Virus record (IMG/VR): IMGVR_UViG_3300042863_001217
Source: a virus
Taxonomy: Duplodnaviria; Heunggongvirae; Uroviricota; Caudoviricetes
Strand: one strand, 5' to 3'
DNA: 64,000 nucleotides
The stretch's first letter is position 1. The number at the start of each line of letters is the position of its first letter. Below the pieces are notes generated by a model. The model made no database searches. It worked only from the letters and a program-made list of their open reading frames with translations, and had not been told where the DNA came from. Below, one piece after another: positions 1 through 64,000 of the stretch. The translations under genes were made by a program, and so were the position numbers.

Positions 1-108
1 AGGGTCATGATTCATGCACTTAACCAACTGCATGCCCTTTCTTTGATTTTCTACCATTATTTAATATTTTATATTATGTTCGTTATATGATCTTTTTTAA
101 ATCAAGTT

Positions 109-912
109 TCAAATTAGATTAGAATTTACAAAATGCACTATATTATTTAAATCTGGATTGTGAAGTGTCCAATGATTAAATCCAAGTGATTCCATTCTAT
201 CGTAGATTTTTTGGGCTTTAGTTTCACCAATAGCATCAACGTGTAATTCCATAGATACACATCGAGTATTCTTTAGAAACTGATCACTCATACCATCAAA
301 TGCAAATATCTCTGCACCTTCAATATCCATCTTAATAAAGTCAGGTTGTTCAATTAATCTATTATTAATCATGGTGTCTACCGTCATTGACATTACGTTC
401 TGTAAAACGCCATCATCATATTTAACAATCGAGCTTCCACCTGGACAATCTGATTTGTAAGCTATTTTAACTAATTGATTATCAGTATTTGAAATGGCTA
501 CTTTGAACACTTCACATTGCTCTGGTTTATTTAGTAAGAGAAGCAAAAAGTTTTCATTTGTAGGTTCTACACTATAAATCTTCTTGGCACCTTTTGCCGC
601 AGCAAATCTACTAAAAACACCAATATTTGCACCTAAGTCCAAAACCACATCATTCGGTCTGATTTCGCATGCACCTCTTTGGTATAAGCAATCGTCAGTA
701 TAACCTCCAGAATGACAGTCAAATATTTCATAGTAGATCAAAACGGGTTCATCTATGATTCCCGCACTATAACTAGGGAAAACGTTATTTCGCACTACAT
801 ATTCCTCTTTAGCTAAATCTCTGTATTGAAGCCTAGATTCAGTTGAGGTCCAATAATTTGTATTTTGTTCTTTCATAATTCCTGTATTAATCATTATATG
901 TTTCCTTTGCAT
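109..912 (-). CDS. FkbM-family SAM-dependent methyltransferase
   Basis: 267-aa ORF. Motif VLDLGANIGVFSRF is typical of the FkbM/Methyltransf_21 family. Confidence 0.55.
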   Translation of the reverse strand: MQRKHIMINTGIMKEQNTNYWTSTESRLQYRDLAKEEYVVRNNVFPSYSAGIIDEPVLIYYEIFDCHSGGYTDDCLYQRGACEIRPNDVVLDLGANIGVFSRFAAAKGAKKIYSVEPTNENFLLLLLNKPEQCEVFKVAISNTDNQLVKIAYKSDCPGGSSIVKYDDGVLQNVMSMTVDTMINNRLIEQPDFIKMDIEGAEIFAFDGMSDQFLKNTRCVSMELHVDAIGETKAQKIYDRMESLGFNHWTLHNPDLNNIVHFVNSNLI

Positions 913-2511
913 TTAGTTTCATCTCTCATAGTTAGTTCAAGTCTCTGGGAAAATTAGATTTTGGGAAAATTTCAGCTAGGGAAAACCCCACCAAACGCTT
1001 CACACCATTAGGTACCCACATGGTCGTTCCGACCCAAATCTAGGCCCTGCTTAGTTTCTGGCACACTACTAATACACATGGATGTGGTATCCCAATTTCT
1101 ATTCTGTACCAGTGATTGCTCTGGCCAACTCGCAGTTACTCTGATCCTCTTTAAATACCATTGGCGTGGACGTGTGACCATAGTAAGTCTTGGATAGTCG
1201 CTGGGGTTTTTGGCATTCTGCAGGGTCAGTCTTGGTCTAGGTCACTGATTAGTTATATGGCTCAGATCAAGTGTGTAAGACACATCACTCTGTGTACTCT
1301 CTTTTTTTTCGCTGGTCCTTAAGGTATTCTGGTTCTTTAAGTACTAAGACATTTTAAGTGTCTAAGTGTCTAAGTTAATCCTCTATGGTTTATCTGAGTA
1401 CTCTGAATGCTCTGATACCTGGAAGTCATTTCTTGTCGCGCGCGCTTCATGTCGATCGGGCCCTTGGAGCTTAGTCCCCCGGGGACCCAATTTTTTGGGA
1501 ACCGGCGACATTGAACAAGTCGCGATTCTGTCGGGCCTGTCTGGCTCTTGAGTACTCTTTGTTTTGGGGGTATACAATCGAGGGTCTGATCCGAGTCCTC
1601 TAAGTGGTTTGAGTTGTTTGGCGCCATGAATAGGCCCTGAAGCGCTGGCCCCGGGGCGAGATAGTTAACGCCCATAGTTGACAGTCGAAAATGCGCTATA
1701 GCTAATATAGTAAGTGAAGGTCCATACCTTAAAATCGGCGTTTAATCGCGAGACATGCGCAATGCGCTTTTTAAAACCATGAATGGATCATGAGTGCTTA
1801 GTGTCTTATATGCTCCATGTGTTATATTAGGCCTTTATATACTCTGAGGCTTATAGAGCTCTCATGTGTATATGCTATATGTGTATATGTTTATACCCTA
1901 TATGGTTAATTAGCTTTATTAGCTTTATTGCTCTATATGGCTTAATTAGCTTATTTGTCTTAATTGCGTACAGGCTAAGGCAGGTAAGCTCTGGCGTACT
2001 GTTGGTGCTCTAGGCTCTATAGAGCTCTGTAGCTCTCTGTCTCTCTACTGTTATTGGCTAATCAGCTGATACTGTTGGTGTGCTGGTGCTCTTGGTGTGT
2101 CTGTGCTCTCTGTAGTACCTATTAGCCTATTAGTCTATTGCTAATATTAGCTCTCTGGTGAATTATTAGTCCTCTGTAGATATTAGCGCTATATTTGCTT
2201 CCGGCGAGCGCTCTGGGAGCTTATTTGGACTTATTTAGCTCCTGGGAAGCTCCTGGTGACTATATTTAGCTCCCGGAGAGCTCCTGGGAAGCTTCCTGGG
2301 GCTTACTCTGGGGAAGCTCCTGGGGACTTACTCCTGGAAGCTTCCTGGGAGCGCTGCTGGCGCTAATCTTACCTCTGGCGTGAAATCCTACTTTATATGC
2401 TCCGGCGGGGCTTTTGTTTCAAAGTGATCTGGGTAGTCTGGGGTCCTTGCACGAAATGTTCGTAACTTTACTAAAAATAAGTGCTTAAATATTTTTTTAT
2501 TTGGATTATTA

Positions 2512-2548
2512 TGTGTATATTTACTCTATAATTAAAACACTAAACAAT
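2512..2548 (+). promoter_or_regulatory. Conserved promoter/leader module (GTGTATATTTACTCTATAATTAAAAC...) directly upstream of the ATG
   Basis: One of at least 7 near-identical copies in the plus cassette. Contains a TATAAT -10-like hexamer. The copy runs into the start codon ATGTCAAA. Confidence 0.45.
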
Positions 2549-3046
2549 ATGTCAAACATGATTTTTAACCAAGAGAAGATTAACCAAGTAGATTTTATTA
2601 ATGGCCGTACTGGTCAGTATAGAGCAGTAGTAAAAGTTAAAGCCGGTTTTATGACCGTAGTAGATGACTTAGGTATACAATGTAACTGGGCTTCAGGTGC
2701 CAGATGGAAGTCTGCCTTATCTGTATTCCAATCATTTAAACGTGGTGCTTTACAGACCATTGAATTTAAGGCTGATGGGTCTGACTCTTGGCTTACTGTC
2801 TTTGCCCGTAAAGGTAATAAGATCATGTTAATGGACACTGATATGTTCTTAACTATGACTGTCGGTGATATTAACCAAGACTGGTCTACCACTAACCTTT
2901 ATAGTCAAGCTAACTATAAGATGGCTGGAGCTAAGACATGGGCTGATAAAGCCTTTGTTAGTAATACTGTTACTATAGAGGAGTTAAATCCTATTATAGC
3001 TGGTGTTGACTTCTCTGAGTCTTTGGCTGCCTTAGCTGCTCTTTAA
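2549..3046 (+). CDS. Hypothetical early/accessory protein (start trimmed to MSNMIFNQ...)
   Basis: In-frame ATG immediately after the conserved leader module. The annotated upstream M would lie inside the promoter element. Confidence 0.5.
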   Translation: MSNMIFNQEKINQVDFINGRTGQYRAVVKVKAGFMTVVDDLGIQCNWASGARWKSALSVFQSFKRGALQTIEFKADGSDSWLTVFARKGNKIMLMDTDMFLTMTVGDINQDWSTTNLYSQANYKMAGAKTWADKAFVSNTVTIEELNPIIAGVDFSESLAALAAL

Positions 3047-3093
3047 GATGTTCGTAACTTTTATCAGTTACCTATGTTCCATGTCATTTAAAT

Positions 3094-3129
3094 TGTGTAT
3101 ATTTACTCTATAATTAAAACTTAAACAAT
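3094..3129 (+). promoter_or_regulatory. Conserved promoter/leader module
   Basis: TGTGTATATTTACTCTATAATTAAAACTTAAACAAT followed by ATGTCAAAA. Confidence 0.45.
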
Positions 3130-3525
3130 ATGTCAAAAATTAATCAATTCGATCGTCAGTCATTACGCGCACTTCGTGCAGATTTGGACTCAGCAATGGC
3201 TGCCATTGCAACTAAGTATGGTATTCAGTTAAATGCTGGTAATATCTCATTCACATCAGATACTGCTACTATTAAAGTGGCTGCTGGTATTATCAAGAAC
3301 GGTACAGCTGTTACTGCTGAAGCCAAAGCCTTTGATCAGTATAAGCGTATGGTAGGTCTGGGTCACTTAAGTGTTGGTGATAGCATTACTCTTCAAGGTA
3401 AAGCATATACCATCACTGGTTATAAGCCTCGCTCTAGTAAAGCGCCTGTATGTGTTGAACATCGTGGTCGTGGCTTTAAGGTGTCAGTTGACATGGTTAA
3501 GATGTACAACTCAGTGCCTGCCTAA
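3130..3525 (+). CDS. Hypothetical protein
   Basis: 131-aa ORF preceded by the conserved module and followed by a hairpin plus T-run. Confidence 0.5.
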   Translation: MSKINQFDRQSLRALRADLDSAMAAIATKYGIQLNAGNISFTSDTATIKVAAGIIKNGTAVTAEAKAFDQYKRMVGLGHLSVGDSITLQGKAYTITGYKPRSSKAPVCVEHRGRGFKVSVDMVKMYNSVPA

Positions 3526-3549
3526 CTGTTAATAACTTTTGTGAAAATA

Positions 3550-3582
3550 GGTTGACAATTGCTTTGGGTTGTCAACCTTTTC
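3550..3582 (+). terminator. Rho-independent terminator-like hairpin
   Basis: GGTTGACAA-ttgctttggg-TTGTCAACC followed by TTTT. Confidence 0.45.
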
Positions 3583-4010
3583 ACGTATATTTACATATGA
3601 ATTTAAAAATAAGACACATGAAGTAGATGCTTAAAAATCAAAAAAGAGGTAGCACCTCAACAAGGGTTCGCTTTTTTCTCGGAGCGCAGAGGGTAGACTC
3701 CGACCTACGTGACACCCCCTCCCTCGATAGTGGTCCAAATGTTCGTAACTTTTATGAAAATAAATGCGCAATTGTTTTGGGTTGTCATTTAAATCACGTA
3801 TATTTACTATGTAATTAAAAATAAGCTATATGACGTAGATGACTAAAAATTCAAAAAGGGATAAAATCCCAACAGGGGCGGTCCTTTCAAAAGAAGGAGG
3901 AAGAGTAGACTCCGACCTGCTTTATATTTTTTTTATAAAGGCTGTTCATAACTATGTTAATAACTTTATTGAATTATTTTTAGGGGCCTATGTCCGGTTA
4001 AAGAAATTTG

Positions 4011-4046
4011 TTGTATATTTACTGTATAATTAAAACACTAAAAGAT
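4011..4046 (+). promoter_or_regulatory. Conserved promoter/leader module
   Basis: TTGTATATTTACTGTATAATTAAAACACTAAAAGAT followed by ATGTCAAAC. Confidence 0.45.
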
Positions 4047-4364
4047 ATGTCAAACATCAAAGATCAAATTCAGTCATGGGTAGCTACCGAAGCTCAAGCT
4101 ACTATTAATAACTACTATACTAAGGCATTGCCTAGTTTGCGTGTTCCAGAGCTTACCGTTAAATTTGGACAGAAATATGCCCAAGTCTGGAATGGTACTA
4201 CTATATGGGCTTTTATTGCTTTAACTGATGAGGTTGCCAAAGCACAACGTGTAGGTGACTTATTGAAGCCTGCTTCGTGGAGGGCTCCAGCTAAACATAG
4301 TCGTGGTAACATTATTGAAGGTACCGCTGCTTATGGTCCTTATGGTCCAGAGTACATAAAATAA
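4047..4364 (+). CDS. Hypothetical protein (start trimmed to MSNIKDQ...)
   Basis: ATG directly after the leader module. 105 aa. Confidence 0.5.
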   Translation: MSNIKDQIQSWVATEAQATINNYYTKALPSLRVPELTVKFGQKYAQVWNGTTIWAFIALTDEVAKAQRVGDLLKPASWRAPAKHSRGNIIEGTAAYGPYGPEYIK

Positions 4365-4406
4365 TTTGAAAATACTTGTCTAAATATTTTTTTATGTCGA
4401 GTATTA

Positions 4407-4443
4407 TGTGTATATTAGCTTTATAATTAAAAACAAACAGATC
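4407..4443 (+). promoter_or_regulatory. Conserved promoter/leader module (variant)
   Basis: TGTGTATATTAGCTTTATAATTAAAAACAAACAGATC followed by ATG. Confidence 0.4.
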
Positions 4444-4821
4444 ATGCCTTATATTTCAAAAGAACAAGTTAAAGTAAAACGAGAAGCCCTTAAGAAAGCC
4501 TTACCTCAGTTTAAGATGTCTATTACTACTGATAACTATAGTGGTATTAAAGTGGCTATCATGAAAGGTCCAGTTGATTTCGGTATTGAGTATGCTCAGT
4601 TAAATGAGTATGCTGATTATCGCGAACCACGTTGGGACAGAGACACTGAACAATATGTGTCCAATCCAGCTATAGCTGACCTAATGGAGACTGTGATGCC
4701 TATCTTAAATGATGGTATGCGTGAAGGTCATGATGATAGTGATTATGGTCATATACCTGATTACTATACTTGGGTTCATATTGGTCAATGGGATAAAGCC
4801 TACGAGGTGGTTAATGCGTAA
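4444..4821 (+). CDS. Hypothetical protein (MPYISKEQ...)
   Basis: ORF beginning after the leader module. 125 aa. Confidence 0.5.
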   Translation: MPYISKEQVKVKREALKKALPQFKMSITTDNYSGIKVAIMKGPVDFGIEYAQLNEYADYREPRWDRDTEQYVSNPAIADLMETVMPILNDGMREGHDDSDYGHIPDYYTWVHIGQWDKAYEVVNA

Positions 4822-5155
4822 ACTTAAAAAGTCTGATGTTAATGCTGATACACTGATGAGGTGGTCTAATCGTAAGTTAGGTCCCTCTAGGTGCAAACGT
4901 ATATTGATTGTAGATCGTAAAAGCCCTGATTACGGTTGGTATGATTGGCATGGTACAGTCTACATCAATATACGCAATATTAGTTCTATGACTTCAGTAT
5001 ACAGAACTATGGCGCACGAATGGACTCATGCTCAACAAACATATGGTCGGTATAATGCCTATCATAAGAAGCATGGCTATAAAAACAATCCATATGAGGT
5101 TGCTGCCCGCCGGAGAGAAAGAACTTGCTTTAGTGAATTGTTCGTAACTTTATAG
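4814..5155 (+). CDS. Small HExxH protein, putative zinc metallopeptidase-like
   Basis: Start ATG overlaps the stop of the upstream gene (aATGcgTAA). Begins MRKLKKSD. Contains MAHEWTHAQQ (an HExxH motif). The C-terminal codons overlap the TTGTTCGTAACTTTATAG box. Confidence 0.35.
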   Translation: MRKLKKSDVNADTLMRWSNRKLGPSRCKRILIVDRKSPDYGWYDWHGTVYINIRNISSMTSVYRTMAHEWTHAQQTYGRYNAYHKKHGYKNNPYEVAARRRERTCFSELFVTL

Positions 5156-5194
5156 AAAATAATTCACAAAAAGCTTTGGGTTGTCGTTTATATC

Positions 5195-5230
5195 GTGTAT
5201 ATTTACTCTATAATTAAAACACTAACAGAT
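5195..5230 (+). promoter_or_regulatory. Conserved promoter/leader module
   Basis: CGTGTATATTTACTCTATAATTAAAACACTAACAGAT followed by ATGTCAAAA. Confidence 0.45.
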
Positions 5231-5533
5231 ATGTCAAAAGAAACAATTTTAGTCCACACTCAATTTTACGAAAACTACAACGTCGGTCCTGATGGATTCG
5301 GTGAAACTCCATCTTGGAAAGCCAAAGGTGGTCATACCTTCTCAATTGAGATGGATGCTGATCTTTTAATGTACTCTGACTCTAAGGCTATTTTTAGCAA
5401 AATGTTAGAGATGCATAACACTATTGCAGAGCGTTTTGAATATATAGAGTATGAAATTCAATGGTCTAAACCAAGTCTTCTTGGGTATCAGGCTGATTAT
5501 ATAGCAGCTAACGAGGCTTTACAAACAGCCTAA
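5231..5533 (+). CDS. Hypothetical protein (MSKETIL...)
   Basis: 100-aa ORF after the leader module. Confidence 0.5.
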   Translation: MSKETILVHTQFYENYNVGPDGFGETPSWKAKGGHTFSIEMDADLLMYSDSKAIFSKMLEMHNTIAERFEYIEYEIQWSKPSLLGYQADYIAANEALQTA

Positions 5534-5586
5534 TCTTTTTTTGAAACAATTCATAATTTAACCATATAAAAATAAAAACAAATCTT

Positions 5587-6738
5587 ATGTCAGCAATCGC
5601 AACATTATCATCAGCAGTTCTTGAAAATCGTAGAGCTGAAACACGTAACTCTCAGTCAATTCGTAAAACTGTATCAGTACGTGATATTAACCTTGTTAAC
5701 GATACAACTATCGAGTATCAAGGTAAACGTCTAGAGATTACATCAGACGCATTCAAGTCTCTTATGAAATTGATCGGTATGTCAGCAACCTTTGCTGCTA
5801 AGTTCGAATCTCTATTTAACCCTGAGACCAAAGCAAAATTCGTTAACCAAATGAAAAACGCTATGGCAGCTCAGTTGAATGAGATCACCATTATATTGTC
5901 TCCACAGACTAAGAAGGTAGTTGGTTTCTCTAAGAATGCAACAGACCTTATTTCTCACGAACGTTTCATTTCATTGGCTGATCAAATTATCGATCAACAT
6001 GGCTTTGAAGTTACCAATTGGGGTGTAGATGCTACTAAAGGTTCAGTTATTATCAATGCTTTTAATCCTAAGGCACAATTTGACCTTGCAGGTCTTGGTT
6101 TAGCCAATGAGGTTTTCACCGCTGGTGTTACTCTTAAGAATTCACCTTTCGGAGGTATACAAGTTATGCCTTATGTTAACAGAATGTTCTGTACGAATGG
6201 CTTAACTACAGGATTGGCTAGCGAATCTTATTCACTATCTAATTTAAATCCTGAATCGATGGAGAACTTTCACCAACATATGAGTCAATTGCGTAAGAAT
6301 GGATTTGTACCTACTAATTTTGCTGAAACTGTGAAATTGGCTACTCAAACTCCAGCTTCTCTATGGGAAATGGAACGTGCATATAGTTCAATCAAACCAA
6401 TGGTTGGCGCACAAGCTGACTCTTGGATCCCTTTGAATGATAACTACTCAGCGTATACTAAAGCAGGTATGATGCCAGAAGGTTTCTCAGCTGCTCAAAA
6501 GAAAAACGCACGTACTGATCAATCAATCTGGTCATTGGTAAATGGTATGACTCACGTCGCTACACATGCACCAGAACAATTAGCATTTAACATGACTGAT
6601 AGAGAATCTACAGACTTGATGGTTAAAGCTGGTGGTATCTTCGGTAAGCAATTTGATTTAGGTAACACAATTCGTTCACCTTTCAAAGCAGATGCTCACT
6701 TAGAGGCTGAAATGCAAGTAGGAGCTTTATTAAACTAA
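5587..6738 (+). CDS. Hypothetical protein, 383 aa
   Basis: Long ORF with no recognisable motif. Lacks the conserved leader module. Followed by a long structured 3' region and a terminator. Confidence 0.55.
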   Translation: MSAIATLSSAVLENRRAETRNSQSIRKTVSVRDINLVNDTTIEYQGKRLEITSDAFKSLMKLIGMSATFAAKFESLFNPETKAKFVNQMKNAMAAQLNEITIILSPQTKKVVGFSKNATDLISHERFISLADQIIDQHGFEVTNWGVDATKGSVIINAFNPKAQFDLAGLGLANEVFTAGVTLKNSPFGGIQVMPYVNRMFCTNGLTTGLASESYSLSNLNPESMENFHQHMSQLRKNGFVPTNFAETVKLATQTPASLWEMERAYSSIKPMVGAQADSWIPLNDNYSAYTKAGMMPEGFSAAQKKNARTDQSIWSLVNGMTHVATHAPEQLAFNMTDRESTDLMVKAGGIFGKQFDLGNTIRSPFKADAHLEAEMQVGALLN

Positions 6739-6883
6739 AAACTCGTAACCTCATCCAGATCACAGACAATCGAAACTGTAAAATGGAGCTGTTGAAGATG
6801 AGGTTACTATGAAAACTGGGAGTATGGTTAGAGCAGCGTAAATTCTAGATAGCATTAAGACTCACGACCTAAGTCCCTTCCAA

Positions 6884-6913
6884 GCCGGTACTACATGTAC
6901 CGGCTTTCTTTTT
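6884..6913 (+). terminator. Rho-independent terminator
   Basis: GCCGGTAC-tacat-GTACCGGC followed by TTTCTTTTT. Confidence 0.6.
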
Positions 6914-6994
6914 GCTCCAAAGGCTGCCATTGGTGAATTATTTTCGCTTTTTTATGAAAATAAACGCAAATAAGCTTTGGGTTGTCATTTATTA

Positions 6995-7031
6995 TGTGTA
7001 TATTTACCTTATAATTAAAACACTAACAGAT
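6995..7031 (+). promoter_or_regulatory. Conserved promoter/leader module
   Basis: TGTGTATATTTACCTTATAATTAAAACACTAACAGAT followed by ATG. Confidence 0.45.
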
Positions 7032-7226
7032 ATGAAAGTCACAGTCAACATTTTACCATTTTTAGGAGCCTTAGTTATGGGTTTCATTAGTTACTCTATT
7101 ATGCAAGGTACTGCTCAAGAAGTGGTTCATTTTGCGGGTGTATTAAACGAGATCTTCACATTGGTTATGGCCATGATGATGACCTTAGGTCTTTTGATAA
7201 TGTCAATCTCAAAGGCTGCCAAATAA
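7032..7226 (+). CDS. Small membrane protein (MKVTVNILPFLGALVMGF...)
   Basis: 64 aa with two hydrophobic segments. ATG sits directly after the leader module. Confidence 0.4.
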   Translation: MKVTVNILPFLGALVMGFISYSIMQGTAQEVVHFAGVLNEIFTLVMAMMMTLGLLIMSISKAAK

Positions 7227-7273
7227 ATTGTTCGTAACTTTTACCTAATTTATTTTGGGTTGTCAAATAAAAG

Positions 7274-7310
7274 TTGTATATTAGCTCTATAATTAAAAGT
7301 CAAACACTAT
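7274..7310 (+). promoter_or_regulatory. Conserved promoter/leader module (variant)
   Basis: TTGTATATTAGCTCTATAATTAAAAGTCAAACACTAT followed by ATGTCAAAA. Confidence 0.4.
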
Positions 7311-8453
7311 ATGTCAAAATCATCTTACACAATTCACAAATTAGAGGCTGTTCCTAATAAGAAGCCTAATTTCAATCTTAAAAATATTGCTGATTCCGAG
7401 GACCAAGTCCTGATCACAGCAGAAAATCCTAAGTATGCCTATGTAGCAGAAAATCAGGGTCGTATTATTAACATCAACGGAGTTATGGCTTCAGGTGTTT
7501 TAAAGATGACCTCATCAGCTGACTACTATGATGCTTATGGTCTTAAACAAAAAACCAAGGTTGAGGTAGCCGCACCTAAAGCAGCTCCACTTAAAATCTC
7601 ATTAACCAAGTTAGATGACCTTAATTTCTCTGACGAGTTATTTAACCCTCTAACTACTGGTTTGGCAATAGACCAATTCTTATCTAATGACGGTGGCTTT
7701 ATGCCAGGTTCAAACATCATGGCTGCAGGTGCACCGGGTGTAGGTAAGACTACAGTTCTTTTAGAAACCTTATACGCAGTACAAAAGCAAGATCCTACCA
7801 AGCGTGTGCTGTTCATCTCAGCTGAAATGAACCAATTGGACATGGCTAGATACCTAAAAAGATTCCCACATTGGGGTCAGTTACCAATCTTATTCTTAAG
7901 TGACTATGTTGACCAAGATCCTCAAGCCGTAATAGAGCAAACATTGCAACAAGGTTGGGACATAGTCTTAACAGATAGTTACACCGAGGTGAATGACACA
8001 GTTAAAGAAGCTTGTAACATGACCAGAGGTAAAACTGAAAAGTGGTTCTTGGACATGATGATTGCCAATAACCAAGGTAAGAACCAAACCAAGAAGTATA
8101 CTACCTTCATCACCATTTTACAGTTATCTAAGGGTGGTACATTCGTCGGGTCCAACAAACTAAAACACATGACCACAGCCATGCTAGAATTAAACTGGAA
8201 AGGCAATGAGAATTCAGCTGAGCGTTATATGGAATTCAGTAAGAACCGTTTAGGCCAAGTAGGTCATAAGTTATTCTTTGACTTTACAGACGGAGTTAGT
8301 TTTGACACCAAGAGATACAAGCGAGATCTACTTAACTTGGAATTAATTGAGGATGAGAGAGCTAAGCTGACATCAGAAGAGGATAGCTTTGACCGTCTTT
8401 TCGGTGCTATACCTAATGAAAGTGACTCCACCCCGGCGGTAGAAGTAAACTAA
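7311..8453 (+). CDS. RecA-fold P-loop ATPase, DnaB-like helicase domain
   Basis: Walker A motif GAPGVGKTT. Downstream VLFISAEM resembles DnaB motif H1a (SLEM). ILQLSKGG resembles DnaB motif H3. Confidence 0.5.
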   Translation: MSKSSYTIHKLEAVPNKKPNFNLKNIADSEDQVLITAENPKYAYVAENQGRIININGVMASGVLKMTSSADYYDAYGLKQKTKVEVAAPKAAPLKISLTKLDDLNFSDELFNPLTTGLAIDQFLSNDGGFMPGSNIMAAGAPGVGKTTVLLETLYAVQKQDPTKRVLFISAEMNQLDMARYLKRFPHWGQLPILFLSDYVDQDPQAVIEQTLQQGWDIVLTDSYTEVNDTVKEACNMTRGKTEKWFLDMMIANNQGKNQTKKYTTFITILQLSKGGTFVGSNKLKHMTTAMLELNWKGNENSAERYMEFSKNRLGQVGHKLFFDFTDGVSFDTKRYKRDLLNLELIEDERAKLTSEEDSFDRLFGAIPNESDSTPAVEVN

Positions 8454-9117
8454 TTGCTCATTGGGCTCAGTGGAGCTCTTCAAATAATATCCGACCCGGC
8501 GGAGACATAGCACCGGGGCTTTTAATTATATCATGGGAGGCTTTGACACCTCCGTGCCCACACCAGACCTGACTAGTTTGGTGTTGTGGGATCCAGGGAG
8601 CTGACAGGGCTGTGGGAGCCTCTGGAGTGTGTATGTGTTAGCGTTCGCGTTTGACTCATCTCCTGGCGCACCGCAACACCAATGAACGATACTAATAAGC
8701 GCTATATATCTGATCCCCTGGGGACCTTACTGGATACGAGTTCGTTTTAAATTGTGGGGTTTGGTATTCTTACCACTTTTTACCACTTTATACCACTAAA
8801 TACCATAACGGGGCTTAAAACCTTAAAAGGGCTTAAAAGAGACGCTAAGGCGCTCCATTGGTGGTGGGACCATTACCATTTTTGTCTATTGGTATATCTG
8901 GTCTTTATTGCCCATACTATATAAGGGATTGCTAGAAGGATTACTATGTATATCATATTGGTTTATCTGGTATCTGGGTTAGGGTTTGAGTTTATCCTTA
9001 TCCCTTTGGAATTATCTTATATCTATCTAGTCTATTAGGATATGGTGTTTATTGTGTTGGTAGCGCGCGTTTTGGTTATGCTGGTTTTGATGGAAATAAT
9101 TGGGTTGGGTTGCGTGC

Positions 9118-9147
9118 AAAAAAAAGACCTCTTAATTAGAGGCCTTC
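9118..9147 (-). terminator. Rho-independent terminator (minus strand)
   Basis: Minus strand reads AGGCCTCTAATTAAGAGGTCT followed by TTTTTTTT, just downstream of the stop at 9172. Confidence 0.55.
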
Positions 9148-9171
9148 TGTGTGTGTATTGTGTGTGTTTGA

Positions 9172-9861
9172 TTATACGCTATAACCTTCACCTTTTAAAT
9201 AGTCTGTAACATCGTTAAGTGCATCTTCAAATCCTTTAGAAGATTCAACACCAGCATTAGGTCCCCATTCTTGATCCATCCAATCTTCTAATGAAGACCA
9301 CATACTATCTTTCCAGTCTTTGTTTTTTGGAAATTCATCCATAAATTCATCTCCAATATTATAAGAGTCAATATCAGACCATTTTTTCTTTTCGTTTAAT
9401 GTTTTAGAAAATTGTTCGAATAGTTTAATGTGTTTCATTCCGTGTTTGGTACTCGATGTGTTTGATTCATTAATATCGTATCCATCCCAGTCCCATTTGT
9501 AACCTTTACCATCAGCAGCTGTACCTTGATAACCATACATTCCTTTTGTAAATCCATCAAAGAATATAGCAACTCCATTGTCTTCAAGCTCTTGAGCTTT
9601 TTCTCTTGCAGCATCTTCATCGATGGCTTCAACTGTAACATCACCATTGTATACTATGTATAAGATTCCTTTATCAAATGTTAATTCAGCTCCATGGAAC
9701 CATTCTTCACCATCATTTTCTTCGTCATTCATTGGTTCTTCACCCATTTCGAAGTTAGGTATTTGTGAGAGTCCAAATTTTAGAGCCTCTTTTTCTGTTT
9801 TATAGAAATTTACTTGAGAATAATCAGGTGCATTTTCTGCTACGTAATATACTTTTGCCAT
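9172..9861 (-). CDS. Hypothetical protein with an internal in-frame copy of the conserved MKHIKLFEQF leader
   Basis: 229-aa ORF. Residues ...STKHG-MKHIKLFEQFSKTLNE... lie mid-protein. This could be two genes fused in frame, or an alternative start. Confidence 0.45.
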   Translation of the reverse strand: MAKVYYVAENAPDYSQVNFYKTEKEALKFGLSQIPNFEMGEEPMNDEENDGEEWFHGAELTFDKGILYIVYNGDVTVEAIDEDAAREKAQELEDNGVAIFFDGFTKGMYGYQGTAADGKGYKWDWDGYDINESNTSSTKHGMKHIKLFEQFSKTLNEKKKWSDIDSYNIGDEFMDEFPKNKDWKDSMWSSLEDWMDQEWGPNAGVESSKGFEDALNDVTDYLKGEGYSV

Positions 9862-9878
9862 TTTATTTTTATTTTATT

Positions 9879-10565
9879 TTATTTATCTAACATTGCATTC
9901 TGCAATTCTTTAAGTTTTGCTTCAGCTTCTTTTTGTCCTTTTTCTGTTTTTTTATAGACCTCTTTTTTTTCTTTAACATTATCACAACCAATCTTATAAT
10001 CACTACAAGAATATTGTGCTCCTGTTAAAGAATGTGCTGCTTCACTAAATGCTGCCCCAGCATTTTTGTACTCAGTAATGTAATATGAAAGCCAAGCTTT
10101 AGTTTCTGCAGAAAAATCTTTGCTTATTTTTTGCATTTTATCTTCAAGTTTTTTTGCATTAACTTCATTTTCATCTTCGATAGCTTTGTCTCTTTTAGCA
10201 AGACCGTCCATCATTCTTTCTTCTTCAGCTGGACAATTGTTTTTCATATAAGACCATCTAAAAGATTGTCTACTATTTATGAGCGTGTTATATTTGTTTA
10301 TAAATTTAGCAAGTTGACCATATTCCTCTTTGGCATCAGCTCCACCTTGTAGTTCTGCTAATTCACCTTCCATTTCAACTTTCTGTGCATCCAAGTCTGA
10401 TAATTGAAGCTCAGCTTCATCTTCATCCATGTCTCCTTTTTCTACAGCAGACTGAATTTCTTCCATTCTATCATCAAGTTCAGTTAGATCATTTTGAAGA
10501 TCTTTGATTTTTTTGTCATTACTAGCCTCACCAATAAATTGTTCAAATAGTTTAATATGTTTCAT
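9879..10565 (-). CDS. Leader-family protein (MKHIKLFEQFIGE...), coiled-coil rich
   Basis: Conserved N-terminal decapeptide. Acidic coiled-coil body. Confidence 0.6.
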   Translation of the reverse strand: MKHIKLFEQFIGEASNDKKIKDLQNDLTELDDRMEEIQSAVEKGDMDEDEAELQLSDLDAQKVEMEGELAELQGGADAKEEYGQLAKFINKYNTLINSRQSFRWSYMKNNCPAEEERMMDGLAKRDKAIEDENEVNAKKLEDKMQKISKDFSAETKAWLSYYITEYKNAGAAFSEAAHSLTGAQYSCSDYKIGCDNVKEKKEVYKKTEKGQKEAEAKLKELQNAMLDK

Positions 10566-10600
10566 GTTTGTATTTTGTTTTTATTTTTGTTTTTATTTAA

Positions 10601-11344
10601 TTAGTCCCAAACTTCAGTGTATGTACCACCTACTAACATTACTCCTTGTTGCCAATCAAAATCTAAACGATCCTTTTTGAACATGTAATGTAATTTAATA
10701 ATAGATTCAGTTTCTTCTTCTGATAAACCTAATGCAATATTAAGATCTTTTATTTTGTATGCTTTATCGTAAGATTTTGTGATGTGTACTGATGCTTGAC
10801 TTCCGTAACCTTGATCTCTTGATCCAATTTGTTTATACTCTGCTTTATCTGCTTTCCAAAATGCAAGTATACGTTGGATCATATCGCTGGTTAGAGCTTC
10901 TTTTTGTGTAGATTTAATCCAATTTTTAATATCTTTAGCGAAATTAACTTTCTTTGGATTTGATACATCAATTGCTGTGTAATAATTTATGTAATCTTGT
11001 CCAGATACACCTATACTAGCTCTACCTGGTTTTGGTTGTGCTTTACTAATAACTTCAAAATACGTATAAGAAGCTTTAATATACATTGGACTTATATTAC
11101 AGTCTTGTAATATCTTTGCTCGTTTTTTGTCAATCCATGACCAATCAGGAGCCTCATATGAATTAGTTATTTGCACATATCCATTACTGTAGTCATATGT
11201 TTTAGAATCTTTACCACCTCTTTGGTAACCTACATCTGAAAGGTTTGATAATAAAGCTTTTTCGAAATCTTGTACTAATGCAACTTCTTCAGGATTTACT
11301 TCACCTTCATTAATGAATTGTTCAAATAATTTAATCTTCTTCAT
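10601..11344 (-). CDS. Leader-family protein (MKKIKLFEQFINEG...)
   Basis: Conserved N-terminus. 247 aa. Confidence 0.6.
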   Translation of the reverse strand: MKKIKLFEQFINEGEVNPEEVALVQDFEKALLSNLSDVGYQRGGKDSKTYDYSNGYVQITNSYEAPDWSWIDKKRAKILQDCNISPMYIKASYTYFEVISKAQPKPGRASIGVSGQDYINYYTAIDVSNPKKVNFAKDIKNWIKSTQKEALTSDMIQRILAFWKADKAEYKQIGSRDQGYGSQASVHITKSYDKAYKIKDLNIALGLSEEETESIIKLHYMFKKDRLDFDWQQGVMLVGGTYTEVWD

Positions 11345-11354
11345 ATCTGTTTTA

Positions 11355-11903
11355 TTATTTTGCGTCTATTGATAAGAATAGGCTTTGTCTAATCTCTATG
11401 TTGTTTTGACCAACACTCGACATATATTCTCCTGCTATGATAGTTTCAATTCCAGATACTAATGCGTCGTTTTGCATTCCACTTAGTTTTCTTACATATT
11501 TACCAGCATCTACATCATCTGCAAATCCAACGTTAATTACAAAATCACTAGGAATTCTAACGAATAACTCTGTACCATCTGGTCTATTAAGACCATTAAT
11601 TTGATCATCTACCCATTCTTGTTTGCTTAATGCAGCCATAATATAAACAATAGCTTCTTTATCTTTGACTTGTTTCATAACTTCGTCAGCAATAATCTCA
11701 GCTCCTTCTTTATCAGCCCATTTTGACCAAACTTGATTAATTTCTTTAAGAGTATCTTGAACGTCTCCTTCAAATTTTATTTTTTCAACCTCTTTTTTAA
11801 ATGCAAATAACACTTTTCCAGCGATACCTTTAGCACCATACATACCTGTCATTTGATATGCTTTTTCATTTACGAATTGTTCGAATAATTTAATGTGTTT
11901 CAT
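11355..11903 (-). CDS. Leader-family protein (MKHIKLFEQFVNEK...)
   Basis: Conserved N-terminus. 182 aa. Confidence 0.6.
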   Translation of the reverse strand: MKHIKLFEQFVNEKAYQMTGMYGAKGIAGKVLFAFKKEVEKIKFEGDVQDTLKEINQVWSKWADKEGAEIIADEVMKQVKDKEAIVYIMAALSKQEWVDDQINGLNRPDGTELFVRIPSDFVINVGFADDVDAGKYVRKLSGMQNDALVSGIETIIAGEYMSSVGQNNIEIRQSLFLSIDAK

Positions 11904-11906
11904 GTT

Positions 11907-12224
11907 CTATTTAGATATTTTATTCTTGCTTTCAAATTCAGTTACTTTAGCATATGCCGAAGACTTCATATCGCCTTTTGCTTTTTTAACAAGTTCTGCG
12001 AACTCTTTAGCTGTTTTCATGTCTGGAAATGGAAGTGAAGTTGTATAATCTGGTCCACTATATACATCAAATGGTGCATATTGATCATATTCTTGTTCTG
12101 TATAAACTCCAAATTGATCACTTTCTATATCAATGATGTTTTCTTTTTTAATAGGAAGGAATACTATCCATTCTTGAGATTTTCCTTCTTTTACGAATTC
12201 TTCATATAATTTTGCGTACTTCAT
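11907..12224 (-). CDS. Leader-family protein (MKYAKLYEEFVKEG...)
   Basis: Conserved N-terminus. 105 aa. Confidence 0.55.
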   Translation of the reverse strand: MKYAKLYEEFVKEGKSQEWIVFLPIKKENIIDIESDQFGVYTEQEYDQYAPFDVYSGPDYTTSLPFPDMKTAKEFAELVKKAKGDMKSSAYAKVTEFESKNKISK

Positions 12225-12817
12225 TATGTCATTTTTGGGTATTTTTTCTTAATTTCTTTATAGAATTTCTTGTAGTTTGTACCAGACATGTGATCTTCAG
12301 CTGCTCTAAGCAAATCTTCTAAAGAAGTCCACATTGTATTTGCTAATTGGTCTTGTGTTGTTGAAACTTGAGCCATTCTGTCTAGAATAGAATCAATTAT
12401 TTCAGGATTTAAAACAGTTTCAGTGCTAGGTTTTTCTGGACCCGCTGCTCTTTTAAGTGTCCACCAATCAACTTTCTTAGGAATAGTGTATGAAACAATT
12501 CCTTTTTGTTGGTCATTTGGACTAATTTGTCCAGGTTTTCCAATATTACTAGTGATTTTATCTAAATCTAAATTATCATCAAAACCTTTTAATGCTTTCT
12601 GAATATCTTTAGTTAGATCCACATCTGCCATATTTGGCTCGGTTCTAAGATATATCATTGAAGTCGATGACATGTTAAATTCAACGCCTTTTACTTTAGA
12701 AAGCTCTTTCTTAAATTGTTTTTGATACTCATCAACATCTAACCCATTATTATATCCTGGGAAAATATCCATCTTAGCTTCATTAATAAATTCTTCGTAT
12801 AGTTTTATGTACTTCAT
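12224..12817 (-). CDS. Leader-family protein (MKYIKLYEEFINEA...)
   Basis: Conserved N-terminus. 197 aa. Start overlaps the neighbouring stop (ATGA). Confidence 0.6.
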   Translation of the reverse strand: MKYIKLYEEFINEAKMDIFPGYNNGLDVDEYQKQFKKELSKVKGVEFNMSSTSMIYLRTEPNMADVDLTKDIQKALKGFDDNLDLDKITSNIGKPGQISPNDQQKGIVSYTIPKKVDWWTLKRAAGPEKPSTETVLNPEIIDSILDRMAQVSTTQDQLANTMWTSLEDLLRAAEDHMSGTNYKKFYKEIKKKYPKMT

Positions 12818-13101
12818 TATTTCTTTTTTATGTTTTTACCATTTGGTGTTAATTCTCCGTTATCATCCATCACCGTAAAATGTTCTCTCGAATTTCCTTG
12901 TGTTAATTCTATAGATAAACCTTTGTTCATACCACCTGATTCAGTTGAAGACCACAATCTAACTACAGTCCAAATACCTTTTTCACCTTCAACTTTAACC
13001 TTATCCCATGTCTTAACTTCAGTTTGATCAGTAAATGATTTTATTAATTTATCTTCATTAGACTCGTTAATAAAATCTTCGTATAGTTTTGCATATTTCA
13101 T
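12817..13101 (-). CDS. Leader-family protein (MKYAKLYEDFINES...)
   Basis: Conserved N-terminus. 94 aa. Confidence 0.55.
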   Translation of the reverse strand: MKYAKLYEDFINESNEDKLIKSFTDQTEVKTWDKVKVEGEKGIWTVVRLWSSTESGGMNKGLSIELTQGNSREHFTVMDDNGELTPNGKNIKKK

Positions 13102-13122
13102 TTGATTGTCTGTATTATTTTA

Positions 13123-14004
13123 TTATATATCATAATCTTCTATTGTTTCAGGACGAGTCCATCTTCTAAGATCACCTATCCAATCTTCTAATCTATAAGG
13201 GTGTTCCCAATATGGTGGTTTAGGTATGGTTAGTTTAGGTACTTTTAATCTATCACCATCTCTGGCTTCTAACCATTTGGTTTTCTTTTTAAGCTTTTTT
13301 ACTATTTGTAGTAGAGTTACTTTGTCTTCAGAGTGCAGCGCCCATTCACCATTAATAGGTAAAAGATCATGACGAGTACATGCTAATGCAATTGATTCTA
13401 CTCTTGTAAAGATTCTTATTTGAGTTCCAGGTTCAACGATAGTTATTGCTTGTTGATTCTTGATTTGATTTTCCCATATACCTAAGACAGTTGCGTATGC
13501 ACCTTCTGTAATTTGTCCAGGTCCATATGCATTAAAGAAATAAAATATGTGTGATTTAAGATTGCTCCATTTTTGGTGCTTTTTAATAAGATCTACATTT
13601 TGTTTTTTGTACCAACTATATGGTGAAAGATCTTGATCTTTTTGTCCAAAATGTGATGAAGATGCTGAATAAATTAGGATTGCATTTTGATTTATAGCTA
13701 ATCTTATAATTTGACTAGTTCCTTCAACACATGAAGATTGCACCTTTTCTATTTCTTGATATGATTGATGTATACGAGAATATTCTCCAAAGTGGTAGAT
13801 TTTATCAATCTCAAATCTTTCTAGTAATCGAAGAGCATCTTGAGTTCTACCTTCTATATACTGTACACCTTGAATATGATTAGATTTTAGGCCAGTAGAA
13901 TAATCATCTAGTGAAACTATTTTTGTATGCGGTTTCTCAGTAAGCAATGACTTAATAAGATGTGTTCCGATGAATCCTGCTCCTCCTGTTACTAATGTAT
14001 ACAT
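13123..14004 (-). CDS. NAD-dependent sugar epimerase/dehydratase
   Basis: N-terminal Rossmann motif VTGGAGFIGTHL. Confidence 0.7.
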   Translation of the reverse strand: MYTLVTGGAGFIGTHLIKSLLTEKPHTKIVSLDDYSTGLKSNHIQGVQYIEGRTQDALRLLERFEIDKIYHFGEYSRIHQSYQEIEKVQSSCVEGTSQIIRLAINQNAILIYSASSSHFGQKDQDLSPYSWYKKQNVDLIKKHQKWSNLKSHIFYFFNAYGPGQITEGAYATVLGIWENQIKNQQAITIVEPGTQIRIFTRVESIALACTRHDLLPINGEWALHSEDKVTLLQIVKKLKKKTKWLEARDGDRLKVPKLTIPKPPYWEHPYRLEDWIGDLRRWTRPETIEDYDI

Positions 14005-14011
14005 ATTTTAA

Positions 14012-14788
14012 TTATTTAGTTCCTAGCCAACTGTAATATTCTCTCCATCCATGCTTGACTAATGTAAATTGTTTAGGATCTCTTAAATATGTTAGATCAA
14101 AAATCTTTTCATCGCTTCCAATAAAATTCCTATCTAAGCAAAAACCTATTGTCTTATTTATCTCATTCATGTACCAATCTATTTTCCATGCTGGACAAAC
14201 GAATGCTCCACCTTGTATATGTCTTTGTTGTGAAAGAGTGTGCCATTCTGGATCTGGTATTGCAAAATCTAAATTGTGTGTAAAATGCATTATAGTATCC
14301 ATTGATAGTTTTTCTATATTAGGCCAAGTTTCTGGATAATCCATATCTTCTCTAATACCACCTGCATCTACCCATATTAAATGAGTTGCGTCTTTATGTA
14401 ATTTAAGTGCTTCATTTAAAAAGAAGATCTTATTGAACATTACTATATTATATAAAGGATAATTCATTTCAGGTACATGATCCCAATGTCTTTTCTTTAA
14501 AAATTCATCATCATGCATAACTTGATCTATTTTAGTGAACCAAGTCTTGTATGCTTCTAAATCTTCTATTGAGTTTATTACGTATGTGGTCATTTCTCCA
14601 GTTGGATCTACTTCAGATCTCATCTGTCTAATTCTTTCTTCGAACTTAGATTCTGTAAAAACCACCATATTAGCCCTAAGACTAAGTGCTCTTTGCATCC
14701 AATGTAAATATGTGTGATATGATTGTGCGAAATCTTTCCATTCAGATCTACCAATATCATAAAGTGCCGTAATAACTAATGGTTTCAT
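14012..14788 (-). CDS. Hypothetical protein in the glycan island, possible sugar transferase
   Basis: 258-aa ORF sitting between the epimerase and the putative glycosyltransferases. No firm motif. Confidence 0.3.
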   Translation of the reverse strand: MKPLVITALYDIGRSEWKDFAQSYHTYLHWMQRALSLRANMVVFTESKFEERIRQMRSEVDPTGEMTTYVINSIEDLEAYKTWFTKIDQVMHDDEFLKKRHWDHVPEMNYPLYNIVMFNKIFFLNEALKLHKDATHLIWVDAGGIREDMDYPETWPNIEKLSMDTIMHFTHNLDFAIPDPEWHTLSQQRHIQGGAFVCPAWKIDWYMNEINKTIGFCLDRNFIGSDEKIFDLTYLRDPKQFTLVKHGWREYYSWLGTK

Positions 14789-14801
14789 TGCTAAATTTTA
14801 T

Positions 14802-15536
14802 TTATATCCAAGACCACTCTACTCTAATGCCCTTATGTTTAATATGTATCTTATCTACATCAAAATGATTTGATCTACTTTGATTATTAAAAATAGTGTC
14901 AAGTGTAAATCCGTCTTTATTTAATATAGTTGGCACAAATCCTTCAGAATATCCATGTACACCATTTAGTAATAAATCTGTTATGTGACGTAGACTTTTA
15001 TTTGAGAATCTAACAATTGGAAAGAATGATCCAAATAATTCACCATTTTTATTGATTTGGTCACCATCACCTGGAAATCTATCAAACCATAATGTATTAC
15101 TGTATGTGTTAGCATCAATTTCGGGAATGTTAGGTTGACTAGTCACTCCTTTGTTCTTAAATATGTAATAAGAAATAAAATCAGTATTGTTATTTTCAAA
15201 TGCTTTAAAGAATTCTGACCAATTATCACATACTAAGTCATCATCCATAAACCAATACCAATCTTCATTGGGATTAAGCATATAATAATATGCCATTCTA
15301 AGATGTGCATAGAACCAAATAATATTTCTATTACCTTGTTGATTCCACCAATGTAATTTACTAACATCACTTCTAAAATTAAAAAGATCTCTTACTTTTT
15401 GTTCATCATATTCTATTCCAATAGGTGCTCTATCAGATAAAAATTCAAAGTCAAAATCTACAGTTTTCCAATACGATTCATATGATTTAAATGTATTAGC
15501 ACATGTACATACTATTGTTTTAGACATATTGTTCAA
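14802..15536 (-). CDS. Putative glycosyltransferase (DxD-like motif WFMDDDLV)
   Basis: Acidic DDD motif typical of GT-A fold enzymes. Context only. Confidence 0.3.
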   Translation of the reverse strand: MNNMSKTIVCTCANTFKSYESYWKTVDFDFEFLSDRAPIGIEYDEQKVRDLFNFRSDVSKLHWWNQQGNRNIIWFYAHLRMAYYYMLNPNEDWYWFMDDDLVCDNWSEFFKAFENNNTDFISYYIFKNKGVTSQPNIPEIDANTYSNTLWFDRFPGDGDQINKNGELFGSFFPIVRFSNKSLRHITDLLLNGVHGYSEGFVPTILNKDGFTLDTIFNNQSRSNHFDVDKIHIKHKGIRVEWSWI

Positions 15537-16341
15537 TTATTTTTTCATTCCATTCAGGAATTCTATTATATTGATGTGCAATTTTGTACACTATGTTGTT
15601 TGAGTCAATCAAAACATTTTCTTGTAATTTAGGTAAACCATATTTTTTATCAATAGCTTTTCCTAAACCCCATTCTATATGTTGAAACGTAGGACCTGAT
15701 AATGAACAGTGAACTACCCAACCTTCATTAGGTTTAAAGATTTTACAATTATCAATTAAGTTCTTATAAATTAAAATATTAAATGCAGCTTGATCCCTTA
15801 TATCATGGCCTTTTAATGAACCATCTACTAAGTGTTGTTGCATTCTTAATGTTTTTACTAATGAATCTTTTTTACCACACATTACTCCACTACAAACCAC
15901 CTCATATTGTCTAATAAAATCTACATATTCTGGAAATGCTTTATTCATAACATCCATATTCCAAGGCTCTTCATTATGTAATACACCTTCTGATCCAGCA
16001 AAGAAATCATATTTGTCTAGTTCTAACATTTCAAATGGATCTGCTTGAAAGCAAACGTCAAATACATCGGTTACCATAAATAAATCATAAGGACTATTCT
16101 CTATCCAATTTGCAGTATGAATTAATCTACTATCATTAATTGTTAATCCTGGATCTGATTCAATAGCATGGAATTTAATTCCATTTAGATTTAAAACATT
16201 TCTATCTTGAGCATTCATATCAGCTCCAATAAGTACTACTTCACCGTCTTTTACATGTTTTTTAAAACTATTAGCCCAAACCCTAATTTTATCGATATTA
16301 TTGGTTACATTGTTGCTAACTCCTGTTAATACTTTTTTCAT
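15520..16341 (-). CDS. Hypothetical protein, possible nucleotide-sugar transferase
   Basis: 273-aa ORF in the glycan island. Confidence 0.3.
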   Translation of the reverse strand: MKKVLTGVSNNVTNNIDKIRVWANSFKKHVKDGEVVLIGADMNAQDRNVLNLNGIKFHAIESDPGLTINDSRLIHTANWIENSPYDLFMVTDVFDVCFQADPFEMLELDKYDFFAGSEGVLHNEEPWNMDVMNKAFPEYVDFIRQYEVVCSGVMCGKKDSLVKTLRMQQHLVDGSLKGHDIRDQAAFNILIYKNLIDNCKIFKPNEGWVVHCSLSGPTFQHIEWGLGKAIDKKYGLPKLQENVLIDSNNIVYKIAHQYNRIPEWNEKIIEQYV

Positions 16342-16342
16342 T

Positions 16343-16975
16343 TTAACAATTATGTAATTTATGTGTCAACATTTCATTTACACCAAATATTGTAGGCCAA
16401 CTATACTCTAGTGCCCATATTTGTGGATCGTTTCCATGTGCTCCTCCAGAAAATGAAGAAGTTGATATATTTTTTGCTATACTTTCCATTAGTTTTACGT
16501 AAAAATCTAATGATCTTTTCTTAATTTGATCTTTCTTTACAATACATTGCATACCACCTATAAACATAAATGGCAATTTATATTCAATTTCCATTTTTTC
16601 ACAGTAATCAATAGCTTGCTTAATACAACCATCATTATCTCTGATATAAGTTGGTCCAATTGGATAAAATGGTTTTGTAAAATCACAATCATTGATAAAT
16701 TCTACACAAGTTTCACAATCATGTTCGAATGGATTTCCTTGTAAGAATATTGTGTAATCAGCTAAATTGTACCAATTTGTTACAATATGATGTAGGTGTG
16801 TATGCGCATCTTTACCATAATTTAACAGATTTCTTTCAAATAAATGATTATCTGCTGCATTTTTATTGTAAATAGTTACTTTATACTTAAGTTTTTTTGT
16901 CCAAGATACATCTTCATTGTATTTAGCAACAACTGCTTCTATTGTCATAAAACTCTTTCTATTTTTGTACACCAA
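16343..16975 (-). CDS. Hypothetical protein
   Basis: 210-aa ORF in the glycan island. Confidence 0.35.
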   Translation of the reverse strand: MVYKNRKSFMTIEAVVAKYNEDVSWTKKLKYKVTIYNKNAADNHLFERNLLNYGKDAHTHLHHIVTNWYNLADYTIFLQGNPFEHDCETCVEFINDCDFTKPFYPIGPTYIRDNDGCIKQAIDYCEKMEIEYKLPFMFIGGMQCIVKKDQIKKRSLDFYVKLMESIAKNISTSSFSGGAHGNDPQIWALEYSWPTIFGVNEMLTHKLHNC

Positions 16976-18192
16976 CCTTTTGATGCGCTATGTGGCCAAA
17001 CAATCCACTTATATGGTTTTGGTCCTTGCAAGTCTACATGAATGTGTATCCAATCACCAGGTTGTTGTAATTTCTGAGAAATCTCATGGTCGTTTAAATC
17101 CTTTCTATAAACTGAAGTACCATCTTCTGATTCCATAATCACTGCACAAAAAGTGTAGTCTGTTTCAGTAAGCACAGATCTATGCACATCTATAATGTGT
17201 TTGAATATATGATGAAAACTATTATCATAATCTTCTACATGAGGATTAGGTGCAAGTTTATTAGATGTGGTCCATTGTTGTACTGCACGATCTCTAAGTC
17301 TAATACCTGCGTATCTTTCCCAATCTGCAATAGTTCTAACTCTACCTAATCCATATTTACCATAAATATCTTCTTCTGAATCAAATGACTCTCCATCAAT
17401 TCCTAATAGTTTACGAGTTTTTTCATGAGTTCTTGTGTTTCTCTTACCCCATTCTGAATCATCATCCCATTGTTTAGTTCTACCTTTACGAGTATATTCA
17501 TGCCACGCAATAATTTTATGTGGATGGAATAAATCATATCCGTGTGTAAATGCTCTAACTGCAATAGTAATCTCTTCACCATGAAAATAGAATTCTGGAT
17601 CATGTTGTACCTCTATTGCAAATTGACCTACTGTAAATGCGAAGTGTGCTGAATAAAATCTTGAAGGAATTGGTTCTGTCATATTTTCCCATCCTGGAAT
17701 TGTAGCAGGTAAAAAGAATATTACACCTTCTGGAGTAAATCTATCAAAATTCATTAACCATGGTGCTTGAGTTCTGCCCTTTGGATCGATTTCTGGATTA
17801 TATGATGAAATATAGCTTGTAAGTAATGGTTTAGCATGACCTTTAGCTTGTAAACCCCTTAGCATATTAATCAATTCAGTGTCCCAGTTTCTAATAAACC
17901 TATGATGACTATCTAATTGAAATGTATAAGTTTCACCTTGATAAAGTTGTTGAATGCTATTTCGTGCCCAACATGCTCCAGTTGAATCTTTATAATTTAC
18001 ATCTAAAATTCTAAATCGCGAATCGTTTTTATATTGATCTAATGTATCCCATGTATCTTCTTCGGAATGTTGCCAACATATACCAAATCTAAGACGATCT
18101 GGAAATTCAGCGTTTAGTAAACAATCCTTAAGAGTATTCAATAACTCTGGATCTCTGTAACTTGCAATTTGAATAAATATGGTTTCTTCCAT
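16945..18192 (-). CDS. Putative GT-A glycosyltransferase (GlcNAc-transferase-like)
   Basis: The N-terminus IFIQIASYRDPEL resembles the Pfam 'GlcNAc' transferase family. This is from memory only. Confidence 0.35.
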   Translation of the reverse strand: MEETIFIQIASYRDPELLNTLKDCLLNAEFPDRLRFGICWQHSEEDTWDTLDQYKNDSRFRILDVNYKDSTGACWARNSIQQLYQGETYTFQLDSHHRFIRNWDTELINMLRGLQAKGHAKPLLTSYISSYNPEIDPKGRTQAPWLMNFDRFTPEGVIFFLPATIPGWENMTEPIPSRFYSAHFAFTVGQFAIEVQHDPEFYFHGEEITIAVRAFTHGYDLFHPHKIIAWHEYTRKGRTKQWDDDSEWGKRNTRTHEKTRKLLGIDGESFDSEEDIYGKYGLGRVRTIADWERYAGIRLRDRAVQQWTTSNKLAPNPHVEDYDNSFHHIFKHIIDVHRSVLTETDYTFCAVIMESEDGTSVYRKDLNDHEISQKLQQPGDWIHIHVDLQGPKPYKWIVWPHSASKGWCTKIERVL

Positions 18193-18244
18193 ATGATATA
18201 ATAGTTTTAATTGTTATATTATATATCGGGTTTTTGTTTATAGC

Positions 18245-18271
18245 AAAAAAAAAGGGTCGCTTTGCGTCCCT
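18245..18271 (-). terminator. Rho-independent terminator (minus strand)
   Basis: GGGACGC-aaa-GCGACCC followed by TTTTTTTTT on the minus strand, after the stop at 18296. Confidence 0.55.
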
Positions 18272-18295
18272 TTAATATTTTATGTTAAACTATAA

Positions 18296-21016
18296 TTATG
18301 GTGCTATAGGATCTTCTTTTCTATTGTGTGTAATTATACCATTTGCTACGTATACATCATTAGACTCTACGTCTAATTTATAAACTTTAAATGATCCACT
18401 ATTTTTTACAATAGAAGTAATTAGATGTTCATATCCATCTTGATTAATAAATGAATCGCCAACTAAAATATCATTAGCTTTCATTACAGACCATACTGAA
18501 TTTCTTTTTATAATATGCACGTGATCTTCACTTGAAGTTAATAAACCATCATTAAAACTTAACACGCTATTTACAATGTGTTCAGTATTTTGAGTAACTG
18601 TAGCCGATGTATTAGATAAAGTTGGATTTGTTTGAGACCATTGTATTAAATTCTGATAATTATCTCCATCTGGCATATTACCTATTATCATTGAAGATAA
18701 TTCCATACCAATTGTTAACGATTCTATTGTAGCGTGAGTACCGTTTGATAATTTAACTAAAGTTCCTTCTAGTAAACATCCTCCTGGAGTTCCGGCACAT
18801 AATTCAAATATAGTATACTCAGGTGGTGTTGTATCAGGCTGAACTAATCTCCAACACGTTCCAGATGCATCGTCTACATATACTAATTGATCAAGATTAT
18901 ATAAATCACTATATGGTCCCACATACGAATATACACCTCCATCATTTCTTTCTGCTAACCATGATCTATATACAGTTGGAGTAGGTTTATCTGGTGTTGC
19001 TGTAGGATTTGGAATATATTCGCTGTAACTACATCCAAATTCACTTGTACATCCAATAGTTTGGTCAATTACGAAAATATCATCTGAAATTATAAATACC
19101 ATTTCTGATGAGTCCCATGTACTTGGCACTGAACTACTACATACTGAATATACTGCTCCAGATCTTCCATTATAATAATAAGGTGAAGCTAGCATTTCAT
19201 TAAATGTTCTTTGTATATAACTTCCAAAATTATAACCTAATCCATATCTAAATATGTCCACTGTATCAGCTACCCATACATGATAACATGTACCCGAAGG
19301 TGCATCAGTTGGTCTCGGAGTTGATGTCGGAGGAACTAAGGTCGGTTCTGGTATATATGTAGTTGGTGTTGGTGGAATCGGTGTTGCTGTTGGATAACCT
19401 GCACCTGCACCCGAAGATGAATAACATTGAGATCCAATTTGTGTTATAATAATATTTTGATAATATGCAATTGCTTTTACACATAAAACAACAGGTTGAG
19501 AATATGGTGTTAAATACACTGTATCACTTCTACCATCACACATTGTATATTGTATGTAACCACTATTCCAACTATCTGTTAATTGAAAATTATAAGTATA
19601 ACAAGGTACAGCTGTTGCTGTTGGTGGAATTGGCGTTGCCGTTGGTAGGTTTAACGAACTGTCAAGTATTCTTACATTAACTGTATCTAATACAATACTA
19701 CTAGCATTAGTAAGTTTTACAATCAACCATTCATCACCTTCTGTTAAATTATCAGATTTTGTGGTTAATTCAAATACACCTTGACCATTTACACCCGAAG
19801 TAGTAGTAATTACTACATAACCATTGTTGATAGCTTCAACCAAATCACTTGCATTTGCATTATATGGTCCTAATTCCCACCAAAGTGTTGTTGGTGATGC
19901 ATTTAAATATTGTGTGTCAACTACAAATGTAATTTTTACATTTTCTTCATTGACTTGTGTTTTATTAGCAGAAATACTATAAGTAGGTGGAAACCAATAC
20001 TCATCAGTTACATAACCAAGTACACTATCGTAGTATACAGCATATGCTGATCCTGCTTCATAATACCATCCACTGGGCGCTGTTTCACACGTAGCTATAT
20101 AACTATTGTCACATAAAGTTTGTATGCCAGAGATTAAGCCTGTGTTGATCCAGTTACCGTTACTATCAAATGTAACTTGATCGTATCTTCCAACTGGAGT
20201 AGTTGCAGTAGATAAGCCATAATAATAATTACCAGGATATGTTGATGCTAATGAACTTTGTACCATTAATTGTGCATCGTATGAATTACAAATACCTAAT
20301 AAATTATATTCAAAATAAGTTTGATCTGTTGAATTATTAACATCGTCATTTCCACCTGGAACATCATCAGTTATTAAAATAATAAGTTTAATTGCATCAG
20401 ATCTAAATGATCCTGCAATATTATTAGACAATATTTCATTGATCCCTAAACCACCGGGTTCTGGCGCACCTTGACCATATCCTAAAGGAAAACTAGGTGT
20501 AGCTAATAAATTAAGTTTTGTTTGAAAATCAGTAATTGAACCAACATTACCTAATGGTTGCATACATGTAATAAATTGAGTTCTATTATTAAATGTGTTT
20601 ATCACAGCTTTTTGTGATGCTGGTAAATTTAAGTATATAGATGTCTGTCCATAGTTGTTTGACGGTGGAGATGTTAGATTACCGGCATATTCATCAAATA
20701 TGCAAAGTCCTACTCTATAATTACCTAATGATTCACTATCGATAGTACTTAAAATATTAGCAATACCAGCTTTAACACCATTGATTGCACCGTCCATAGA
20801 TCCAGTATAGTCAACTAAAAATACTATATCTAACCCTGTAGTACATTGAGTTGGAATAGTTAATTTATTTTGGTTTATAGCTAGACCATTTGTAGAATAA
20901 GTCTTAAAAACATTTGAATTGTTAATATTATTAGGACTTAATGGATCATAAGCTAAACTTACAAAACTAGTCGGTGGTACACAAGATTGCCCATATGAGC
21001 TTACAGATAATGCCAT
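18296..21016 (-). CDS. vWA-domain protein with C-terminal Hint (Hedgehog/intein-like) domain and PT-rich linkers: 'Vint'-like structural/adhesin protein
   Basis: vWA MIDAS motifs DIVFLVDYTGSM and LIILITDDVPGG. C-terminal ~150-aa module starts GG|CLLEGTLV and ends ...ANGIITHN, then 8 more residues. Confidence 0.6.
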   Translation of the reverse strand: MALSVSSYGQSCVPPTSFVSLAYDPLSPNNINNSNVFKTYSTNGLAINQNKLTIPTQCTTGLDIVFLVDYTGSMDGAINGVKAGIANILSTIDSESLGNYRVGLCIFDEYAGNLTSPPSNNYGQTSIYLNLPASQKAVINTFNNRTQFITCMQPLGNVGSITDFQTKLNLLATPSFPLGYGQGAPEPGGLGINEILSNNIAGSFRSDAIKLIILITDDVPGGNDDVNNSTDQTYFEYNLLGICNSYDAQLMVQSSLASTYPGNYYYGLSTATTPVGRYDQVTFDSNGNWINTGLISGIQTLCDNSYIATCETAPSGWYYEAGSAYAVYYDSVLGYVTDEYWFPPTYSISANKTQVNEENVKITFVVDTQYLNASPTTLWWELGPYNANASDLVEAINNGYVVITTTSGVNGQGVFELTTKSDNLTEGDEWLIVKLTNASSIVLDTVNVRILDSSLNLPTATPIPPTATAVPCYTYNFQLTDSWNSGYIQYTMCDGRSDTVYLTPYSQPVVLCVKAIAYYQNIIITQIGSQCYSSSGAGAGYPTATPIPPTPTTYIPEPTLVPPTSTPRPTDAPSGTCYHVWVADTVDIFRYGLGYNFGSYIQRTFNEMLASPYYYNGRSGAVYSVCSSSVPSTWDSSEMVFIISDDIFVIDQTIGCTSEFGCSYSEYIPNPTATPDKPTPTVYRSWLAERNDGGVYSYVGPYSDLYNLDQLVYVDDASGTCWRLVQPDTTPPEYTIFELCAGTPGGCLLEGTLVKLSNGTHATIESLTIGMELSSMIIGNMPDGDNYQNLIQWSQTNPTLSNTSATVTQNTEHIVNSVLSFNDGLLTSSEDHVHIIKRNSVWSVMKANDILVGDSFINQDGYEHLITSIVKNSGSFKVYKLDVESNDVYVANGIITHNRKEDPIAP

Positions 21017-21029
21017 TATTTATTTTATT

Positions 21030-24000
21030 TTATTTCGGTGTACAATTTGAGTTAGTAAATATTGCAGTTACTGTAAATCCAACTCCATCGTAGTCTGATT
21101 GATTACCAGTAACATATACATATTTATTATCCCATAATTGAGCAGCGACATTATTGTATATGCTTTCTGCAAATTTAGTATTACTTGCATGATCCCAAAC
21201 TAATAATACTGATGCGGTTCCAGTTGCATCTACACCCCATAGAGTGTATCTAACTTCTTGTGTATTATCACTTACACCGTATGAAGACTCAATTCCAGTT
21301 AAAATCATACCTTCTAAAGCAAATGTATATGGTATTAATACAAATGATTTTTGAAGTGATTGATTTGTAATTTTTTCATCTCTTGGAGTTGCACAAATTG
21401 ATACATGTTCATAACATGATCCTATGCCCGCTTCTCCAGGTTGTCCAGGTTGTCCATTGATACCTGATGTACCATTTGTTCCTGAAGAACCATTTGTACC
21501 ATTTGTTCCTGAAGAACCATTAGTTCCAGATGTACCATTTGTACCATGTGTTCCTGAAGTTCCATTAGTACCACTTGTACCATCTCTACCAGAAGAACCG
21601 CTTGTACCATCTTTACCTGAAGTTCCATTAGTACCACTCGTACCATTTAAACCAGAAGTACCATTAGTTCCTGATGTTCCATTAGTTCCATTAATTCCTG
21701 AAGAACCATTAGTTCCAGATGTACCATTAGTACCACTTGTACCATTAGTTCCAGATGTACCATTAATACCGCTTGAACCGCTTGTACCATCTCTACCTGA
21801 AGAACCATTTGTACCAGAAGTACCATTAGTTCCTGAAGAACCATTAGTTCCTGATGTTCCATTAGTTCCAGATGTACCATTAGTACCATGTGTTCCTGAA
21901 GTTCCATTAGTTCCAGAAGTTCCATTAGTACCGCTTGTACCATTAGAACCATTTATTCCTGAAGATCCATTAGTTCCTGAAGTTCCACGCTCACCGTTTG
22001 TACCACTAGTTCCATTTGTACCTGAAGAACCATTAGTTCCTGAAGTACCATTTGCGCCAGATGTACCATTAGTTCCTGAAGAACCATTAGTACCACTTGT
22101 ACCGTTAGTTCCATGTGTTCCTGAAGAACCATTAGTTCCTGATGTTCCATTAGTTCCTGATGTTCCATTAGTACCACTTGTTCCATTAGTTCCATTAGTT
22201 CCTGAAGTTCCACGCTCTCCGTTTGTACCACTAGTACCATTTAAACCAGATGTTCCATTAGTTCCTGAAGAACCATTAGTACCACTAGTACCATTAATTC
22301 CAGAAGAACCACTAGTACCATTAATTCCAGAAGAACCATTTGCACCTGAAGTTCCATTTATACCATCTCTACCTGAAGAACCATCTGTACCTGAAGTTCC
22401 ACGCTCTCCGTTTATACCATCAGTTCCACTTGTTCCATTTATACCACTAGTACCATTAGTTCCAGAAGTTCCGTTAGTTCCTGAAGTTCCGTTAGTTCCA
22501 TGTGTACCTGAAGTACCATTAGTTCCAGAAGTTCCGTTAGTTCCACTTGTTCCATTTGCACCTGAAGTTCCGTTAGTACCATCTCTACCTGAAGAACCAT
22601 TTGTACCACTAGTACCATTAGTTCCTGAAGTTCCGTTAGTTCCACTTGTTCCATTTGCACCTGAAGTTCCGTTAGTTCCATGTGTACCTGAAGTTCCGTT
22701 AGTTCCAGAAGAACCATTAGTTCCTGAAGATCCATTTGTTCCAGAAGAACCATTAGTACCTGATGTACCACGTTCTCCATTTATACCACTTGAACCATCA
22801 GTTCCAGAAGTTCCATCTAATCCATTACGACCATCAATACCACTAGTTCCATTAGTTCCAGAAGTTCCATTTATACCGCTTGTGCCATTTGAACCATTAG
22901 TACCACTAGTTCCATTTGTTCCAGAAGAACCATTAGTTCCATTTGTTCCAGAAGAACCATTAGTACCAGATGTACCATTAGTTCCACTAGTTCCATTTGT
23001 TCCAGAAGAACCATTAGTTCCTGAAGTTCCATTTGAACCATTAGTACCACTCGTACCGTTTGTTCCAGAAGAACCATTAGTTCCTGATGTACCATTAGCA
23101 CCGCTTGTGCCATTTGAACCATTTAAACCCGATGTACCATTAGTTCCAGAAGAACCATTAGTTCCAGAAGTTCCAGTATCACCTTTAGCGCCTGAAGTTC
23201 CATTAGTACCAGATGTACCATTAGTTCCAGAAGAACCATTAGTTCCTGAAGAACCATCAGCACCATCAAATCCAGATGTACCATTATTACCATTAGTTCC
23301 TGAAGTTCCGTTAGTTCCTGAAGTTCCGTGTGATCCATCCATTCCACTAGTACCATTAATACCAGAAGATCCATCATTACCTCTTGAACCTGAAGTTCCA
23401 TCAGTTCCATTTGAACCTGAAGTTCCATTAGTTCCTGAAGTTCCATTAGTTCCTGAAGAACCATTAGTTCCTGAAGTTCCATCAGATCCATTTGTACCAT
23501 TTGTTCCATTTGTTCCAGAAGATCCATCAGAACCATTAGTTCCATTAGTTCCATTTGTTCCAGAAGAACCATTAGTTCCATTTGTTCCAGAAGAACCGCT
23601 TGTTCCAGGATTTCCAGTTACACCGCTTGTTCCATTTGTTCCATTTGTTCCAGAAGAACCATTTGTTCCAGAAGAACCATTAGTTCCTGAAGAACCATTT
23701 GTTCCTGAAGAACCATTAGATCCATTTGTTCCAGATGTACCATTAGAACCCGCAGGTCCTTCAGTTGCACCTAAAGATGAAACTATATGTGAATAATTTG
23801 AAACGCCTTCTGTATAAAATTTAATAGTTCTATTTTGATTATCATCGTTAATAGCATAAATTTGAACTAATACTTTATCAGTAGGACTTATATAATGTTG
23901 TTCTAAAAATAAGTCTTGATATACATCCACTGGAATTGCAGTAGAAGTGTCCCATCCTATTAATGTAGGTGTAGTTGTTCCCCACACAGCAATTGGTATT

Positions 24001-24914
24001 CCACCTGCATCTGTACGAGTAACCTTAACATATACTTGAATAGCATGTGAATCTACTTCTTTAGTGAAGTGCATTAAAAATGATTGAATACCAGCAGATA
24101 CTACTGCAACACCTAATCCAACTGGAGTTATAAATTGAGTAACTAATACATCTGATTGCAACGGAGTTAAATCAGTAGTTACTATTTGTTGTACACTAGA
24201 TACTGGGATTGGTGAAATTTCATTAAGATCATTTGCACCGCCACCATTATTAACTACAGTAACTGATTCATTCATATAGAATATTTGACCAGTGCTATAA
24301 CCTGCTTCTCCTTGTAAACCATTAACTCCACTTGAACCTGAAGTTCCATCAATTCCTGATGTACCATTAGTACCACTTGTTCCATCAATTCCAGAAGTAC
24401 CATTAGTACCATCTAAACCGTTTAAACTAACTTCTACCCATGGATCATTACCATTAGTTGAAGATGGTGTATATAATTGTGGTAAAAATGTTGGAGGTCC
24501 ACCTATAACATTTGTGTATATTTGTGTACTATTAGGTTTTAAAAGACCTGCGCGAACCCATTGTGGTAACGCTTGCCATTCAGTATCACCTAAAACACCA
24601 TTATTGCCCCAATATCCTTTAGGTATTAAGACATAAAATTTATTTTCTTCAATGACATAAACTAGCATACCAACTGATCGAATACCCGTTGTATATCCAC
24701 CATCGTTTGAAACTGTAAAACCAATATGTGTAACTGGTGCAGGTGCTTCACCCCAAATAGGTAAGGCATTTCTTTCTTCAATTGTAAATACCTTTTGATA
24801 CCCACCCTTTACATGTTGTGCATGTACAATTCCTTCATAAGGACTTAATGATGAACTTGGCGAAATAAAATTACCAAAGGCGTATTGTGTTGAAACTGGT
24901 CTAGTAAATCCCAT
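21030..24914 (-). CDS. Collagen-like repeat protein (virion fibre candidate), 1294 aa
   Basis: Several hundred residues of uninterrupted G-X-Y triplets (GTNGTSGTNGSSG...), flanked by non-collagenous N- and C-terminal domains. Confidence 0.7.
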   Translation of the reverse strand: MGFTRPVSTQYAFGNFISPSSSLSPYEGIVHAQHVKGGYQKVFTIEERNALPIWGEAPAPVTHIGFTVSNDGGYTTGIRSVGMLVYVIEENKFYVLIPKGYWGNNGVLGDTEWQALPQWVRAGLLKPNSTQIYTNVIGGPPTFLPQLYTPSSTNGNDPWVEVSLNGLDGTNGTSGIDGTSGTNGTSGIDGTSGSSGVNGLQGEAGYSTGQIFYMNESVTVVNNGGGANDLNEISPIPVSSVQQIVTTDLTPLQSDVLVTQFITPVGLGVAVVSAGIQSFLMHFTKEVDSHAIQVYVKVTRTDAGGIPIAVWGTTTPTLIGWDTSTAIPVDVYQDLFLEQHYISPTDKVLVQIYAINDDNQNRTIKFYTEGVSNYSHIVSSLGATEGPAGSNGTSGTNGSNGSSGTNGSSGTNGSSGTNGSSGTNGTNGTSGVTGNPGTSGSSGTNGTNGSSGTNGTNGTNGSDGSSGTNGTNGTNGSDGTSGTNGSSGTNGTSGTNGTSGSNGTDGTSGSRGNDGSSGINGTSGMDGSHGTSGTNGTSGTNGNNGTSGFDGADGSSGTNGSSGTNGTSGTNGTSGAKGDTGTSGTNGSSGTNGTSGLNGSNGTSGANGTSGTNGSSGTNGTSGTNGSNGTSGTNGSSGTNGTSGTNGTSGTNGSSGTNGTNGSSGTNGTSGTNGSNGTSGINGTSGTNGTSGIDGRNGLDGTSGTDGSSGINGERGTSGTNGSSGTNGSSGTNGSSGTNGTSGTHGTNGTSGANGTSGTNGTSGTNGTSGTNGSSGRDGTNGTSGANGTSGTNGTSGTNGTSGTHGTNGTSGTNGTSGTNGTSGINGTSGTDGINGERGTSGTDGSSGRDGINGTSGANGSSGINGTSGSSGINGTSGTNGSSGTNGTSGLNGTSGTNGERGTSGTNGTNGTSGTNGTSGTNGTSGTNGSSGTHGTNGTSGTNGSSGTNGTSGANGTSGTNGSSGTNGTSGTNGERGTSGTNGSSGINGSNGTSGTNGTSGTNGTSGTHGTNGTSGTNGTSGTNGSSGTNGTSGTNGSSGRDGTSGSSGINGTSGTNGTSGTNGTSGTNGSSGINGTNGTSGTNGTSGLNGTSGTNGTSGKDGTSGSSGRDGTSGTNGTSGTHGTNGTSGTNGSSGTNGTNGSSGTNGTSGINGQPGQPGEAGIGSCYEHVSICATPRDEKITNQSLQKSFVLIPYTFALEGMILTGIESSYGVSDNTQEVRYTLWGVDATGTASVLLVWDHASNTKFAESIYNNVAAQLWDNKYVYVTGNQSDYDGVGFTVTAIFTNSNCTPK
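21434..23760 (-). repeat. Tandem 9-bp-unit DNA repeats encoding collagen G-X-Y triplets
   Basis: Low-complexity periodic DNA. Produces artefactual ORFs on the opposite strand. Confidence 0.7.
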
Positions 24915-24934
24915 TTTATTTTATATTATTTTTA

Positions 24935-26239
24935 TTATACTACGTTTAGTGTTAATGCACCAGATAGAGGTTGGTCAAATACTTCATATAAAGTGTATGC
25001 ATTTCCTAAATGTGTGAAATCTAATTTAGATACAAATGTAAATGGAATTCCATTCGCAGCATCTGCGAATTTAGCTGTCGTTACATAGTCAGTTGTACTA
25101 ACTGATTTTGGAATTGCAATGTAATATCTTTGTGAAGAAGCCACATTAGCCGCAAAATACAATGTACCGTTAGGTATTTCAGTATTATTTATAGCACTAA
25201 ATGTATCAAAATAAATTTGTTCTACATTATTAGCAGTTCCTTCATTCGCTAACATATCGACAAATACTAAATCAAAATTAGTTGTAGTTGTATTATCGTT
25301 TAAGTAATAATCAGAAGAAGGTGTAGTTAATGAATTAACTCCTGGATAACCTCCATTTCCGTTCCAGTGGAACCAGAATGTAGATGATCCTTCAGGAACT
25401 GGCGTTGCAGTCGGTTCTGGAATTGAAGTTGCAGTCGGTGCAGGAACTGGCGTTGCAGTCGGTTCTGGAATTGAAGTTGCAGTCGGTGCAGGAACTGGCG
25501 TTGCAGTCGGTGCAGGAATAGCTGTCGCTGTAGGTGCAGGAACTGGCGTTGCAGTCGGATCTGGAATTGCTGTCGCTGTAGGCGCAGGAACTTCAGTCGC
25601 TGTAGGATCTGGAACTGGCGTTGCAGTTGGGATCACTTCAGTCGCTGTAGGATCTGGAACTGGCGTTGCAGTCGGGATCACTTCAGTTGCTGTAGGTACA
25701 GGAACTTCAGTCGCTGTAGGATCTGGAACTGGCGTTGCAGTCGGGATCACTTCAGTTGCTGTAGGATCTGGAACTGGCGTTGCAGTTGGATCTGGTATAG
25801 CTGTTGCTGTAGGTGCAGGAACTGGCGTTGCAGTCGGGATCACTTCAGTTGCTGTAGGATCTGGAACTGGTGTTGCAGTCGGAATAATCGCAGTCGCAGT
25901 TGGCAAAATTGTTGCCGTAGGAACAGGAACTGGTGTTGCAGTAGGTGGTATAGGTGTAATATCAGTAACAAATAAAGTATTTGAAACGGTTTCACATAAA
26001 TTAGAGTCAATTATTTTAACTTTATATTGACCCGGTGCTAAACCACTATTACCCGTATTATCGGTTGCATTACCAAATGTAAACGTATTGGATACAATGT
26101 TATTGACAGGATTTTGAAATGTCGGATATGCATTGTTAGGTATCGGTTGATTTGTACCTGCGTTCAGTAAAGTATATTGGTAAGGTCCGACTCCTCCAAC
26201 TACTTGTACTGTAACTGTTCCATTATTAATGTTTGCCAT
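24935..26239 (-). CDS. Pro/Thr-repeat protein (PTATPVPDPTATEVI...) with globular N- and C-terminal domains
   Basis: About 170 aa of PT-rich tandem repeats. Confidence 0.55.
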   Translation of the reverse strand: MANINNGTVTVQVVGGVGPYQYTLLNAGTNQPIPNNAYPTFQNPVNNIVSNTFTFGNATDNTGNSGLAPGQYKVKIIDSNLCETVSNTLFVTDITPIPPTATPVPVPTATILPTATAIIPTATPVPDPTATEVIPTATPVPAPTATAIPDPTATPVPDPTATEVIPTATPVPDPTATEVPVPTATEVIPTATPVPDPTATEVIPTATPVPDPTATEVPAPTATAIPDPTATPVPAPTATAIPAPTATPVPAPTATSIPEPTATPVPAPTATSIPEPTATPVPEGSSTFWFHWNGNGGYPGVNSLTTPSSDYYLNDNTTTTNFDLVFVDMLANEGTANNVEQIYFDTFSAINNTEIPNGTLYFAANVASSQRYYIAIPKSVSTTDYVTTAKFADAANGIPFTFVSKLDFTHLGNAYTLYEVFDQPLSGALTLNVV

Positions 26240-26264
26240 TTGTTTATATTTTTATTTTAATTTT

Positions 26265-27944
26265 TTATCTAAAAGGTTCGCCTTCATATCGACATTCAAA
26301 GTTTGATGCACATTCTCCGCCCATCGGTAATGCATATACGCCTTCTGGATATGCCATTATAAAGTTATTTATGCTATCCCAATAATTAGGTTGCAATGTG
26401 CTACATATATTATATACAATACCTCGTGTTCCATTTATTTCAGCTGGTGCAGACATAAGTTCACTGAATAGTGTATTTTGTATTCCATTAAGATTATAAT
26501 TTAAACCGAAACCTTCTGTTTGTTCAGTTTCTGGTACGAATATGAAATGACAAAAACCTGTTTTACCTAAATCTTCAGGTGTTGGAGTAGGTCTTATAGC
26601 TTCTCCTCCACTACCACTATCTGGTGTAGATGTTGGTTCTATTGGTATCTCAGTTGCAATTGGTGCAGGAATTAGCGTTGCAGTTGGTGCAGGAACTGGT
26701 GTTGCAGTTGGAATAACTGGTGTTGCAGTCGGTGCAGGAATAGCTGTTGCAGTCGGTGCAGGAACTGGCGTTGCAGTCGGTGCAGGAACTGGTGTTGCAG
26801 TTGGTCTTCCCTCAATTGGATCTGGATCTGGTGTTCTAACACCTTCGCATCCAAATATATTATGTGTTAATATTCTCTCAAGACTTAAATCAGTACTCGG
26901 TGTTACACTTCTAAAAATGTAAACAGCACCTGTATTTAATTCACCTTCTATTGTAATTGTATCGTCAAGAGTTGGTGGTATAATAGTAAATCCAGCTTCA
27001 GTTAATGTTTCAGCTGTACATATATAATTAGGTTGTGCTTTTCCTTCAGGATTAAAGCAAACTATAAATTCATAATTTAATCGACCATCTATAATTGGTG
27101 TTGCGGTAGGTCTTATTGCTTCTGTTGCAGTAGGATCTGGAACTGGCGTTGCAGTTGGGATCACTTCAGTTGCAGTTGGATCTGGTAAAACTTCAACATC
27201 TGTTGGTGTTGGTGTAGGTCTAATAGATTCATCTAATGTTGCAGTCGGTGTAGGTCTAATAGATTCATCTAATGTTGCAGTAGGATCTGGTAAACCACTT
27301 CCTCCACTTCCTCCTCCACTACCACTATCTGGTGTAGATGTTGGTGTTATACCAGCACCTCCATCACCTGAACCTCCACCTGAACTAATTGCAGTTGCAG
27401 TTGGTGGAATTGGTGTTGCAGTTGGTGGAATTGGTGTTGCAGTCGGTGTTATACCTGAACCTCCACCACTTCCACTTCCACTGCTATATACAGTAGTTGG
27501 TATTGGTGTTGGATCTGGAATTTGCGTTGCATTTGTAGTTGATGCTAACGTAATAATAAATCCTCCACAATTATCGATTGCATCTGTTTTAGATGCAAAA
27601 TTAACATAAAAATCATTACAATCATATTGAGGCGTAATCCAAATATATTGACCTGAAGTATAACCAGCGGCTACATATCTGTCGTAATCAGTATCTAATG
27701 CACTAATTTTCCAAAATATTAATGATTTTTCTAATTCATTATCAGAAAGAGTTAAATTAGTATTCTGACCAAATATTCTCCAACCTGCCATAGTTTGTTG
27801 AGAATACAACAAATTATAGTCCATTTCAGAATGGGTTAGTGGTCTTCCTAAAGTATGCGGATGTAATGGAAACCATTTTCCATTAACCATGTTTCTATGA
27901 AGTCCGTGTATAAAACTATAATTTTCGATGTTACCGATATCCAT
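26265..27944 (-). CDS. Pro/Thr- and Gly/Ser-repeat protein, paralogous linker style
   Basis: PTATPIPPTATPIP, SGSGGGSG and PTATPVPAPTATAIP repeats. Confidence 0.55.
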   Translation of the reverse strand: MDIGNIENYSFIHGLHRNMVNGKWFPLHPHTLGRPLTHSEMDYNLLYSQQTMAGWRIFGQNTNLTLSDNELEKSLIFWKISALDTDYDRYVAAGYTSGQYIWITPQYDCNDFYVNFASKTDAIDNCGGFIITLASTTNATQIPDPTPIPTTVYSSGSGSGGGSGITPTATPIPPTATPIPPTATAISSGGGSGDGGAGITPTSTPDSGSGGGSGGSGLPDPTATLDESIRPTPTATLDESIRPTPTPTDVEVLPDPTATEVIPTATPVPDPTATEAIRPTATPIIDGRLNYEFIVCFNPEGKAQPNYICTAETLTEAGFTIIPPTLDDTITIEGELNTGAVYIFRSVTPSTDLSLERILTHNIFGCEGVRTPDPDPIEGRPTATPVPAPTATPVPAPTATAIPAPTATPVIPTATPVPAPTATLIPAPIATEIPIEPTSTPDSGSGGEAIRPTPTPEDLGKTGFCHFIFVPETEQTEGFGLNYNLNGIQNTLFSELMSAPAEINGTRGIVYNICSTLQPNYWDSINNFIMAYPEGVYALPMGGECASNFECRYEGEPFR

Positions 27945-27990
27945 TTGATACTTTTCTTTTTTTTATATATTCAATTTTTATTACTTAGTA

Positions 27991-28545
27991 TCAAATATCA
28001 TAGTTTTGTGTTAGATAATAATGATTAGCTATTAGTTCTTTATAAAAATCATTGGAAACTATCTCTATATAGTCACATGGATTTACATAGTTACCTTGTC
28101 GTTGAATATAACTTTCACAGATATAATTCTCTTTAAGAAAATCTAATCTTAAGTTACCTTCAAAAACCTCTTGTACCTTTTTAACACTTAAATTATTTAA
28201 TTGTAATTCTTTAATTGATTCAAAATCTCTTCTTAGATTATTAACAAAAATTGCATGTTTGGATTCTTTTTGAGTTTTTAAATCTTTTAAATACACATTA
28301 AATGATAGTAAACGTTGTATACTTTCTACTCCAGTACCGCAATCACAATCAGGATCGAAATATTGATAAGGAAATTCATTTGTGATATATGCTTTTAACT
28401 CAGCTATGTCTTTAAATCTTAAACTGGTTTTTGTACCATAGAAAGCTTGTCTATTAAATAAAATTTCAGTGACTCTACCGTCATTGTCATTTACATATTT
28501 AAGAGCTTTGTAAGCAGATACTAAAGAGATTCTATCAAATATCAT
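27991..28545 (-). CDS. Hypothetical protein
   Basis: 184-aa ORF. Confidence 0.4.
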   Translation of the reverse strand: MIFDRISLVSAYKALKYVNDNDGRVTEILFNRQAFYGTKTSLRFKDIAELKAYITNEFPYQYFDPDCDCGTGVESIQRLLSFNVYLKDLKTQKESKHAIFVNNLRRDFESIKELQLNNLSVKKVQEVFEGNLRLDFLKENYICESYIQRQGNYVNPCDYIEIVSNDFYKELIANHYYLTQNYDI

Positions 28546-28928
28546 TTTTTAAATGTATTAGTTATCATATAAGCTATTACACCTACAGTTGTTGTAAATA
28601 TTGTCCAAAAGATTTTAACAAAGCCAGTTTTCCACTTCAAAAGATCTCTATGCTCTTCTTGAAGTTTTTCTAGTTCTTTTTGTTTTCTTTCCCATTCATG
28701 TCTAAACTCAGTATTCTTTCTGATCTCAACAATAACACCATCATAAGGATTTAGTAATCTTTGTTTAAGATCACCAATATCATCTTTCATGCTATTTTGA
28801 TTATCGATAAGTTGTTTAATGGATCCTTCTAATTGAACATAATTTGGATCTTCCATTTTATGTTTAAGTGCAGAGAATGCTTCGAGTAATTCTCTAACTA
28901 ATTCGCTATTTGATCTGTTGTCTGACAT
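28542..28928 (-). CDS. Coiled-coil protein with C-terminal transmembrane helix
   Basis: C-terminus IFWTIFTTTVGVIAYMITNTF. Confidence 0.4.
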   Translation of the reverse strand: MSDNRSNSELVRELLEAFSALKHKMEDPNYVQLEGSIKQLIDNQNSMKDDIGDLKQRLLNPYDGVIVEIRKNTEFRHEWERKQKELEKLQEEHRDLLKWKTGFVKIFWTIFTTTVGVIAYMITNTFKK

Positions 28929-28935
28929 TGCTATA

Positions 28936-29664
28936 TTATTGTTTTTTTGCTGCTAGTTGTTCTTGAATCCAACGTTTACCTAATGGATTTTGAACTGGTG
29001 TACCCAAGTTTCTGTTAATTTGCTTTTCGGCTTGATCTAATAGATCTTCACCATATGCTGAATTATCAACAATTAACATTTTATCAGATCCAAATAGTTT
29101 TTGAAAGTGACCTAAGTTATTTTGAACTTCTTTCCACATTTTTTCAACCATTTTATCTTCTAACTTTCTTTCTCTCATTTGATTTCGCTCTAATGCAACT
29201 TCTAATGATGTATTAACGAAAACCATATATGTATCATAACCTAAGTTTTGATAAATATCTCTAGTTTTACTAATCTTATCAAAATCTTTACCAGTTCCAT
29301 CAATTACTTGACCTAATCTAGAATTTAAATAGTTATTTTGAAGTCCTCTGGTCAAGTTTTTAGCTTTATCTCTAATAACCATAACTTCAGCCCATTTTTC
29401 AGGATCTTTTGCTAAATCTGCAAGATCTCCTGCATTATATCCAGCATCTTTTAAGCCTTTTTCGAATGCATTATCGTTATTAACTAATTTAAGTCCAGTT
29501 GCATAAGACACTGAACCTACTTTTCCTTTTGGAAAATCAAAAAGTTCTGTTGCAACATAAGATTTACCACTTCCTGGTCCACCTGCCATAAAGAATGCCT
29601 TAAGGATTCCTGGATCATATACGCCCTCGCTTACAAATTCTTCAAATAATTTGATATATTTCAT
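28936..29664 (-). CDS. Leader-family P-loop kinase-like protein (MKYIKLFEEFVSEG...)
   Basis: Conserved N-terminus followed by a GGPGSGKSYVA Walker A motif, as in nucleotide/nucleoside kinases. Confidence 0.55.
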   Translation of the reverse strand: MKYIKLFEEFVSEGVYDPGILKAFFMAGGPGSGKSYVATELFDFPKGKVGSVSYATGLKLVNNDNAFEKGLKDAGYNAGDLADLAKDPEKWAEVMVIRDKAKNLTRGLQNNYLNSRLGQVIDGTGKDFDKISKTRDIYQNLGYDTYMVFVNTSLEVALERNQMRERKLEDKMVEKMWKEVQNNLGHFQKLFGSDKMLIVDNSAYGEDLLDQAEKQINRNLGTPVQNPLGKRWIQEQLAAKKQ

Positions 29665-29696
29665 GATTATAAATTTATTTATATACTATATATCAA

Positions 29697-29733
29697 AATA
29701 AAAAAGGAGGTAACTTTAAAAGTACCTCCTTTG
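29697..29733 (-). terminator. Rho-independent terminator (minus strand)
   Basis: AGGAGGTAC-ttttaaagt-TACCTCCT followed by TTTTTTATTTT on the minus strand. Confidence 0.55.
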
Positions 29734-29755
29734 AAATATTATTTAATATATCTAA

Positions 29756-30133
29756 CTATTTTGCTATAAAAGCCGAAGTTGTTTTTTCACCATTTCTTAA
29801 AAGATTAGCAACTCTAGAATATCCATCTAATAAAACACCATCAACGACAACTATTTCTAATGAAAGATCTCTTGGACTTACATCGTCATCAGTGTAACGT
29901 TCTTCTCCTGAATCATAATATTCTTTAAAATCAGGATCGGTTTTTAATAAAGACTTCATATCAAAATCATCTACGTTTGCAAATGTTCTACCAACAATAT
30001 CTTTTTTAAATCCATTTGGAATATTTTCTTTTTCAGGTGTAATATCTTTAATATGTCTCCATACTTCTGATCCCTTTAAATCATTATATTCATTTAAATT
30101 GTTGTAGTCTTCATATGTTTTAACGTGTCTCAT
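29756..30133 (-). CDS. Degenerate leader-family protein (MRHVKTYEDY...)
   Basis: Weak match to the N-terminal pattern. Confidence 0.4.
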   Translation of the reverse strand: MRHVKTYEDYNNLNEYNDLKGSEVWRHIKDITPEKENIPNGFKKDIVGRTFANVDDFDMKSLLKTDPDFKEYYDSGEERYTDDDVSPRDLSLEIVVVDGVLLDGYSRVANLLRNGEKTTSAFIAK

Positions 30134-30153
30134 AATCTAATGTACTTTTGTTA

Positions 30154-32589
30154 TTATCTTGGCCAAAGCATTACTGTTCCTGGATCTGCAAATTGACCAT
30201 ACCATCCACACTTATCTAAAAATTTAGCAAGATCTTTGTGAATACCTTGTGGAAATTTAGATCCTCCATGGTAATAGTTAAACATTTCATCTTTCGCATT
30301 TGGCATTAATAAACCGTCGTTACCACCTAACCAAATACCACCTTCTTCACCGTCAAACTCTTCCGAATTTTTTACGAAACTAAGACCATATTTAGTAACC
30401 ATTACGTTTTTCATTTCTACTCTTGATAAAATCTTAGCTTCATTCAAGTACTTAGATTCCTGTAAAGAATGCTCGTTAACAATAGACTCATCAACCTTAA
30501 TTCCTCTTTTCTTAAGAAGTTTTTCAATTTCTTGATATGCTTTCTTATAATCTGCTTTTGGATATTCAAATCCTTTTAACCAATTAGCATATCCACTTAA
30601 TGCGTCATCATACATTTTCTTTAGATCTTCATCAGATGTTGAATTACTAAAGAAAAATGGTCCTACAAATGCCTCGTCAATAGAACCTGACATTAATTTA
30701 TATTTCCATGATTTTAGTTTCTTTTCTAATTCAGCTTTATCTTCTGCTTCAAAATCAAACTCATCATTGTAACCATAGTATCCTTTACCACGTTTTTCAA
30801 TGTAAGTTAATCCATCTTCACCGTCGTAGATTGCAATTTCTCTATCGTTATTATAAGTACCTTCTAAGATCTTTACACGTACGATGTCTTTTTTGGCAAT
30901 ACTATCTCCGTTAAAAACTAAATCATTATACATTTTACCAACAGAACCTTTAATTCCTTTTTTGGACTTTGTATCGATTGATAATACTTTATTAGTTCTG
31001 CTAAAATAATCTAACATATCGTAATCAAGATCTTTAGCATCTACTGTTTCGCCAGGACCTGGAAAGTTTTCATCTAAAGATTCAGTTTGAAAATGATTTC
31101 TATTAATCTTATTCAAATAATTTAATTCTTCGTCATTTAATTTAGTTGCAACTAATGATCTAAATTTACCACGTTGTTGAGAAGGCGTAAGCTTCATAAA
31201 TTCAACAATATCTTTGTCATCTTTAATTTTATCAATGATTGATTTTACAGCTTTATCAGATTTTCTTTTTTGCCACCAATTTTTTAAATCTTCAATTGGA
31301 GTAGTACCACCACCTGCACTTATTTTATTACCTAATAATGCTAATTGTCCCATAACCATGGCAGATTGCATTAGTATTAAAAATGTGGTTGCAGCATCTT
31401 CATTAATTGTAGATTCTAACATTTCTTCTTGCTCTGGAAAGTTTAAACTTTTACCAGCTGCAACTTGAATACCCGTAGCACCTCTTAATGAAACTCTTAA
31501 ATTGAATTTATCTCCATTTTCATTTTCAGCTTCAAAATCTCTAGTTGCTCCAGTTTTTGAACCAAATCCAGTTATTGTGTAAGTTCCTTTTTGAGTTTTA
31601 ATTTTGTTTCCAATTTTAAAACCATTTGCCATTTTAGGACTAATCATTCCTTCAACTAATTTCACCAATTTCGAATCGATCCATTCTTCACTAGAACCAT
31701 CCCATCTAATTAGAGATTTATTAGCTCTAGTTTTTACTAACTCACCAGTTCCTTGTAATTCACCTTTAGTATCATAAACATGTACTAACTCAACTGCTTC
31801 ATCGATTGATTCATCACCGAATCTATAACCACTAAACATGTTTTTAGCTTTTACAAGATCATCTTGTGTACCCGTTCCTTGATATAATATTTTACAACTA
31901 TCAGAATAGTTTTTTGCGTCACTTAGAACTTCTCTTACATCTGCTGCTCCAATTGCAATATAACCCGCACTGGTTGAATTTCCAGGATTTGTATATAAAA
32001 CAAATTTTTGTTTTTTAGCTTCATTAAGGGTTGATTCTAACAATATTAATCCAGCTGCCTTTGCTTCATCTCGTAATTCATCAAATTCTTCTATATCACT
32101 TCCTTTGATATAATCTGTTAAACCTCTAAAATTTTTAAAGTTTAACTTCTGTATTATATTAGTATTGCTATTATAAATAGCTCTTAAAAAATCTTTAACA
32201 CCAGCAGAACTTAAATGTAATTCATTTAAAGTTTCTTCAAGGCTAATTGATTCCAATACTTTAGAATTATCTTCAATAGCTTCTAATGTATCTGGCATTG
32301 TTCTAATTCCCACTCCGAATTTTTCATCCCATCTTTCAGATTTATATCCTGTACAATATTTGTCTTTAAGATCTTTATGATTTGCAAAAACACCACCTGG
32401 TAAATTAGTGATAATAGTACCCTTTGGTAAAACTACATTAATATAATTACCAATCTTAGCATCTTTGACATCCTTCTTTAATTCGTATTTACGATTATCT
32501 AAAGTGGTGATAGTTCTACCGCTTGTTCCAGAAATCATTTGCTTTGAAACTTCGCTTATGAATTCTTCAAATAATTTAACTTTCTTCAT
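30154..32589 (-). CDS. Leader-family large protein, 811 aa (MKKVKLFEEFISE...)
   Basis: Conserved N-terminus. Internal ...DESIVNEHS...YLNEAK... motifs. Confidence 0.6.
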   Translation of the reverse strand: MKKVKLFEEFISEVSKQMISGTSGRTITTLDNRKYELKKDVKDAKIGNYINVVLPKGTIITNLPGGVFANHKDLKDKYCTGYKSERWDEKFGVGIRTMPDTLEAIEDNSKVLESISLEETLNELHLSSAGVKDFLRAIYNSNTNIIQKLNFKNFRGLTDYIKGSDIEEFDELRDEAKAAGLILLESTLNEAKKQKFVLYTNPGNSTSAGYIAIGAADVREVLSDAKNYSDSCKILYQGTGTQDDLVKAKNMFSGYRFGDESIDEAVELVHVYDTKGELQGTGELVKTRANKSLIRWDGSSEEWIDSKLVKLVEGMISPKMANGFKIGNKIKTQKGTYTITGFGSKTGATRDFEAENENGDKFNLRVSLRGATGIQVAAGKSLNFPEQEEMLESTINEDAATTFLILMQSAMVMGQLALLGNKISAGGGTTPIEDLKNWWQKRKSDKAVKSIIDKIKDDKDIVEFMKLTPSQQRGKFRSLVATKLNDEELNYLNKINRNHFQTESLDENFPGPGETVDAKDLDYDMLDYFSRTNKVLSIDTKSKKGIKGSVGKMYNDLVFNGDSIAKKDIVRVKILEGTYNNDREIAIYDGEDGLTYIEKRGKGYYGYNDEFDFEAEDKAELEKKLKSWKYKLMSGSIDEAFVGPFFFSNSTSDEDLKKMYDDALSGYANWLKGFEYPKADYKKAYQEIEKLLKKRGIKVDESIVNEHSLQESKYLNEAKILSRVEMKNVMVTKYGLSFVKNSEEFDGEEGGIWLGGNDGLLMPNAKDEMFNYYHGGSKFPQGIHKDLAKFLDKCGWYGQFADPGTVMLWPR

Positions 32590-33379
32590 TTGTTTTAAAT
32601 GTTTTTATATGATTCTTTATTTCTTCTTCTTTTAATTCTTGATCCCATTTTATAAAGAATATGGTTTCATATACATTATCTCCCATCATGTCATACATTG
32701 ATTTGAGTTGTATTAATTCAAATTCTTCTTGATCTTTATCAGAATCTTTTAAATGGGATATTAATCCTCTGAAGTTATATATCTCGTTGTATTTAAGATC
32801 AGTCTCTTTGTAATTCATTATCTTGGAACCATAGTACTCCAAATGAAATCCCAGCTCTTCTAAAGGCTTAATTAAATTTAACTTATGATTCTTAATGATA
32901 CGCTTACTAGGCAGACCAGCGTTTCCATAAAAACAAATGGCTATCTGTTTAGACCATTTAGAAACCCAATCAGAACACACACCCACAACCTTATCGATGT
33001 TCGTGTCATTACATGAAATAGTATTAGAAGTGTATTGATTTGTGATATTAGACCAAGGAATACCCTTAGAAGTTATTGTAATATTATCACTTTTGTTATA
33101 GAAGAAATTAAGAGATGGAGCATTCTCTAATAAAAAAGAAAACGTTTGAGTATCCATGCAATTAATCCATAGATATTCTAAACGTTTTATATTTGTAAGC
33201 CAATCCCAATCTATTTGGGTTTTTGGTCCATTTGCACCTAAAAAGAATTTATTGTCTTGATACCAAAAATCTATTTTGACATTGTATCCTTGTTGAATTG
33301 CGAAATCTATATAATCTGGTGTATTTTCTAATAATACGTTAGGTCCTGTAATATTACCTTTGTTCGATATTAATAACAT
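32576..33379 (-). CDS. Hypothetical protein
   Basis: 267-aa ORF. Confidence 0.45.
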   Translation of the reverse strand: MLLISNKGNITGPNVLLENTPDYIDFAIQQGYNVKIDFWYQDNKFFLGANGPKTQIDWDWLTNIKRLEYLWINCMDTQTFSFLLENAPSLNFFYNKSDNITITSKGIPWSNITNQYTSNTISCNDTNIDKVVGVCSDWVSKWSKQIAICFYGNAGLPSKRIIKNHKLNLIKPLEELGFHLEYYGSKIMNYKETDLKYNEIYNFRGLISHLKDSDKDQEEFELIQLKSMYDMMGDNVYETIFFIKWDQELKEEEIKNHIKTFKTNEES

Positions 33380-33392
33380 AAACGTTTATTAG

Positions 33393-33632
33393 TTATACAT
33401 CTAAACTATCATGTGTTTCATTCTCTTTACGCTTTAATTGCCAGCGAAATAATATGGATAGCCCAAAGAACGACGCCGCAATAAAATACATAACGAAATT
33501 GGCGCGCCAAAGACTTCCAGTCGTCTGGATCAACCAGTACTGAATTACGTCGAACCCAAGCGGATTGAAAAATAGGGCTACCATCATGCTCCATGTTGAT
33601 AGACGGCTTTTTAGTTTTTTCGTTATACTCAC
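33393..33632 (-). CDS. Small two-TM membrane protein
   Basis: 79 aa with two hydrophobic helices. Preferred over the overlapping 33427..33648 ORF. Confidence 0.35.
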   Translation of the reverse strand: MSITKKLKSRLSTWSMMVALFFNPLGFDVIQYWLIQTTGSLWRANFVMYFIAASFFGLSILFRWQLKRKENETHDSLDV

Positions 33633-33649
33633 GACTGTCTGCTTCCATA

Positions 33650-34615
33650 TTAGTTAATATACATATTCAATTCAAATTTATCGTTTCCTCTATTATAAAT
33701 TTGAACATGTAAAGATTTCTTTTGTTCCTTATCGTTTTTAAAAAGTGTTAAGGTATCTTTTTTGGTTTTACCATCATTTGGTTTAAAGAATGCATCTATA
33801 TAAGCATCACCGTATTCTTTAGGATCTAATGTATATCCTTGAGAATTAGCATATATTTCAACTGCATTAATAGCTGAGGAATAGAGATTGTGATAAACTG
33901 GATAGTCATCTTTCTTCTCATTAACTACGCTTTCTTTTAAACCTAATTCTTTGTGTAATACTGACATGAATGGTCCAAAATTATGTGTACCGTATTCATC
34001 GATCAATACCTTAGCAACTGCTAATGCAAAATCAGTGTATGACAAAGAGTCATCAATTTTAATAATTGCTGAATCAATTCCTTTTGCTAATGCATCAGAA
34101 TTTTTAGATTCACTAATATAAACGAATTTATCGCCTTTGAATGCTTTATTTAAATCTTTAAGTAAATCTTCTGGTCCAGTGTGTTCTGCTGTTGAAAACC
34201 ATTTACCTCTGTATTGAAAATCTCCATCATAATCAACTTTAACCATACCATCATCTGAGAATATAAATGCATTTTCATCATCTTCCCAATCAACTGTGAT
34301 TTTCTTTTCTTTAATACCATCAACACCATCCATTGCATCATGAACTGCGTTTAGATTGTCCACCGCTCCAGTGATTTGAGAAAACATCCAAGATTCTAAT
34401 TTTTGACCGCCTTTCATGCGATCTCCGATCATTTCAGCATAATCTTCAATTCTTTCTAATTGACCTAAAGTCATATTATTTAATTCAGTAAGAGTATCAC
34501 CTTCTTCAGTAATTGATTTTTCTGACATATAAAATGCAGCATACTGTTCTCTTGACATATTCTGCTGAGAAGCAGCAATATTTAGATAATCGTCGAATAA
34601 TTTAACTATTTTCAT
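33650..34615 (-). CDS. Degenerate leader-family protein (MKIVKLFDDYLN...)
   Basis: Internal KESVVNEKK motif. Confidence 0.5.
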   Translation of the reverse strand: MKIVKLFDDYLNIAASQQNMSREQYAAFYMSEKSITEEGDTLTELNNMTLGQLERIEDYAEMIGDRMKGGQKLESWMFSQITGAVDNLNAVHDAMDGVDGIKEKKITVDWEDDENAFIFSDDGMVKVDYDGDFQYRGKWFSTAEHTGPEDLLKDLNKAFKGDKFVYISESKNSDALAKGIDSAIIKIDDSLSYTDFALAVAKVLIDEYGTHNFGPFMSVLHKELGLKESVVNEKKDDYPVYHNLYSSAINAVEIYANSQGYTLDPKEYGDAYIDAFFKPNDGKTKKDTLTLFKNDKEQKKSLHVQIYNRGNDKFELNMYIN

Positions 34616-34629
34616 GATTTGTATTTTAT

Positions 34630-34968
34630 TTAATATTCAAATGGTGGTGTACCATAATCAGCACGTTTAACAGCATACCAAACTCGACCTACTCTGAAAT
34701 ACCAGAATGTTGGTGTGTCAATGATATAGTGTTGTCCTTTAATAGTTACGTCTTTGTAACCACCTCTTGTAAAGTTCTTTGTTACAGGAACTCCGTCGTC
34801 CCATGTTTTATCAGTAGATTGTGCTTTGAAAGTTTTACCACTAAAGGTTGCTAAATAAATTTCTGCAGGTTTACCTTCTGATTTTTCGTCTTTAGTAAAA
34901 GCTTCTAAACCGATTGGCATTTCATTACCTTCGTTTACGAATTCTTCAAATAATTTAGTGTGTTTCAT
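34630..34968 (-). CDS. Leader-family protein (MKHTKLFEEFVNEG...)
   Basis: Conserved N-terminus. 112 aa. Confidence 0.55.
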   Translation of the reverse strand: MKHTKLFEEFVNEGNEMPIGLEAFTKDEKSEGKPAEIYLATFSGKTFKAQSTDKTWDDGVPVTKNFTRGGYKDVTIKGQHYIIDTPTFWYFRVGRVWYAVKRADYGTPPFEY

Positions 34969-35169
34969 TTGTAATCTTGTTTTTCACGAGGTTGTCTCTT
35001 TCTTAAATTAATTTCGTCTCTTAATTCTTTGATCCTATCTTTGATAATCATAATTCTATAATTATGCCATTTTCTAACTATAAAACATTTAGATTTATTT
35101 GCTTCTAAGTTTTCTAGTTCGGATTCAAAAAATTTAACCAATTTAAAGAGTGCCACCGTGTGTATTGTT

Positions 35170-35508
35170 TTATTGTTTTTCGTTAGCTCTGCACCAAACT
35201 ACTGCATCTTTTGGAGTTTTTAACTCTTCATCATATCCACTTAAGTCATAAATACCTAAGATAGTTTGACCATCGTCATTTAAATAGAATGAAAATTCTT
35301 CCATGTCACCTTCGTGTCTTGGAGCTTCAGATTCTAATCCATTTGCAAAGTGTACAATATGTGGAAATTCTTCTTGATCGTCATGTCCCCAAATAAGTTT
35401 TTCTACATTTTTGGCTTTAGCAAGTTCTTTAAATAATTTTACTAAAATCTCTGGTTTAGGTGATTTAGCTTCATTTAAGAATTCTTCGAATAATTTAGTG
35501 TGTTTCAT
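35170..35508 (-). CDS. Leader-family protein (MKHTKLFEEFLNEA...)
   Basis: Conserved N-terminus. Confidence 0.55.
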   Translation of the reverse strand: MKHTKLFEEFLNEAKSPKPEILVKLFKELAKAKNVEKLIWGHDDQEEFPHIVHFANGLESEAPRHEGDMEEFSFYLNDDGQTILGIYDLSGYDEELKTPKDAVVWCRANEKQ

Positions 35509-35514
35509 AATATC

Positions 35515-35844
35515 TTATTTATATTCTTTTTCGTATTTAGCTTTTAATTCTTCCCAAGCTGCTTTGTATTTAGCAGGAATTTTAGAAGGTTCATAAATTC
35601 TTGAATTTGATCTTTTGCTTGATCCTACTTTATAGTTTGAACCAGTGTATTGTTCCATGAATTCATCTCCAACTTTTTTATCACCATCAGCTTTAACATA
35701 AATACCATATGTGATAAATGTATCACCGTCTAAGTGACCTTCTAAAATATCACAACAAGGATTATGATCCTTGTTAGAATTAAATTTAAAGTCAATGAAT
35801 TTACCTTCGTTGATAAATTGTTCAAATAGTTTAATGTGTTTCAT
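35515..35844 (-). CDS. Leader-family protein (MKHIKLFEQFINEG...)
   Basis: Conserved N-terminus. Confidence 0.55.
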   Translation of the reverse strand: MKHIKLFEQFINEGKFIDFKFNSNKDHNPCCDILEGHLDGDTFITYGIYVKADGDKKVGDEFMEQYTGSNYKVGSSKRSNSRIYEPSKIPAKYKAAWEELKAKYEKEYK

Positions 35845-35849
35845 AATTA

Positions 35850-36119
35850 TTAAATTAATTTTGCTTTTGCTAATTTTGCTTTTAAAAGTTTACCAACTCT
35901 AGATTCAATTCCAGGAGATCTAAAAGAACCACCTATTTCGTTAGCTTCTTTTTTAATTAAAGTGATTAAGTCATCGATAGCAACTTCAACGTTAGCCATT
36001 AAATCTTCTTCTCTTGCTTCTTCGTCATCTGAAATAGTACCATCAGATTTCTTTTCAGTAATCGTCTTAGGTAATTCAATTTTATTTGCGAAAGCTTCGA
36101 AAGGTTTTGCGTATTTCAT
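35850..36119 (-). CDS. Degenerate leader-family protein (MKYAKPFEAFANK...)
   Basis: Weak match. Confidence 0.4.
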   Translation of the reverse strand: MKYAKPFEAFANKIELPKTITEKKSDGTISDDEEAREEDLMANVEVAIDDLITLIKKEANEIGGSFRSPGIESRVGKLLKAKLAKAKLI

Positions 36120-36152
36120 ACTATAAATATTTTTTTAATTATATTATATATC

Positions 36153-36740
36153 TTAATTAAAAAGCTCTTTTAGTTTTTCGTTTTTTATCATATTTGTTAC
36201 AGCTAATTCATAATTACTAGCCTCTGCATAATTTGCACCCAAATAACTTAAATATTGTTCTTCTGTATTAAGGTCTCTAAGATAAGCTGATTGAAATATT
36301 GCATAATCTAAGATTGATTCTTTCCAATTATCGTAATAAGCATGACCTAAATTAGTTCCACGTGCAGTAGTAGTTCTTTGTTTAGCTTCTTTCATACCAA
36401 ACAAATTATTATTAGATCTAAAGATATTACTTTGAAAATGGCCGCTTTCTATAAGAGCTTGAGCTAATACAATATGTGGGTATTTTACATTAAGTCGCTT
36501 AAGTTCTTCTACCACAGCTTCTTTTGAAAACTCATTCTTGGATATTTCATTAACTATTAAGACTTTTTGTTCATATGACATGTTAGTCATGGATTTAGCG
36601 GAAGCTTTCTGTGTGGCCACATTGTATGTGGTATAATAAGTAATGCCTAAGAAGAGCAAAGATGCTCCTATGGCTTTAAGCATTTTTCGGGGATTAATTC
36701 GTTTAAAAGTTAACGAGTCTTTACAATAAGTGTATAACAT
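36153..36740 (-). CDS. Glucosaminidase-domain peptidoglycan hydrolase (FlgJ-like) with N-terminal membrane anchor
   Basis: LAQALIESGHFQSNIFRSNNNLFGMK matches the mannosyl-glycoprotein endo-beta-N-acetylglucosaminidase family. Transmembrane segment at residues ~22-40. Confidence 0.65.
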   Translation of the reverse strand: MLYTYCKDSLTFKRINPRKMLKAIGASLLFLGITYYTTYNVATQKASAKSMTNMSYEQKVLIVNEISKNEFSKEAVVEELKRLNVKYPHIVLAQALIESGHFQSNIFRSNNNLFGMKEAKQRTTTARGTNLGHAYYDNWKESILDYAIFQSAYLRDLNTEEQYLSYLGANYAEASNYELAVTNMIKNEKLKELFN

Positions 36741-36879
36741 AGTTTTAAATTTAATTGGTTAATATTGTTAATGTACACGAAAAAAACGACATAAAAAACT
36801 ATTTATCGTTTATTTTCAATTTATTCATACTATTTATATGAAAGCTTCTAATTTTGTTTTAATTATAGAGCTAATATAC

Positions 36880-36920
36880 AAAAAAAAGCCCAAACTAAAA
36901 AATTTGGGCTTAATTATTTT
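36880..36920 (-). terminator. Terminator hairpin (GCCCAAA...TTTGGGC) plus T-run. Copy 1 of a repeated ~60-bp element
   Basis: A near-identical element recurs at 58786-58850, each time followed by the AAAAGTT(A/G)CGAACAATT box. Confidence 0.55.
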
Positions 36921-36939
36921 CATAAAAGTTGCGAACAAT

Positions 36940-39900
36940 TTAGAATACGAACTGGAATGTCTTTAATAAGTCTTTTCCTTTTGTTGAATTTGCTTCAACA
37001 TTGAACTCATTGTATAGTTTTGTATACATTAAGTCCCATTCGTCTTTATCAGCTAAAGTGTTTAATTCATTTGCATTGTCTTTGATAAATTTCTTAACAT
37101 CAGATCTTAAATCTTCGTTAACCTTTACCTCAAACATTTCTACTAAAGCATCTAACGTTAATTTAGATTCTTCTACGAATTCCTTAGCATTTTTTTTATC
37201 GTCTGGTCCAGCGTCTTCTACTTTATAAGTTTCGCCTTCAAATTCAAATTCTTTTGCACCATCTGCAATAGCTTTTGCTCTTGCTGCACCGAATGCATTT
37301 CCTTCTTCAATAACTGGAAAGGTTTTACCATTAAATTCAAATTCTTCAGCATCTTCTTCGATTGCTTTAGCTCTTGCAGCCAAGAATGCATTTCCTTCTT
37401 CTACGAATTCTTTTGCATTTTCTTTATCGTCTGCTCCAACATCTTCAACTTTATAAGTTTCACCTTCAAATTCAAATTCTTTAGCACCATCTGCAATTGC
37501 TTTAGCTCTTGCGGCACCGAATGCATTTCCTTCAGATACTACTAATTCAAGATCTTTATCTTTACCAGCAACAGCTGCGTCTAATTCTGCTTCTAATTCT
37601 CTTTTCTTAGCTGTCAATGCTTTCATTTCATCCAACAATTCAGATTTTCTATCGCCTTCAGCTACTTTCCACTCACCTGCTTTTTGTTGCATTTTAGTAG
37701 TAGTTTCACTCCATTCTTTTTGGATTTTATTGATTGATCTACCTTCATTAACAACAGATTCATCAATAGCATTTGGATATTTAGTATCTTTAGCTAAATC
37801 TAAAAGAGCTTTAATATCTTCTGCCTTATTTCTATTGTATTTGTCAGCATTCTTTTTATCTTTGAATATCGCAGATACTTGTTTACCATTATCATCAATC
37901 ATAATGATAATACCTTTTTTACCATAAACTCTCTCGTCTGTAACAGATATACCTTCAATAACTACTGATTCTTTAGTCAATTCATTAGGTGCGTGCTTGT
38001 GCATTTCTCCGTTTGGTAATTCTACATTATAGTATTTTTCATCCTCTGCGCCATCTTCTTTATCTAAAGAAACAATTACACCAGTTCCACCATGTGACAT
38101 TTTTACTTTGTCGCCAACTTTAAAATGTGATTCAGTAACTTTAGATTCATATTTATCAGCTTGATTATTTTTAATATCATCTGCTGACATTTGATCAACT
38201 AATCTTTTAAATAAAGTTATTGTAGCTGGACCATAAAAACCATCTTCTTCATATCCTCTAGTAGGTCTGCCCATTTCATAGTCTCCAATGTGTGAAGCAA
38301 GTTCCATTGCATTATCTAATAGATTTTGACCATTACCACCACCTTTGAAAGTTTTTTCAGATGCGGTTTCAACATATTTTATTAGATCAGCCGCAGATTC
38401 ATTAACTTTAGATTCTGACATATTTGCATCTAATACTTTTTGGAATGATTTAGCATCAGTAACTTCTTCGCCAAATAATTCAATTGTTTCGTCATTTAGA
38501 TTAATATAAATTTCAGAACCTTGATGTTTCATGTCTAAAATTATAGTCATATAATCTTTACCAATTGCAGTACCACCGCTAATATACTTACCAGCTTTTT
38601 CAGCCCATGTAGCAGCTTTCTTAACCAATGAAGTTGCATAACTTCCTTTTCTTTTAGCAAAATCTAAAACATTAGAAGGTACTCTTGCTGCTTCAGTAAC
38701 TTTAGATTCATCATACTCTTCATAATCATCATCGTACTCTTCTTCTTGGTACCATGATTGATTTGGATCATGTTCTGCTTCTTGTGTAAAATCGTGCTTT
38801 TTGAAGTTGAAACGTTTTGGATCTTCAACTAAAGCTGGGAAAAGAACTTTTCCACTAACTTTCTTTTTATCAAATGCAATATCAATACCATCTTGTCTAT
38901 TAGGATTTTCAATTCCATTCATTTGAGCTAATAATTCGTAGTAATCTTTACCACCGAATTCACCGTAACCGTCATATTTCTTTTCTTCCCATTTATTACC
39001 TTTGTCATCAAACATTGTAATAGTAATGGTATTTTGTTTTTCAGAACCAATTTGATTTCCAGTATCTTGAGCCATCCATGAGAATTGACCTTCGTTAACT
39101 ACTGACTCGTCCATGTTTTCTTTAGCAGTATCGTAAATTGTTTGTAACCATGCTTCAAATTGACCTGGTTCACCAGCACTAGATAAGTCATGATGTTCTT
39201 TTTTAAACTCTTTTACAAATGATTTAAAATCTTTTGCTTCTTGAGCCATAATATCAATATCTGACATTGCACTCTCGTGTAATTTTGGATTTTTTATGTT
39301 TTTTACAATAGTATCAAGCTTATCATCAAAATAACCATATACCGGTGATCCTGGAACTGCATGATTAACTACTTCTCCGTTATGATAAATATTGTAAGAT
39401 CCACCTGCATATTCTTCGCCATCTACATCTAAATCAAATGAATCTTCTTCTAGTGATTTTTTATTAACAGTAGCTTTAACACCATCTGCTTTAGAAAGAG
39501 CGCTAGCATATAATTCTGCAACCTTTTTTGTATCGTCTAATGTAAGACCTGCTGGTTTTTTAGAAGATTCTAAAAGTTCAGGATAGTATTCTTCAATAGT
39601 TTCTTGATCCATTTCATAGAAATCACTTTTAAGATATGCAAGAATGTCTTTTTTCTTACCAGTTACTTCGAAAGTTCCTTCTTGACGAATGTCCTGACTA
39701 CCGCGACCCAGACTCATTGGTTCAACTTTGATCTTATATTTCTTGAAAGCTGCTTTAGCTGCTTTGTCTTCTTCTTTGTCTAAATCATCCCATGCCATAT
39801 CAACCTCAACAGTGATGACTTCACTTTCACCTACAAAAGATTCAAATTTAAAATCTTGATTCTTTTGTGATTCAGCACTTACTACAGCTAATAAACCAAC

Positions 39901-40518
39901 TTTAGATTTAGGTACCTTTAATTCGATGATTGCTTTTTGTTTAGCATCCCAAAGATCTTTACCTTCTACTTCGATTTTCTTGTTATTAAAGAATGCAAAG
40001 AATAAAGTTTCGTTAACCTTATTTGCTTCTAAAGACTCTTTAATACTTAAGTCTTTTAAACTTCTAACAGGTACACCTTTTGTTTCACCATCTTCTGGAT
40101 TTGAAAATGCTAATAAACCTGCAGCAATTAATCTCTTATAAAGCTCGGTTTTAACTAATTCAAAATCAATAGAGTCTGATGAATTTTCCCAAGTATCTGC
40201 TACATATTCTGGATCAATCCAACCAATACCTCTCTTGATACTGGTTTCCATATCCTTGTAATCCGTTTCGAATTGCTTGATCTTTCCTTCATTGATCTCT
40301 GCATTTGCAAGAGATAATGATTTCATGGCTGATAATTTATCAGTAAAAAATACTAAAGCCTCATTTAAAGACAAAGGTTCTTTGATATTTTTTGTAAGCG
40401 TTTCAGCTTTTATAGAGCTTTTAGTCTCTGACTTTAATAAAGCTATTTTAACCGCTTCAGCAGTATAGCTTGCTCCAGTCGTAACTTCTTTATTATTGAA
40501 ATTAATAAATGATGACAT
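36940..40518 (-). CDS. Giant 1192-aa acidic protein with recurrent E-S-x-V-(N/T)-E motifs and C-terminal 3x tandem ~40-aa repeats. Candidate processed internal virion/ejection protein
   Basis: Five internal sites: DESVVNEG (twice), DESKVTEAA, YESKVTESH, SESKVNESA. C-terminal repeats EGNAFGAARAKAIADGAKEFEFEGETYKVED. Confidence 0.55.
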   Translation of the reverse strand: MSSFINFNNKEVTTGASYTAEAVKIALLKSETKSSIKAETLTKNIKEPLSLNEALVFFTDKLSAMKSLSLANAEINEGKIKQFETDYKDMETSIKRGIGWIDPEYVADTWENSSDSIDFELVKTELYKRLIAAGLLAFSNPEDGETKGVPVRSLKDLSIKESLEANKVNETLFFAFFNNKKIEVEGKDLWDAKQKAIIELKVPKSKVGLLAVVSAESQKNQDFKFESFVGESEVITVEVDMAWDDLDKEEDKAAKAAFKKYKIKVEPMSLGRGSQDIRQEGTFEVTGKKKDILAYLKSDFYEMDQETIEEYYPELLESSKKPAGLTLDDTKKVAELYASALSKADGVKATVNKKSLEEDSFDLDVDGEEYAGGSYNIYHNGEVVNHAVPGSPVYGYFDDKLDTIVKNIKNPKLHESAMSDIDIMAQEAKDFKSFVKEFKKEHHDLSSAGEPGQFEAWLQTIYDTAKENMDESVVNEGQFSWMAQDTGNQIGSEKQNTITITMFDDKGNKWEEKKYDGYGEFGGKDYYELLAQMNGIENPNRQDGIDIAFDKKKVSGKVLFPALVEDPKRFNFKKHDFTQEAEHDPNQSWYQEEEYDDDYEEYDESKVTEAARVPSNVLDFAKRKGSYATSLVKKAATWAEKAGKYISGGTAIGKDYMTIILDMKHQGSEIYINLNDETIELFGEEVTDAKSFQKVLDANMSESKVNESAADLIKYVETASEKTFKGGGNGQNLLDNAMELASHIGDYEMGRPTRGYEEDGFYGPATITLFKRLVDQMSADDIKNNQADKYESKVTESHFKVGDKVKMSHGGTGVIVSLDKEDGAEDEKYYNVELPNGEMHKHAPNELTKESVVIEGISVTDERVYGKKGIIIMIDDNGKQVSAIFKDKKNADKYNRNKAEDIKALLDLAKDTKYPNAIDESVVNEGRSINKIQKEWSETTTKMQQKAGEWKVAEGDRKSELLDEMKALTAKKRELEAELDAAVAGKDKDLELVVSEGNAFGAARAKAIADGAKEFEFEGETYKVEDVGADDKENAKEFVEEGNAFLAARAKAIEEDAEEFEFNGKTFPVIEEGNAFGAARAKAIADGAKEFEFEGETYKVEDAGPDDKKNAKEFVEESKLTLDALVEMFEVKVNEDLRSDVKKFIKDNANELNTLADKDEWDLMYTKLYNEFNVEANSTKGKDLLKTFQFVF
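37170..37560 (-). repeat. Three tandem ~120-bp coding repeats in the giant protein
   Basis: Repeated peptide EGNAF(G/L)AARAKAI...EFEF(E/N)G(E/K)T(Y/F). Confidence 0.6.
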
Positions 40519-41045
40519 ATGTTTGTTTGTATATTTTACTTTATATATTCTTATTTTTTACCAGCACCGGAACCTTTACCGCTTCCGCTTCCAGAACCTG
40601 AACCACTTCCACTTCCAGAACCTGAACCTTTACCACTTGAACGGCCAGAACCTGTACCATAAGCATATCCTGTTCCACCTACATTTGATCCACTTCCAGA
40701 GCCTGATCCTGATCCAGAGCCTGAACCACTGGTAGCATTTTTACCTGTTTTTGGTTTTTTAGGTGTAAGTTTTTTAGCTTTTGCTTCTTTAGCAATTGGT
40801 GCTACTTCTTTTGCTGGTTTAGCAGCTTTAATTTTAGTAGGTTTTTTTACTGTAGGTTCTACAATAGGATCAAGTACTGAACCTCTTTTAGAATCTTCTT
40901 TCTCTTTTTTTGCAATTGCTTTAAAAATAGTTATAATAACTACTAAAGAGACTAATGCTACTGCGATGATTGTTGTACTCATAATTTTGTTTTTTATTAT
41001 TTTAGATTATATATTTATATTATTTATCTTCATTTTGTTTCATAA

Positions 41046-41073
41046 AAGAAAAAAGCAGCTAAAAAAGCTGCTC
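41046..41073 (-). terminator. Rho-independent terminator (minus strand)
   Basis: AGCAGC-TTTTTT-AGCTGCT followed by TTTTTTCTTTT on the minus strand. Confidence 0.5.
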
Positions 41074-41083
41074 TTTGTTCTGT

Positions 41084-41287
41084 TTAAGCTGGACCACCGA
41101 CTCCGAAATAGACCCAATTAGCGTAATCATCTGCTATGTCATAAAGATCGTCCAATGTGATTTGGAACATGTAATCGTTTTTAACACTTGTAACTTCTAC
41201 GGTCTTTGAATCATGCTCAGAAGCAGGAACAACTTCTGGGATAAATTCTGCCATTGTAAAACTAGATATTTTTAAAGGGTAAGGCAT
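41084..41287 (-). CDS. Hypothetical small protein
   Basis: 67-aa ORF. Confidence 0.35.
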   Translation of the reverse strand: MPYPLKISSFTMAEFIPEVVPASEHDSKTVEVTSVKNDYMFQITLDDLYDIADDYANWVYFGVGGPA

Positions 41288-41357
41288 ATTGCGCTCTGAT
41301 TATATATCTGGGCAATTCATTTAGTTTTTTAAAAAAACACCTTTTTTAAAAAATAGT

Positions 41358-42104
41358 TTAAATGTTTTTTAGATTTTCTACCATCCAATCCAATTCTACT
41401 TGACTAGCTGCATCTGAGATGGCATTATCAGGATCTGGATGTGTTTCAATAAATACTCCATCATACTCAAAAATACGTGCAGCTAAAGAATATTGCTTTG
41501 CAAGTTTTCTACTTCCACCTGTAATACCATCACCTGACATTTGAGTTGAGTGCGTACAATCAAAGATAACTTTATCTGCAAATTGTTTCATTACATCAAC
41601 TCCTCTGAAATCTACAATTAACCTATCAAAACCAAATTGAGTACCACGTTCAGTAATCCATACTTGACATGTTGGATTTACTTCTTTAATCTTGGTAACA
41701 GCATGTTTCATTGCATCAGCAGATAACCACTGACCCTTCTTAACGTTGATAATATTAAAGTGTTTTGCACATTCTATAAGAAGATCTGTTTGTCTACATA
41801 AGAATGCTGGAATTTGAATCACATCTACTACATCTGATAATGGTAATGCTTGATCTGCTGTGTGAATATCTGTAACGATTTTAAGACCTGGAAATTTAGC
41901 TTTGACATTTCGCATAATCTCGATACCTTCGTCTAAACCCGGACCTCGATTAGAATGAATTGAAGTTCGATTGGCTTTATCAAAGCTACCTTTAAGATAC
42001 CAATCTTTTCCTTGCATTATAGGATATAGTGCATTTGCTACTTCTGTGAAGTTGTCCTCGCTTTCAATGCTACAAGGACCTAAAATATATGTGTAATTTT
42101 CCAT
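41358..42104 (-). CDS. kdsA: 3-deoxy-8-phosphooctulonate (KDO-8-phosphate) synthase
   Basis: Motifs GPCSIES, KGSFDKANRTSIHSNRGPGL, DVVDVIQIPAFLCRQTDLL and IFDCTHS align closely with bacterial KdsA/DAHP-synthase family proteins. Confidence 0.85.
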   Translation of the reverse strand: MENYTYILGPCSIESEDNFTEVANALYPIMQGKDWYLKGSFDKANRTSIHSNRGPGLDEGIEIMRNVKAKFPGLKIVTDIHTADQALPLSDVVDVIQIPAFLCRQTDLLIECAKHFNIINVKKGQWLSADAMKHAVTKIKEVNPTCQVWITERGTQFGFDRLIVDFRGVDVMKQFADKVIFDCTHSTQMSGDGITGGSRKLAKQYSLAARIFEYDGVFIETHPDPDNAISDAASQVELDWMVENLKNI

Positions 42105-42306
42105 TTATAATTTATATGAAAATGGTAGAAATAGTTTATTTTTTGCGTAACATCATTTCAATGATTGGTCCATGAGATTGGTAAACCGCTAAATGTTGAC
42201 CATTTAGCCTTTCACCTTTCTTAAGAGATTCTACCATTGATTTGAAAAAATGCATTGGAACCTCACCTTTGTCTACATAATGTTGCCACTCTTGAGGATT
42301 CATCAA

Positions 42307-43848
42307 TTACTTAATTACTTTTATTCCCATATTAGCATTAAATGGGTTAGGCATACTTCCTTTTTGTTCAAATTGAAAGTTAGCTGATTTAAATGGTATT
42401 GTTTTAAATATAAGAGTTCCTTTGTTTACAGAAACATCTAAATATAATTGTTTTACATCTGTTACCATTCTTCCAAATTTAGATAATTCATTAGAATACG
42501 TATTAGTTAATAATGTAGCTATTTCAACCATTAAAGCATAAAATACTATTCCAATTTTGTTTTTACCCATTGTAGGATATGACTTTATCATCTCATTTAA
42601 TTTAGCTTTATTCCATTGCATTTTACTCAAATCCCATAATTTAGATATGAAATTGCTAAATTCATCTACATTAGAATCGTATAATATATCTAGAAAACTA
42701 ACAACAGCATCTTGAGTTAGCATCGAGGGATCTAATTTAGATTCTGAACAAAGAAGCCAATATCCTGAATTTGAATGATCTTTTATATTAACATTACACA
42801 AATTCATTATATTGTCATAAGTACCACTTCTAGCTAATTTAGGAGGATTAACCCACTGCTCTACAACATTAGTAAGGAAATCTGATTCTAGTGCAGTTTC
42901 TGCTTGTATTAAAGAATCTTGTTTGGCTTGGTATATTTTTTGAATTATAGTATCTCCACTCGGTGTTCCTCCTTTTCCGCCTTTTGAAGAAATAGAATAT
43001 CCGCTAAAATAAAAATCTACTAATTTTTCATTAGATGATTTTGGATAAGATAATCCCACACCATATGATTGAAGTATATTAAAAAACATAAAGCCTCCTA
43101 ATATTTCTCCGTAATCATTTTGGAAATGTTGGATTGAAATAGGATCAATACCCTCAAATATATTATTGTCAACACTATAAGATATGTCATGTACTCCAGC
43201 TGCTAAATAAGCATCAAAATCTTTAAATTTATTTTTATTTGATGAATTATTCATAATAGATTCAGTTACTGTAATAAAACATTTTTTATAGTTTTCTGGT
43301 AAACTGCTATTAGATATAGCCGGAGAGACAACTGCAAATAAACTTTCAGCTGATTGATATATGTTTTTTGTTATACCTAGATTATCAGGTGTAAGATCTT
43401 TTCTACCAACAACACCCTGCTCTCCTTTTTTATTAACTTTAAATCTATTGGTAATTGTTATAAAGTCTCCTTTTTTATAATCTTTACCTAAAGCATCTGA
43501 TACTTTAGTATTGAAAATTATTGTATATCCTGCGAAATCACTAGAAACAATTCCTTGTTGTTTAAATTCTATACTATAAGACGATGGATCAATACCACCT
43601 ACTTCTTTAAGAAATTCTATAATTTTAGTTTCTGCCGTTCCGTCATTTGCGCCGAAATTTGCTCTTAACACTTCACCTGTTCCACTTATTCTACTGGAAA
43701 CACCAGCAAAATCTTTAGAATTCATAAACTTTTTAAAACCTTCTAGCCAAAACTCTTCAATTGCTTTTTTAGTTGGTTGTTTTGATTCATGAATAGCTTT
43801 ATCCATTGCTATTTGAAAATTATTTCTAATGTCTTTAAATGTACTCAT
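42307..43848 (-). CDS. Hypothetical protein, 513 aa
   Basis: Long ORF with no recognisable motif. Confidence 0.5.
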   Translation of the reverse strand: MSTFKDIRNNFQIAMDKAIHESKQPTKKAIEEFWLEGFKKFMNSKDFAGVSSRISGTGEVLRANFGANDGTAETKIIEFLKEVGGIDPSSYSIEFKQQGIVSSDFAGYTIIFNTKVSDALGKDYKKGDFITITNRFKVNKKGEQGVVGRKDLTPDNLGITKNIYQSAESLFAVVSPAISNSSLPENYKKCFITVTESIMNNSSNKNKFKDFDAYLAAGVHDISYSVDNNIFEGIDPISIQHFQNDYGEILGGFMFFNILQSYGVGLSYPKSSNEKLVDFYFSGYSISSKGGKGGTPSGDTIIQKIYQAKQDSLIQAETALESDFLTNVVEQWVNPPKLARSGTYDNIMNLCNVNIKDHSNSGYWLLCSESKLDPSMLTQDAVVSFLDILYDSNVDEFSNFISKLWDLSKMQWNKAKLNEMIKSYPTMGKNKIGIVFYALMVEIATLLTNTYSNELSKFGRMVTDVKQLYLDVSVNKGTLIFKTIPFKSANFQFEQKGSMPNPFNANMGIKVIK

Positions 43849-43850
43849 AT

Positions 43851-44450
43851 TTATTTGTATGCTCTAATTGTTGATATTTGTATTCCTTCATGTTCTTGTT
43901 CTAATGATTTTACTAATACTAAATTAGCCTCATCATCATCGTAAAATTGTAGGTCACTGTAACCCATATCGATCAATTCTCTAAACGCTTGTTTTTTACG
44001 ATCCGATATACTACCTTTGAATTTATGTACTGAATCATTCACTGCAAAAATAAGATCTTTGTCGATTCTAAATCCAACATGTTCTCTTAACCATCTATAA
44101 ATCATTTCTCTATCATCTCTTGCTGTAACAATTCCAACTGCGATGCGTGATTTATAAGCTTCTTTAAATATGTCTAAGTAATGTTCAATCATTTGACCAG
44201 CTTTCATAATCTCTAATGATTTAAATTCATCAAAGTTTAATTCATGATCTGCATGTTTTTCATAACTATTAAATTCTTCTGGAGTCAGTGAATAACATTC
44301 TCCTGTTTTCTTATTGCAAACCTTTATTTTTGCTGATGAAATTACTAAAGTATCGTCAAGATCAAACACAAGAATCTTGGAACCATGATATGGTTTTCCA
44401 GCTCTGTTTACCTCATTTAGGTATTCTGTGTAATTTTTAACGTGTTTCAT
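43851..44450 (-). CDS. HAD-superfamily phosphatase-like protein with degenerate leader (MKHVKNYTEYLNE...)
   Basis: HAD motif I, ILVFDLDDTLV. Confidence 0.5.
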   Translation of the reverse strand: MKHVKNYTEYLNEVNRAGKPYHGSKILVFDLDDTLVISSAKIKVCNKKTGECYSLTPEEFNSYEKHADHELNFDEFKSLEIMKAGQMIEHYLDIFKEAYKSRIAVGIVTARDDREMIYRWLREHVGFRIDKDLIFAVNDSVHKFKGSISDRKKQAFRELIDMGYSDLQFYDDDEANLVLVKSLEQEHEGIQISTIRAYK

Positions 44451-44480
44451 CTTAGCTTATACTTAAAAATCTAATAATGT

Positions 44481-44744
44481 TTATTTATTAGATTCTATTT
44501 TTATTTTCAATGCAGTAAGTTTTATATCAATTTTTGATATTTCTGCTTGCATGGAAAGTTTCTGTGCAGTTAATGCTAACATTTCAGATTTTAATGGATC
44601 CTCTTCGTTTCTCATTGCTTTTGCAGTTTCAGCAGCTTTAGTTTTAATCTCGTTTCTTTTAGAATCTAATTCTCTAACTTTAAGATTTAGGTCAGCTACT
44701 TTTTGAGCATCCTCAAATAATTGGAAAGTTTTCAGGTGTTTCAT
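44481..44744 (-). CDS. Small leader-family protein (MKHLKTFQLFED...)
   Basis: 87 aa, coiled-coil. Confidence 0.4.
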   Translation of the reverse strand: MKHLKTFQLFEDAQKVADLNLKVRELDSKRNEIKTKAAETAKAMRNEEDPLKSEMLALTAQKLSMQAEISKIDIKLTALKIKIESNK

Positions 44745-45036
44745 CTTTTGGTATTTCTTTTTCTATTTCTAGAGTCCATAGTCTATTATTAGGTACTACG
44801 AATTTTCTTTCATGTCCAAAAACATAAAAAGTTGTTTTGTATATATTTTGTCTAACTATTCTAGCTTTCTTTGCGCCTTTAATATAAACTATATCATCTA
44901 CATTAAAATCATTGCCCCATAAAAACTGCATACCAATAACAAGATTAGCAATCATGTCTTTGAATGTAAATGAAATTATAGCTACTGCTGTCACCCAACC
45001 CCATTCTGATATGTATTGTCCTATTAACTCTTTCAT
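44713..45036 (-). CDS. Small membrane protein
   Basis: Hydrophobic N-terminus. Confidence 0.35.
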   Translation of the reverse strand: MKELIGQYISEWGWVTAVAIISFTFKDMIANLVIGMQFLWGNDFNVDDIVYIKGAKKARIVRQNIYKTTFYVFGHERKFVVPNNRLWTLEIEKEIPKDETPENFPII

Positions 45037-45521
45037 ATTAGTCCCATTGCACTTAAATTTTGTAGAACCACTTGTTGACTTAACATTATAACTTGTGAAG
45101 CTTCTATTTTGTCCATAAATTTGGCATTATCAATTTCTTCACGCTGTAATTGCCCTTTAGGTACCACTAGATCTTTAAGTCCTATTTTAGACAGGTCATC
45201 TATTTCAACTATAAAATAATAAATAACTTTATTATACTTATACTTTCTAGAAGTTAAAACAAATGTACGTTCAATTTTACTTATTAAAGATTTAGGAACT
45301 TTAATACCGAACTCTTCATAAGTTTCTCTGATAGCAGCATCTAAATGTGATTCACCTTCTTCGATGCCACCTTTAGATATACCATAACCAGTTCCTTCTT
45401 TTCTACCTCTAGATTGACCTAACAAAATTTTACCATCAAACACAATCGCAAGACCAGCTGAATATCTAGTGTCTAGATATTTCTCGTTGATAAATTGATC
45501 ATATTTTTTTAGGTGTTTCAT
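45033..45521 (-). CDS. Leader-family Nudix hydrolase (MKHLKKYDQFINEK...)
   Basis: Nudix box GGIEEGESHLDAAIRETYEEFGI. Confidence 0.65.
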   Translation of the reverse strand: MKHLKKYDQFINEKYLDTRYSAGLAIVFDGKILLGQSRGRKEGTGYGISKGGIEEGESHLDAAIRETYEEFGIKVPKSLISKIERTFVLTSRKYKYNKVIYYFIVEIDDLSKIGLKDLVVPKGQLQREEIDNAKFMDKIEASQVIMLSQQVVLQNLSAMGLI

Positions 45522-45811
45522 TATGCCGCAGTTTCGTCATCTAATCTTTTAATCTCTTCTTGTATTTCAAATAATCTCCATTCGAAATCAAATAATTCTT
45601 GACGACTTAATTTATTTTGTTTAAATGACTTTTTAGCTCTGCTGTATTCTTCAGTCAATCGCTTAAGTACTTTCTTTAGTTCACTCTTTGTTTGATTAGC
45701 GCCAATCGAATGTTGAGTATTACTCTTGTCTATTTTTACCTCATTCGTTTTTTCAACAACGATCATCTCGAAGTCTGAAAATAGCATTAGAAATTTTTCT
45801 GTAGTGCTCAT
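45521..45811 (-). CDS. Hypothetical coiled-coil protein
   Basis: 96-aa ORF. Confidence 0.4.
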   Translation of the reverse strand: MSTTEKFLMLFSDFEMIVVEKTNEVKIDKSNTQHSIGANQTKSELKKVLKRLTEEYSRAKKSFKQNKLSRQELFDFEWRLFEIQEEIKRLDDETAA

Positions 45812-45884
45812 GATGTTTTTTATGTTTTTAATTTAAACACTTATAACTTATATATCGAGTTTATATTTTTCTTTAACTCTATCA

Positions 45885-46490
45885 CTAATTGATTTTATAT
45901 TCAATCCAGTCATGTCCAGTTGAGTTAATGTTTGGAAAATAAAATTCAAATTTATTATTATTAACTCTAATTATTTTTGTAAATCCTATTGGTACTAATG
46001 CTCCAGTACTTAACCAATTTTGAGGTTTATCTAGAAAATGTACTCTAATTTCTATAGTTACATTTGAAAATACTTTTGATAAATCCTTTTCAAAATGTTC
46101 TAGTTCTTTCCATGGTCCTCTATTTAATGATTCATGTTGTAATGCACAATTTAAATAAGAGAATGTATTTCGTAAATTAGTTATATTACATGTAAATGCA
46201 CCAGCAGGTGCCATATGACCTTTGTCCCATATATTATCAACATAGTCATCATCGTCACTTGTTACAACACCTGTCCATTTCTTAAATGACATACCATCTC
46301 TTTCTTCATCACCAGTTGGGCATTGAACTTTATATTTAATAACCAAAGGTTGTTGAAATCTTTGAGAATATTCAATTTCAAATATACTCGTTTTGATTTT
46401 AACATTTGCAAGACCTGTTTGTGCATTTGCACTTGTAATTAACAATAATGTTAGGAACGTTATTGCAATTATGTTTTTTATTTGTTTCAT
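45885..46490 (-). CDS. Secreted DNA/RNA non-specific endonuclease-like protein
   Basis: N-terminal signal peptide. Active-site-like motif WDKGHMAPAG (D-R/K-G-H-x-x-P). Confidence 0.5.
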   Translation of the reverse strand: MKQIKNIIAITFLTLLLITSANAQTGLANVKIKTSIFEIEYSQRFQQPLVIKYKVQCPTGDEERDGMSFKKWTGVVTSDDDDYVDNIWDKGHMAPAGAFTCNITNLRNTFSYLNCALQHESLNRGPWKELEHFEKDLSKVFSNVTIEIRVHFLDKPQNWLSTGALVPIGFTKIIRVNNNKFEFYFPNINSTGHDWIEYKIN

Positions 46491-47374
46491 TTAATTGATT
46501 TTATCCAGGATAATAGGTTTGTTTCTGGTTTCCAACCTAATTGCCTAGTGATTTTTGTAATATCTGCAGCGGAACGCATAGGTTCCTCTCTTTTTTCTAC
46601 ATGTTTGATTTCACCACCAAATGCCTCAGCCACTTCAATAACTTGAGTTTCTGTACCAGATCCAACATTATAAATTGGCATAGTGGTCTTAAATTCGGCC
46701 TGACTACTCATTATAATAGCATTTACCACATCTTTAACATAAATCCAATCTCTAGTTTGTGTGCCATCACCAGTTACGGTAATAGGTTGATAAGATTCAT
46801 ATTGTTGTAAGAATATGGGCACTGCACTTCGGTATCCACCAGTAGCCCTTTGACCTTCACCAAAGACATTAAAAAATCTTAGAGCTGTACACTTAAACTG
46901 AGGTTTATTATAACTCATCATCATGTGTTCCATTTCCAATTTAAATTCGGCATAAGGACTCATCGGATTAGGTGTATCACTCTCTTTTAATGGCACTTGT
47001 TCTGAATCACCATAGACCGCAGCAGTGGATGCAGCTACCATTGAAGTAGCTCCCATTTCATAAGCCCAACTCATAACTCTTCTACTTGCAACACATATGC
47101 CATTCCAATATTTCATTGGTTGTTCTATGCTTTCAGGTACACTAATCGGTGCAGCTAAATGAAATAGAGTATCAAATTTATAAGTTGGCAATTTACTACT
47201 AATAATATCAGTAGCTTCAATAATTAAATTTGGATGTGGTTCTAAATTGTCCATGTCACCAGTACTAAAATTATCAAGTACAATTACTGACCATCCATTG
47301 TTTAGTAATTCTTTAACCAGATATGAACCAATAAAACCAGCTCCACCTGTAACTACAGCTTTTCTATTCTCCAT
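46487..47374 (-). CDS. NAD-dependent epimerase/dehydratase (UDP-sugar 4-epimerase-like)
   Basis: VVTGGAGFIGSYLV Rossmann motif. Confidence 0.7.
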   Translation of the reverse strand: MENRKAVVTGGAGFIGSYLVKELLNNGWSVIVLDNFSTGDMDNLEPHPNLIIEATDIISSKLPTYKFDTLFHLAAPISVPESIEQPMKYWNGICVASRRVMSWAYEMGATSMVAASTAAVYGDSEQVPLKESDTPNPMSPYAEFKLEMEHMMMSYNKPQFKCTALRFFNVFGEGQRATGGYRSAVPIFLQQYESYQPITVTGDGTQTRDWIYVKDVVNAIIMSSQAEFKTTMPIYNVGSGTETQVIEVAEAFGGEIKHVEKREEPMRSAADITKITRQLGWKPETNLLSWIKSIK

Positions 47375-50300
47375 ATAATTCTTTATTTATGACAGCAATA
47401 ACTCTGTCTGATCCAATGGTTTTAGTACACTCAAATTGACGATGTGTTCCTTTCCATAAAGGGCACCAATTCCAGTCACCTTTGTCAAATGTATCCCAAC
47501 CCCAACAACCATGACATACTTTATGATTGTTAATATAGATAGCTGATTCAAATTCCACATAAGGATCTGTAAAGCCACTAATAACAATTACTTTGGCTCC
47601 AAGTGCCCATGCGAACCAAGATAAGCCAGAGGAAATTCCAATAAACAGTTCGGCTTCATTAATAGCTCCTGCTACTAATGCCAACTCTTCTGGCAATTGT
47701 TTAACTCCTTTTAATTGACTACCTTCTTTACTAGCATGGTACACACTAATCTCTTTACTATTACACCAGTCAATTGTTTCTTGCCATCCAGTAGGATTAT
47801 TCCAGTACTTAGCTTGCGCTGTACTTTGGGTAGCGATTACAATAGAGCGTTTTTTTGCAGTAGACTTGATCAAGAATTCGCGCGCTAGTTGAGGTCTTTG
47901 TTCTACGTACTCAGTACCTAAGCGATCTGAGGCGATTTTCCCCAGAGGTATAGTCCTCCAGTCGTATTTATGTTCTGAACGTTTCCATGGTTCTTCCATG
48001 GTGTAAAAGACTCCGATAGTGATTAGCGCACCCTTGTTAGGCACTGACCAGTCAATGATGTCTATGCCCTTTGAGCTATACCATGCTTTGTCAAACAGCC
48101 AGGGTTTGTGTGTCTTCACATATAATCGTGATAGCTTATGTGTGTCTATCACTGTGTGCAGCTGTCCCATGAAGCTCAATGTGTCTCCAAGTGATGAACT
48201 TGCCATTTCCACTGTAAGTTCCTGGCCTTCAAGGCTCAGACGTTCTGAATGAACTAGTTGGTCATTACTGTAAACCTTAACAGTCCACTGAGTCCACCAA
48301 TTTCTTGCGGGCTTGTACCAGTTTCCTGCCTGTAAGTCTGTTGCGTTCCATACTAGATCTTCATGATCGTAGAACTCGGCCCGTAATTGAGTGCCTCCAG
48401 TTTCCTTGATCGTTAATTTCGGACCATCTTGATATTCTAATGTCCATTCAGGTTGTTTGTATATCGGAGCTTTTTGAGGGCCTCGTGGGGTAGTTAAACA
48501 TTGTTGGTACCATTGGATATGCTGATCAGTGAAACGTTTTAGATCATCAGCTGGGATATTTTTTCCTTGTGCCTCGGATGATTTGAGTGTTTTGATTAAT
48601 TGGTCAACATTTTCATGGAGATCGTTTGTGAATGGGACAATGTAAGGTGTAAACATGTCTTTATATTGCTCTAAGTCCCTAGAGAATGTGATTAGACCAT
48701 GACCGATTGCTTCACGTAGTGCGAGTGGACTACACTCCCATGTTGAGTTAAACATAAATGCGTCACATGCACTCATAAAGACGTCAACATCGTTTCTCTC
48801 ACCCCATACAGTAACATTACTTGGCAACTTCTTCATAATTGGTCCCCAATATTGTTCGAAGTTTTCTGCTTGATTACCTACGAAATGAAATTGATACTTT
48901 CCAGGAAATCTAGCTTCAACTATTCTGGCAATATCAACACCTTCTGCTTGATTCTTACCTTGTGTCCAAAGACCTACATTTAATATATGTGTCTTATCAA
49001 TGGCTAAACCTAATTTAGCTCTTGATTTTGCTTTATCAAACGCTGAAGGTTTTTGATTTAATATAGGATATTCTACAACTGGTTTTAAACCATCTCTATT
49101 TCCGAAAGTTTCTAAATGATATGGAGTACACATCATGTACATATCTGGATCATTAATCTTATCGTTTGGATCAAACCAAATATTGTGAGATGTTTCTACA
49201 ATTTTCCATTGCTTATTGTAAAGCCATTCCATTGCACTTTGATCAATTTTATTAAATCCATCAAATGATTCTGGACATTCATCAATATGAATAATATCTG
49301 GGTTTATTTCTAAAATCTTTGCCTTTAATCTTTCACCTCGTTCGGTAATGTCTATTGAATTTAAGAATCCTAATGAATGAAATCTAGCACCTAATTTTTC
49401 TATAAGTTGATCTCGTTGCACATTGTAAATATCACTATATTGTGTATACTCTACTAAGTGAATTTCATATTCTTTTACATCTAACATAGCTTCGACTCTC
49501 TTTAAGACAAATTGAGGCATGCCTCCTGTACTTAAATGTGGTGCTAAGAATAGTAATTTAGTTTTGTTTGTCATTTCTTTGGTATTAGGTTTCATATAGA
49601 CATTGTCTACTAATAAGTCATTATACAAATCTATAACTGCATCGAATGTTTTATCTACTGTAGGATGACACTCGAATGTTGGTTTATATTCTAAACAATA
49701 TAATTGTGGCGGAACAGCTTGAATAGTTCCATGTTCAATAATATTGTATTTCATATTACTGGAACAGAAAATATCGCAACTTCCACCAATATATTTGTAT
49801 TTATAATCTTGTGAACCCTTTCTATAAGGTGCTCTTAATTTTGGATCTATTGAACTACCTAATTGAATAATATTTACGTCAGTAGTTCCTGCAATGTGCA
49901 ATAAACCAGAATCCATAGTTACTATAGCTCTAGCTTTATGATTCATCATCCATCTTAATTCAGCTGGATCATTTGTTGCATCATTAAGTAAGTTAACTCC
50001 AAGCTTTATATTCAAATCCATTACGGGTTTGTCTATTGAGAATGTACCGAATTCATGAGAATCTCGGCCAACCGCAACCACTGGAATACCTCTATCATTT
50101 AATTTATCAACAAGTTCTTGCCATTTATCTTGATCCCATGTTCTAGTTGCCCAGGTATAAGTTGGGTGTATTATAACATAGTTTTCAAATCCAAGATTTC
50201 TTTCACGTTCAATATACAAATCCATTTCCATTTCATCTTGAGTTAAACTAAACCCTAATGAAACTGCATGAAATTGTCTAATATCCATATTAGAAGATCT

Positions 50301-50570
50301 GAATTCTACTTGTTCACCTCTTAGATCATATGCTTTGCCAACGATTGGCATAAATGTACGATAAACCTTTATGTCGGAGTCATATCTAAGAGGGTCATCC
50401 AACTTTAATGCTTTTGACACAAGTGGATGACCCTCAAATAAGAAAGGTTTACTAGAAAATACTATAAGTTGTGACTCACACGCTTTAGCTAACTTCCTAA
50501 GTGTAGGAATTGCTGCTATCGTGTCACCTAATGCAGGTGTATCTATACATATCGCAACTTGTTTTGACAT
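47364..50570 (-). CDS. Multidomain glycosyltransferase with N- and C-terminal GT9 (heptosyltransferase-like) domains
   Basis: N-terminus ICIDTPALGDTIAAIP. Two ...MDSGLLHIAG... / ...GISSGLSWFAWALGAKVIVISGFTDP... motifs resemble the RfaC/RfaF family. Confidence 0.55.
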   Translation of the reverse strand: MSKQVAICIDTPALGDTIAAIPTLRKLAKACESQLIVFSSKPFLFEGHPLVSKALKLDDPLRYDSDIKVYRTFMPIVGKAYDLRGEQVEFRSSNMDIRQFHAVSLGFSLTQDEMEMDLYIERERNLGFENYVIIHPTYTWATRTWDQDKWQELVDKLNDRGIPVVAVGRDSHEFGTFSIDKPVMDLNIKLGVNLLNDATNDPAELRWMMNHKARAIVTMDSGLLHIAGTTDVNIIQLGSSIDPKLRAPYRKGSQDYKYKYIGGSCDIFCSSNMKYNIIEHGTIQAVPPQLYCLEYKPTFECHPTVDKTFDAVIDLYNDLLVDNVYMKPNTKEMTNKTKLLFLAPHLSTGGMPQFVLKRVEAMLDVKEYEIHLVEYTQYSDIYNVQRDQLIEKLGARFHSLGFLNSIDITERGERLKAKILEINPDIIHIDECPESFDGFNKIDQSAMEWLYNKQWKIVETSHNIWFDPNDKINDPDMYMMCTPYHLETFGNRDGLKPVVEYPILNQKPSAFDKAKSRAKLGLAIDKTHILNVGLWTQGKNQAEGVDIARIVEARFPGKYQFHFVGNQAENFEQYWGPIMKKLPSNVTVWGERNDVDVFMSACDAFMFNSTWECSPLALREAIGHGLITFSRDLEQYKDMFTPYIVPFTNDLHENVDQLIKTLKSSEAQGKNIPADDLKRFTDQHIQWYQQCLTTPRGPQKAPIYKQPEWTLEYQDGPKLTIKETGGTQLRAEFYDHEDLVWNATDLQAGNWYKPARNWWTQWTVKVYSNDQLVHSERLSLEGQELTVEMASSSLGDTLSFMGQLHTVIDTHKLSRLYVKTHKPWLFDKAWYSSKGIDIIDWSVPNKGALITIGVFYTMEEPWKRSEHKYDWRTIPLGKIASDRLGTEYVEQRPQLAREFLIKSTAKKRSIVIATQSTAQAKYWNNPTGWQETIDWCNSKEISVYHASKEGSQLKGVKQLPEELALVAGAINEAELFIGISSGLSWFAWALGAKVIVISGFTDPYVEFESAIYINNHKVCHGCWGWDTFDKGDWNWCPLWKGTHRQFECTKTIGSDRVIAVINKELYGE

Positions 50571-50573
50571 GTA

Positions 50574-50963
50574 TTAGTATGATTCATAGGATTTCTCTTC
50601 TACAAATAAAGATCCCGTTAACAAATTGATTTTTTTCTTGACATCAGATCTGTCATCATTTGTGTAATACACTGATCTTGCCAATTCAACGAAGTCTTCA
50701 CCAAATGATTCTCGACGTTCGCATTCACGAATCATATCTTCAATATTCCAAAGGGTTTTATTTACATTAAATAAATCTTTATGTAATACATCTAATTCGC
50801 GATAGTCATCAGCTTCATTGTAGATGTGATCTACGACAGATTTAAGTGAATCATACTCTTTTTGAATGTTTGCTAATTTTTCAGGATCAGAAATCTCTTT
50901 AAGTTTGATTTCTAAAATAGTAAATTTATCAATAATCTCTCCGTTTGATACCTCGATTTTCAT
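50574..50963 (-). CDS. Hypothetical protein
   Basis: 129-aa ORF. Confidence 0.4.
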   Translation of the reverse strand: MKIEVSNGEIIDKFTILEIKLKEISDPEKLANIQKEYDSLKSVVDHIYNEADDYRELDVLHKDLFNVNKTLWNIEDMIRECERRESFGEDFVELARSVYYTNDDRSDVKKKINLLTGSLFVEEKSYESY

Positions 50964-51169
50964 TATTTAGCTTTTTTATCTGTGAAAGGTTTTGTTAACA
51001 ATTCTGCTGCAGCTGCAACAAATACTGAATCTCGTACACTTAATACTCCTGCTCCTTGAGCTGCATTAGCTGCTTGAATTAAAATATTAAGAGCTTGTAC
51101 ATCGGTCATAGTTTTCACTTCTTCGAAAGGTGAAACCTGTGGTTTTTCTTGTGTTGTTTGTTCTGACAT
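50963..51169 (-). CDS. Hypothetical small protein
   Basis: 68-aa ORF. Confidence 0.35.
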   Translation of the reverse strand: MSEQTTQEKPQVSPFEEVKTMTDVQALNILIQAANAAQGAGVLSVRDSVFVAAAAELLTKPFTDKKAK

Positions 51170-51227
51170 TTTTAAATAGTTTAATACTTATACCAAATTT
51201 ATACTAATAGTTTATATTGGGGATTAA

Positions 51228-52193
51228 TTATAAACCCAATAGCATTGTAATTAATTCTTGTTGTGGAAATACATCTGATTTATCTTTTCTAACTTGACCA
51301 TGTGTTAATACACCTTTGATCTTTCCTAGATTTGCATCTTCGCTATAGTCAAAAGCATTAGCATTACCAGGAATTGGATAATATTGAGAAATACCTGGTT
51401 TTGTTGAACTAGTTAATTTTTCAACTATACCTGATTTTAAATTAATACCATGTTTATCTGCTATTAATAACAATAATGCTTTAGTAGCTTTAATTTGTTC
51501 TGGTGAATATTTATGATAATATTTAAAACCTCTATATTCAGAATCTAATCTTGCGACTTGTGATTCATGAACTTGAGCACCATACCATGTGTAATATTTA
51601 CCATCTTTTTCTGTTAAACATCCTGCAGAACAGATTTCTATACTAATAGAACCCTTATGCATTTTTGAAGATTTGACAGCACCTAAATGATAACCCCAAT
51701 ATTCATCTTTAATGGCTTGTAAAATTTTACCATCCCATTCAGATTCTTTTTCTGTTAGTTTATTCATATCTACAGTTGATGGAATTCCACCAATAACATA
51801 ATGTGTTCCTATTCTACCACGTTGATCCTTAGCCCATTGGTCAATTGTATCTTTTGGATTATGTCTACCTGCGGTATGATGTAAAAATATCCATTCTTTG
51901 TGAGTTGTCTCTTTAAGGTATTCACCTTCTGGTAAAAGATGTTGTTGAATCCATGTTGCACCAGTGGCAACATCAGTATCAGCATCTAATTCAAGTGGAT
52001 TATATTTAAGAGTTTTCCAAGTTAATGGTCCTACTGTACCATCTGCTTTTAAACCATTAGCTTTTTGAAATTTAATTACAGCAGCATGCGTATCGTTACC
52101 AAATTCTCCATCTACTTTAAGATCTAATAGTTCTTGAAGAACTCTTACTAGATCACCAGTTTGGCCTAATTTTAAAATGTATTTGCTTTGCAT
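51228..52193 (-). CDS. Endolysin: peptidoglycan-binding domain plus N-acetylmuramoyl-L-alanine amidase (amidase_2/PGRP-like)
   Basis: N-terminal PG_binding_1-like LVRVLQELLDLKVDGEFGNDTHAAVIKFQKANGL. Amidase motifs HHTAGR and HGQVRKDKSDVFP. Confidence 0.7.
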   Translation of the reverse strand: MQSKYILKLGQTGDLVRVLQELLDLKVDGEFGNDTHAAVIKFQKANGLKADGTVGPLTWKTLKYNPLELDADTDVATGATWIQQHLLPEGEYLKETTHKEWIFLHHTAGRHNPKDTIDQWAKDQRGRIGTHYVIGGIPSTVDMNKLTEKESEWDGKILQAIKDEYWGYHLGAVKSSKMHKGSISIEICSAGCLTEKDGKYYTWYGAQVHESQVARLDSEYRGFKYYHKYSPEQIKATKALLLLIADKHGINLKSGIVEKLTSSTKPGISQYYPIPGNANAFDYSEDANLGKIKGVLTHGQVRKDKSDVFPQQELITMLLGL

Positions 52194-52606
52194 AATTGTT
52201 CTGTTTTTTTGTGAAATTTATCTATTAACATATATATTTCCTTTTTACTTGAACACACATGTCTAAAAGAAAAGACTTCCCTGACATTCTCTTTTAATAT
52301 TATCTTATAAGAAATTGAAAATAGTGGTCTTTGTTTGTACTTATCGATCATTGATTTAACAACACCTATTTGTTGTTTTGCTTTACCGCAATATCCATGT
52401 TGGACACTAATATATGCACTTACGTCATATAGCGGATGATCTTCTAATGAAATGAAATAGTGCATAGCCTTCAATTCATTCGTTATTAAATATAACGAAT
52501 GAATTGTGTTAGGATGCTCATTAATAACTTTGAGGAAAGTTTCTTTTTCTAATGGCTTTGAAATATAAAGATCTTCAATATTGATCTTAAGTCTATTTGT
52601 TAGCAT
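52172..52606 (-). CDS. Hypothetical protein
   Basis: 144-aa ORF. Confidence 0.4.
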   Translation of the reverse strand: MLTNRLKINIEDLYISKPLEKETFLKVINEHPNTIHSLYLITNELKAMHYFISLEDHPLYDVSAYISVQHGYCGKAKQQIGVVKSMIDKYKQRPLFSISYKIILKENVREVFSFRHVCSSKKEIYMLIDKFHKKTEQLCKANTF

Positions 52607-53642
52607 TTTTATTGTTTATAAAAGCTTCCATTTCTTCTTTGGCTTTTTTAGCCATGGCTTCATTCCAAAGTTGGTCTTCGCTTTTAGGTTGATCTTCATT
52701 TGTTGGTAAATGCGGTGTAGATATTTTTTGTACTATTGAACCCACTGATGTTGGATTTACATTTGTATTCTCATCATCAATTTCCAATTCAAGTATGTCT
52801 AACATATCGTTTTCACGTACTTCAACTTCTTCTAATGTTGAATCATCTGGGCCTTCTGTACCTTTAATACCTATTGGTCCTTCCCACCATGGTTTTTCTT
52901 GTAATTCTTCTGGAGTTGCAAATGGTTCTGGTACAGTTTCATTAATAAGATCTTCAATTAATTTTTCATCGTAATCTTCATCTTCTAATCCATCCATTAA
53001 AGTCTGATCCCATATTTCATCATATAATCCAAGCTCTTGATCATTTTTCATCATCTCAGCAAGAATTTCTGCTCTTTCTTCTTTAGTAGGTTCTTTTACA
53101 AATTGCTCAATATCTTCAAAATATTCTTCTGATGGTGCTTTATCAAATCCATGGGGCATTTCCATATTTTCACCTAATATACCATCTGTTAATGCTTCTT
53201 GTTCATCTTCTTCTGGTTTAATATAATCGACTAGTGATTTAATAAATCCTAATGCAATTAATGGTAAAATAGCTCCAGAAACAAATGCTAAAATTCTTTT
53301 TTGGTAAAGTGGATCTTCTTCTATTAAATTAAATAATTGTGACCAATTTGTGTAATCTTTTAAATTAACAAACGCATAATACATGTTACCTTGCATCTGC
53401 ATTAAAGTAATTGTAATGAATAATGCCCACACTAGAGTTTTATTCATTTTCTTTAATATAACTAATGATGCTAATGATGCTGCTGCACCCACCTCAAATC
53501 CGACTGCTAAAGTCACTGCTAACCAATATGGATTTGACAATTCAAAGAAGTCAATAACGTGAATTGTTGAAATCACAGAAACCAATAAGTATAAAGATAC
53601 AAAGGTTCCTACTACAAAATTTCTTACTAATTTATCTTTCAT
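52593..53642 (-). CDS. Membrane protein (4 N-terminal TM helices, acidic C-terminal tail)
   Basis: Hydrophobicity pattern. Located next to the endolysin, so a lysis-associated role is possible. Confidence 0.4.
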   Translation of the reverse strand: MKDKLVRNFVVGTFVSLYLLVSVISTIHVIDFFELSNPYWLAVTLAVGFEVGAAASLASLVILKKMNKTLVWALFITITLMQMQGNMYYAFVNLKDYTNWSQLFNLIEEDPLYQKRILAFVSGAILPLIALGFIKSLVDYIKPEEDEQEALTDGILGENMEMPHGFDKAPSEEYFEDIEQFVKEPTKEERAEILAEMMKNDQELGLYDEIWDQTLMDGLEDEDYDEKLIEDLINETVPEPFATPEELQEKPWWEGPIGIKGTEGPDDSTLEEVEVRENDMLDILELEIDDENTNVNPTSVGSIVQKISTPHLPTNEDQPKSEDQLWNEAMAKKAKEEMEAFINNKNANK

Positions 53643-53653
53643 AATTTTTGTTT

Positions 53654-54016
53654 TTATTTATCCCATTTACCTAATGGACATATAGAATGTGGTGACATAG
53701 ATTTTGCAGATATATTACATCCGCATCCTTTTACTATTTCGCCAGTTACATTATTTTTCATTTGCTTCCTTGGATCACATGAATTACCAGTTCTCATATA
53801 ACATGAATTACAGTGTATTAAACGCAAGCGACTAATCTCTTTAGTCTCTGCATCTAGTAAACCAAACACATCTTTAAACCTATTGCCCCATCCAGAAAGG
53901 ATTTGACTAATTTGAGATGTTTCCTCTTGTGGTGTCTCAATACTAGATGGTGGTGGAGTATTGTTTATCTTATTAAGATCTTCGTTAAAATTCTGTGTTT
54001 TATCTTCGGATGCCAT
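53654..54016 (-). CDS. Cys-rich small protein (zinc-ribbon-like)
   Basis: HCNSCYMRTGNSCD...GCGCN... Confidence 0.35.
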   Translation of the reverse strand: MASEDKTQNFNEDLNKINNTPPPSSIETPQEETSQISQILSGWGNRFKDVFGLLDAETKEISRLRLIHCNSCYMRTGNSCDPRKQMKNNVTGEIVKGCGCNISAKSMSPHSICPLGKWDK

Positions 54017-54021
54017 GATTA

Positions 54022-54306
54022 TTATTTGCTAAGTTTTTCTATTTCTTTTTCGATTACATTTTGACGTTGAACATCTAACATTTTACGATCAGTTGCTTGA
54101 ATCATTCTTTTTTCAACCTTTAAACCTTCGATTTGTAATTGCTTCGAGGTTGGTAAAGTATTGATAATTTCTTGATTTGCCTTAGCTTCTTTTTTTAATT
54201 TGCTGACTTCAGAATCAATGCTACATGATTTCATGTAAGTTAACAATAGTAATACTAATACAATCTTTGTACCGTGATTTTCCAGGAATTGATTAAATTT
54301 GTTCAT
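54022..54306 (-). CDS. Small membrane/coiled-coil protein
   Basis: 94-aa ORF. Confidence 0.35.
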   Translation of the reverse strand: MNKFNQFLENHGTKIVLVLLLLTYMKSCSIDSEVSKLKKEAKANQEIINTLPTSKQLQIEGLKVEKRMIQATDRKMLDVQRQNVIEKEIEKLSK

Positions 54307-54321
54307 GACTTTGTGTTTTAT

Positions 54322-55083
54322 TTATATATTAAATTTTTCTTTAAACATTTTTCTTCTTCTCATGAATTCTTTTGAATAGAATTCTAAATCTTGTTGTGTT
54401 AATGAGAAACATTGTGGTAAATTATCTTCTTCGTTTGCGATCCAAATTTCTGCTCCATCTGCCTTAATACCAGTTCTATCCCAATATGCTATAAAATAAG
54501 CACCTGTTTGAATGAAATAATCTTGAATCCAATGTTCTTGTTTTGGTTTACGTGAATTTTTGTAGTCAATGATCTTAATCAAATTATCTGTCATTTCAGA
54601 TATGTTATCTACTGTACCTGCCCAACCTCCAGCTTTTGTAGTCCATAAGAATGTTTCAGCTTCTAATACTTTTTTAATTCTGTCAAAATAATCTGAACTA
54701 TTAAAGTAGAATTTGTAAAAGAATTTCCAAGCTTCTGCTAAGTACAAAGCTCCGTTCTCATCATCACTGAATTGGTTGCACTCATCATCTTCTTTTGCCA
54801 AATCTTTAAGAATAATAAGCCTTTCGTTAGCTTCGCCAGAAGTGCCCTTATATAGTTCTATAAGTCTGTGCATAATAGTACCTCTATTCATAGATAGCGT
54901 TGAAATTCGATCAGCTTCTGCTTCACCGACTTTTTGACGCCATTTGTCCAATCCAGATTGATCTTTAGTTTGACCTAAAACTGTGGTAACAGATGGTAAT
55001 TTAGCTATTACTGTATCGCCTTCGGTAACTTGATAAAATCTAAGACCATCTTCATGAACTCGTACTATTTTATACTGATCCAA
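54322..55083 (-). CDS. PD-(D/E)XK family nuclease-like protein (YqaJ/lambda-exonuclease type)
   Basis: ...TVDNISE...IIDYKNSRK... D/E-x-K arrangement. Moderate confidence. Confidence 0.4.
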   Translation of the reverse strand: MDQYKIVRVHEDGLRFYQVTEGDTVIAKLPSVTTVLGQTKDQSGLDKWRQKVGEAEADRISTLSMNRGTIMHRLIELYKGTSGEANERLIILKDLAKEDDECNQFSDDENGALYLAEAWKFFYKFYFNSSDYFDRIKKVLEAETFLWTTKAGGWAGTVDNISEMTDNLIKIIDYKNSRKPKQEHWIQDYFIQTGAYFIAYWDRTGIKADGAEIWIANEEDNLPQCFSLTQQDLEFYSKEFMRRRKMFKEKFNI

Positions 55084-55572
55084 TTAGTTTAAGATTACGT
55101 GTGTAAATTTATCCCATAATGCAACCCAAAGATCTAGATTAACAAAGATAAATTTATAAATGAAGAATAATAAAGTTCCAACAATTGCTGATTTTAAAAT
55201 ATTACCAAGAATAGGCAATATTGCAAGTTCGTCAAAAACTGGCCATAATATAACCAAGTATGATGCTGATTGTGGTAGCTTTTGAATTTGTGGATATACC
55301 ATATCTGCTAAACCAATTTGTAACATATAGTTACCATAAGTTGAGATCTTATTAAGAACATACGCTTGTTGAATTTCACCTGAAGCTGTTTGTACTTCTT
55401 CTGGTAAATTAACTACACCATAAATTCTTCCTAACCAGTCAACTCTCAATTGAAAATCTTTATTCAATTGATCTTTATATTGATTTGCAGTTCTACGAAA
55501 GATCCACCATATTCTGACATCTTTGGAGAGTTCTCGCCAAAAACTAAATGTACTTAAAAATGATTTCCACAT
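55084..55572 (-). CDS. Membrane protein
   Basis: 162 aa, hydrophobic. Confidence 0.4.
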   Translation of the reverse strand: MWKSFLSTFSFWRELSKDVRIWWIFRRTANQYKDQLNKDFQLRVDWLGRIYGVVNLPEEVQTASGEIQQAYVLNKISTYGNYMLQIGLADMVYPQIQKLPQSASYLVILWPVFDELAILPILGNILKSAIVGTLLFFIYKFIFVNLDLWVALWDKFTHVILN

Positions 55573-55573
55573 A

Positions 55574-55858
55574 TTAATTAATTTTAGTAAATTCTTTTAA
55601 TTGGTCCATGCTTTTTGTACCTGTAGTTCTGTCAATTAATTGACCATCTTCCATGTACAATAATGCTGGTATTGATCTAACACCATATTCTGCTGATAAA
55701 TCTTGGTGTTCATCAACGTTTACTTTAACTACTTTTACATCAGTAATTTCAGTTTCATATTTCTCTAGAGTTTTACCTAAGACTCTGCATGGTCCACACC
55801 AATCTGCGTAAAAATCTACAAGTACTCTTCCTGTTTTAATTTGTTCTTTAATTTCCAT
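55574..55858 (-). CDS. Thioredoxin
   Basis: WCGPC active site in a 94-aa protein. Confidence 0.85.
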   Translation of the reverse strand: MEIKEQIKTGRVLVDFYADWCGPCRVLGKTLEKYETEITDVKVVKVNVDEHQDLSAEYGVRSIPALLYMEDGQLIDRTTGTKSMDQLKEFTKIN

Positions 55859-55861
55859 GTT

Positions 55862-56080
55862 CTAATATTGTAATGTCCATTCTGTTAATAATTCATTGTC
55901 TGTTAATCTAATAAACGTGTCCAATGACATATTAATAGCAACCTGACCTTCCATTGTTAATACCTTAGTATATTCTACTGAATCTTCAAAAGCTTGCTCA
56001 GCATCACCTTGATATTTTTCAGAGCTAATTTTAATAAGGTTCTCAATAGCTTCTTCTTGTATCCAAATTTGTATATTCAT
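55862..56080 (-). CDS. Hypothetical small protein
   Basis: 72-aa ORF. Confidence 0.35.
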   Translation of the reverse strand: MNIQIWIQEEAIENLIKISSEKYQGDAEQAFEDSVEYTKVLTMEGQVAINMSLDTFIRLTDNELLTEWTLQY

Positions 56081-56120
56081 AACTAATGTTTAGTTTTATA
56101 TGAGGTAATATTGAAATGTT

Positions 56121-56822
56121 TCAAAATATTCGTTTATTCTGTATTTTGTAAAAAGTGTCATCATCCATAGATAAAAATTCTTTATAGTGTAAATGATGAA
56201 TAAATTTACTTGATTCATCAAACTTCAATATCTTTTGTGCTATTTTATTATTATGAGGAGTGTCTTTGACATTAATTCTATAAAGATAATTTTCTGTAAG
56301 AGGTTGTTTTCTTTCATTATATGTTAAATCAGTTTCTTGTGATATTTCACCGACTTGTTTTTTAATGTAACCTATTTTTACAAATACTGAACTTTCTATT
56401 GGACCTCTTTGACATTCATATTCTGATTCATCTTTTCCTTTATTATATTCTCTTAGTTCACTTTTAGATGGAAATTGAAATGAATGATCAATTTTATCAA
56501 ACATAGTAAGATCTACTAATATGTGGTGTTTGTTTAAAGCAGCATCATGTAAAGTATTCAAATCTTGTTCAATTGTATTCCAATTTGTAAATTCATTCCA
56601 GTTATGAATTAAGATTAAATCAATATCCCATGTATTAAAATCCCATAAACATCCTCCAGTAAGGTGTACATTATATTTTTCAAGTAAATGAGAAATTGAT
56701 TCATCTTGAAAAAATCTTGCTATCTTTTCAAAAGATGGTCTACTCCATGGAATTGTTGTAGTAACAGAACCTACTTGATAAAAAAACTTTTGACCAGATT
56801 GTGAAGTTAGATCGAATGCCAT
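56121..56822 (-). CDS. Hypothetical protein
   Basis: 233-aa ORF. Confidence 0.45.
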   Translation of the reverse strand: MAFDLTSQSGQKFFYQVGSVTTTIPWSRPSFEKIARFFQDESISHLLEKYNVHLTGGCLWDFNTWDIDLILIHNWNEFTNWNTIEQDLNTLHDAALNKHHILVDLTMFDKIDHSFQFPSKSELREYNKGKDESEYECQRGPIESSVFVKIGYIKKQVGEISQETDLTYNERKQPLTENYLYRINVKDTPHNNKIAQKILKFDESSKFIHHLHYKEFLSMDDDTFYKIQNKRIF

Positions 56823-56854
56823 GTTTAAGATTATTTTAAATATTTATCTAACTA

Positions 56855-56880
56855 AAAAAGGGCACTAAATTAGTGCCCTT
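56855..56880 (-). terminator. Rho-independent terminator (minus strand)
   Basis: GGGCACT-AAATT-AGTGCCC followed by TTTTTT on the minus strand. Confidence 0.55.
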
Positions 56881-56900
56881 AAGTTTATTGTTTGTTTGGT

Positions 56901-57824
56901 TTATTTAATACCGATCATAGCATTGGTTTTGTCACCTAGCATAGTTTCTGGTAATTTACCATTCCATTTGTTAATCCATTCTAATTGAAGTAACATTGGT
57001 GTAATAGTTTGTTGTTTTAATCTATTTGCTTCAGCTTCAGCTTTTGCAGATGCTAACATTGCAGAGGCATTACCATTTGCAGTTGCAACTTTAATTTTAG
57101 CTTGTGCTTCTGCTGTTTTAACTTCATTTTCTGCTCTTAACGCTGATTGTACTGCATTATTCTTAGCTTCAATTGATCTCTTAAATGTTTCAGGATAGAT
57201 TAAGTTAGATGTGAATTGATTAATAATAAATCCTTCTTGTAATAATTGTCCTTCTAATAGTCTTCGTACTTCTACTTCAAAAACTGCACGATTTGAAATT
57301 AACTCGTCTGCTGTATATTTATTAGTTGCCAATCGGAATGCATCATAAACCGCGGTCTTTAAGAAACCTTCTTCGATTTCTGGTAATGATCTACGATACT
57401 TTGCAAAGATAGCTGGTACTTTTTCACGTTGAACTGAATAGTTCATGATTGGTGAAACTTGAAACTCTGAACCATCTTTAGAGTTTACAATAAACGAATT
57501 ATCAATATCTTCGGTTTTCTTGTACTCTTTGTGTTGGATATAAGTAGGGAATTCATAAATCTTTGTAGTAATAGGATTATAGAATACCATACCTGTACAT
57601 TCTGTTACATCATCTACACCTTTACCACTTCCATATAAATTAACTTTTACTCCTACGTGTCCTGCGTCAATACGCTCACATGATTGAAATACTACTACTA
57701 AAGCGATAAACGCTACTACTCCGATTAAAATTTTCTTTACCATTTTTTTAATTTTTAATTGTTTGTTTAATTTTTCTTGTTCTCTTTGTTCTTGCTGGAT
57801 TTCCCAGTAGCTTTTTTCTGACAT
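56901..57824 (-). CDS. SPFH/band-7 (prohibitin/HflK-like) membrane protein
   Basis: N-terminal TM helix. C-terminal ...ENEVKTAEAQAKIKVATANGNASAMLASAKAEAEA... resembles the prohibitin/HflC signature. Confidence 0.6.
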   Translation of the reverse strand: MSEKSYWEIQQEQREQEKLNKQLKIKKMVKKILIGVVAFIALVVVFQSCERIDAGHVGVKVNLYGSGKGVDDVTECTGMVFYNPITTKIYEFPTYIQHKEYKKTEDIDNSFIVNSKDGSEFQVSPIMNYSVQREKVPAIFAKYRRSLPEIEEGFLKTAVYDAFRLATNKYTADELISNRAVFEVEVRRLLEGQLLQEGFIINQFTSNLIYPETFKRSIEAKNNAVQSALRAENEVKTAEAQAKIKVATANGNASAMLASAKAEAEANRLKQQTITPMLLQLEWINKWNGKLPETMLGDKTNAMIGIK

Positions 57825-58039
57825 TCTTCAGATTGTTTATAATTGTGAATAATTGATTTGCATCTCTCATAGATTAATAATCCAGCAGCAAATCCTACGC
57901 TGAATAATAAGATTGGACCTAAATATGCAAAATCTGATTTTGCACTCATAAGATTAAAAATCTGATCTCCCACTGGCAATAACGCAATAGTGATTGTCAA
58001 GATAATTAAAATGTCCCTAAATAGATTTTTGTAGTTCAT
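57767..58039 (-). CDS. Small membrane protein
   Basis: 90 aa, two hydrophobic segments. Confidence 0.35.
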   Translation of the reverse strand: MNYKNLFRDILIILTITIALLPVGDQIFNLMSAKSDFAYLGPILLFSVGFAAGLLIYERCKSIIHNYKQSEECQKKATGKSSKNKENKKN

Positions 58040-58068
58040 GTGTATTGTACTTGTTAATTGTAAAAAGT

Positions 58069-58275
58069 TTATTTAACGTATTTTCTAATGATTTTGGTTT
58101 CCTTCTTGTTTATAACTAAAATGTACTTTTTGTCATATTTAGTTTTATACAATTGATACCTTTGACCATCTTTAAAATACCATTCTTTGGTATAACTATA
58201 CGCTTTGATTCTTTCCTCTGCGGGTTTACATGAAAACGAGAGGATCGTCATTAAAAGTATAAGTAAGTATCTCAT
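58069..58275 (-). CDS. Small putative lipoprotein
   Basis: Signal peptide ending ...LSFSC. Confidence 0.35.
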   Translation of the reverse strand: MRYLLILLMTILSFSCKPAEERIKAYSYTKEWYFKDGQRYQLYKTKYDKKYILVINKKETKIIRKYVK

Positions 58276-58535
58276 TATTTTTCGTTAATGATTACTTGTC
58301 CTTCCATTACTCCAAAACCAGATTTCTCAGTAAAGTAATAAGTAGATGCTTCAGTGGTATCTTTTTTAGTCAAGATCCAAAGACTTGCATCTTTACCTTT
58401 CCAGGTAACATTTACTACTCGTGTTCCAGCTTCTAGGTTAATAACCTCAGTTCCACCAAATGATCTAGCTCTTTGATTTTCTGTACAAGATGCTAGTGAA
58501 ATAGCTGCGATAGCTATAATGAATAATTTTTTCAT
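58275..58535 (-). CDS. Small lipoprotein (lipobox LASC)
   Basis: MKKLFIIAIAAISLASC... Preceded (minus strand, 58545-58575) by a copy of the GTATATTTACCCTATAA module. Confidence 0.45.
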   Translation of the reverse strand: MKKLFIIAIAAISLASCTENQRARSFGGTEVINLEAGTRVVNVTWKGKDASLWILTKKDTTEASTYYFTEKSGFGVMEGQVIINEK

Positions 58536-58785
58536 TTTTAATTGTTTTTAATTGTTATAGGGTAAATATACATATAATTTTCGACATAAAAAAATATATT
58601 TTAATAAAGTTACGAACAATCTTTCTTTTTATGTTTGTCTTTACGAAAATACTTCTTTTTATTACGATAAGGCGCAGGCACTTTAAGAGCATCAAACCAT
58701 TCCTGTAATGTTATGTTAATTTTTTCTAATTTGATTTTTTTAGTCTCTTTCATGATCTACTGTTTTAATTATAAGGCTAATATAC

Positions 58786-58817
58786 TAAAAAAAGCCCAAA
58801 CTAAAAAATCTGGGCTT
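58786..58817 (-). terminator. Terminator hairpin. Copy 2 of the repeated ~60-bp element
   Basis: AGCCCAGA-ttttttag-TTTGGGCT plus T-run on the minus strand, downstream of the tRNA. Confidence 0.5.
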
Positions 58818-58891
58818 AACTATTTTTAAAAAAGTTACGAACAATTGCATATTAAACCAAAAAGACCCATCGAATGATGAGTCTTCTTTAG

Positions 58892-58965
58892 TGGAGGTGA
58901 CAGGAATCGAACCTGCGACCCTCTGCGTGCAAGGCAGATGCTCTAGCCAACTGAGCTACACCCCC
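58892..58965 (-). tRNA. tRNA-Ala: tRNA-Ala (anticodon UGC)
   Basis: Manual fold: acceptor stem GGGGGTG/CACCTCC with the G3:U70 alanine identity pair, D-arm GCTCAGTTGGCTAGAGC, anticodon loop CTTGCAC, T-arm GCAGGTTCGATTCCTGT, discriminator A. CCA is not encoded. Confidence 0.85.
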
Positions 58966-59188
58966 GCGATACTTATATATCGTATTAATTTTAGCGATGT
59001 GAGAAACTAGCCTATTCCATTTAAAACTCATATCACTTCGGGATCTAACCGCTCTAATCTCAAGTTCAGTATCAGAACCATTCTGGTATGTGTTGATTAG
59101 TAACCTTTATCGTATATATGGTGTCCACCACTTTAGCATCAGAGTGAATAAGTCTTAATGCCTACTCGAACAGTTTTTTAAGGTTTAA

Positions 59189-59362
59189 TTAGGCGTTGTT
59201 TTTCTCAGATACTTCTGTTCTAACAACTTGCGCTAAGTTTTTGATCTCTTGCATAGCTTTACGAACTCTTGTTCCAGCTGCTTTGTTTCCGTTTTCAAAG
59301 AATTTTGTTGCGTCAGCTTGAACTGCGTTTAATACTTCTTGAATTTGTGCTAATGTTTCCAT
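59189..59362 (-). CDS. Histone H1-like (Hc1-family) small DNA-binding protein, 57 aa
   Basis: Not in the ORF track because it is under 60 aa. Translation METLAQIQEVLNAVQADATKFFENGNKAAGTRVRKAMQEIKNLAQVVRTEVSEKNNA. The GNKAAGTRVRKA core resembles the bacterial Hc1 family. Confidence 0.45.
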   Translation of the reverse strand: METLAQIQEVLNAVQADATKFFENGNKAAGTRVRKAMQEIKNLAQVVRTEVSEKNNA

Positions 59363-59717
59363 GTTTTATATTTGTTTTATTTATTATATATGTTATACTG
59401 GGCTGTTCTGGTTTGTTTCAATAGTGTATGAATTAATCTTCTTCTAATAGTCCTATCCACAATGCAACATATATCCAGAAGGTATATGGTATAAGTAGGA
59501 ATATTAATCGCCATGCTATAGCTGATGTTCCGGTCGCTTTAGCAATACCACCGCAGACACCTCCAAGGTAACTGTTTGTTTTACTTCTTCTCAATTTTAT
59601 CTTTTTTTATTATGTTACCGTTTTCGTCCACTTCTGGTGCCTTATACATATGATATGCAATAAAGCATCCTGTTATCAATAAGTAACCAATGATTACTTC
59701 TACTGTATTGTTTTGTA

Positions 59718-60353
59718 TTAATCCCACCATCTTTGAATATTTTCTTCCATTAACTTAAATAACAATTTGCTTGCTCTATTATGGTTGATGTGCCCAATAT
59801 TCATTGCAATAACTTGTTTGTCATCTTCACGACCATCACGACCAAATGGACCTTCACCTGCTAAAACTCTTTTATAGATCAATGGATATTTCTTAAAGAA
59901 ATCATCAAAATTCTCTTCTAATAAACGAGATTCCCATGAGCTATAACCTTCTTTTCCTGGCACGTCTTCAAACCAATGTTTTGTTTTATGATAATCAGAG
60001 TATTCTGAGCTGTAAAAATCATCATCAATTAGTTTCATTAATCGAACGCATGTCATCATAATTTCAGCATCTCTTTGAGCTCTTGTGTGAATATCGCGGG
60101 CTCCAATATATTTTGATTGAGCTTTGATTTTGTGCATCATGATTTCAAAGATATAGTGAGAATCCCAATTACGATCTTTCCAAATGATAGGAAACCAATA
60201 AATTATATTCTTAACTCCGGTTTTGAACATCTTAGGGTAATACTTACCTTCATGATCCCACCAAAGTGGTATAAACCTAAGCTTTCTCACTATCCATGGT
60301 TTTTTGGATCTCTCTTCTTCCCATTGGTCGAATACGTCTAATTCTGGTTCCAT
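59718..60353 (-). CDS. Hypothetical protein
   Basis: 211-aa ORF. Confidence 0.45.
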   Translation of the reverse strand: MEPELDVFDQWEEERSKKPWIVRKLRFIPLWWDHEGKYYPKMFKTGVKNIIYWFPIIWKDRNWDSHYIFEIMMHKIKAQSKYIGARDIHTRAQRDAEIMMTCVRLMKLIDDDFYSSEYSDYHKTKHWFEDVPGKEGYSSWESRLLEENFDDFFKKYPLIYKRVLAGEGPFGRDGREDDKQVIAMNIGHINHNRASKLLFKLMEENIQRWWD

Positions 60354-60371
60354 CTTATTTATATTTAAATT

Positions 60372-61103
60372 TTAATTAATGTTTATGATAAAATCAAAGT
60401 CTTTTGAATATTTCTTTTTAAGTTCATTCAAGATTATCTGAGTATATATTTTAGCACCTTCTGGTGTAGTATGTGACTTATCAGTTGGTGAATAAAAGTC
60501 TTTTGCTTTATCTTGTCCAATCTCTTCTAAAAACACTGACAGTATTTCATTTGTATCTAGAAAACCAACTTTAGTTTCATTTGCAATGTCTTCCATAATT
60601 CTAGCATATTCTATTGAATAAGTTCTTTTATGGTGACCATCTTCCCATGTATTTCTTGGTATTTGACTTAAAAAATATAGTTTTGCGCCTTTGTCTTTTA
60701 CCATTTGAGCTAGTCTTCTTAGATATTCGCCAAATGTATATACCGTATACTCAACTTTATAATGTTCATCATAGACTATTTCAAATCTATCATCTTTTCC
60801 GGGTAATGATCCTCTTGCACCAAATCCACCAAAATCTGTTCTTGATAATGGTGATCTTTCTAATGTACCAAAAGATGCTAACAATATATCGTTTTCTTTA
60901 AGATTAGATACTATCAAATCTAAGATCTTAGCCTTGCGATTAAAGAAATCACGAATACCCCAACCAATCATACATTTATTTTCACTAATACATTTAGTGG
61001 TATCTAGATATTCATTGACATATTCTGCCCAACCTATCGTATCATCACTGCAATCTTTTAGTCTGGCACCAGATGTTGAATCTCCTATAACTACCAGTTT
61101 CAT
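60372..61103 (-). CDS. SGNH/GDSL-family hydrolase-like protein
   Basis: N-terminal VVIGDSTS block. Confidence 0.45.
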   Translation of the reverse strand: MKLVVIGDSTSGARLKDCSDDTIGWAEYVNEYLDTTKCISENKCMIGWGIRDFFNRKAKILDLIVSNLKENDILLASFGTLERSPLSRTDFGGFGARGSLPGKDDRFEIVYDEHYKVEYTVYTFGEYLRRLAQMVKDKGAKLYFLSQIPRNTWEDGHHKRTYSIEYARIMEDIANETKVGFLDTNEILSVFLEEIGQDKAKDFYSPTDKSHTTPEGAKIYTQIILNELKKKYSKDFDFIININ

Positions 61104-61108
61104 ATTGA

Positions 61109-61483
61109 TTATTTTGTTTTATGATTTTCTTCTAAATATTCATATAATGATTCAAATGAATAACATATTGGATTACCTTCTTTGTCGTGTGCTCCGAATC
61201 TAACTTCACCGCTTTTGTGTTCAAGTTCCATGTTACCCTCTTCGTTTATTTTATATGAATCAGATGTTGACCAATCTTTTTGACCATATTCACTGTCATG
61301 ACAAAACCAACTAAACCAATCGTAACCCTCTTCGCCATATATTTCTTTGATCAATTCTGAAATAATCTCATGATATGGATCAACAAAATTAATTAGATCT
61401 ACACCATTCGTATATAATGCGTTAATGGTTCTGTCTTCTTTTTGAAGGCTTAGAATTACTTTTAAAAATCTTTCGTATGTCAT
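61109..61483 (-). CDS. Hypothetical protein
   Basis: 124-aa ORF. Confidence 0.4.
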   Translation of the reverse strand: MTYERFLKVILSLQKEDRTINALYTNGVDLINFVDPYHEIISELIKEIYGEEGYDWFSWFCHDSEYGQKDWSTSDSYKINEEGNMELEHKSGEVRFGAHDKEGNPICYSFESLYEYLEENHKTK

Positions 61484-61695
61484 TTGTTGTCAAATTTTTC
61501 ATGGTCAATTTTACCAGTTAATTGATATGCTTGCCATAAACTAGATACTGCATCATCTATATGTTTGCCAATCTCAGATTCTATTTTTGCGACTGGATGT
61601 TGCTGTAAATGATCGTCAGCCATACACATTATAACATGTAATCTGTCTAACATTTCGTGATAATGAAACTTATCTAATTTAGGTTTGGTACTCAT
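61480..61695 (-). CDS. Hypothetical small protein
   Basis: 71-aa ORF overlapping its neighbours by 4 nt. Confidence 0.35.
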   Translation of the reverse strand: MSTKPKLDKFHYHEMLDRLHVIMCMADDHLQQHPVAKIESEIGKHIDDAVSSLWQAYQLTGKIDHEKFDNK

Positions 61696-61698
61696 TAA

Positions 61699-61899
61699 TT
61701 ATATATTTCTAGACAAAATACTAACCTCTTCCTCTTTTACTAGTTCCTCAATATCACTCCAACATAATTGAATTTCATGTGATTCTGGACTGCCTTCTTC
61801 GATTTCATCAATACATAACTGAACTAATGATTTTACCTCTTCTTTAAGTTGAGGATATTTGGTCATAACCAAATTTGCGAATTCTATTAAATTTGTCAT
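61699..61899 (-). CDS. Hypothetical small protein
   Basis: 66-aa ORF. Confidence 0.35.
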   Translation of the reverse strand: MTNLIEFANLVMTKYPQLKEEVKSLVQLCIDEIEEGSPESHEIQLCWSDIEELVKEEEVSILSRNI

Positions 61900-62324
61900 T
61901 TTTTTGTTTTTAAATTAATGTTTGCAATAATATTATCTAGTGAATGTGTAACGTTTTCCATGATCTCATCTTCCATTTCTAACCTTATTCCATTTAATTT
62001 TAAATCGAAAAAGTTTTTTAATTTAATATTGTGTGAGCCATAAAATGATATATCGTAACTATAAACATGATTTACAATTTTAAGACTTGATTCGTCTATA
62101 ATTATAAAGTAATCACCGTTTTTAACATATCTTCTGTCTAAATATGGACCTGAATATAATAATTCTGAATCCGGATCATTTAAGAGTCTCATACAAATTG
62201 TTCTTGCCTTTTGTTGAGTAGGATCTAATTTTCTACTAGAATATGCAACAGGATCAAAAGTTTTCTTAACTTTGATTTTTGCTTTTACAAAAGCTCTTTT
62301 GAAATAATGGAGTATACGTTTCAT
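61896..62324 (-). CDS. Hypothetical protein
   Basis: 142-aa ORF. Confidence 0.4.
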   Translation of the reverse strand: MKRILHYFKRAFVKAKIKVKKTFDPVAYSSRKLDPTQQKARTICMRLLNDPDSELLYSGPYLDRRYVKNGDYFIIIDESSLKIVNHVYSYDISFYGSHNIKLKNFFDLKLNGIRLEMEDEIMENVTHSLDNIIANINLKTKK

Positions 62325-62330
62325 TTTTTC

Positions 62331-62591
62331 TTAGTTTAGTTCCTCAATAATAAGTTCACTTTCGTGAGCACTTTGTATACTTAAACCATATTCATTAAAG
62401 ATGGCTTCAAACTGACTAGGATTCATTGCTATTTGAATAGCAGCATCTGAATGATCAGTACCAAGTTCAATTGCATCTTGTGGATCTATATTAATAAATC
62501 CTAAATAATTTTCATGGTTCTTATCGAATTGATAATCCTTTGAAATCATCTCGATGTATGCCCTTGTTGTAATTTTTGCTTGTTTAGCCAT
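62331..62591 (-). CDS. Hypothetical small protein
   Basis: 86-aa ORF. Confidence 0.35.
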   Translation of the reverse strand: MAKQAKITTRAYIEMISKDYQFDKNHENYLGFINIDPQDAIELGTDHSDAAIQIAMNPSQFEAIFNEYGLSIQSAHESELIIEELN

Positions 62592-62620
62592 CTTATTTTT
62601 TAGTTATACTGTTAAATTAA

Positions 62621-63253
62621 TTATTGTTTATCTTGTAATTTCTCTAATTCTTTCTCTAATCTTGAAATGCTACCCCAAATTGGATTTGCAGTTGGATCTA
62701 TTGCTATGATTTGATCTCTCAATTCAGTTTGTCTACCTCGACTATAAAATCTTTCTTCGATTGCAGATGCCAATTCTTGTAAATGATCTGGTGCCCAAAT
62801 ACTAATTCTTAAATCATAATTAGACCATTTGGTTTTCCAATCAACAAACATAATACCACCTGTAAGTTTCTTTGATAGATTGTGTAGTCTGCGATTTCTA
62901 ACTCTAACAATTGAATTATCACTACCAAATAAGTGCAAGAATCTTAAGAACCATCTTGGACACCATTTTGGTTTGGCTTCATAATCTAATGCAAGTACTA
63001 ATGGAAATAATGCTTTATAATATACACTATCTTCTCGCCAAACACTAGTTCCTAAGTATCGATATTTCTCACCGAAATTCTTTGGAAAGAAAACAGCCCA
63101 AACATCTTTGAATCTAATGTTCATTGTGCCAATCATTCCTTTAGAACGACCTTTCCAAAATATCACGCAATACAATAACATTGTAGCAAAGTCTTTTGCT
63201 TTTTTGCTAAATGGTCTATTGTCTTTAAATTCAAATTTGCTTTTCTGTTTCAT
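62621..63253 (-). CDS. Hypothetical protein
   Basis: 210-aa ORF. Confidence 0.4.
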   Translation of the reverse strand: MKQKSKFEFKDNRPFSKKAKDFATMLLYCVIFWKGRSKGMIGTMNIRFKDVWAVFFPKNFGEKYRYLGTSVWREDSVYYKALFPLVLALDYEAKPKWCPRWFLRFLHLFGSDNSIVRVRNRRLHNLSKKLTGGIMFVDWKTKWSNYDLRISIWAPDHLQELASAIEERFYSRGRQTELRDQIIAIDPTANPIWGSISRLEKELEKLQDKQ

Positions 63254-63258
63254 GTTAA

Positions 63259-63966
63259 TTATATAAAAGTTATTTCATTAGTTTCAGGATCCCAATCAAA
63301 CGTTACTGGCTTGTTTACATATTCATATCTTTCGTTTAAGATTGATGCGTTAAAGAAGTGAGTACCATTATGGAATTTGTAACCATATCCACCATGAATG
63401 TGTCCAAATACATGAATCTTAGGTGGTTGCTCGTCTACTTTTTCTCTAAGCAATTCACATCCTAAATGAGGCTCATTATATGGAGGTCCACTCATATCTA
63501 AATGATCTTGTGGTGGTCCATGTGTGATAAGAATATCTGTGTCTTTTGGAATTGCTTCCCATTTTGACATCAAACCTGGACCGCATCTTGGTAAATTAAA
63601 TGCCCAACTATAAAATTCAGGTTGCCAAGGCGTACCATAAATAACAATTTGTTGGTCATTTTCATCCCATAGATCTAATCGATTATCTTGAAGATAATCA
63701 ATGTTCTTATAAGAAGTATAAATCTCACTTGCCATTTCTGGGTCAGTTTCAAAGATTCTATCGTGGTTTCCTGCAATAAAAACTTTATTGCTATATTGCT
63801 CTAATCCTTCAAACCATTTACAAAATTGGTTAATATCCACTGGATTTCTACCAGAATTCATAATGTCTCCTGCGTGGATTAATAAGTCTCCACCTGGGAG
63901 ATCTTTAGGATCGTAAGATAACTCATCATGCTTTGTGTGAGTATCTGAAATTAATGTTATTCTCAT
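63259..63966 (-). CDS. Calcineurin-like metallophosphoesterase (Ser/Thr phosphatase-like)
   Basis: Motifs GDIMNSG, GNHD and GHIHGG in the canonical order. Confidence 0.7.
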   Translation of the reverse strand: MRITLISDTHTKHDELSYDPKDLPGGDLLIHAGDIMNSGRNPVDINQFCKWFEGLEQYSNKVFIAGNHDRIFETDPEMASEIYTSYKNIDYLQDNRLDLWDENDQQIVIYGTPWQPEFYSWAFNLPRCGPGLMSKWEAIPKDTDILITHGPPQDHLDMSGPPYNEPHLGCELLREKVDEQPPKIHVFGHIHGGYGYKFHNGTHFFNASILNERYEYVNKPVTFDWDPETNEITFI

Positions 63967-64000
63967 ATGTTATTGTTCTAATCTTTCTTTGATTTGTTCT

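Follow-up and report, generated by a model that had tools for sequence, protein, structure and literature searches.

Two probable members of a phage-borne family of small non-coding RNA genes, the GUAGACUCC RNAs, in a 64-kb viral sequence

Two similar units stand side by side in a viral DNA of 64,000 nucleotides (the window), and the question was whether they encode small RNAs, small proteins, or a leader that controls the genes behind them. A preliminary description had placed them at 3580-3740 and 3790-3960, with a length of about 160 bp. Both units were found, with a period and limits that had to be revised; they are better delimited as 3524-3736 and 3737-3949, with a start-to-start spacing of 212-213 nt. 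Each unit (212-213 nt) opens with a phage promoter module of 85 nt; an A-rich leader comes next, then a 5' hairpin and a core of about 53 nt. All unit features given below are on the + strand.

The promoter module of unit 1 (3524..3608) is a member of direct-repeat family D2 (85 nt, 74% identity). Within it, TGTTAATAACTTT (3527-3539) is the upstream element and TATATTTACATATGAATTTAAA (3587-3608) the promoter core, a variant of the early promoter of the window; between the two lies an inverted repeat (3546-3581). The module of unit 2 (3737..3821) was recognized by the D2 repeat, the core consensus and the spacing of the upstream element, with TGTTCGTAACTTT at 3740-3752 and the core TATATTTACTATGTAATTAAAA at 3799-3820. 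The motif CACGTATATTTAC(A/T)AT..AAAAATAAG, from which each unit had been said to start, proved to be the core of this module. That each unit has a promoter module of its own was upheld by the D2 repeat and by the core consensus TATATTTACnnTRTAATTAAAA, found 10 times in the window against 0.18 expected. The distance from upstream element to promoter core is a constant 59-60 nt. A terminator role for TGTTAATAACTTT was rejected; because the element stands at a constant distance before every promoter core it was taken to be an upstream promoter element. By consensus matching, both units have a promoter directly upstream, as expected of stand-alone sRNA genes. Among the relatives, 73 of 108 carry TAnnTTT[GA] (the Bacteroidota-type TAnnTTTG motif) 16-22 nt upstream, counted as consensus matches only.

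The shared stretch GTAGATG(C/A)(T)TAAAAAT(C/T)AAAAAG was located at 3622-3646 and 3834-3858, and belongs to the A-rich leader. This leader was delimited at 3609..3645 in unit 1 from the sequence, and at 3822..3857 in unit 2 from the sequence and comparison with relatives. Both leaders hold a two-codon mini-ORF, ATG AAG TAG (3618-3626) in unit 1 and ATG ACG TAG (3830-3838) in unit 2, followed by the ATG of a 63-aa ORF (directly, at 3627) and of a 64-aa ORF (3839), respectively. An ATG-NNN-stop mini-ORF lies at the equivalent place in the related loci L216, L069, L032, L092, L105 and L111. L216, the closest relative, keeps the mini-ORF together with the in-frame ORF, so the leader may still be translated in the window lineage. 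Like the bar minigenes of phage lambda (AUG AUA UAA), the two-codon mini-ORFs read AUG-NNN-stop and follow a leader competent for translation; they are conserved in the window lineage. In contrast to bar, the mini-ORF of the window precedes a structured RNA, before which it may halt ribosomes.

The leaders are followed by the P1 hairpins, GAGG-uagca-CCUC (3646..3658) in unit 1 and GGGA-uaaaa-UCCC (3858..3870) in unit 2. The pairing is maintained by compensatory changes between the units (GAGG/CCTC vs GGGA/TCCC). Unit 2 is likewise compensatory with respect to L216, in which the GAGG-uagca of unit 1 is replaced by GAGG-uaaga-CCUC and the pairing kept. A P1-like hairpin was found in 54 of the 108 family members, against 33 +/- 5 in shuffles. 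Minus-strand 'terminators' called at the same positions were rejected as the P1 hairpins reversed, behind the A-run of the leader; minus-strand transcription is not expected there.

A covariance model (R1) was built from relatives of the two units, and in the 64-kb window only the two units match it. The core of RNA 1 (type A, 3662..3714; 44.7 bits, E 2e-10) comprises GGG (3664-3666), the hairpin Pb (UUCGCU...AGCGCA, 3667-3688), the linker GAGGG (3689-3693), the invariant UAGACUCC (3694-3701) and GAC-CUAC (3702-3708), with a possible 3' hairpin in which 3693-3696 are paired with 3705-3708. The core of RNA 2 (type B, 3873..3926; 49.6 bits, E 9e-12) comprises GGGG (3875-3878), Pb (3879-3900, with the pair C3879-G3900, an internal loop GG/G and UCCUU/AAGGA at 3882-3898), the linker AAGAG (3901-3905), UAGACUCC (3906-3913) and GAC-CUGC (3914-3920), with a possible 3' hairpin of 3905-3908 and 3917-3920. 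The conserved GC-rich block noted earlier was confirmed, GTAGACTCCGACC occurring exactly twice in 64 kb (at 3693 and 3905) against 0.16 expected. Its reading GGTAGAC holds in unit 1; unit 2 reads AGTAGAC.

In viral loci, model R1 gave 80 and then 126 matches. The 126 copies (108 distinct) lie in about 100 viral contigs with at most 6 per locus, a count in which divergent members are under-sampled, since members were recruited by module-derived strings and the model was then built on them. The core layout is GG, the variable hairpin Pb and a near-invariant module RAGRG-UAGACUCC-NNC. Every member has a near-invariant GUAGACUCC, and the family is referred to here as the GUAGACUCC RNAs; units 1 and 2 show the defining layout with the type A and type B signatures, respectively. 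The module is conserved over 12-13 consecutive positions, including purines with no need to pair (A54, G55, G57-A61). In 20 copies recruited without a search string, A54, G55, U58, A61, C62, U63, C65 and C68 were kept in 20/20, and the invariance is therefore not only a recruitment effect.

Nearly all members of the family come from viruses of Bacteroidota bacteria. In a scan of 185,579 bacterial and archaeal genomes the module 19-mer AGAGTAGACTCCRACCTRC was found in 7 contigs, all phage-like and all from MAGs, and by model R1 these matches are ordinary family members. At the level of sequence, these searches establish the RNA family as phage-specific. Cultured phages are represented by Tenacibaculum phage Larrie, with four copies, and by Flavobacterium phage immuto, with a variant; the region 3000-4400 gave no DNA match to GenBank phages, and only short family-core matches appeared, in these two.

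The type A signature GCAGAGGGTAGACTCC is present in 28 viral contigs and in Larrie (19417-19468). Type B was also found in eight further loci (L032, L092, L105, L111, L125, L148, L168 and L224) and in Larrie (18783-18836). The type B core of L216 equals that of unit 2 apart from one base (3914), and the indels by which the two leaders differ count against coding. Rather than copies of one RNA duplicated locally in recent times, the two units are old, distinct isotypes (A and B) that co-occur in unrelated phages; local duplication seems to apply to the promoter-leader part alone.

The covariance check that had been suggested for such homologues was run. Of the 108 sequences, 66 have C-G as the first Pb pair, 39 have U-A and 3 have another combination or no pair, and the covariation of Pb lies above all 500 shuffles and all slid controls. 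P1 and Pb, at the positions given above, are the conserved helices. The stem GAGGG...CCCTC (3689-3693 / 3722-3726), offered earlier as an example of stem potential, exists in unit 1 only and is not maintained in relatives. A three-way junction closed by GGGUCG/CGACCU was rejected: the bases after GGG covary with those before RAGAG, not with the invariant 3' strand, and extending this closing helix leaves 76-85 of the 108 sequences unpaired.

For the invariant module, three mutually exclusive pairings fit about equally well (Pc, 98.5% paired; P3, 90%; Pa, 83%), and no double changes were found in any of them across the family alignment. From a plain MAFFT alignment, RNAalifold recovered no helix but the 3-bp mini-hairpin Pc. 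Position 71, in the 3' hairpin, is paired with U58 throughout, as A in 77 sequences and as G in 31, and a sub-type with the end ...GACACGUCU requires another register of module pairing. As modelled, the module can fold into a small hairpin with (A)CUCCNNC in the loop; the mean predicted unpaired probability of GUAGACUCC is 0.4-0.8. Single-sequence folding stability was not unusual against shuffles (z = 0.01 and -1.27 for units 1 and 2), and support for the predicted structure is comparative, not thermodynamic.

The 63- and 64-aa ORFs reported earlier exist at 3627-3818 and 3839-4033. They had been said to share only RVDSDL, which is incorrect, M-x-K-N-x-K-R being common to them too. If they were translated small protein genes with RVDSDL encoded by the conserved block, this would fit the position of both ATGs behind an A-rich leader as long as in real early genes, the intact frame from ATG to RVDSDL in both (spacing 212 at both points) and the 44-aa ORF that L216 retains in the same frame. 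However, an ORF of at least 40 aa in the RVDSDL frame was found in just 6 of 104 relatives; most of the 104 have stops within about 27 codons. Both ORFs of the window continue across the promoter module behind them and reach a stop codon only at its TAATTAAAA; substitutions compensate RNA pairing and are not protein-conservative (GSTS vs DKIP); many family members begin at GG right behind the promoter, without an ATG; and neither ORF gave a Pfam match. The family thus lacks the kept frame and the protein-sparing substitutions of a small protein-coding gene, and a protein-coding role is highly improbable. The earlier preference for a duplicated structured ncRNA was borne out by the compensatory hairpins, the rarely kept frame and more than 100 distinct promoter-led homologues, and from these comparisons the units are very probably members of a ncRNA gene family.

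The other alternative was a cis-acting leader, the 5' part of an early operon transcript (a put-like antiterminator, attenuator or riboswitch) that would control read-through to the genes from 4047. In the window and its closest relatives the RNA does head a co-oriented early block, followed by homologues of the 90-aa, 383-aa and 380-aa ORFs, and the alternative module pairings (Pc or Pa vs P3) could in principle act as a switch. The terminator scan recognized no terminator for unit 1, which may therefore read through into unit 2. The T-run described after unit 2 is present (3927-3934), within an A/U-only palindrome, CUUUAUA-UUUUUUU-UAUAAAG (3921..3940), a predicted hairpin and 3' end signal of RNA 2. 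Tails of the CUUAUAUUUUUU type follow many family members, and T-runs of at least 5 after 41 of 107 copies count against a leader. So do the full promoter module of each downstream unit and gene, and the search of Rfam, which matched no riboswitch or leader. Of 81 informative loci, 35 have the downstream gene on the opposite strand and 31 have both neighbours there, and in Larrie three of the four copies, including both strong ones, are on the + strand and all CDS but one on the - strand. Position and strand are independent of the neighbours, as in a stand-alone sRNA gene; the cis-regulatory alternative, which the preliminary description had kept, was set aside. Family-wide the RNA is not always upstream of and co-oriented with a gene that it could regulate. 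In the window lineage it is, so that a lineage-specific cis effect may exist there; as an account of the units a cis-acting leader is improbable. The put sites of HK022 occur as two copies per phage directly behind early promoters, form two adjacent hairpins and act in cis on their own polymerase. The units resemble put in their two copies behind early promoters and their two adjacent hairpins, but put must precede the genes it serves, whereas many GUAGACUCC RNAs are oriented against the adjacent genes or have a T-run at their end. The comparisons establish the predicted RNAs as real, homologous, structured, non-coding, phage-specific and neighbour-independent.

Known RNA families were searched with Rfam 15 (4227 models). 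At the gathering threshold the whole window gave only a tRNA-Ala (58892-58965). At E up to 10 the region 3400-4100 gave only chance-level scores of 15-20 bits against thresholds of 70-80, and 12 related loci plus the canonical copy region likewise gave nothing. ARAGORN, run for tRNAs and tmRNAs, found one tRNA in the window, far from the units, and nothing close to them. A full-text literature search with the module motif returned two irrelevant primer matches, and a search for literature on sRNAs of Bacteroidota phages found none. The family may be included in a published prediction set of 8,495 viral structured RNAs.

Another explanation would be a catalytic or ligand-binding RNA with variable helices around a conserved active centre, either a self-cleaving ribozyme of small size or an aptamer, such as a signalling-nucleotide sponge. 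Conserved junction nucleotides with free-sequence helices are the pattern of such RNAs; hammerhead and twister ribozymes occur in multiple copies in phage genomes, which gives a precedent, and one copy (L004) has CUGAUGAG inside an inserted arm. Yet no Rfam ribozyme or riboswitch was matched even at E up to 10, the hammerhead core (CUGANGA and GAAA around three stems) is absent from the family consensus, and one solid helix with a 20-nt tail offers little for a catalytic or binding pocket, which makes this explanation very improbable. The least probable explanation is a DNA-level element, with the conserved 20 bp serving in protein binding, recombination or attachment, or as a replication origin. 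Conservation of the block is seen at the sequence level, and in the window lineage the block adjoins replication-type genes (KaiC/DnaB-like ATPase, 7311-8453); but its orientation to the upstream promoter is constant in all lineages, the flanking helices covary in an RNA-like manner, many copies are followed by terminator-like tails, and the copies are numerous and scattered.

A function was proposed from the conservation and the gene setting. The units would be two stand-alone genes for small ncRNAs of roughly 70-120 nt, transcribed early from their own copies of the promoter module, whose relatives share an optional 5' P1, GG, the free-sequence hairpin Pb and the near-invariant 3' module. 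The RNAs would act in trans, with the invariant module as the working surface and the hairpins as scaffold. As the likeliest sub-mechanism, they would follow the logic of sibling sRNAs, in which divergent scaffolds carry the same 9-nt seed, here GUAGACUCC, and the number of gene copies sets the dosage. Through base pairing or another kind of binding, the seed would engage a single partner conserved across Bacteroidota hosts. Neighbour genes encode LPD29, DUF7717 and DUF6782 domains (Pfam), which we take to be typical of early conflict genes, and an early, counter-defence-type setting would point to host take-over or anti-defence. Action in trans through the module is rather probable in our judgement, and the statement as a whole, early stand-alone ncRNA genes that act in trans through this module, is one towards which the sequence evidence inclines us slightly.

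Action by base pairing is possible but doubtful. The 64-kb window holds no meaningful complement of the module, and its genes have no Shine-Dalgarno sequences that CUCC could mask. The only rRNA complement of GUAGACUCC is GGAGUCUGC of 16S rRNA (E. coli 1309-1317), at chance level with an estimated 0.3-0.6 matches expected; the duplex energy is -23.4, against a best of -22.3 in 30 shuffles.

The failure to find a complementary target in the window, at Shine-Dalgarno sites or in rRNA would fit another explanation, in which the module acts in trans as a protein decoy or cofactor. It would titrate a defence or RNA-processing protein of the host by binding it, or bind a phage protein dependent on an RNA subunit, and the multiple copies would give a stoichiometric supply. 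The 12-13 conserved positions are more than a seed usually has, no single secondary structure stands out for the module, and up to 6 copies per locus and the early conflict-type neighbourhood would fit as well. Promoter-RNA cassettes are common to phages with different promoter types, and cassette sharing among phages is usual for anti-defence genes. On the other hand, within the available flanks the RNA was not accompanied by a common protein family from lineage to lineage, and over at least 19 nt the module is unlike any host RNA that a defence protein would normally bind. A decoy or cofactor role is a serious candidate, if rather unlikely, and none of these observations separates it from base pairing.

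The proposed trans-acting RNAs were compared with known systems. Qrr1-5 and OmrA/B are chromosomal, Hfq-dependent sibling sRNAs with known targets. The GUAGACUCC RNAs are like them in having several paralogous genes per genome, an identical short segment, divergent scaffold hairpins and a predicted promoter each; the sibling sRNA genes each have a terminator too, of which unit 2 has a candidate. The GUAGACUCC RNAs differ in being phage-borne and in having old isotypes (A, B and others) common to several phages. The antisense RNAs c4 of P1/P7 and CI of P4 (Rfam C4) are phage RNAs that are likewise small and structured and use exposed loops for pairing with phage mRNAs, whereas the units have no cmscan match to them and no complementary site in the window. 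RNA anti-CRISPRs (Racr), reportedly described by Camara-Wilpert et al. in 2023, are said to be solitary repeat units in phages that copy the host CRISPR repeat. The units are similar as small promoter-driven RNA cassettes, sometimes several per phage genome, in accessory regions. Mimicry of a CRISPR repeat or of an antitoxin RNA was rejected for the 19-mer AGAGTAGACTCCRACCTRC: none of its 7 MAG contigs has array-like multiple matches and it is absent from the other genomes searched, so that it is not the repeat of any sequenced CRISPR array. Trans-acting small RNAs of phages, such as PreS/LPR1 of lambda, have their own promoter, are expressed in the course of infection and affect host functions, as proposed or shown, through a short conserved region, PreS acting in an Hfq-dependent manner in E. 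coli (bioRxiv 10.1101/2024.10.31.621285; PMC12197685). The GUAGACUCC RNAs share with them a short non-coding phage transcript with its own, here predicted, promoter; they differ in being unrelated by sequence and Rfam, multi-copy, spread over many unrelated phages of one phylum, and built on a 9-13-nt invariant block.

The family has more than 100 distinct members, with several copies per genome, and a block more conserved than any protein common to these phages. That unrelated phages conserve it so strongly implies an important partner common to them, either a host component or one of the infection cycle, and because the family is present in cultured phage-host pairs (Larrie, and the immuto variant) this partner could be found by standard experiments. 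Bacteroidota are an important phylum in oceans, lakes and the gut. To our knowledge, phage-encoded small RNAs are few and nearly all from E. coli phages, with nothing comparable described for Bacteroidota phages, and Bacteroidota lack Hfq, ProQ and CsrA. In the boldest form of the proposal, which we consider unlikely, the family would be a phylum-wide phage RNA effector, a cassette exchanged among unrelated Bacteroidota phages, with GUAGACUCC disabling or hijacking one universal host component. Candidate targets of such an effector are a defence nuclease, an RNA-binding immune protein or the translation apparatus, the last because the module matches helix 42 of 16S rRNA, whose 5' strand it complements and whose 3' strand it repeats. 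If true, this would be a mechanism of RNA-based host take-over or anti-defence of an undescribed kind, in a phylum without Hfq, ProQ or CsrA.

The family is missing from Rfam and from GenBank annotation. The copies in Larrie have no annotation in GenBank, and in one isolate a family copy has been annotated wrongly, as a 32-aa protein encoded by the other strand; such loci should carry an RNA-gene annotation in place of a small ORF.

The two units lay head-to-tail on the plus strand at 3524-3949 (unit 1, 3524-3736; unit 2, 3737-3949), start-to-start 212-213 nt, and their shared block GTAGACTCCGACC occurred exactly twice in the 64 kb against 0.16 expected. Each opened with its own 85-nt promoter module (3524-3608 and 3737-3821; 74% identity between copies), followed by a leader, A-rich and about 36 nt long. 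The leader contained a two-codon mini-ORF (3618-3626, ATG AAG TAG, in unit 1; 3830-3838, ATG ACG TAG, in unit 2) and, directly after it, a second ATG, the start of the 63-aa (unit 1) or 64-aa (unit 2) ORF. A 4-bp hairpin, P1, was located at 3646-3658 (GAGG-uagca-CCUC) and 3858-3870 (GGGA-uaaaa-UCCC), its pairing preserved between the units despite changed bases. The core, about 53 nt per unit, terminated in the conserved block pointed out in the preliminary description, which had also reported the paired units, a promoter for each and a T-run ending unit 2. All three were recovered, the T-run lying inside an A/U palindrome at 3921-3940 (+); no comparable A/U tail followed unit 1. On the minus strand P1 and the leader A-run scored as intrinsic terminators at both sites; this was treated as a by-product, since minus-strand transcription is not expected there.

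The promoter core TATATTTACnnTRTAATTAAAA was present in 10 copies in the window (0.18 expected), the majority preceding plus-strand early genes between 2500 and 8500. Copies of the family, core plus upstream TGTTMRTAACTWT, were found at 2457-7298 (+), 36857-36937 (-) and 58763-58843 (-). TGTTMRTAACTWT stood ahead of every core at a spacing of 59 nt, or in two cases 48-49 nt, and because of this constant spacing it is identified as an upstream promoter element; the same set distance ruled it out as a terminator. Start codons fell about 15-16 nt after the TATAAT of the promoter. The promoter family is phage-specific. Related phages supply a sigma-70 factor of their own, and in one related contig (L013) a sigma-70 family protein adjoins the RNA genes; the 64-kb window itself showed no such gene. 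A Shine-Dalgarno sequence was absent before all 56 larger window ORFs, and the leaders of window genes were A-rich, as in Bacteroidota. Together with a SprB repeat in one window ORF, these leaders fit a Bacteroidota host. The sole tRNA in the window, tRNA-Ala(UGC) at 58891-58965 (-), had a promoter module just downstream (58831-58843 with 58763-58784) and a further upstream element at 58606-58618.

The units are not protein-coding, in agreement with the earlier preference for RNA over 63- and 64-aa protein genes. An ATG-initiated ORF of at least 40 aa in the RVDSDL frame was present in 6 of 104 family members, the median stop-to-stop length in that frame being about 27 codons. The window ORFs had no Pfam match and traversed the next promoter module, with the stop codon within its TAATTAAAA. 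Differences between units 1 and 2 were compensatory for RNA pairing and non-conservative for protein. The leader in the window lineage resembles that of a real gene, and the mini-ORF (ATG-NNN-stop, TAG or TAA) was conserved in the related loci L216, L069, L032, L092, L105 and L111. It may serve to halt ribosomes that the standard leader has loaded, keeping them out of the structured RNA; a two-codon mini-ORF in the leader of this lineage's RNA genes is also reminiscent of the lambda bar minigenes.

Viral contigs scanned for the exact string GTAGACTCCGACCT gave at least 120 stretches. Among the matches listed, the element was clearly recognisable in about 40 of 96 distinct contexts as a short unit immediately 3' of a promoter, many copies ending ...CCUUAUAUUUUUUUU. 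Most contigs carrying it had a promoter of the Bacteroidota type TAnnTTTG, and a profile search revealed additional copies, lacking the exact string, in the same loci. String scans with the type A signature GCAGAGGGTAGACTCC and with GGAAGAGTAGACTCC gave 28 and at least 120 stretches, respectively. A covariance model (R1), built from 39 cores, scored units 1 and 2 at 44.7 and 49.6 bits and matched nothing else in the window. R1 matches numbered 80 in 50 sources and 126 (108 distinct) in 100 sources, the richest loci being L020, with 6 copies inside 5 kb, and L071, with 5. The analysis covered flanking stretches of the contigs. Since members were recruited by strings and a model derived from the 3' module, divergent relatives are under-sampled.

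Tenacibaculum phage Larrie (genus Cbastvirus) carried two strong and two weak copies in unannotated gaps at 16.9-19.5 kb; three of the four, both strong ones included, were on the plus strand, and all CDS but one on the minus. A variant with a different tail, scoring under the R1 threshold, occurred in Flavobacterium phage immuto (MW353175, 67454-67552; L263 2451-2549), where GGGCCGGUACGCC replaces UCCNNCCUAC after UAGAC and a GenBank 32-aa 'hypothetical protein' overlaps on the opposite strand. Among 185,579 bacterial and archaeal genomes the module 19-mer was found in only 7 stretches, all metagenome-bin contigs and all ordinary family members by R1, so by this 19-mer scan the family is essentially phage-specific.

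The family consensus comprised an optional P1, A-N-G-G-(G), the hairpin Pb, R-A-G-R-G, U-A-G-A-C-U-C-C, N-N-C and then CUAC, CUGC or ACGUC; many members begin at the GG immediately after the promoter. In the covariance analysis of the homologues, proposed in the preliminary description, covariation of the whole structure surpassed every one of 500 shuffles and every slid control; by covariation in the alignment the Pb helix is proven. At its first pair 66 members had C-G, 39 had U-A and 3 were unpaired; its inner pairs varied freely (UCG/CGA, CUG/CAG, UUGC/GCGA, CCGU/AUGG etc.), and GNRA-type loops were frequent. P1 is optional: 54 of 108 members had a P1-like hairpin, compared with 33 +/- 5 when the flanks were shuffled. 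Folded singly, the window units were unremarkable (z = 0.01 and -1.27). In one copy (L004 2157-2228, -) Pb was enlarged by about 40 inserted nt, among them the hammerhead core word CUGAUGAG.

The 3' module is nearly invariant, also outside string-recruited copies: A54, G55, U58, A61, C62, U63, C65 and C68 were each conserved in 20/20 copies recruited by no search string. Three mutually exclusive pairings fit it, none with two-sided changes: the 3-bp mini-hairpin Pc (GRG-UAGA-CUC; 98.5% paired, A-U in 85 and G-U in 21), the 4-bp hairpin P3 (GUAG-ACUCCNNC-CURC; 90% paired, position 71 being A in 77, G in 31 and never unpaired) and the closing helix Pa (GGG/CCU; 83% paired). Each is a candidate for the fold of the module. 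The sub-type ending in GACACGUCU cannot form P3; a 6-bp hairpin is possible in another register and likewise places UCCRAC in an 8-nt loop. A three-way junction with a long closing helix was rejected on the family alignment. Copies with a GACACGUC tail (L020 7517, L101 2793, L048 8887) had, about 30 nt downstream, an A-run together with a hairpin whose loop, CACAAC, is conserved (e.g. GUGGGA-CACAAC-UCCCAC); this may be an extra 3' domain or a terminator of the sub-type.

Unit 1 belonged to type A (GGGUUCG...CGCAGAGGGUAGAC) and unit 2 to type B (GGG(G)CGG-hairpin-GGAAGAGUAGAC...CCUGCUUUAUA). Both types recurred in phages with other promoter types and were adjacent in Larrie. The L216 core equalled that of unit 2 except at one position; its P1 was GAGG/CCUC and its leader altered by indels. 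By these sequence comparisons the two cores are old and distinct, and only promoter plus leader resemble a local duplicate. The reading first proposed, a duplicated structured ncRNA, is supported and considerably extended. The 256-kb contig L216 contained the type B gene twice (7300-8740), as part of a direct repeat about 1045 bp long; the repetition is either genuine or a product of assembly.

Both neighbouring genes were on the opposite strand in 31 of 81 informative loci and the downstream gene in 35; none of these loci had a copy within a same-strand ORF, and a T-run followed 41 of 107 copies. The RNA genes therefore stand alone, and a cis-regulatory 5' leader, the other possibility first raised, is ruled out as a general role; the RNAs are probably trans-acting. 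In the window lineage, where the RNA heads a conserved early gene block, it may have a local cis effect on that block. The adjoining early genes (4047-5155) contained DUF7717, the large-polyvalent-protein-associated domain LPD29 and, weakly matched, the DUF6782 metallopeptidase. All three are known from inter-genomic conflict proteins, and their presence suggests host take-over or counter-defence.

The units are real genes: homologous, structured, non-coding, phage-specific, placed independently and each furnished with promoter motifs of its own. The RNAs would be made early, with the hairpins as scaffold and the invariant 3' module as working surface. Base pairing through GUAGACUCC with one conserved partner is favoured, because the family repeats one short segment unchanged in several gene copies on scaffolds that diverge, as sibling base-pairing sRNAs do. 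A protein-binding decoy would explain the module almost as well: the invariant stretch is long (12-13 nt) and a complementary target was not found, the window containing neither a complement of the module nor, in its genes, Shine-Dalgarno sites maskable by CUCC. For the favoured base pairing, the only complement in E. coli rRNA was 16S 1309-1317 (GGAGUCUGC), the 5' strand of helix 42, and by our estimate chance alone would give about 0.3-0.6 matches of this kind. The duplex reached -23.4 kcal/mol (best of 30 shuffles, -22.3), and flanking positions of the RNA did not extend it consistently across sub-types; helix 42 is taken as a lead only.

Family units had no Rfam or tRNA match, and no description of the family was found in the literature; it may be among the 8,495 unnamed candidates of a computational survey that covered viral structured RNAs on a large scale (PMC10690425). 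In way of working it most resembles phage trans-acting sRNAs such as lambda PreS (10.1101/2024.10.31.621285) and sibling sRNA families; it is a member of neither. An RNA anti-CRISPR in the defined sense was rejected because the 19-mer scan found no such repeat in hosts, and a put-like role in general was rejected by the strand data on downstream genes. Phage small RNA genes are a known general kind, and among them this family is new, with unusual features: it is phylum-wide and multi-copy and has isotypes and an invariant module.

Elsewhere in the window, many GTTGCAGTC copies at 25404-27444, spaced by multiples of 24 nt, fell within two neighbouring ORFs of the minus strand, at 24935-26239 and 26265-27944. 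Given the SprB-repeat and cornifin-like matches of the former, both encode repetitive proteins of the surface or of fibres. A collagen-like tail-fibre ORF of 1294 aa occupied 21030-24914 (-), and the 790-aa ORF antisense within it (21424-23796, +) is most likely an artefact of triplet repeats.

Follow-up and report, generated by a model that had tools for sequence, protein, structure and literature searches.

The locus at positions 9172-13101 raises the question why neighbouring minus-strand genes, whose products are otherwise unrelated, should begin with almost the same residues. The window, i.e., the whole 64,000-nt stretch of viral DNA that was analysed, holds 88 genes. All of them were scanned with a PSSM made from 118 independent copies of the shared start, hereafter the tag, in other contigs, with a background of about 0.14% at internal Met positions. 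Sixteen genes carried the tag at the N-terminus, in the form MK[HKY][IVA]KL[FY]E[EQD]F[IVL]xE, and the internal copy in g015 brings the total to 17. The tagged genes are gathered in three clusters, A (9.2-13.1 kb), B (28.9-36.1 kb) and C (43.9-45.5 kb), close to the "about 18" in three clusters counted by the first-pass annotation. Its seven minus-strand reading frames in cluster A were also recovered; six of them start with the 13-mer it quoted, while in g015 the copy is internal. The name decapeptide was too short, as the conserved unit comprises 13 residues, M-K-x-[IV]-K-L-[FY]-E-x-F-[IVL]-x-E. Coordinates of individual features are listed in Table 1.

Table 1. Tagged genes, promoter-like motifs and candidate polyproteins of the window; the residue after the slash directly follows the tag.
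Feature	Position	Strand	Length (aa)	Tag / next residue	PSSM score	Remarks
g015	9172-9861	-	229			N-terminal domain, internal tag variant, 88-aa body
g016	9879-10565	-	228	MKHIKLFEQFIGE / A	43.0	acidic
g017	10601-11344	-	247	MKKIKLFEQFINE / G
g018	11355-11903	-	182	MKHIKLFEQFVNE / K	47.2
g019	11907-12224	-	105	MKYAKLYEEFVKE / G	27.6
g020	12224-12817	-	197	MKYIKLYEEFINE / A	40.9
g021	12817-13101	-	94	MKYAKLYEDFINE / S	32.5	first cluster-A gene
Promoter-like motif GATATATAATAAAA	13118-13131	-				directly upstream of the g021 ATG
g034	28936-29664	-			40.3	tagged P-loop kinase
g035	29756-30133	-		MRHVKTYEDYNNLNE	10.6	weak tag
g036	30154-32589	-	811		39.9	tagged
Cluster B, upper part (g039-g043)	33650-36119	-				by PSSM
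g039	33650-34615	-			18.0	weak tag
g040	34630-34968	-			43.3
g041	35170-35508	-			41.9
g042	35515-35844	-			47.2
g043	35850-36119	-			10.9	weak tag
Promoter-like motif GATATATAATATAA	36139-36152	-				heads cluster B
g046 with its promoter-like motif	36940-40549	-	1192			untagged by PSSM
Promoter-like motif of g046	40536-40549	-				pattern match
Cluster C (g052 and g055)	43851-45521	-				by PSSM
g052	43851-44450	-		MKHVKNYTEYLNE	22.5
g055	45033-45521	-		MKHLKKYDQFINE	27.2	NUDIX (1e-12)

The best-conserved positions of the tag are F7, F10, I/V/L11 and E13, and after E13 conservation falls straight to background. In 126 copies that were not picked by the search pattern, position 11 was I/V/L in 118 and position 13 was E in 109; the residue just past the tag was A, S or G in 64, with Ala the most frequent. 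The tag stood at the first ATG of the reading frame in 259 of 288 occurrences. Synonymous sites differ between the DNA copies in the window and the 45 nt upstream of the tagged genes show no conservation between them, so, as was first proposed, it is the peptide that is conserved and not a duplicated DNA block. Behind the tag the 17 bodies in the window have no pairwise similarity, every BLASTP E-value being above 0.05, in line with the earlier claim. Structure prediction gave two confident AlphaFold2 models, in both of which the tag is a low-confidence extension beyond the predicted fold. One of them, g018 (mean pLDDT 88.7, residues 1-6, 8-10 and 18-21 below 50), matched no fold in PDB or BFVD.

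Outside the window the tag was matched in at least 120 IMG/VR stretches, where 280 tagged reading frames sort into 115 body clusters with heterogeneous Pfam matches. A search of 185,579 cellular genomes returned a single, chance-like match; the tag is restricted to viruses, and over a hundred unrelated proteins share it. The phages that bear it form a large, uncultured group related to T4. The surroundings of the head genes are free of the tag both in Tenacibaculum phage PTm1, the nearest cultured jumbo phage, and in the uncultured LR756500, which is closer than PTm1. The content of tag islands differs between relatives, e.g., in loci L060 and L019 tagged genes with differing bodies adjoin a homologue of g014.

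The resemblance to the capsid-targeting sequence (CTS) of phage T4, MKTYQEFIAE, pointed out by the first-pass annotation, holds at four key positions: Y4, F7, I8 and E10 of T4 align at the same spacing with F7, F10, I/V/L11 and E13, giving both peptides the layout aromatic-x-x-aromatic-aliphatic-x-Glu at the extreme N-terminus. Mapping in T4 IPIII assigned targeting to residues 4 and 7 and processing to residues 8 and 10 (PMC9026906). The T4 prohead protease gp21 cleaves after L/I-X-E, a specificity first seen as a Glu-Ala bond; the CTS of IPI, IPII and IPIII and the propeptides of Alt and gp24 end, as does the tag, with this motif and a small next residue. Short variants in related contigs (MATFKEFLNE) are nearly superimposable on the T4 peptide. 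In both systems the mature proteins have no relationship among themselves, relatives differ in the genes present at the loci, in T-even phages those of the internal proteins (PMC3012670), and a portal, an S77 protease and a Gp23 capsid protein of T4 type are present. The differences are that the tag has 13 residues instead of 10, with an extra conserved MK.[IV]KL, that Val is common at its aliphatic position, and that at least 17 tagged genes lie within 64 kb, where the complete genome of T4 has a handful. The basic character of the T4 internal proteins is missing in the tagged ones, whose median pI of 5.7 equals that of other genes (4.7 for mature g016). The tagged proteins reach 811 aa and include enzyme families and chained modules.

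The head genes themselves were found in relatives. Tag-bearing contigs, including those of three relatives of this phage of about 235 kb, encode Portal_T4, Peptidase_S77 and Gp23; in L258 these matched at 4.6e-70, 44.7 bits (cut-off 27) and 5.5e-41, respectively, and the protease had an additional sub-threshold match to Peptidase_S80. Tag locus and protease locus were both present in at least 15 contigs. Of the contig that contains the window (260,917 bp), the part viewed was about 165-249 kb, in which the head module was not seen; the protease is therefore shown in relatives only (40-65% protein identity). There, Peptidase_S77 is fused to a scaffold full of tag-like Yxx[YH][ILV]AE repeats, with 8-13 [FYW][ILVM]xE sites per fusion against about 1.5 in shuffles; this fusion is a feature of the tag clade and not of T4. 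Portal and protease flank a small gene in the position of gp67/68, at whose start the tag or one of its variants stands in approximately 73 of 79 loci, which were selected by the protease alone; homologues of g015, g020 and g036 occupy this slot in relatives. In the N-terminal part of the capsid protein, conserved [IL]xE sites (LINE/S, PIIE/S, KLYE/D) precede the Gp23 domain.

The tagged genes are further linked to the head genes by a promoter-like motif. Seven matches to the pattern RATATATAANNNAA were counted in the window where 0.78 would be expected, all of them on the minus strand with a start codon closely following. The motif precedes 34 of 36 portal genes and 37 of 44 protease genes by about 30 nt and stands ahead of none of about 100 replication genes; we call it late by association only. 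It heads clusters A and B, which have it in common with the portal and protease genes. In the 3 kb ahead of a gene, as far as its co-directional run extends, the motif was present for 35% of the tagged genes and for 12% of those of replication (odds ratio 4.1, p=3e-6).

We consider it likely, from the sequence comparisons, that the tag is an N-terminal capsid-targeting propeptide, a greatly expanded variant of the T4 CTS in an uncultured T4-related clade, which most likely brings proteins into the capsid and is subsequently removed. The tagged genes would be transcribed together with the head genes, and the tag, chiefly its aromatic pair F7/F10, would dock the protein on the scaffold core of the prohead during assembly by mimicking one scaffold repeat, [YF]xx[YFH][ILV]xE. 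The gp21-type (Peptidase_S77) prohead protease would cleave after E13, the cut tag leaving the capsid and the mature protein remaining inside with the DNA, to enter the next host cell at ejection. The earlier proposal of a T4-type capsid tag on unrelated cargo agrees with every computational test that was run; packaging, ejection and trimming are inferred. As a probable loading signal, the tag may serve as a marker of proteins injected along with the DNA. Against this reading we counted that the head module was seen in relatives only, that the head-gene surroundings of PTm1 and LR756500 are free of the tag, that the tagged proteins are not basic, and, as described below, that the phage has Clp genes and that the junction pattern of g036 was defined after inspection. 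Furthermore, a head-type motif in the preceding 3 kb was found for just about one third of the tagged genes, and the tagged share of about 18% of window genes, a NUDIX hydrolase and a kinase included, is far above any known packaged repertoire of a T4-type phage.

An unlikely, although the least weak, alternative is a propeptide that is removed by proteolysis but has no loading role. It would keep effectors inactive, or mark them for maturation in the cytoplasm by the prohead enzyme or a different Glu-specific protease, and the proteins would not be packaged. The sharp [IVL]xE boundary with its small next residue indicates by itself just a likely cleavage site, as do the internal junction sites of g036 and g046 described below, and enzymes such as NUDIX, kinase and 2H phosphoesterase would be useful in the producing cell. 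However, cleavage requires just [ILV]xE, yet positions 1-10 (MK.[IV]KL[FY]E.F) are equally conserved over more than 100 families, including the aromatic pair that matches T4 targeting residues 4 and 7 and recurs in the scaffold repeats. Moreover, T4 gp21 works inside the prohead (PMC5694885).

Somewhat less probable still is an N-terminal degradation signal timing the removal of proteins by host proteases or a phage Clp-type ATPase and ClpP. It is conceivable because the same phage encodes a 671-aa double-AAA Clp-type ATPase and a 229-aa ClpP approximately 15-19 kb left of the window, and the tag is strictly N-terminal and predicted to be disordered. It leaves unexplained why Glu is invariant and conservation stops sharply behind it, why the scaffold has tag-like repeats, why the slot gene between portal and protease bears the tag, and why a promoter is shared with head genes. 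No ClpP homologue was present in about 2.9 Mb of tag- or protease-bearing loci (partial loci). To our knowledge degradation signals are seldom this long or this invariant over a wide clade.

We give very little weight to the idea that the conserved start works as nucleic acid, either as a translation-initiation or early-elongation element in a host lacking Shine-Dalgarno sites or as a short homology block for cassette shuffling. The regions upstream of tagged genes are A-rich without a Shine-Dalgarno sequence, codon choice in the tag departs slightly in places from that of the bodies (CAC for His, CTA for Leu, more AAA), and cassettes do shift between tag islands and fuse at tags. Against it, synonymous positions vary freely and mostly track the codon usage of the gene bodies (238 non-redundant copies), amino-acid substitutions are conservative (F/Y, I/V/L, E/Q/D), and conservation ends with a specific residue rather than at a boundary in the nucleotides; cassette shuffling is perhaps a side effect, and it is unable to maintain a peptide. 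A conserved N-terminal domain of one large paralogous family, which the first-pass annotation had itself raised against its proposal, was rejected as next to impossible: tandem small genes with identical starts resemble paralogue expansion, but the bodies form 115 clusters of differing Pfam families, lack BLASTP similarity in the window, and in the two modelled cases have different, unrelated predicted structures with the tag outside.

The proposed capsid targeting has partial parallels elsewhere. In phiKZ, SPN3US and 201phi2-1 the propeptides of inner-body and ejection proteins are cut by an S80 prohead protease, a distant gp21 homologue, after S/A/G-X-E, some substrates at several sites (PMC5694885). 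These phages likewise are large and load many different proteins in the head, with cleavage after the Glu of a three-residue motif, but the motif differs and their propeptides, mostly longer than 100 residues, share no single peptide, whereas in the tag clade one near-identical 13-mer stands on all cargo. In phage P1 an N-terminal signal suffices to load the anti-restriction protein DarB or a reporter into the capsid (PMC9024508). DarB is an anti-defence protein that is placed in a myovirus capsid and delivered with the DNA; its signal, however, is a unique 30 residues on one protein, not a shared tag, with no sequence resemblance to the tag and a need for stepwise assembly with other Dar proteins. 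The cargo-loading peptides of encapsulins, a cellular system, follow the principle proposed here, a short conserved terminal peptide on unrelated enzymes that docks inside an HK97-fold shell, but they are usually C-terminal, they are not cleaved, and their docking partner is the shell protein instead of a scaffold.

The suggestion of an anti-defence arsenal was supported only in part. Tagged families elsewhere include Tad3, NUDIX, a Zeta-toxin-like kinase and a 2H phosphoesterase scoring slightly below the Acb1 cut-off, while a function could be assigned to none of the cluster-A bodies. In the window the tagged kinase g034 matched Zeta_toxin (8e-10) and AAA_33 (8e-9) and has tagged orthologues in L063, L087 and L099; g019 had no match in Pfam or PHROG, and g040-g043 none in Pfam. 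Tag islands resembling cluster B in L063, L087 and L126 hold homologues of g021 (58-60% identity). Tag and body of g020 are 72% identical to residues 127-326 of the L246 protein between portal and protease. For g018 we found 124 homologues, with the tag kept in 55 of 55 aligned. The internal tag of g015 (MKHIKLFEQFSKTLNE, residue 142, nt 9438-9391) reads MKHIKLFEQF-SKT-LNE, then K, and a similar three-residue insertion occurs in the portal-protease slot gene of the 235 kb relatives (MKIIKTFEEF-TSS-LQE, then D). The N-terminal domain of g015 (37% identity) is fused ahead of the slot-gene tag in L276, L277, L278 and L281.

The longest proteins are candidates for polyproteins, judged from their repeated motifs, which would be cut at internal tag remnants into separate modules. 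Candidate polyprotein cargo g036 is a chain of at least six modules joined by ES.?[ILV][ND]E, each sharing homology with a stretch of an independent tagged protein elsewhere, and residues 1-138 and 713-810 of g036 match portal-protease slot proteins. Six such junctions were observed against 0.38 in shuffles, with a pattern that was defined after inspecting g036. Internal tag-end-like sites also occur in g039 and g046, and control proteins were free of them. In g046, possibly polyprotein cargo as well, they are LSLNE/A, FESFVGE/S, DESVVNE/G, SESKVNE/S and DESVVNE/G (the slash marks the end of the site), i.e., five against 0.63 expected (P=0.0015). Relatives of the g046 family carry 10-aa T4-like N-terminal tags (MATFKEFLNE, MNFQDFLNE) together with a late-type promoter.

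The window corresponds to ~175-239 kb of a 260,917-bp phage contig of metagenomic origin (ENA ERZ27272104 k141_203066), and the same phage was present in ~30 other assemblies. No close relative was found among 50,697 deposited phage genomes, either by megablast of 12 kb or by tblastn of g017 and g046. The phage has a GC content of ~31%, and its genes are without Shine-Dalgarno sequences. The seven minus-strand open reading frames reported for cluster A by the first-pass annotation were all recovered with unchanged coordinates. That annotation has all seven starting with nearly the same 13 residues, although it lists one copy as internal. A start of this kind held for six of them, which begin with MK[HKY][IA]KL[FY]E[EQD]F[IV]xE, while in g015 the copy is internal (MKHIKLFEQF-SKT-LNE, residue 142). 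We refer to the peptide as the tag, one form of which is MKHIKLFEQFINE, and to the remainder of the protein as the body. Tags were detected by a regular-expression scan and then by a position-specific scoring matrix (PSSM), for which 118 copies in other contigs served as the training set. An N-terminal tag was flagged in 16 of the 88 window genes, against a PSSM background of ~0.14% at internal Met positions. With the internal copy in g015 they number 17 and form three groups, close to the earlier count of about 18 genes in three clusters.

Coordinates of the features described in the text; positions in contigs other than the window are those of the respective IMG/VR locus
Feature	Contig	Position	Strand	Content
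Cluster A	window	9172-13101 (9.2-13.1 kb)	-	g015-g021; variable tag island convergent with g014
Cluster B	window	28.9-36.1 kb		g034, g035, g036, g039-g043
Cluster C	window	43.9-45.5 kb		g052, g055
RATATATAANNNAA heading cluster A	window	13118-13131		before g021
RATATATAANNNAA heading cluster B	window	36139-36152		before g043
RATATATAANNNAA heading sugar operon	window	18214-18227		before the sugar-transferase operon
Other RATATATAANNNAA sites	window			before g046 and g031
g015	window	9172-9861		N-terminal domain, then tag
Domain-tag fusion	L276	4723-5520		N-terminal domain, then tag
g036	window	30154-32589		811 aa, chain of modules
g046	window	36940-40518		putative polyprotein or fusion
g046-like genes	L059	8384-10984		near-T4 tag
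g046-like genes	L034	1245-3623		near-T4 tag
g046-like genes	L021	8331-11006		near-T4 tag
Tag island	L060	4979-6216		convergent with g014 homologue
Tag island	L019	6618-10415		convergent with g014 homologue
Sugar operon	window	13123-18227	-	g027-g022, six genes
g028	window	18296-21016		weak intein-splicing-like C-terminus
g030	window	24935-26239		SprB repeat, Cornifin-like repeat region
Gap	window	8454-9171		between convergent g014 and g015
tRNA-Ala	window	58891-58965	-	anticodon TGC
Left flank of window phage	L211	10838-20786		nucleotide, sugar and Clp-type genes
Right flank of window phage	L129	1-10000		NAD-salvage-like set
DNA polymerase	L103	6707-8386		C-terminal part, intein-like insert

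As had been proposed, the conservation lies in the peptide, and synonymous codons vary among the copies. Codon choice within the tag followed that of the body in 238 non-redundant copies, apart from modest departures (CAC for His, CTA for Leu, and a higher share of AAA). The 45 nt 5' of the tagged window genes are A-rich and show no conservation, and pairwise similarity was absent among the bodies of the tagged window proteins, which bears out their description as unrelated. Taken together, the synonymous variation, the unconserved upstream sequence and the dissimilar bodies mean that a peptide is conserved on unrelated proteins, and that neither a duplicated DNA block nor a set of paralogues is present. 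The first-pass annotation had itself named one conserved N-terminal domain on a single paralogous family as the outcome that would count against its reading. Such a family was rejected, since no homology extends beyond the N-terminus: the bodies in the tag loci form 115 clusters, those of the window show no similarity to each other, and the folds predicted for g018 and g017 differ.

The consensus of the tag is M K H/K/Y I/V K L F/Y E Q/E/D F I/V/L N E, followed by A/S/K/G, and conservation ends abruptly after E13. Among copies obtained outside search-pattern selection, position 11 was I, V or L in 118/126, position 13 was E in 109/126 and position 14 was A, S or G in 64/126; the residue most often found after the tag Glu was Ala. 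In 259 of 288 occurrences the tag is located at the first ATG of the ORF. AlphaFold2 models of g018 (mean pLDDT 88.7) and g017 (87.3) placed the tag outside the fold, with pLDDT <50, and the amphipathic-helix moment of the tag was not significant (p=0.08). A Sec or lipoprotein signal peptide was discarded on reading the sequence, as K2, K5, E8 and E13 interrupt the hydrophobic residues and leave no uninterrupted core of ~10 or more residues.

A degenerate DNA pattern for the tag matched at least 120 contig stretches in IMG/VR, on contigs from ~4 to 256 kb, and 280 of the 1470 ORFs in the tag loci listed were tagged. In these loci the tag was never found on core genes of replication or nucleotide metabolism (DNA polymerase, ribonucleotide reductase, helicase, primase, clamp). 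In 185,579 genomes of bacteria and archaea the same pattern gave a single match. This match, in a Woesearchaeota metagenome-assembled genome, looks like chance, having a non-phage context and 45% GC. By this comparison of IMG/VR with cellular genomes, the tag is restricted to viruses. Within the g018 family, comprising 124 members, the tag was kept in 55 of 55 aligned sequences, while the body diverges to 45% identity. The tag was absent from 50 kb around the head genes of Tenacibaculum phage PTm1, the nearest cultured relative (capsid protein 34% identical), and from 41.6 kb around those of the uncultured LR756500 (52% identical). The uncultured phages LR756501 and LR745206, of ~635-735 kb, have only degenerate starts such as MKHIKRFNE.

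Most of the bodies had no recognisable family when 112 representatives were compared with Pfam. The first-pass annotation regarded the tagged proteins as candidate anti-defence or takeover effectors. This idea gained partial support from two tagged representatives, one matching Tad3, an anti-Thoeris protein (4.8e-22), and one a 2H phosphoesterase just below the cut-off for the anti-CBASS Acb1 (26.2 vs 27 bits). For cluster A it found nothing to build on: these bodies had no match in Pfam or PHROGs, and the structure check that had been recommended gave two good models (g018 and g017) and, in three fold searches, no assignment, with no PDB or BFVD match for g018. Further Pfam families among the tagged representatives were NUDIX, Zeta_toxin/AAA_33, cytidylyltransferase-like, ATP-grasp, Peptidase_C25 and two domains of unknown function; the window itself encodes a P-loop kinase (g034) and a NUDIX hydrolase (g055). 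The content of the tag islands varies among relatives. Islands convergent with the RecA/KaiC-like ATPase gene g014 or its homologue contain three tagged genes in L060 and 5-6 in L019, with bodies unrelated to the seven of the window, and the g021 homologue occupies a different island in L063, L087 and L126. Between the convergent g014 and g015 there is a gap of ~700 nt without a convincing ORF and with a GC content slightly above that of the surrounding minus-strand block, in which Rfam and a terminator scan found nothing.

A gene for a head-maturation protease adjoins or is near a tagged gene in nine tag loci. A search of IMG/VR with this protease gave 389 relatives, of which 80 were kept. 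Many of these were already tag-locus contigs, and three, of ~235 kb, are the large contigs most closely related to the window phage; tag and protease were both found on at least 15 contigs. The ~235 kb relatives are the IMG/VR records 3300042318_001127, 3300042563_003307 and 3300042511_000879. In L258 (234 kb), one of the ~235 kb relatives, Pfam recognised Portal_T4 (4.6e-70), Peptidase_S77 (44.7 bits, cut-off 27) and Gp23 (5.5e-41), as well as a gp15-like protein and a TnsA-like nuclease domain, whose protein we take to be the likely gp4 counterpart. The protease domain of L258 is located at 9992-10700. The module of S77 protease, portal and Gp23 was read in the relatives; of the window phage's own contig ~165-249 kb was read, a part that does not contain its head module, and among the best 120 of 338 protease homologues none came from a contig of 260,917 bp. 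The order of the module is portal, small gene, protease-scaffold fusion, major capsid protein and a gene of 316-427 aa, which mirrors the T4 order 20-(67/68)-21-22-23. The last gene we presume may correspond to T4 gene 24. The strict tag mainly accompanies the protease type of L061, and was rare (9/1480 genes) in 80 loci around the protease type of L062 and the ~635-735 kb phages. When the motif was relaxed to aromatic-xx-aromatic-[ILVM]xE anywhere in residues 1-16, enrichment was only weak, with 2.8-3.7% of N-termini vs 1.6-2.1% at internal Met positions.

The small gene between portal and protease, here called the slot gene, has the tag or a near variant of it at its start in ~73 of 79 loci, which were chosen by the protease alone. 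Examples are MKKVRLYEDFIAE/D, MKHVKLFEEFLSE/E and MKIIKTFEEF-TSS-LQE/D, the slash marking the boundary after Glu; the last of these, with a three-residue insertion, is a variant of the type seen internally in g015. The gene that follows the capsid gene begins with M..FE.W[FY]...[IV][NL]E, and the capsid protein has conserved LINE/S, PIIE/S and KLYE/D sites N-terminal to the Gp23 domain, whose start is close to residue 84. In the protease fusion, the scaffold part consists of successive Yxx[YH][ILV]AE repeats and ends in FFKFVSE/S or FFTFLNE/S, and [FYW][ILVM]xE sites number 8-13 per protease-scaffold protein vs ~1.5 in shuffles. As these repeats match the layout of the tag, the tag looks like one scaffold repeat set at the N-terminus of a cargo protein, and it might join the scaffold core by mimicry of such a repeat.

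A second connection to the head genes came from the motif RATATATAANNNAA, found ~30 nt 5' of 34 of 36 portal and 37 of 44 protease genes, and also at other morphogenesis genes, but upstream of none of ~100 replication genes. The window contains seven copies of it (0.78 expected), all on the coding strand and shortly 5' of a start codon. When the 3 kb upstream were considered within one co-directional gene run, a copy preceded 35% of tagged vs 12% of replication genes (odds ratio 4.1, p=3e-6). We read the motif as a putative late promoter, given its association with head genes and a resemblance to the T4 late promoter. A generic scan of cluster A for sigma-70 promoters and terminators gave results no better than shuffles. 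One of the window sites heads a sugar operon, which includes genes for a PF11397 GlcNAc transferase, a DUF3431 protein, an HtrL_YibB protein and an NAD-dependent epimerase. We take the families PF11397 and DUF3431 to be mostly eukaryotic. In late infection, virion proteins or DNA may be glycosylated by the products of this operon.

The likeness to T4 concerns several features. Both the tag and the T4 capsid-targeting sequence, MKTYQEFIAE, are short and stand at the extreme N-terminus of the protein, with 13 aa here and T4 propeptides of ~10-20 aa (PMC5694885, PMC9026906). In T4 the first 10 residues of IPIII suffice for head loading, with positions 4 and 7 important in targeting and positions 8 and 10 in processing; Asp at position 10 prevents cleavage while leaving targeting intact (PMC9026906). 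As a pattern match only, Y4-Q-E-F7-I8-A-E10 of T4 aligns with F7-E-Q-F10-I11-N-E13 of the tag, and the four mapped T4 positions fall on the four most conserved tag positions (F/Y7, F/Y10, I/V/L11, E13). Related contigs also hold versions of 10-11 residues, MATFKEFLNE, MNFQDFLNE and MIKNFNQFLNE, which are near-superimposable on the T4 sequence. The T4 protease gp21 cleaves after L/I-X-E, first observed as a Glu-Ala bond (PMC9026906); the tag ends likewise, although Val is commoner in it. The internal proteins of T-even phages are a diverse set with the targeting sequence as their sole common feature (PMC3012670), and the tag is likewise carried by mutually unrelated mature proteins. The tagged proteins do differ from T4 internal proteins, which are described as small and highly basic: their mature pI of 4.6-8.7, with a median of 5.7 equal to that of untagged genes, and their sizes of 8-90 kDa rule out membership in that class.

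We consider it likely that the tag is a T4-type capsid-targeting sequence, from which packaging, cleavage and ejection are predicted. A tagged protein would be loaded into the prohead through the tag, acting as a free-standing copy of a scaffold repeat; the tag would be trimmed after Glu13 and the protein injected together with the DNA. Signs of such trimming are indirect: conservation stops at E13, the tag is disordered in the models, and [ILV][ND]E sequences lie at the module junctions of g036 and g046. Were the tag instead a propeptide for cleavage only, without a role in loading, its end at Glu13 would suffice and there would be no need for the conserved first ten residues, and we find this unlikely. 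The window phage encodes a Clp-type ATPase and ClpP, which would suit an N-terminal degradation signal for a Clp system, but such a signal leaves the Glu boundary, the scaffold repeats and the head-module context unexplained and is quite improbable. A role of the conserved start at the level of nucleic acid is contradicted by the synonymous variation and has very little chance of being correct.

Several window genes are tied to the head module by homology. In L246 the slot gene encodes a tagged protein of 327 aa, in which residues 127-326 consist of an internal tag and a body 72% identical to g020; the next gene is tagged as well and 53% identical to residues 1-138 of g036. In g015 and in L276 a domain of ~140 aa precedes the tag in-frame, and the bodies after the tag differ. 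In four loci the front part of the slot protein shares 37% identity with the N-terminal domain of g015 and is likewise fused before a tag. A domain fused in front of the tag in two contexts means that the tag can be internal, with a domain on either side. The protein g036 comprises six or more modules in series, and every module has a homologous stretch in a tagged protein encoded separately elsewhere; the 213-aa slot protein of L061-type loci is matched by residues 713-810. Linkers of the form ES.?[ILV][ND]E connect the modules, with junctions at LLESTLNE/A, GDESIDE/A, LESTINE/D, TESLDE/N, GSIDE/A, DESIVNE/H and SKYLNE/A, two of which coincide with the tag ends of the matching free-standing tagged proteins. 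The junction pattern occurs six times in g036 (0.38 expected), a count that is not an independent test since the pattern was defined after inspecting this protein. It was found five times in g046 (0.63 expected, P=0.0015) and was also present in g039, but not in six control proteins. Both g036 and g046 are built from modules that other phages encode as separate tagged proteins. Judged from these sequences, they look like polyproteins, or fusions from recombination at tags, and the pattern fits a polyprotein cargo that would be cut at tag remnants. A family of g046-like proteins of 700-890 aa, in L059, L034, L021 and other loci, has near-T4 tags of 10-13 aa (MATFKEFLNE, MNFQDFLNE, MIDFNEFSRNLSE) followed by a conserved ITLKRRYTENHP motif. 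Their genes carry the putative late-type promoter, and no Pfam family was matched by the proteins.

The general principle is already known from T4, phiKZ-like phages and P1. New are the uncultured clade, with hundreds of protease-bearing contigs in IMG/VR, the longer and near-invariant tag of 13 residues, the scale, at roughly one in five window genes and >100 cargo families, and the likeness of the tag to scaffold repeats together with apparent polyprotein cargo. Literature searches in full text, with peptide strings and for capsid targeting with metagenomes, found no prior description. The wider reading, to which we give an even chance, is that in an uncultured T4-related lineage (contigs of ~130-260 kb) the tag serves as a general cargo address, so that any protein acquiring it would be loaded, trimmed after Glu13 and injected. 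If so, each virion would deliver dozens of different pre-made proteins, including immune-signal-destroying enzymes (Tad3- and Acb1-like families, NUDIX) and polyproteins diced into modules. Since they act ahead of any phage gene expression, injected proteins are leading candidates for overcoming bacterial immunity and for host takeover. At present they are found only through proteomics of cultured phages. If the tag is a loading signal, a 13-residue motif would reveal them directly in metagenomic sequence and give a handle for cataloguing the injected effectors in hundreds of metagenomic phages or more; the tag already marks >100 families in a clade without a cultured member, and almost none of them has a known function. 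The T4 capsid-targeting principle would then be older and wider than the T-even phages, scaffold-repeat mimicry would be suggested as its mechanism, and a second natural tag for putting foreign proteins into phage capsids would be available.

Some further observations were made on the window phage and its relatives. An SprB repeat in g030, which like the proline-rich Cornifin-like repeat region of the same gene scored below the Pfam cut-off, hints at a Bacteroidota host. Together with g028, whose weak intein-splicing-like C-terminus was also below the cut-off, g030 may encode a fibre or adhesin protein. The only RNA gene found with Rfam in the window was a tRNA-Ala. The left flank of the window phage contains two thymidylate-synthase-like genes, a SIS-domain gene and a CTP_transf_3 gene, which we take to be KdsD-like and KdsB-like, respectively, an RNaseH-like gene, and genes for a double-AAA Clp-type ATPase of 671 aa and a ClpP of 229 aa. 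It is unusual for a phage to encode a Clp protease system. In one related contig (L103) the C-terminal part of a DNA polymerase is apparently broken by an intein-like insert. The right flank of the window phage encodes a 494-aa NAMPT/NAPRTase, a phosphoribosyltransferase, a nucleoside 2-deoxyribosyltransferase and a glutamine amidotransferase, a set that looks like NAD salvage of the kind some phages deploy against NAD-depleting defences.

What the first reader, a model, noticed from the sequence alone, without database searches (positions are those of the whole stretch)
18296..21016. Vint-like architecture (vWA plus PT linker plus C-terminal Hint domain) in a phage structural module
The N-terminal vWA domain has a MIDAS site (DYTGSM...TDD). 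The C-terminal ~150-aa module starts GG|CLLEGTLV and ends ...NGIITHN, followed by only 8 residues (RKEDPIAP). These are the nucleophile Cys1 and terminal His-Asn signatures of Hint (Hedgehog/intein) autoprocessing domains. The +1 residue is Arg, not C/S/T. So splicing is unlikely. Hedgehog-like N-terminal cleavage with possible ligation to a non-protein acceptor is more plausible. The vWA+Hint ('Vint') architecture has been described in eukaryotes, so finding it in a phage fibre locus is notable. Self-cleavage could release or covalently attach an adhesin domain.
Basis: partly seen in the sequence, partly recalled or inferred. Interest (0 to 1): 0.65.

Follow-up and report, generated by a model that had tools for sequence, protein, structure and literature searches.

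The report
Self-cleaving intein-like cap on phage fibre protein
A 906-residue putative adhesin of an uncultured marine jumbo phage ends in a 152-residue intein-like (BIL-type Hint) self-processing domain followed by only 8 residues, and this end-cap design recurs on many phage fibre-like proteins but is unrelated to the eukaryotic Vint family beyond sharing the fold.

Summary
ORF 18296-21016 (-) encodes 906 aa with an N-terminal VWA-like domain. Its MIDAS residues (D69, T71, S73, T150, D217) are invariant in relatives. Three unassigned modules joined by Pro/Thr linkers follow, then a Hint domain (C747-N898) and the tail RKEDPIAP.

Every sequence feature that defines type-A BILs and could be tested is met: Cys1, block-B His, terminal His-Asn, no +1 nucleophile, no endonuclease, and a hypervariable host protein. 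"Vint-like" therefore describes only the domain order.

The same module caps diverse proteins: 940 cluster representatives at E<=1e-10 and 36 viral contigs. Tails have a median of 6 aa, and Lys sits at +1/+2 in 90%. In several phages the gene lies beside collagen-like tail-fibre genes. Close relatives lack the module at the same tail position, and the module's tree disagrees with the host protein's tree.

Most likely function: self-removal through a Gly746-Cys747 thioester and Asn898 cyclisation. Activity is inferred, not shown.

The parts
18296..21016 (-). Whole ORF, 906 aa plus stop: modular VWA-containing putative fibre/adhesin protein with a C-terminal Hint cap
20855..21016 (-). Conserved N-terminal segment, aa 1-54, without an obvious hydrophobic signal peptide on reading the sequence (no predictor was run); present in 62 of the 63 close relatives
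20117..20854 (-). VWA-like domain, aa 55-300. MIDAS variant D69-x-T71-x-S73 (20795-20812), T150 (within 20558-20575), D217 (within 20360-20377)
19652..20116 (-). Conserved 'mid' domain, aa 301-455, fold unassigned; present in all 63 close relatives
19604..19645 (-). Pro/Thr-rich linker 1 (PTATPIPPTATAVP, aa 458-471)
19394..19603 (-). Variable Cys-containing module D3, aa 472-541; present or absent among relatives
19325..19393 (-). Pro/Thr-rich linker 2, aa 542-564
19013..19324 (-). Variable module D4, aa 565-668
18968..19012 (-). Pro/Thr-rich linker 3, aa 669-683
18797..18967 (-). Variable distal module D5, aa 684-740, ending in Cys740
18779..18796 (-). Gly-rich N-junction AGTPGG (aa 741-746). 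Predicted scissile bond is Gly746|Cys747
18323..18778 (-). Hint domain of BIL type-A character, C747-N898 (152 aa). Block A is C747; block B is S829-x-x-H832 (18515-18535); block F is LDVESNDVYVA (18344-18376); block G is NGIITHN (18323-18343)
18299..18322 (-). 8-residue tail RKEDPIAP. R899 is +1 (not a nucleophile). K900 is +2 (invariant in the family; Lys at +1/+2 in 90% of distant relatives)
18241..19354 (-). Hypervariable 3' cassette (distal modules, Hint and 56 nt past the stop) with no detectable DNA similarity to the otherwise 91-96% identical Hint-less locus L001
21030..24914 (-). Context: upstream 1294-aa collagen-like protein matching PHROG tail-fibre families. The matches are largely repeat-driven
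16945..18192 (-). Context: downstream GlcNAc-transferase (PF11397), first gene of a glycosylation cluster; syntenic in all related contigs

Best explanation
The last 160 residues are a self-removing end-cap. It is a mini Hint domain of the bacterial-intein-like (BIL) type-A kind, fused through a Gly-rich junction to the distal end of a modular, hypervariable VWA-containing fibre/adhesin protein of an uncultured marine jumbo phage.

Inferred mechanism, step by step:
1. After folding, Cys747 attacks the Gly746 carbonyl (N-S acyl shift, assisted by block-B His832) and forms a thioester.
2. Asn898, assisted by His897, cyclises and cuts the bond to Arg899.
3. The thioester is then resolved in one of two ways. 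Water may release a mature protein of about 746 aa that ends ...GTPGG. Alternatively, as proposed for type-A BILs, an amine of the freed tail peptide may re-join the tail and give ...GTPGG-RKEDPIAP, which resembles the C-termini of relatives that lack the module.

Shown here: the fold, the catalytic motif set and its invariance, the absence of a +1 nucleophile, the terminal position, the presence/absence polymorphism, the modular exchange, and the phage and fibre-locus context. Inferred: that cleavage occurs, which product dominates, and that the protein is a virion fibre or adhesin.

For: Sequence: the family profile hits BIL2 at 3e-7. Sub-threshold Intein_splicing matches occur in 26 of 26 family sequences and PT-HINT in 22 of 26. 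TIGR01443 passes its cutoff.

Catalytic set: C7, S88, H92, H94, E144, D147, T156, H157, N158 and K160 of alignment A1 are invariant. Across the distant representatives with a near-full-length match, Cys1 is present in 129 of 132. Of 133 scorable for +1, only 3 have C/S/T there.

Type-A BIL definition (terminal His-Asn, no +1 nucleophile, splicing possible but cleavage dominant, proposed ligation by the free amine of the C-fragment): PMC4031507.

Insertion-like relationship: Hint-less relatives end C-Gly-rich-K/R-acidic-P, like the joined flanks of Hint+ proteins. Hint-less forms lie in at least 4 clades.

Variable host protein: the 3' cassette shares no DNA similarity with L001 while the flanks are 91-96% identical.

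Phage and fibre context: jumbo-phage gene content on a 261-kb contig. The collagen-like neighbour matches tail-fibre PHROGs. Analogous Hint-capped ORFs lie next to tail-fibre genes in L014, L023 and Phage NCTB.
Against: There are no biochemical data, so autoprocessing is inferred from residue conservation only. Pfam Hint-family matches of the single sequence are below the gathering cutoffs. With a tail of only 1-8 residues, the selective reason for keeping Asn cyclisation is unclear. At least one described type-A BIL (M. magnetotacticum) did not splice until +1 was mutated to Cys. No virion structural hallmark genes were recognised in the 64-kb window, so the fibre/adhesin role rests on neighbours and analogy. 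The collagen-like neighbour's PHROG matches are largely repeat-driven. The scan of cellular genomes used only two peptide patterns, so the absence of hits is weak evidence that the module is phage-specific.
Confidence: 0.65

Rival explanations
1. Thioester-driven covalent ligation. The Hint does not merely cut. It acts as a single-use, ATP-independent ligase that transfers the Gly746 carboxyl to a lysine epsilon-amine. The acceptor could be its own conserved Lys900, giving an isopeptide-branched tail, or a lysine of another virion protein such as the collagen-like fibre, which would anchor the adhesin covalently.
For: The closest solved homologue, Tetrahymena BIL2, forms exactly such a Lys-eNH2 isopeptide and conjugates its N-extein, which ends in Gly-Gly, to several substrates (PMC8616854). 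Lys at +2 is invariant in the family, and Lys at +1 or +2 occurs in 120 of 134 distant relatives, even when it is the last residue of the protein. Gly is the commonest -1 residue (45 of 132, with GG in 28).
Against: In BIL2 the acceptor lysine lies in a folded ubiquitin-like C-extein, not at +2. The conserved Lys could instead be structural or could tune Asn cyclisation. No acceptor has been identified. The -1 residue is variable.
Confidence: 0.15
2. Selfish intein-like passenger. The module is a mobile or recombining BIL element parked in a dispensable C-terminal tail. Its catalytic residues are conserved only so that it removes itself, and it brings the phage no benefit.
For: Presence/absence polymorphism occurs at the same tail position among close relatives. 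The Hint tree and host tree disagree strongly: P0013/P0014 have 96% core identity but 61% in the Hint, and P0014/P0036 have 60% core but 97% Hint. In P0047/P0039 the flanks are nearly identical while the Hint is about 70% identical. Tandem poly-Hint proteins exist.
Against: There is no homing endonuclease. Most breakpoints lie in Pro/Thr linkers and move whole distal modules together with the Hint, which ordinary fibre-gene mosaicism explains. At the very C-terminus, simple decay or loss would be harmless, yet 940 cluster representatives keep an intact motif set, which suggests a benefit.
Confidence: 0.12
3. One reading: a Vint- or Hedgehog-like protein in which the Hint performs N-terminal cleavage only and transfers the N-terminal fragment to a non-protein acceptor such as a lipid or sugar.
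Confidence: 0.05
4. Non-catalytic use: the Hint fold serves as a stable distal knob, either for receptor binding or as an oligomerisation or chaperone domain, and is retained in the mature protein.
For: It sits at the distal tip of a hypervariable protein, where receptor-binding domains usually lie. Phage fibres often carry C-terminal chaperone domains (own knowledge: Peptidase_S74 intramolecular chaperones).
Against: The invariant positions are exactly the catalytic ones (Cys1, block-B His, block-F Asp, His-Asn), which binding domains have no reason to conserve. The Hint is better conserved than the neighbouring distal modules in most pairs.
Confidence: 0.03

Closest known systems
Type-A bacterial intein-like (BIL) domains (Amitai 2003; Dassa 2004; C. 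thermocellum BIL structure 2LWY)
   Different: Here the domain sits at the extreme C-terminus with a vestigial 8-aa C-flank instead of a downstream domain. Lys at +2 is conserved. The carrier is a phage protein and the family is mainly viral or metagenomic. Sequence identity to the solved BILs is only about 18%.
BIL2 of the Tetrahymena thermophila BUBL1 polyubiquitin-like locus (PDB 6TMM/6Y75)
   Different: BIL2 lies between two ubiquitin-like domains in a eukaryotic polyprotein, and its acceptor Lys is in a folded C-extein. Here there are no ubiquitin-like domains, and the tail is 8 aa. Zn-dependent activation was not assessed.
Eukaryotic VWA-Vwaint-Vint proteins (Burglin 2008; Vint structure 8R2C)
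   Same: An N-terminal VWA domain and a Hint-superfamily domain in one polypeptide.
Pre-toxin Hint (PT-HINT, PF07591) of bacterial polymorphic toxins
   Same: Sub-threshold PT-HINT matches in 22 of 26 family members. The Hint lies near the C-terminus of a large modular surface protein that undergoes cassette exchange.
   Different: PT-HINT is followed by a toxin domain that it is thought to release. Here nothing follows except 8 residues.
Self-cleaving C-terminal intramolecular chaperone domains of phage tail spikes and fibres (Peptidase_S74; own knowledge)
   Same: A functional analogy: a C-terminal domain on a phage fibre protein that removes itself autocatalytically after doing its job.
   Different: The fold and chemistry are unrelated (a Ser-Lys dyad protease against a Hint thioester with Asn cyclisation). 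No chaperone role has been shown here.
Hint-capped proteins of Phage NCTB (LT598654: BN7874_132, _136, _135) and of uncultured Caudovirales 'Hint domain containing' proteins in BFVD
   Same: Closest predicted structures (TM 0.83-0.90). The design is the same: GGGG|C...HN followed by a 3-7 aa tail, inside an annotated tail-fibre cluster with collagen-like fibre genes.
   Different: Only about 20-29% identical. The N-terminal parts differ and lack VWA. In the open-access and preprint papers I could search, they are annotated only generically ('intein domain protein') and are not characterised.

Membership tests
Hint (Hedgehog/intein) fold superfamily | Hint beta-fold with pseudo-twofold symmetry | tested here: met
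BIL type A | N-terminal Cys/Ser nucleophile (block A) and block-B (T/S)xxH | tested here: met
   C747 and S829-E-D-H832. Both are invariant or nearly so in 26 aligned sequences. Cys1 is present in 129 of 132 distant relatives.
BIL type A | C-terminal His-Asn like inteins (block G) | tested here: met
   T896-H897-N898 is invariant. TIGR01443 intein_Cterm scores 17.5 bits against a 15.6 cutoff. Definition taken from PMC4031507.
BIL type A | No Cys/Ser/Thr nucleophile at +1 | tested here: met
   R899. The family uses R, Y, A, S, G, L, V, N or K. Only 3 of 133 distant relatives have C/S/T.
BIL type A | Sits in variable regions of non-conserved, often surface or secreted proteins; no homing endonuclease | tested here: met
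   The domain is 152 aa with no endonuclease insert. It lies in a hypervariable 3' cassette. Presence/absence and module shuffling are seen.
BIL type A | Autocatalytic N- and C-terminal cleavage, with or without ligation | not testable with these tools
   Needs expression, mutants and mass spectrometry.
BIL type A | Groups with curated BIL-A sequences rather than inteins in a phylogeny | tested here: inconclusive
Vint (VWA-Vwaint-Vint) | Vint-type Hint domain (PF14623): motifs A and B only, lacking intein C-terminal motifs | tested here: not met
Vint (VWA-Vwaint-Vint) | Vwaint domain (PF14624) between VWA and Hint | tested here: not met
   No hit. The interval holds a family-specific 155-aa domain, three variable modules and three clear Pro/Thr-rich linkers.
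Vint (VWA-Vwaint-Vint) | N-terminal VWA domain | tested here: inconclusive
   Pfam VWA E 2e-3, below the cutoff. PF00092 is precomputed in about 25 relatives. The family profile hits vWFA proteins at 8e-4 to 0.09. MIDAS D-x-T-x-S...T...D is invariant. Probably a VWA domain, but no structure model was made.
Hedgehog/Hog | Hog-type Hint followed by a sterol/adduct-recognition region; no terminal His-Asn requirement | tested here: not met
   Only 8 residues follow the Hint. PF01079 is matched by 2 of 26 sequences at E 0.12. 1AT0 ranks below the BILs and several inteins.
Canonical class-1 intein | +1 Cys/Ser/Thr and insertion in a conserved site of a conserved host protein | tested here: not met
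   +1 is Arg. The host site is a variable Gly-rich tail of a hypervariable protein. PF14890 scores 21.5-24.4 bits, below the 35.8 cutoff.
PT-HINT (polymorphic toxin pre-toxin Hint) | Hint immediately upstream of a C-terminal toxin domain | tested here: not met
   The tail is 8 aa. The median tail is 6 aa in 134 relatives. PF07591 matches are sub-threshold.

The most novel reading that the evidence does not exclude
The invariant Lys just after the terminal Asn, together with kinship to Tetrahymena BIL2, could mean that this large phage-borne clade of C-terminal Hint caps acts as single-use, ATP-independent isopeptide ligases. The Gly-Cys thioester would be captured by a lysine amine, either the module's own +2 Lys or a lysine on a partner such as the adjacent collagen-like fibre. 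This would covalently staple adhesin modules onto the virion. It would be a new route to covalent virion assembly, and a compact natural ligation tag.
Probability: 0.12. Interest if true: 0.8.

Novelty: new variant of a known kind. Interest (0 to 1): 0.45.

Why it matters
If the module is active, it would be a second, chemically different class of self-removing C-terminal domain on phage fibre or adhesin proteins, alongside the well-known S74 intramolecular chaperones. It would also extend BIL-type Hint chemistry from bacterial surface proteins and ciliate polyubiquitins into viruses.

The clade is large: 940 cluster representatives at E<=1e-10. It is sharply defined by its terminal position, tiny tail and Lys at +1/+2. 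In the open-access and preprint papers I could search it appears uncharacterised, so one simple cleavage assay would annotate many hypothetical proteins.

Its position in the most variable part of an otherwise nearly identical phage genome links it to host-range cassettes. Compact Hint domains that need no +1 nucleophile are also of practical interest for protein ligation and tag removal.

Tried and rejected
- Single-sequence AlphaFold of the last 174 aa failed (pLDDT 31). The 26-sequence alignment was needed.
- The full-length protein gave no PDB hit by phmmer, no PHROG, no tblastn hit in 50,697 phage records and no IMG/VR locus with exact-word patterns. Megablast of 12 kb of the window also found nothing, and neither did tblastn with a neighbouring 1192-aa ORF.
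- The middle modules (aa 301-455 and 472-740) have no convincing PDB relatives.
- The Hint pattern scan of 185,579 species-representative genomes found nothing. It used only two peptide patterns, so I treat this as weak evidence.
- Literature probes for Hint or BIL domains in phage fibre or virion proteins returned only canonical terminase and RNR inteins.
- Rejected readings: Vint membership, the Hedgehog mechanism, a canonical intein and PT-HINT (see the membership tests).
- The idea that only the Hint moves like a homing intein is mostly rejected, because breakpoints usually lie in Pro/Thr linkers and carry the neighbouring modules too. One pair (P0047/P0039) still hints at a Hint-only exchange.
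Full report
OBSERVATION. The ORF at 18296-21016 on the minus strand encodes 906 aa. The Hint module is C747-N898 (152 aa; window 18323-18778). The architecture is richer than "VWA + PT linker + Hint". It comprises a conserved N-terminal segment (aa 1-54), a VWA-like domain (55-300), a conserved unassigned domain (301-455), three variable modules separated by three clear Pro/Thr-rich linkers, a Gly-rich junction, the Hint, and an 8-aa tail.

WHICH KIND OF HINT? Type-A BILs are defined by intein-like C-terminal His-Asn and the lack of a +1 nucleophile. They can splice, but cleavage dominates. The proposed ligation is by the free amine of the C-fragment attacking the N-terminal thioester (PMC4031507). 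All the sequence-level features are met here (see the membership table). Vint proteins are defined as VWA-Vwaint-Vint, where the Vint domain conserves only motifs A and B and cannot be classed as intein, Hog or BIL (PMC2362128). Neither Vint nor Vwaint is matched by the protein or by any of the 26 relatives. Motifs F and G are present, and Vint is the most distant intact Hint-class structure. The Hedgehog Pfam model is matched by 2 of 26 sequences at E 0.12, and there is no room for a sterol-recognition region. PT-HINT requires a downstream toxin, which is absent. "Vint-like" is therefore a coincidence of domain order and does not indicate kinship.

VWA. Support is weak but consistent. Pfam VWA is below its cutoff in the query but is precomputed for about 25 relatives. 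The family profile (A2) reaches the vWFA protein PTMP1 (8e-4), a VWA protein (0.03) and integrin beta-I domains (0.08-0.09). The MIDAS positions D69, T71, S73, T150 and D217 are invariant.

THE MODULE LOOKS INSERTED INTO A PRE-EXISTING TAIL. Fifteen close relatives lack the Hint. They end "Cys, Gly-rich stretch, K/R, a few acidic residues, Pro", for example CGGGKDGLEEEPR and CPPSGGGGGKPGDGFEEEIAP. Joining the flanks of Hint+ proteins gives the same kind of tail, for example CEGGKDE|KKIEERPE and CPGDTGGGDK|VKPMP; the query gives CAGTPGG|RKEDPIAP. P0012 shares 76% identity with the query over the 62% of the query that aligns, and ends ...GGGGGNLETPIPEQFQ where the query has GG[Hint]RKEDPIAP. On a tree of the conserved N-terminal 450 aa, Hint-less proteins fall in at least four separate clades.

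The Hint tree and host tree also disagree strongly. P0013 and P0014 have 96% core identity but 61% in the Hint. P0014 and P0036 have 60% core identity but 97% in the Hint. P0018 and P0037 have 53% core identity but 93% in the Hint. Breakpoints mostly lie in Pro/Thr linkers and move the distal modules together with the Hint. In P0047/P0039, however, both flanks are nearly identical while the Hint is about 70% identical. At the DNA level, the window and the Hint-less locus L001 are 91-96% identical in flanking genes and about 79% in the fibre genes. They are not alignable over the last ~1.06 kb of this gene (18241-19354). That is a hypervariable cassette of the kind usual for host-range determinants.

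A LARGE CLADE OF C-TERMINAL HINT CAPS. An exhaustive profile search of 1.84 billion cluster representatives found 4243 proteins at E<=1e-3, 940 at <=1e-10 and 86 at <=1e-30. In the top 150 the module is almost always at the very C-terminus of proteins of 150-3400 aa. Of 134 scorable representatives, the median tail is 6 aa, and 117 have a tail of 12 aa or less. Lys is at +2 in 90 and at +1 in 30 more (90% in total), often as the last or second-last residue. Only 3 of 133 have C/S/T at +1. Among the 132 near-full-length domain matches, Cys1 is present in 129, and Gly is the commonest -1 residue (45). The N-terminal partners include fn3, collagen, CBM5/12, BACON and RHS modules. Some proteins are tandem arrays of the module.

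The module occurs in 36 IMG/VR viral contigs. A pattern-limited scan of 185,579 cellular genomes found none. In BFVD the closest structures (TM 0.83-0.90) are uncultured Caudovirales "Hint domain containing" and fibronectin-III proteins, plus three proteins of the 258-kb Phage NCTB. The NCTB genes lie in an annotated tail-fibre cluster beside collagen-like fibre genes and show the same GGGG|C...HN|7-aa design. In L014 and L023 the Hint-capped ORF directly follows a PHROG tail-fibre gene, which is collagen-like in L014, and glycosyltransferases are nearby.

GENOMIC CONTEXT. The protein is found on 15 contigs of marine metagenomes, the longest 260,917 bp. The gene content is that of a jumbo phage of a peptidoglycan-bearing bacterium. 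It has dense same-strand ORFs, endolysin-type amidase and glucosaminidase genes, NUDIX, thioredoxin, a PD-(D/E)XK exonuclease, polynucleotide kinases, a DnaB-like ATPase and a tRNA. The downstream GlcNAc-transferase has phage homologues only in Xanthomonas and Stenotrophomonas jumbo phages. The upstream 1294-aa collagen-like protein matches tail-fibre PHROGs at E 5e-108, largely through its repeats. No capsid, portal or tail-tube gene was recognised in the window, so "structural module" is plausible but not proven. The window holds only one Hint and one VWA.

MECHANISM. Most likely (0.65): BIL-A-type self-removal. A thioester forms at Gly746-Cys747. Asn898 cyclises and releases the tail. Hydrolysis, or re-ligation of the tail, then yields a mature adhesin of about 746-754 aa and a free 17-kDa Hint. 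The fold, motif invariance, position and context are shown. The chemistry is inferred.

Rivals:
- Thioester capture by a lysine, as in BIL2, which forms a Lys isopeptide (PMC8616854). The conserved +1/+2 Lys prompts this reading (0.15).
- A purely selfish passenger (0.12).
- The Vint/Hedgehog reading (0.05).
- A retained non-catalytic knob (0.03).

NOVELTY AND VERDICT. The domain kind is known, and such proteins already sit in databases under generic labels such as "Hint domain containing" or "intein domain protein". What I could not find described in the open-access and preprint papers I could search is the phage-borne end-cap variant: an extreme C-terminal position, a vestigial tail, a conserved Lys, and association with collagen-like fibre and glycosylation loci. 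I rate it a new variant of a known kind, with moderate interest (0.45). It would rise considerably if lysine-directed ligation were shown.

Noticed in passing
window 21030-24914 (-) and 21424-23796 (+): A 1294-aa collagen-like protein with hundreds of G-T-S / G-T-N Gly-X-Y triplets matches tail-fibre PHROGs (E 5e-108). Its repeats generate long spurious ORFs, one antisense (+ strand, 790 aa) and several in alternative frames of the same strand.
   Followed up: partly
window 9000-18200, 41358-42104, 46487-50570: A large glycosylation toolkit surrounds the PT-rich and collagen-like genes. It includes a eukaryote-type GlcNAc-transferase (PF11397, phage homologues only in Xanthomonas/Stenotrophomonas jumbo phages), DUF3431, HtrL_YibB, two NAD-dependent epimerase/dehydratase-family genes, a 1068-aa GT9+GT1 fusion and a KDO8P-synthase-like gene. 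This suggests the Pro/Thr linkers and collagen repeats are O-glycosylated.
   Followed up: partly
window 18241-25560 compared with locus L001: There is a hypervariable island inside otherwise 91-96% identical phage genomes. The fibre genes are about 79% identical, and the 3' 1.06 kb of the Hint gene cannot be aligned.
   Followed up: yes
window 24935-26239 (-): The SprB/Cornifin-like Pro/Thr-rich gene varies in length (364, 434, 450, 555 and 571 aa) among near-identical contigs, as expected for repeat expansion and contraction.
   Followed up: no
L034 6615-8879, L038 220-2961, L044 6171-8909; proteins P0147, P0150, P0235, P0253: Some proteins consist of tandem copies of the same Hint module joined by very short linkers (for example THN|IKPPP|C...). 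P0150 has 13 matched stretches. These poly-Hint arrays of unknown purpose are reminiscent of BUBL polyproteins.
   Followed up: no
L046 (Phage NCTB LT598654) 1224-8483: This tail-fibre cluster has three Hint genes, including a stand-alone 153-aa Hint (BN7874_135) with no apparent N-extein, interleaved with two short collagen-like tail-fibre genes.
   Followed up: partly
L014 13587-14945: Near another Hint-capped ORF lies a fusion of a glucosyltransferase with a 2OG-Fe(II) oxygenase. This resembles the collagen lysyl-hydroxylase/glycosyltransferase enzymes of giant viruses (own knowledge) and sits next to a collagen-like tail fibre.
   Followed up: no
window 36153-36740 and 51228-52193; 58891-58965: Two separate peptidoglycan-hydrolase genes are present (a glucosaminidase, and PG_binding_1+Amidase_2). 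There is also a tRNA-Ala(TGC).
   Followed up: no
window 1-10000 and 22000-28000: G+C is 36-39% in these stretches and 29-33% elsewhere. The second stretch coincides with the collagen-like and Pro/Thr-rich genes, so amino-acid composition probably explains it.
   Followed up: no
L001 20140-20349: A 69-aa gene has a weak Acb2/Tad1-hairpin (anti-CBASS/Thoeris sponge) Pfam hit, just beyond the region syntenic with window ~9000. The window counterpart was not examined.
   Followed up: no
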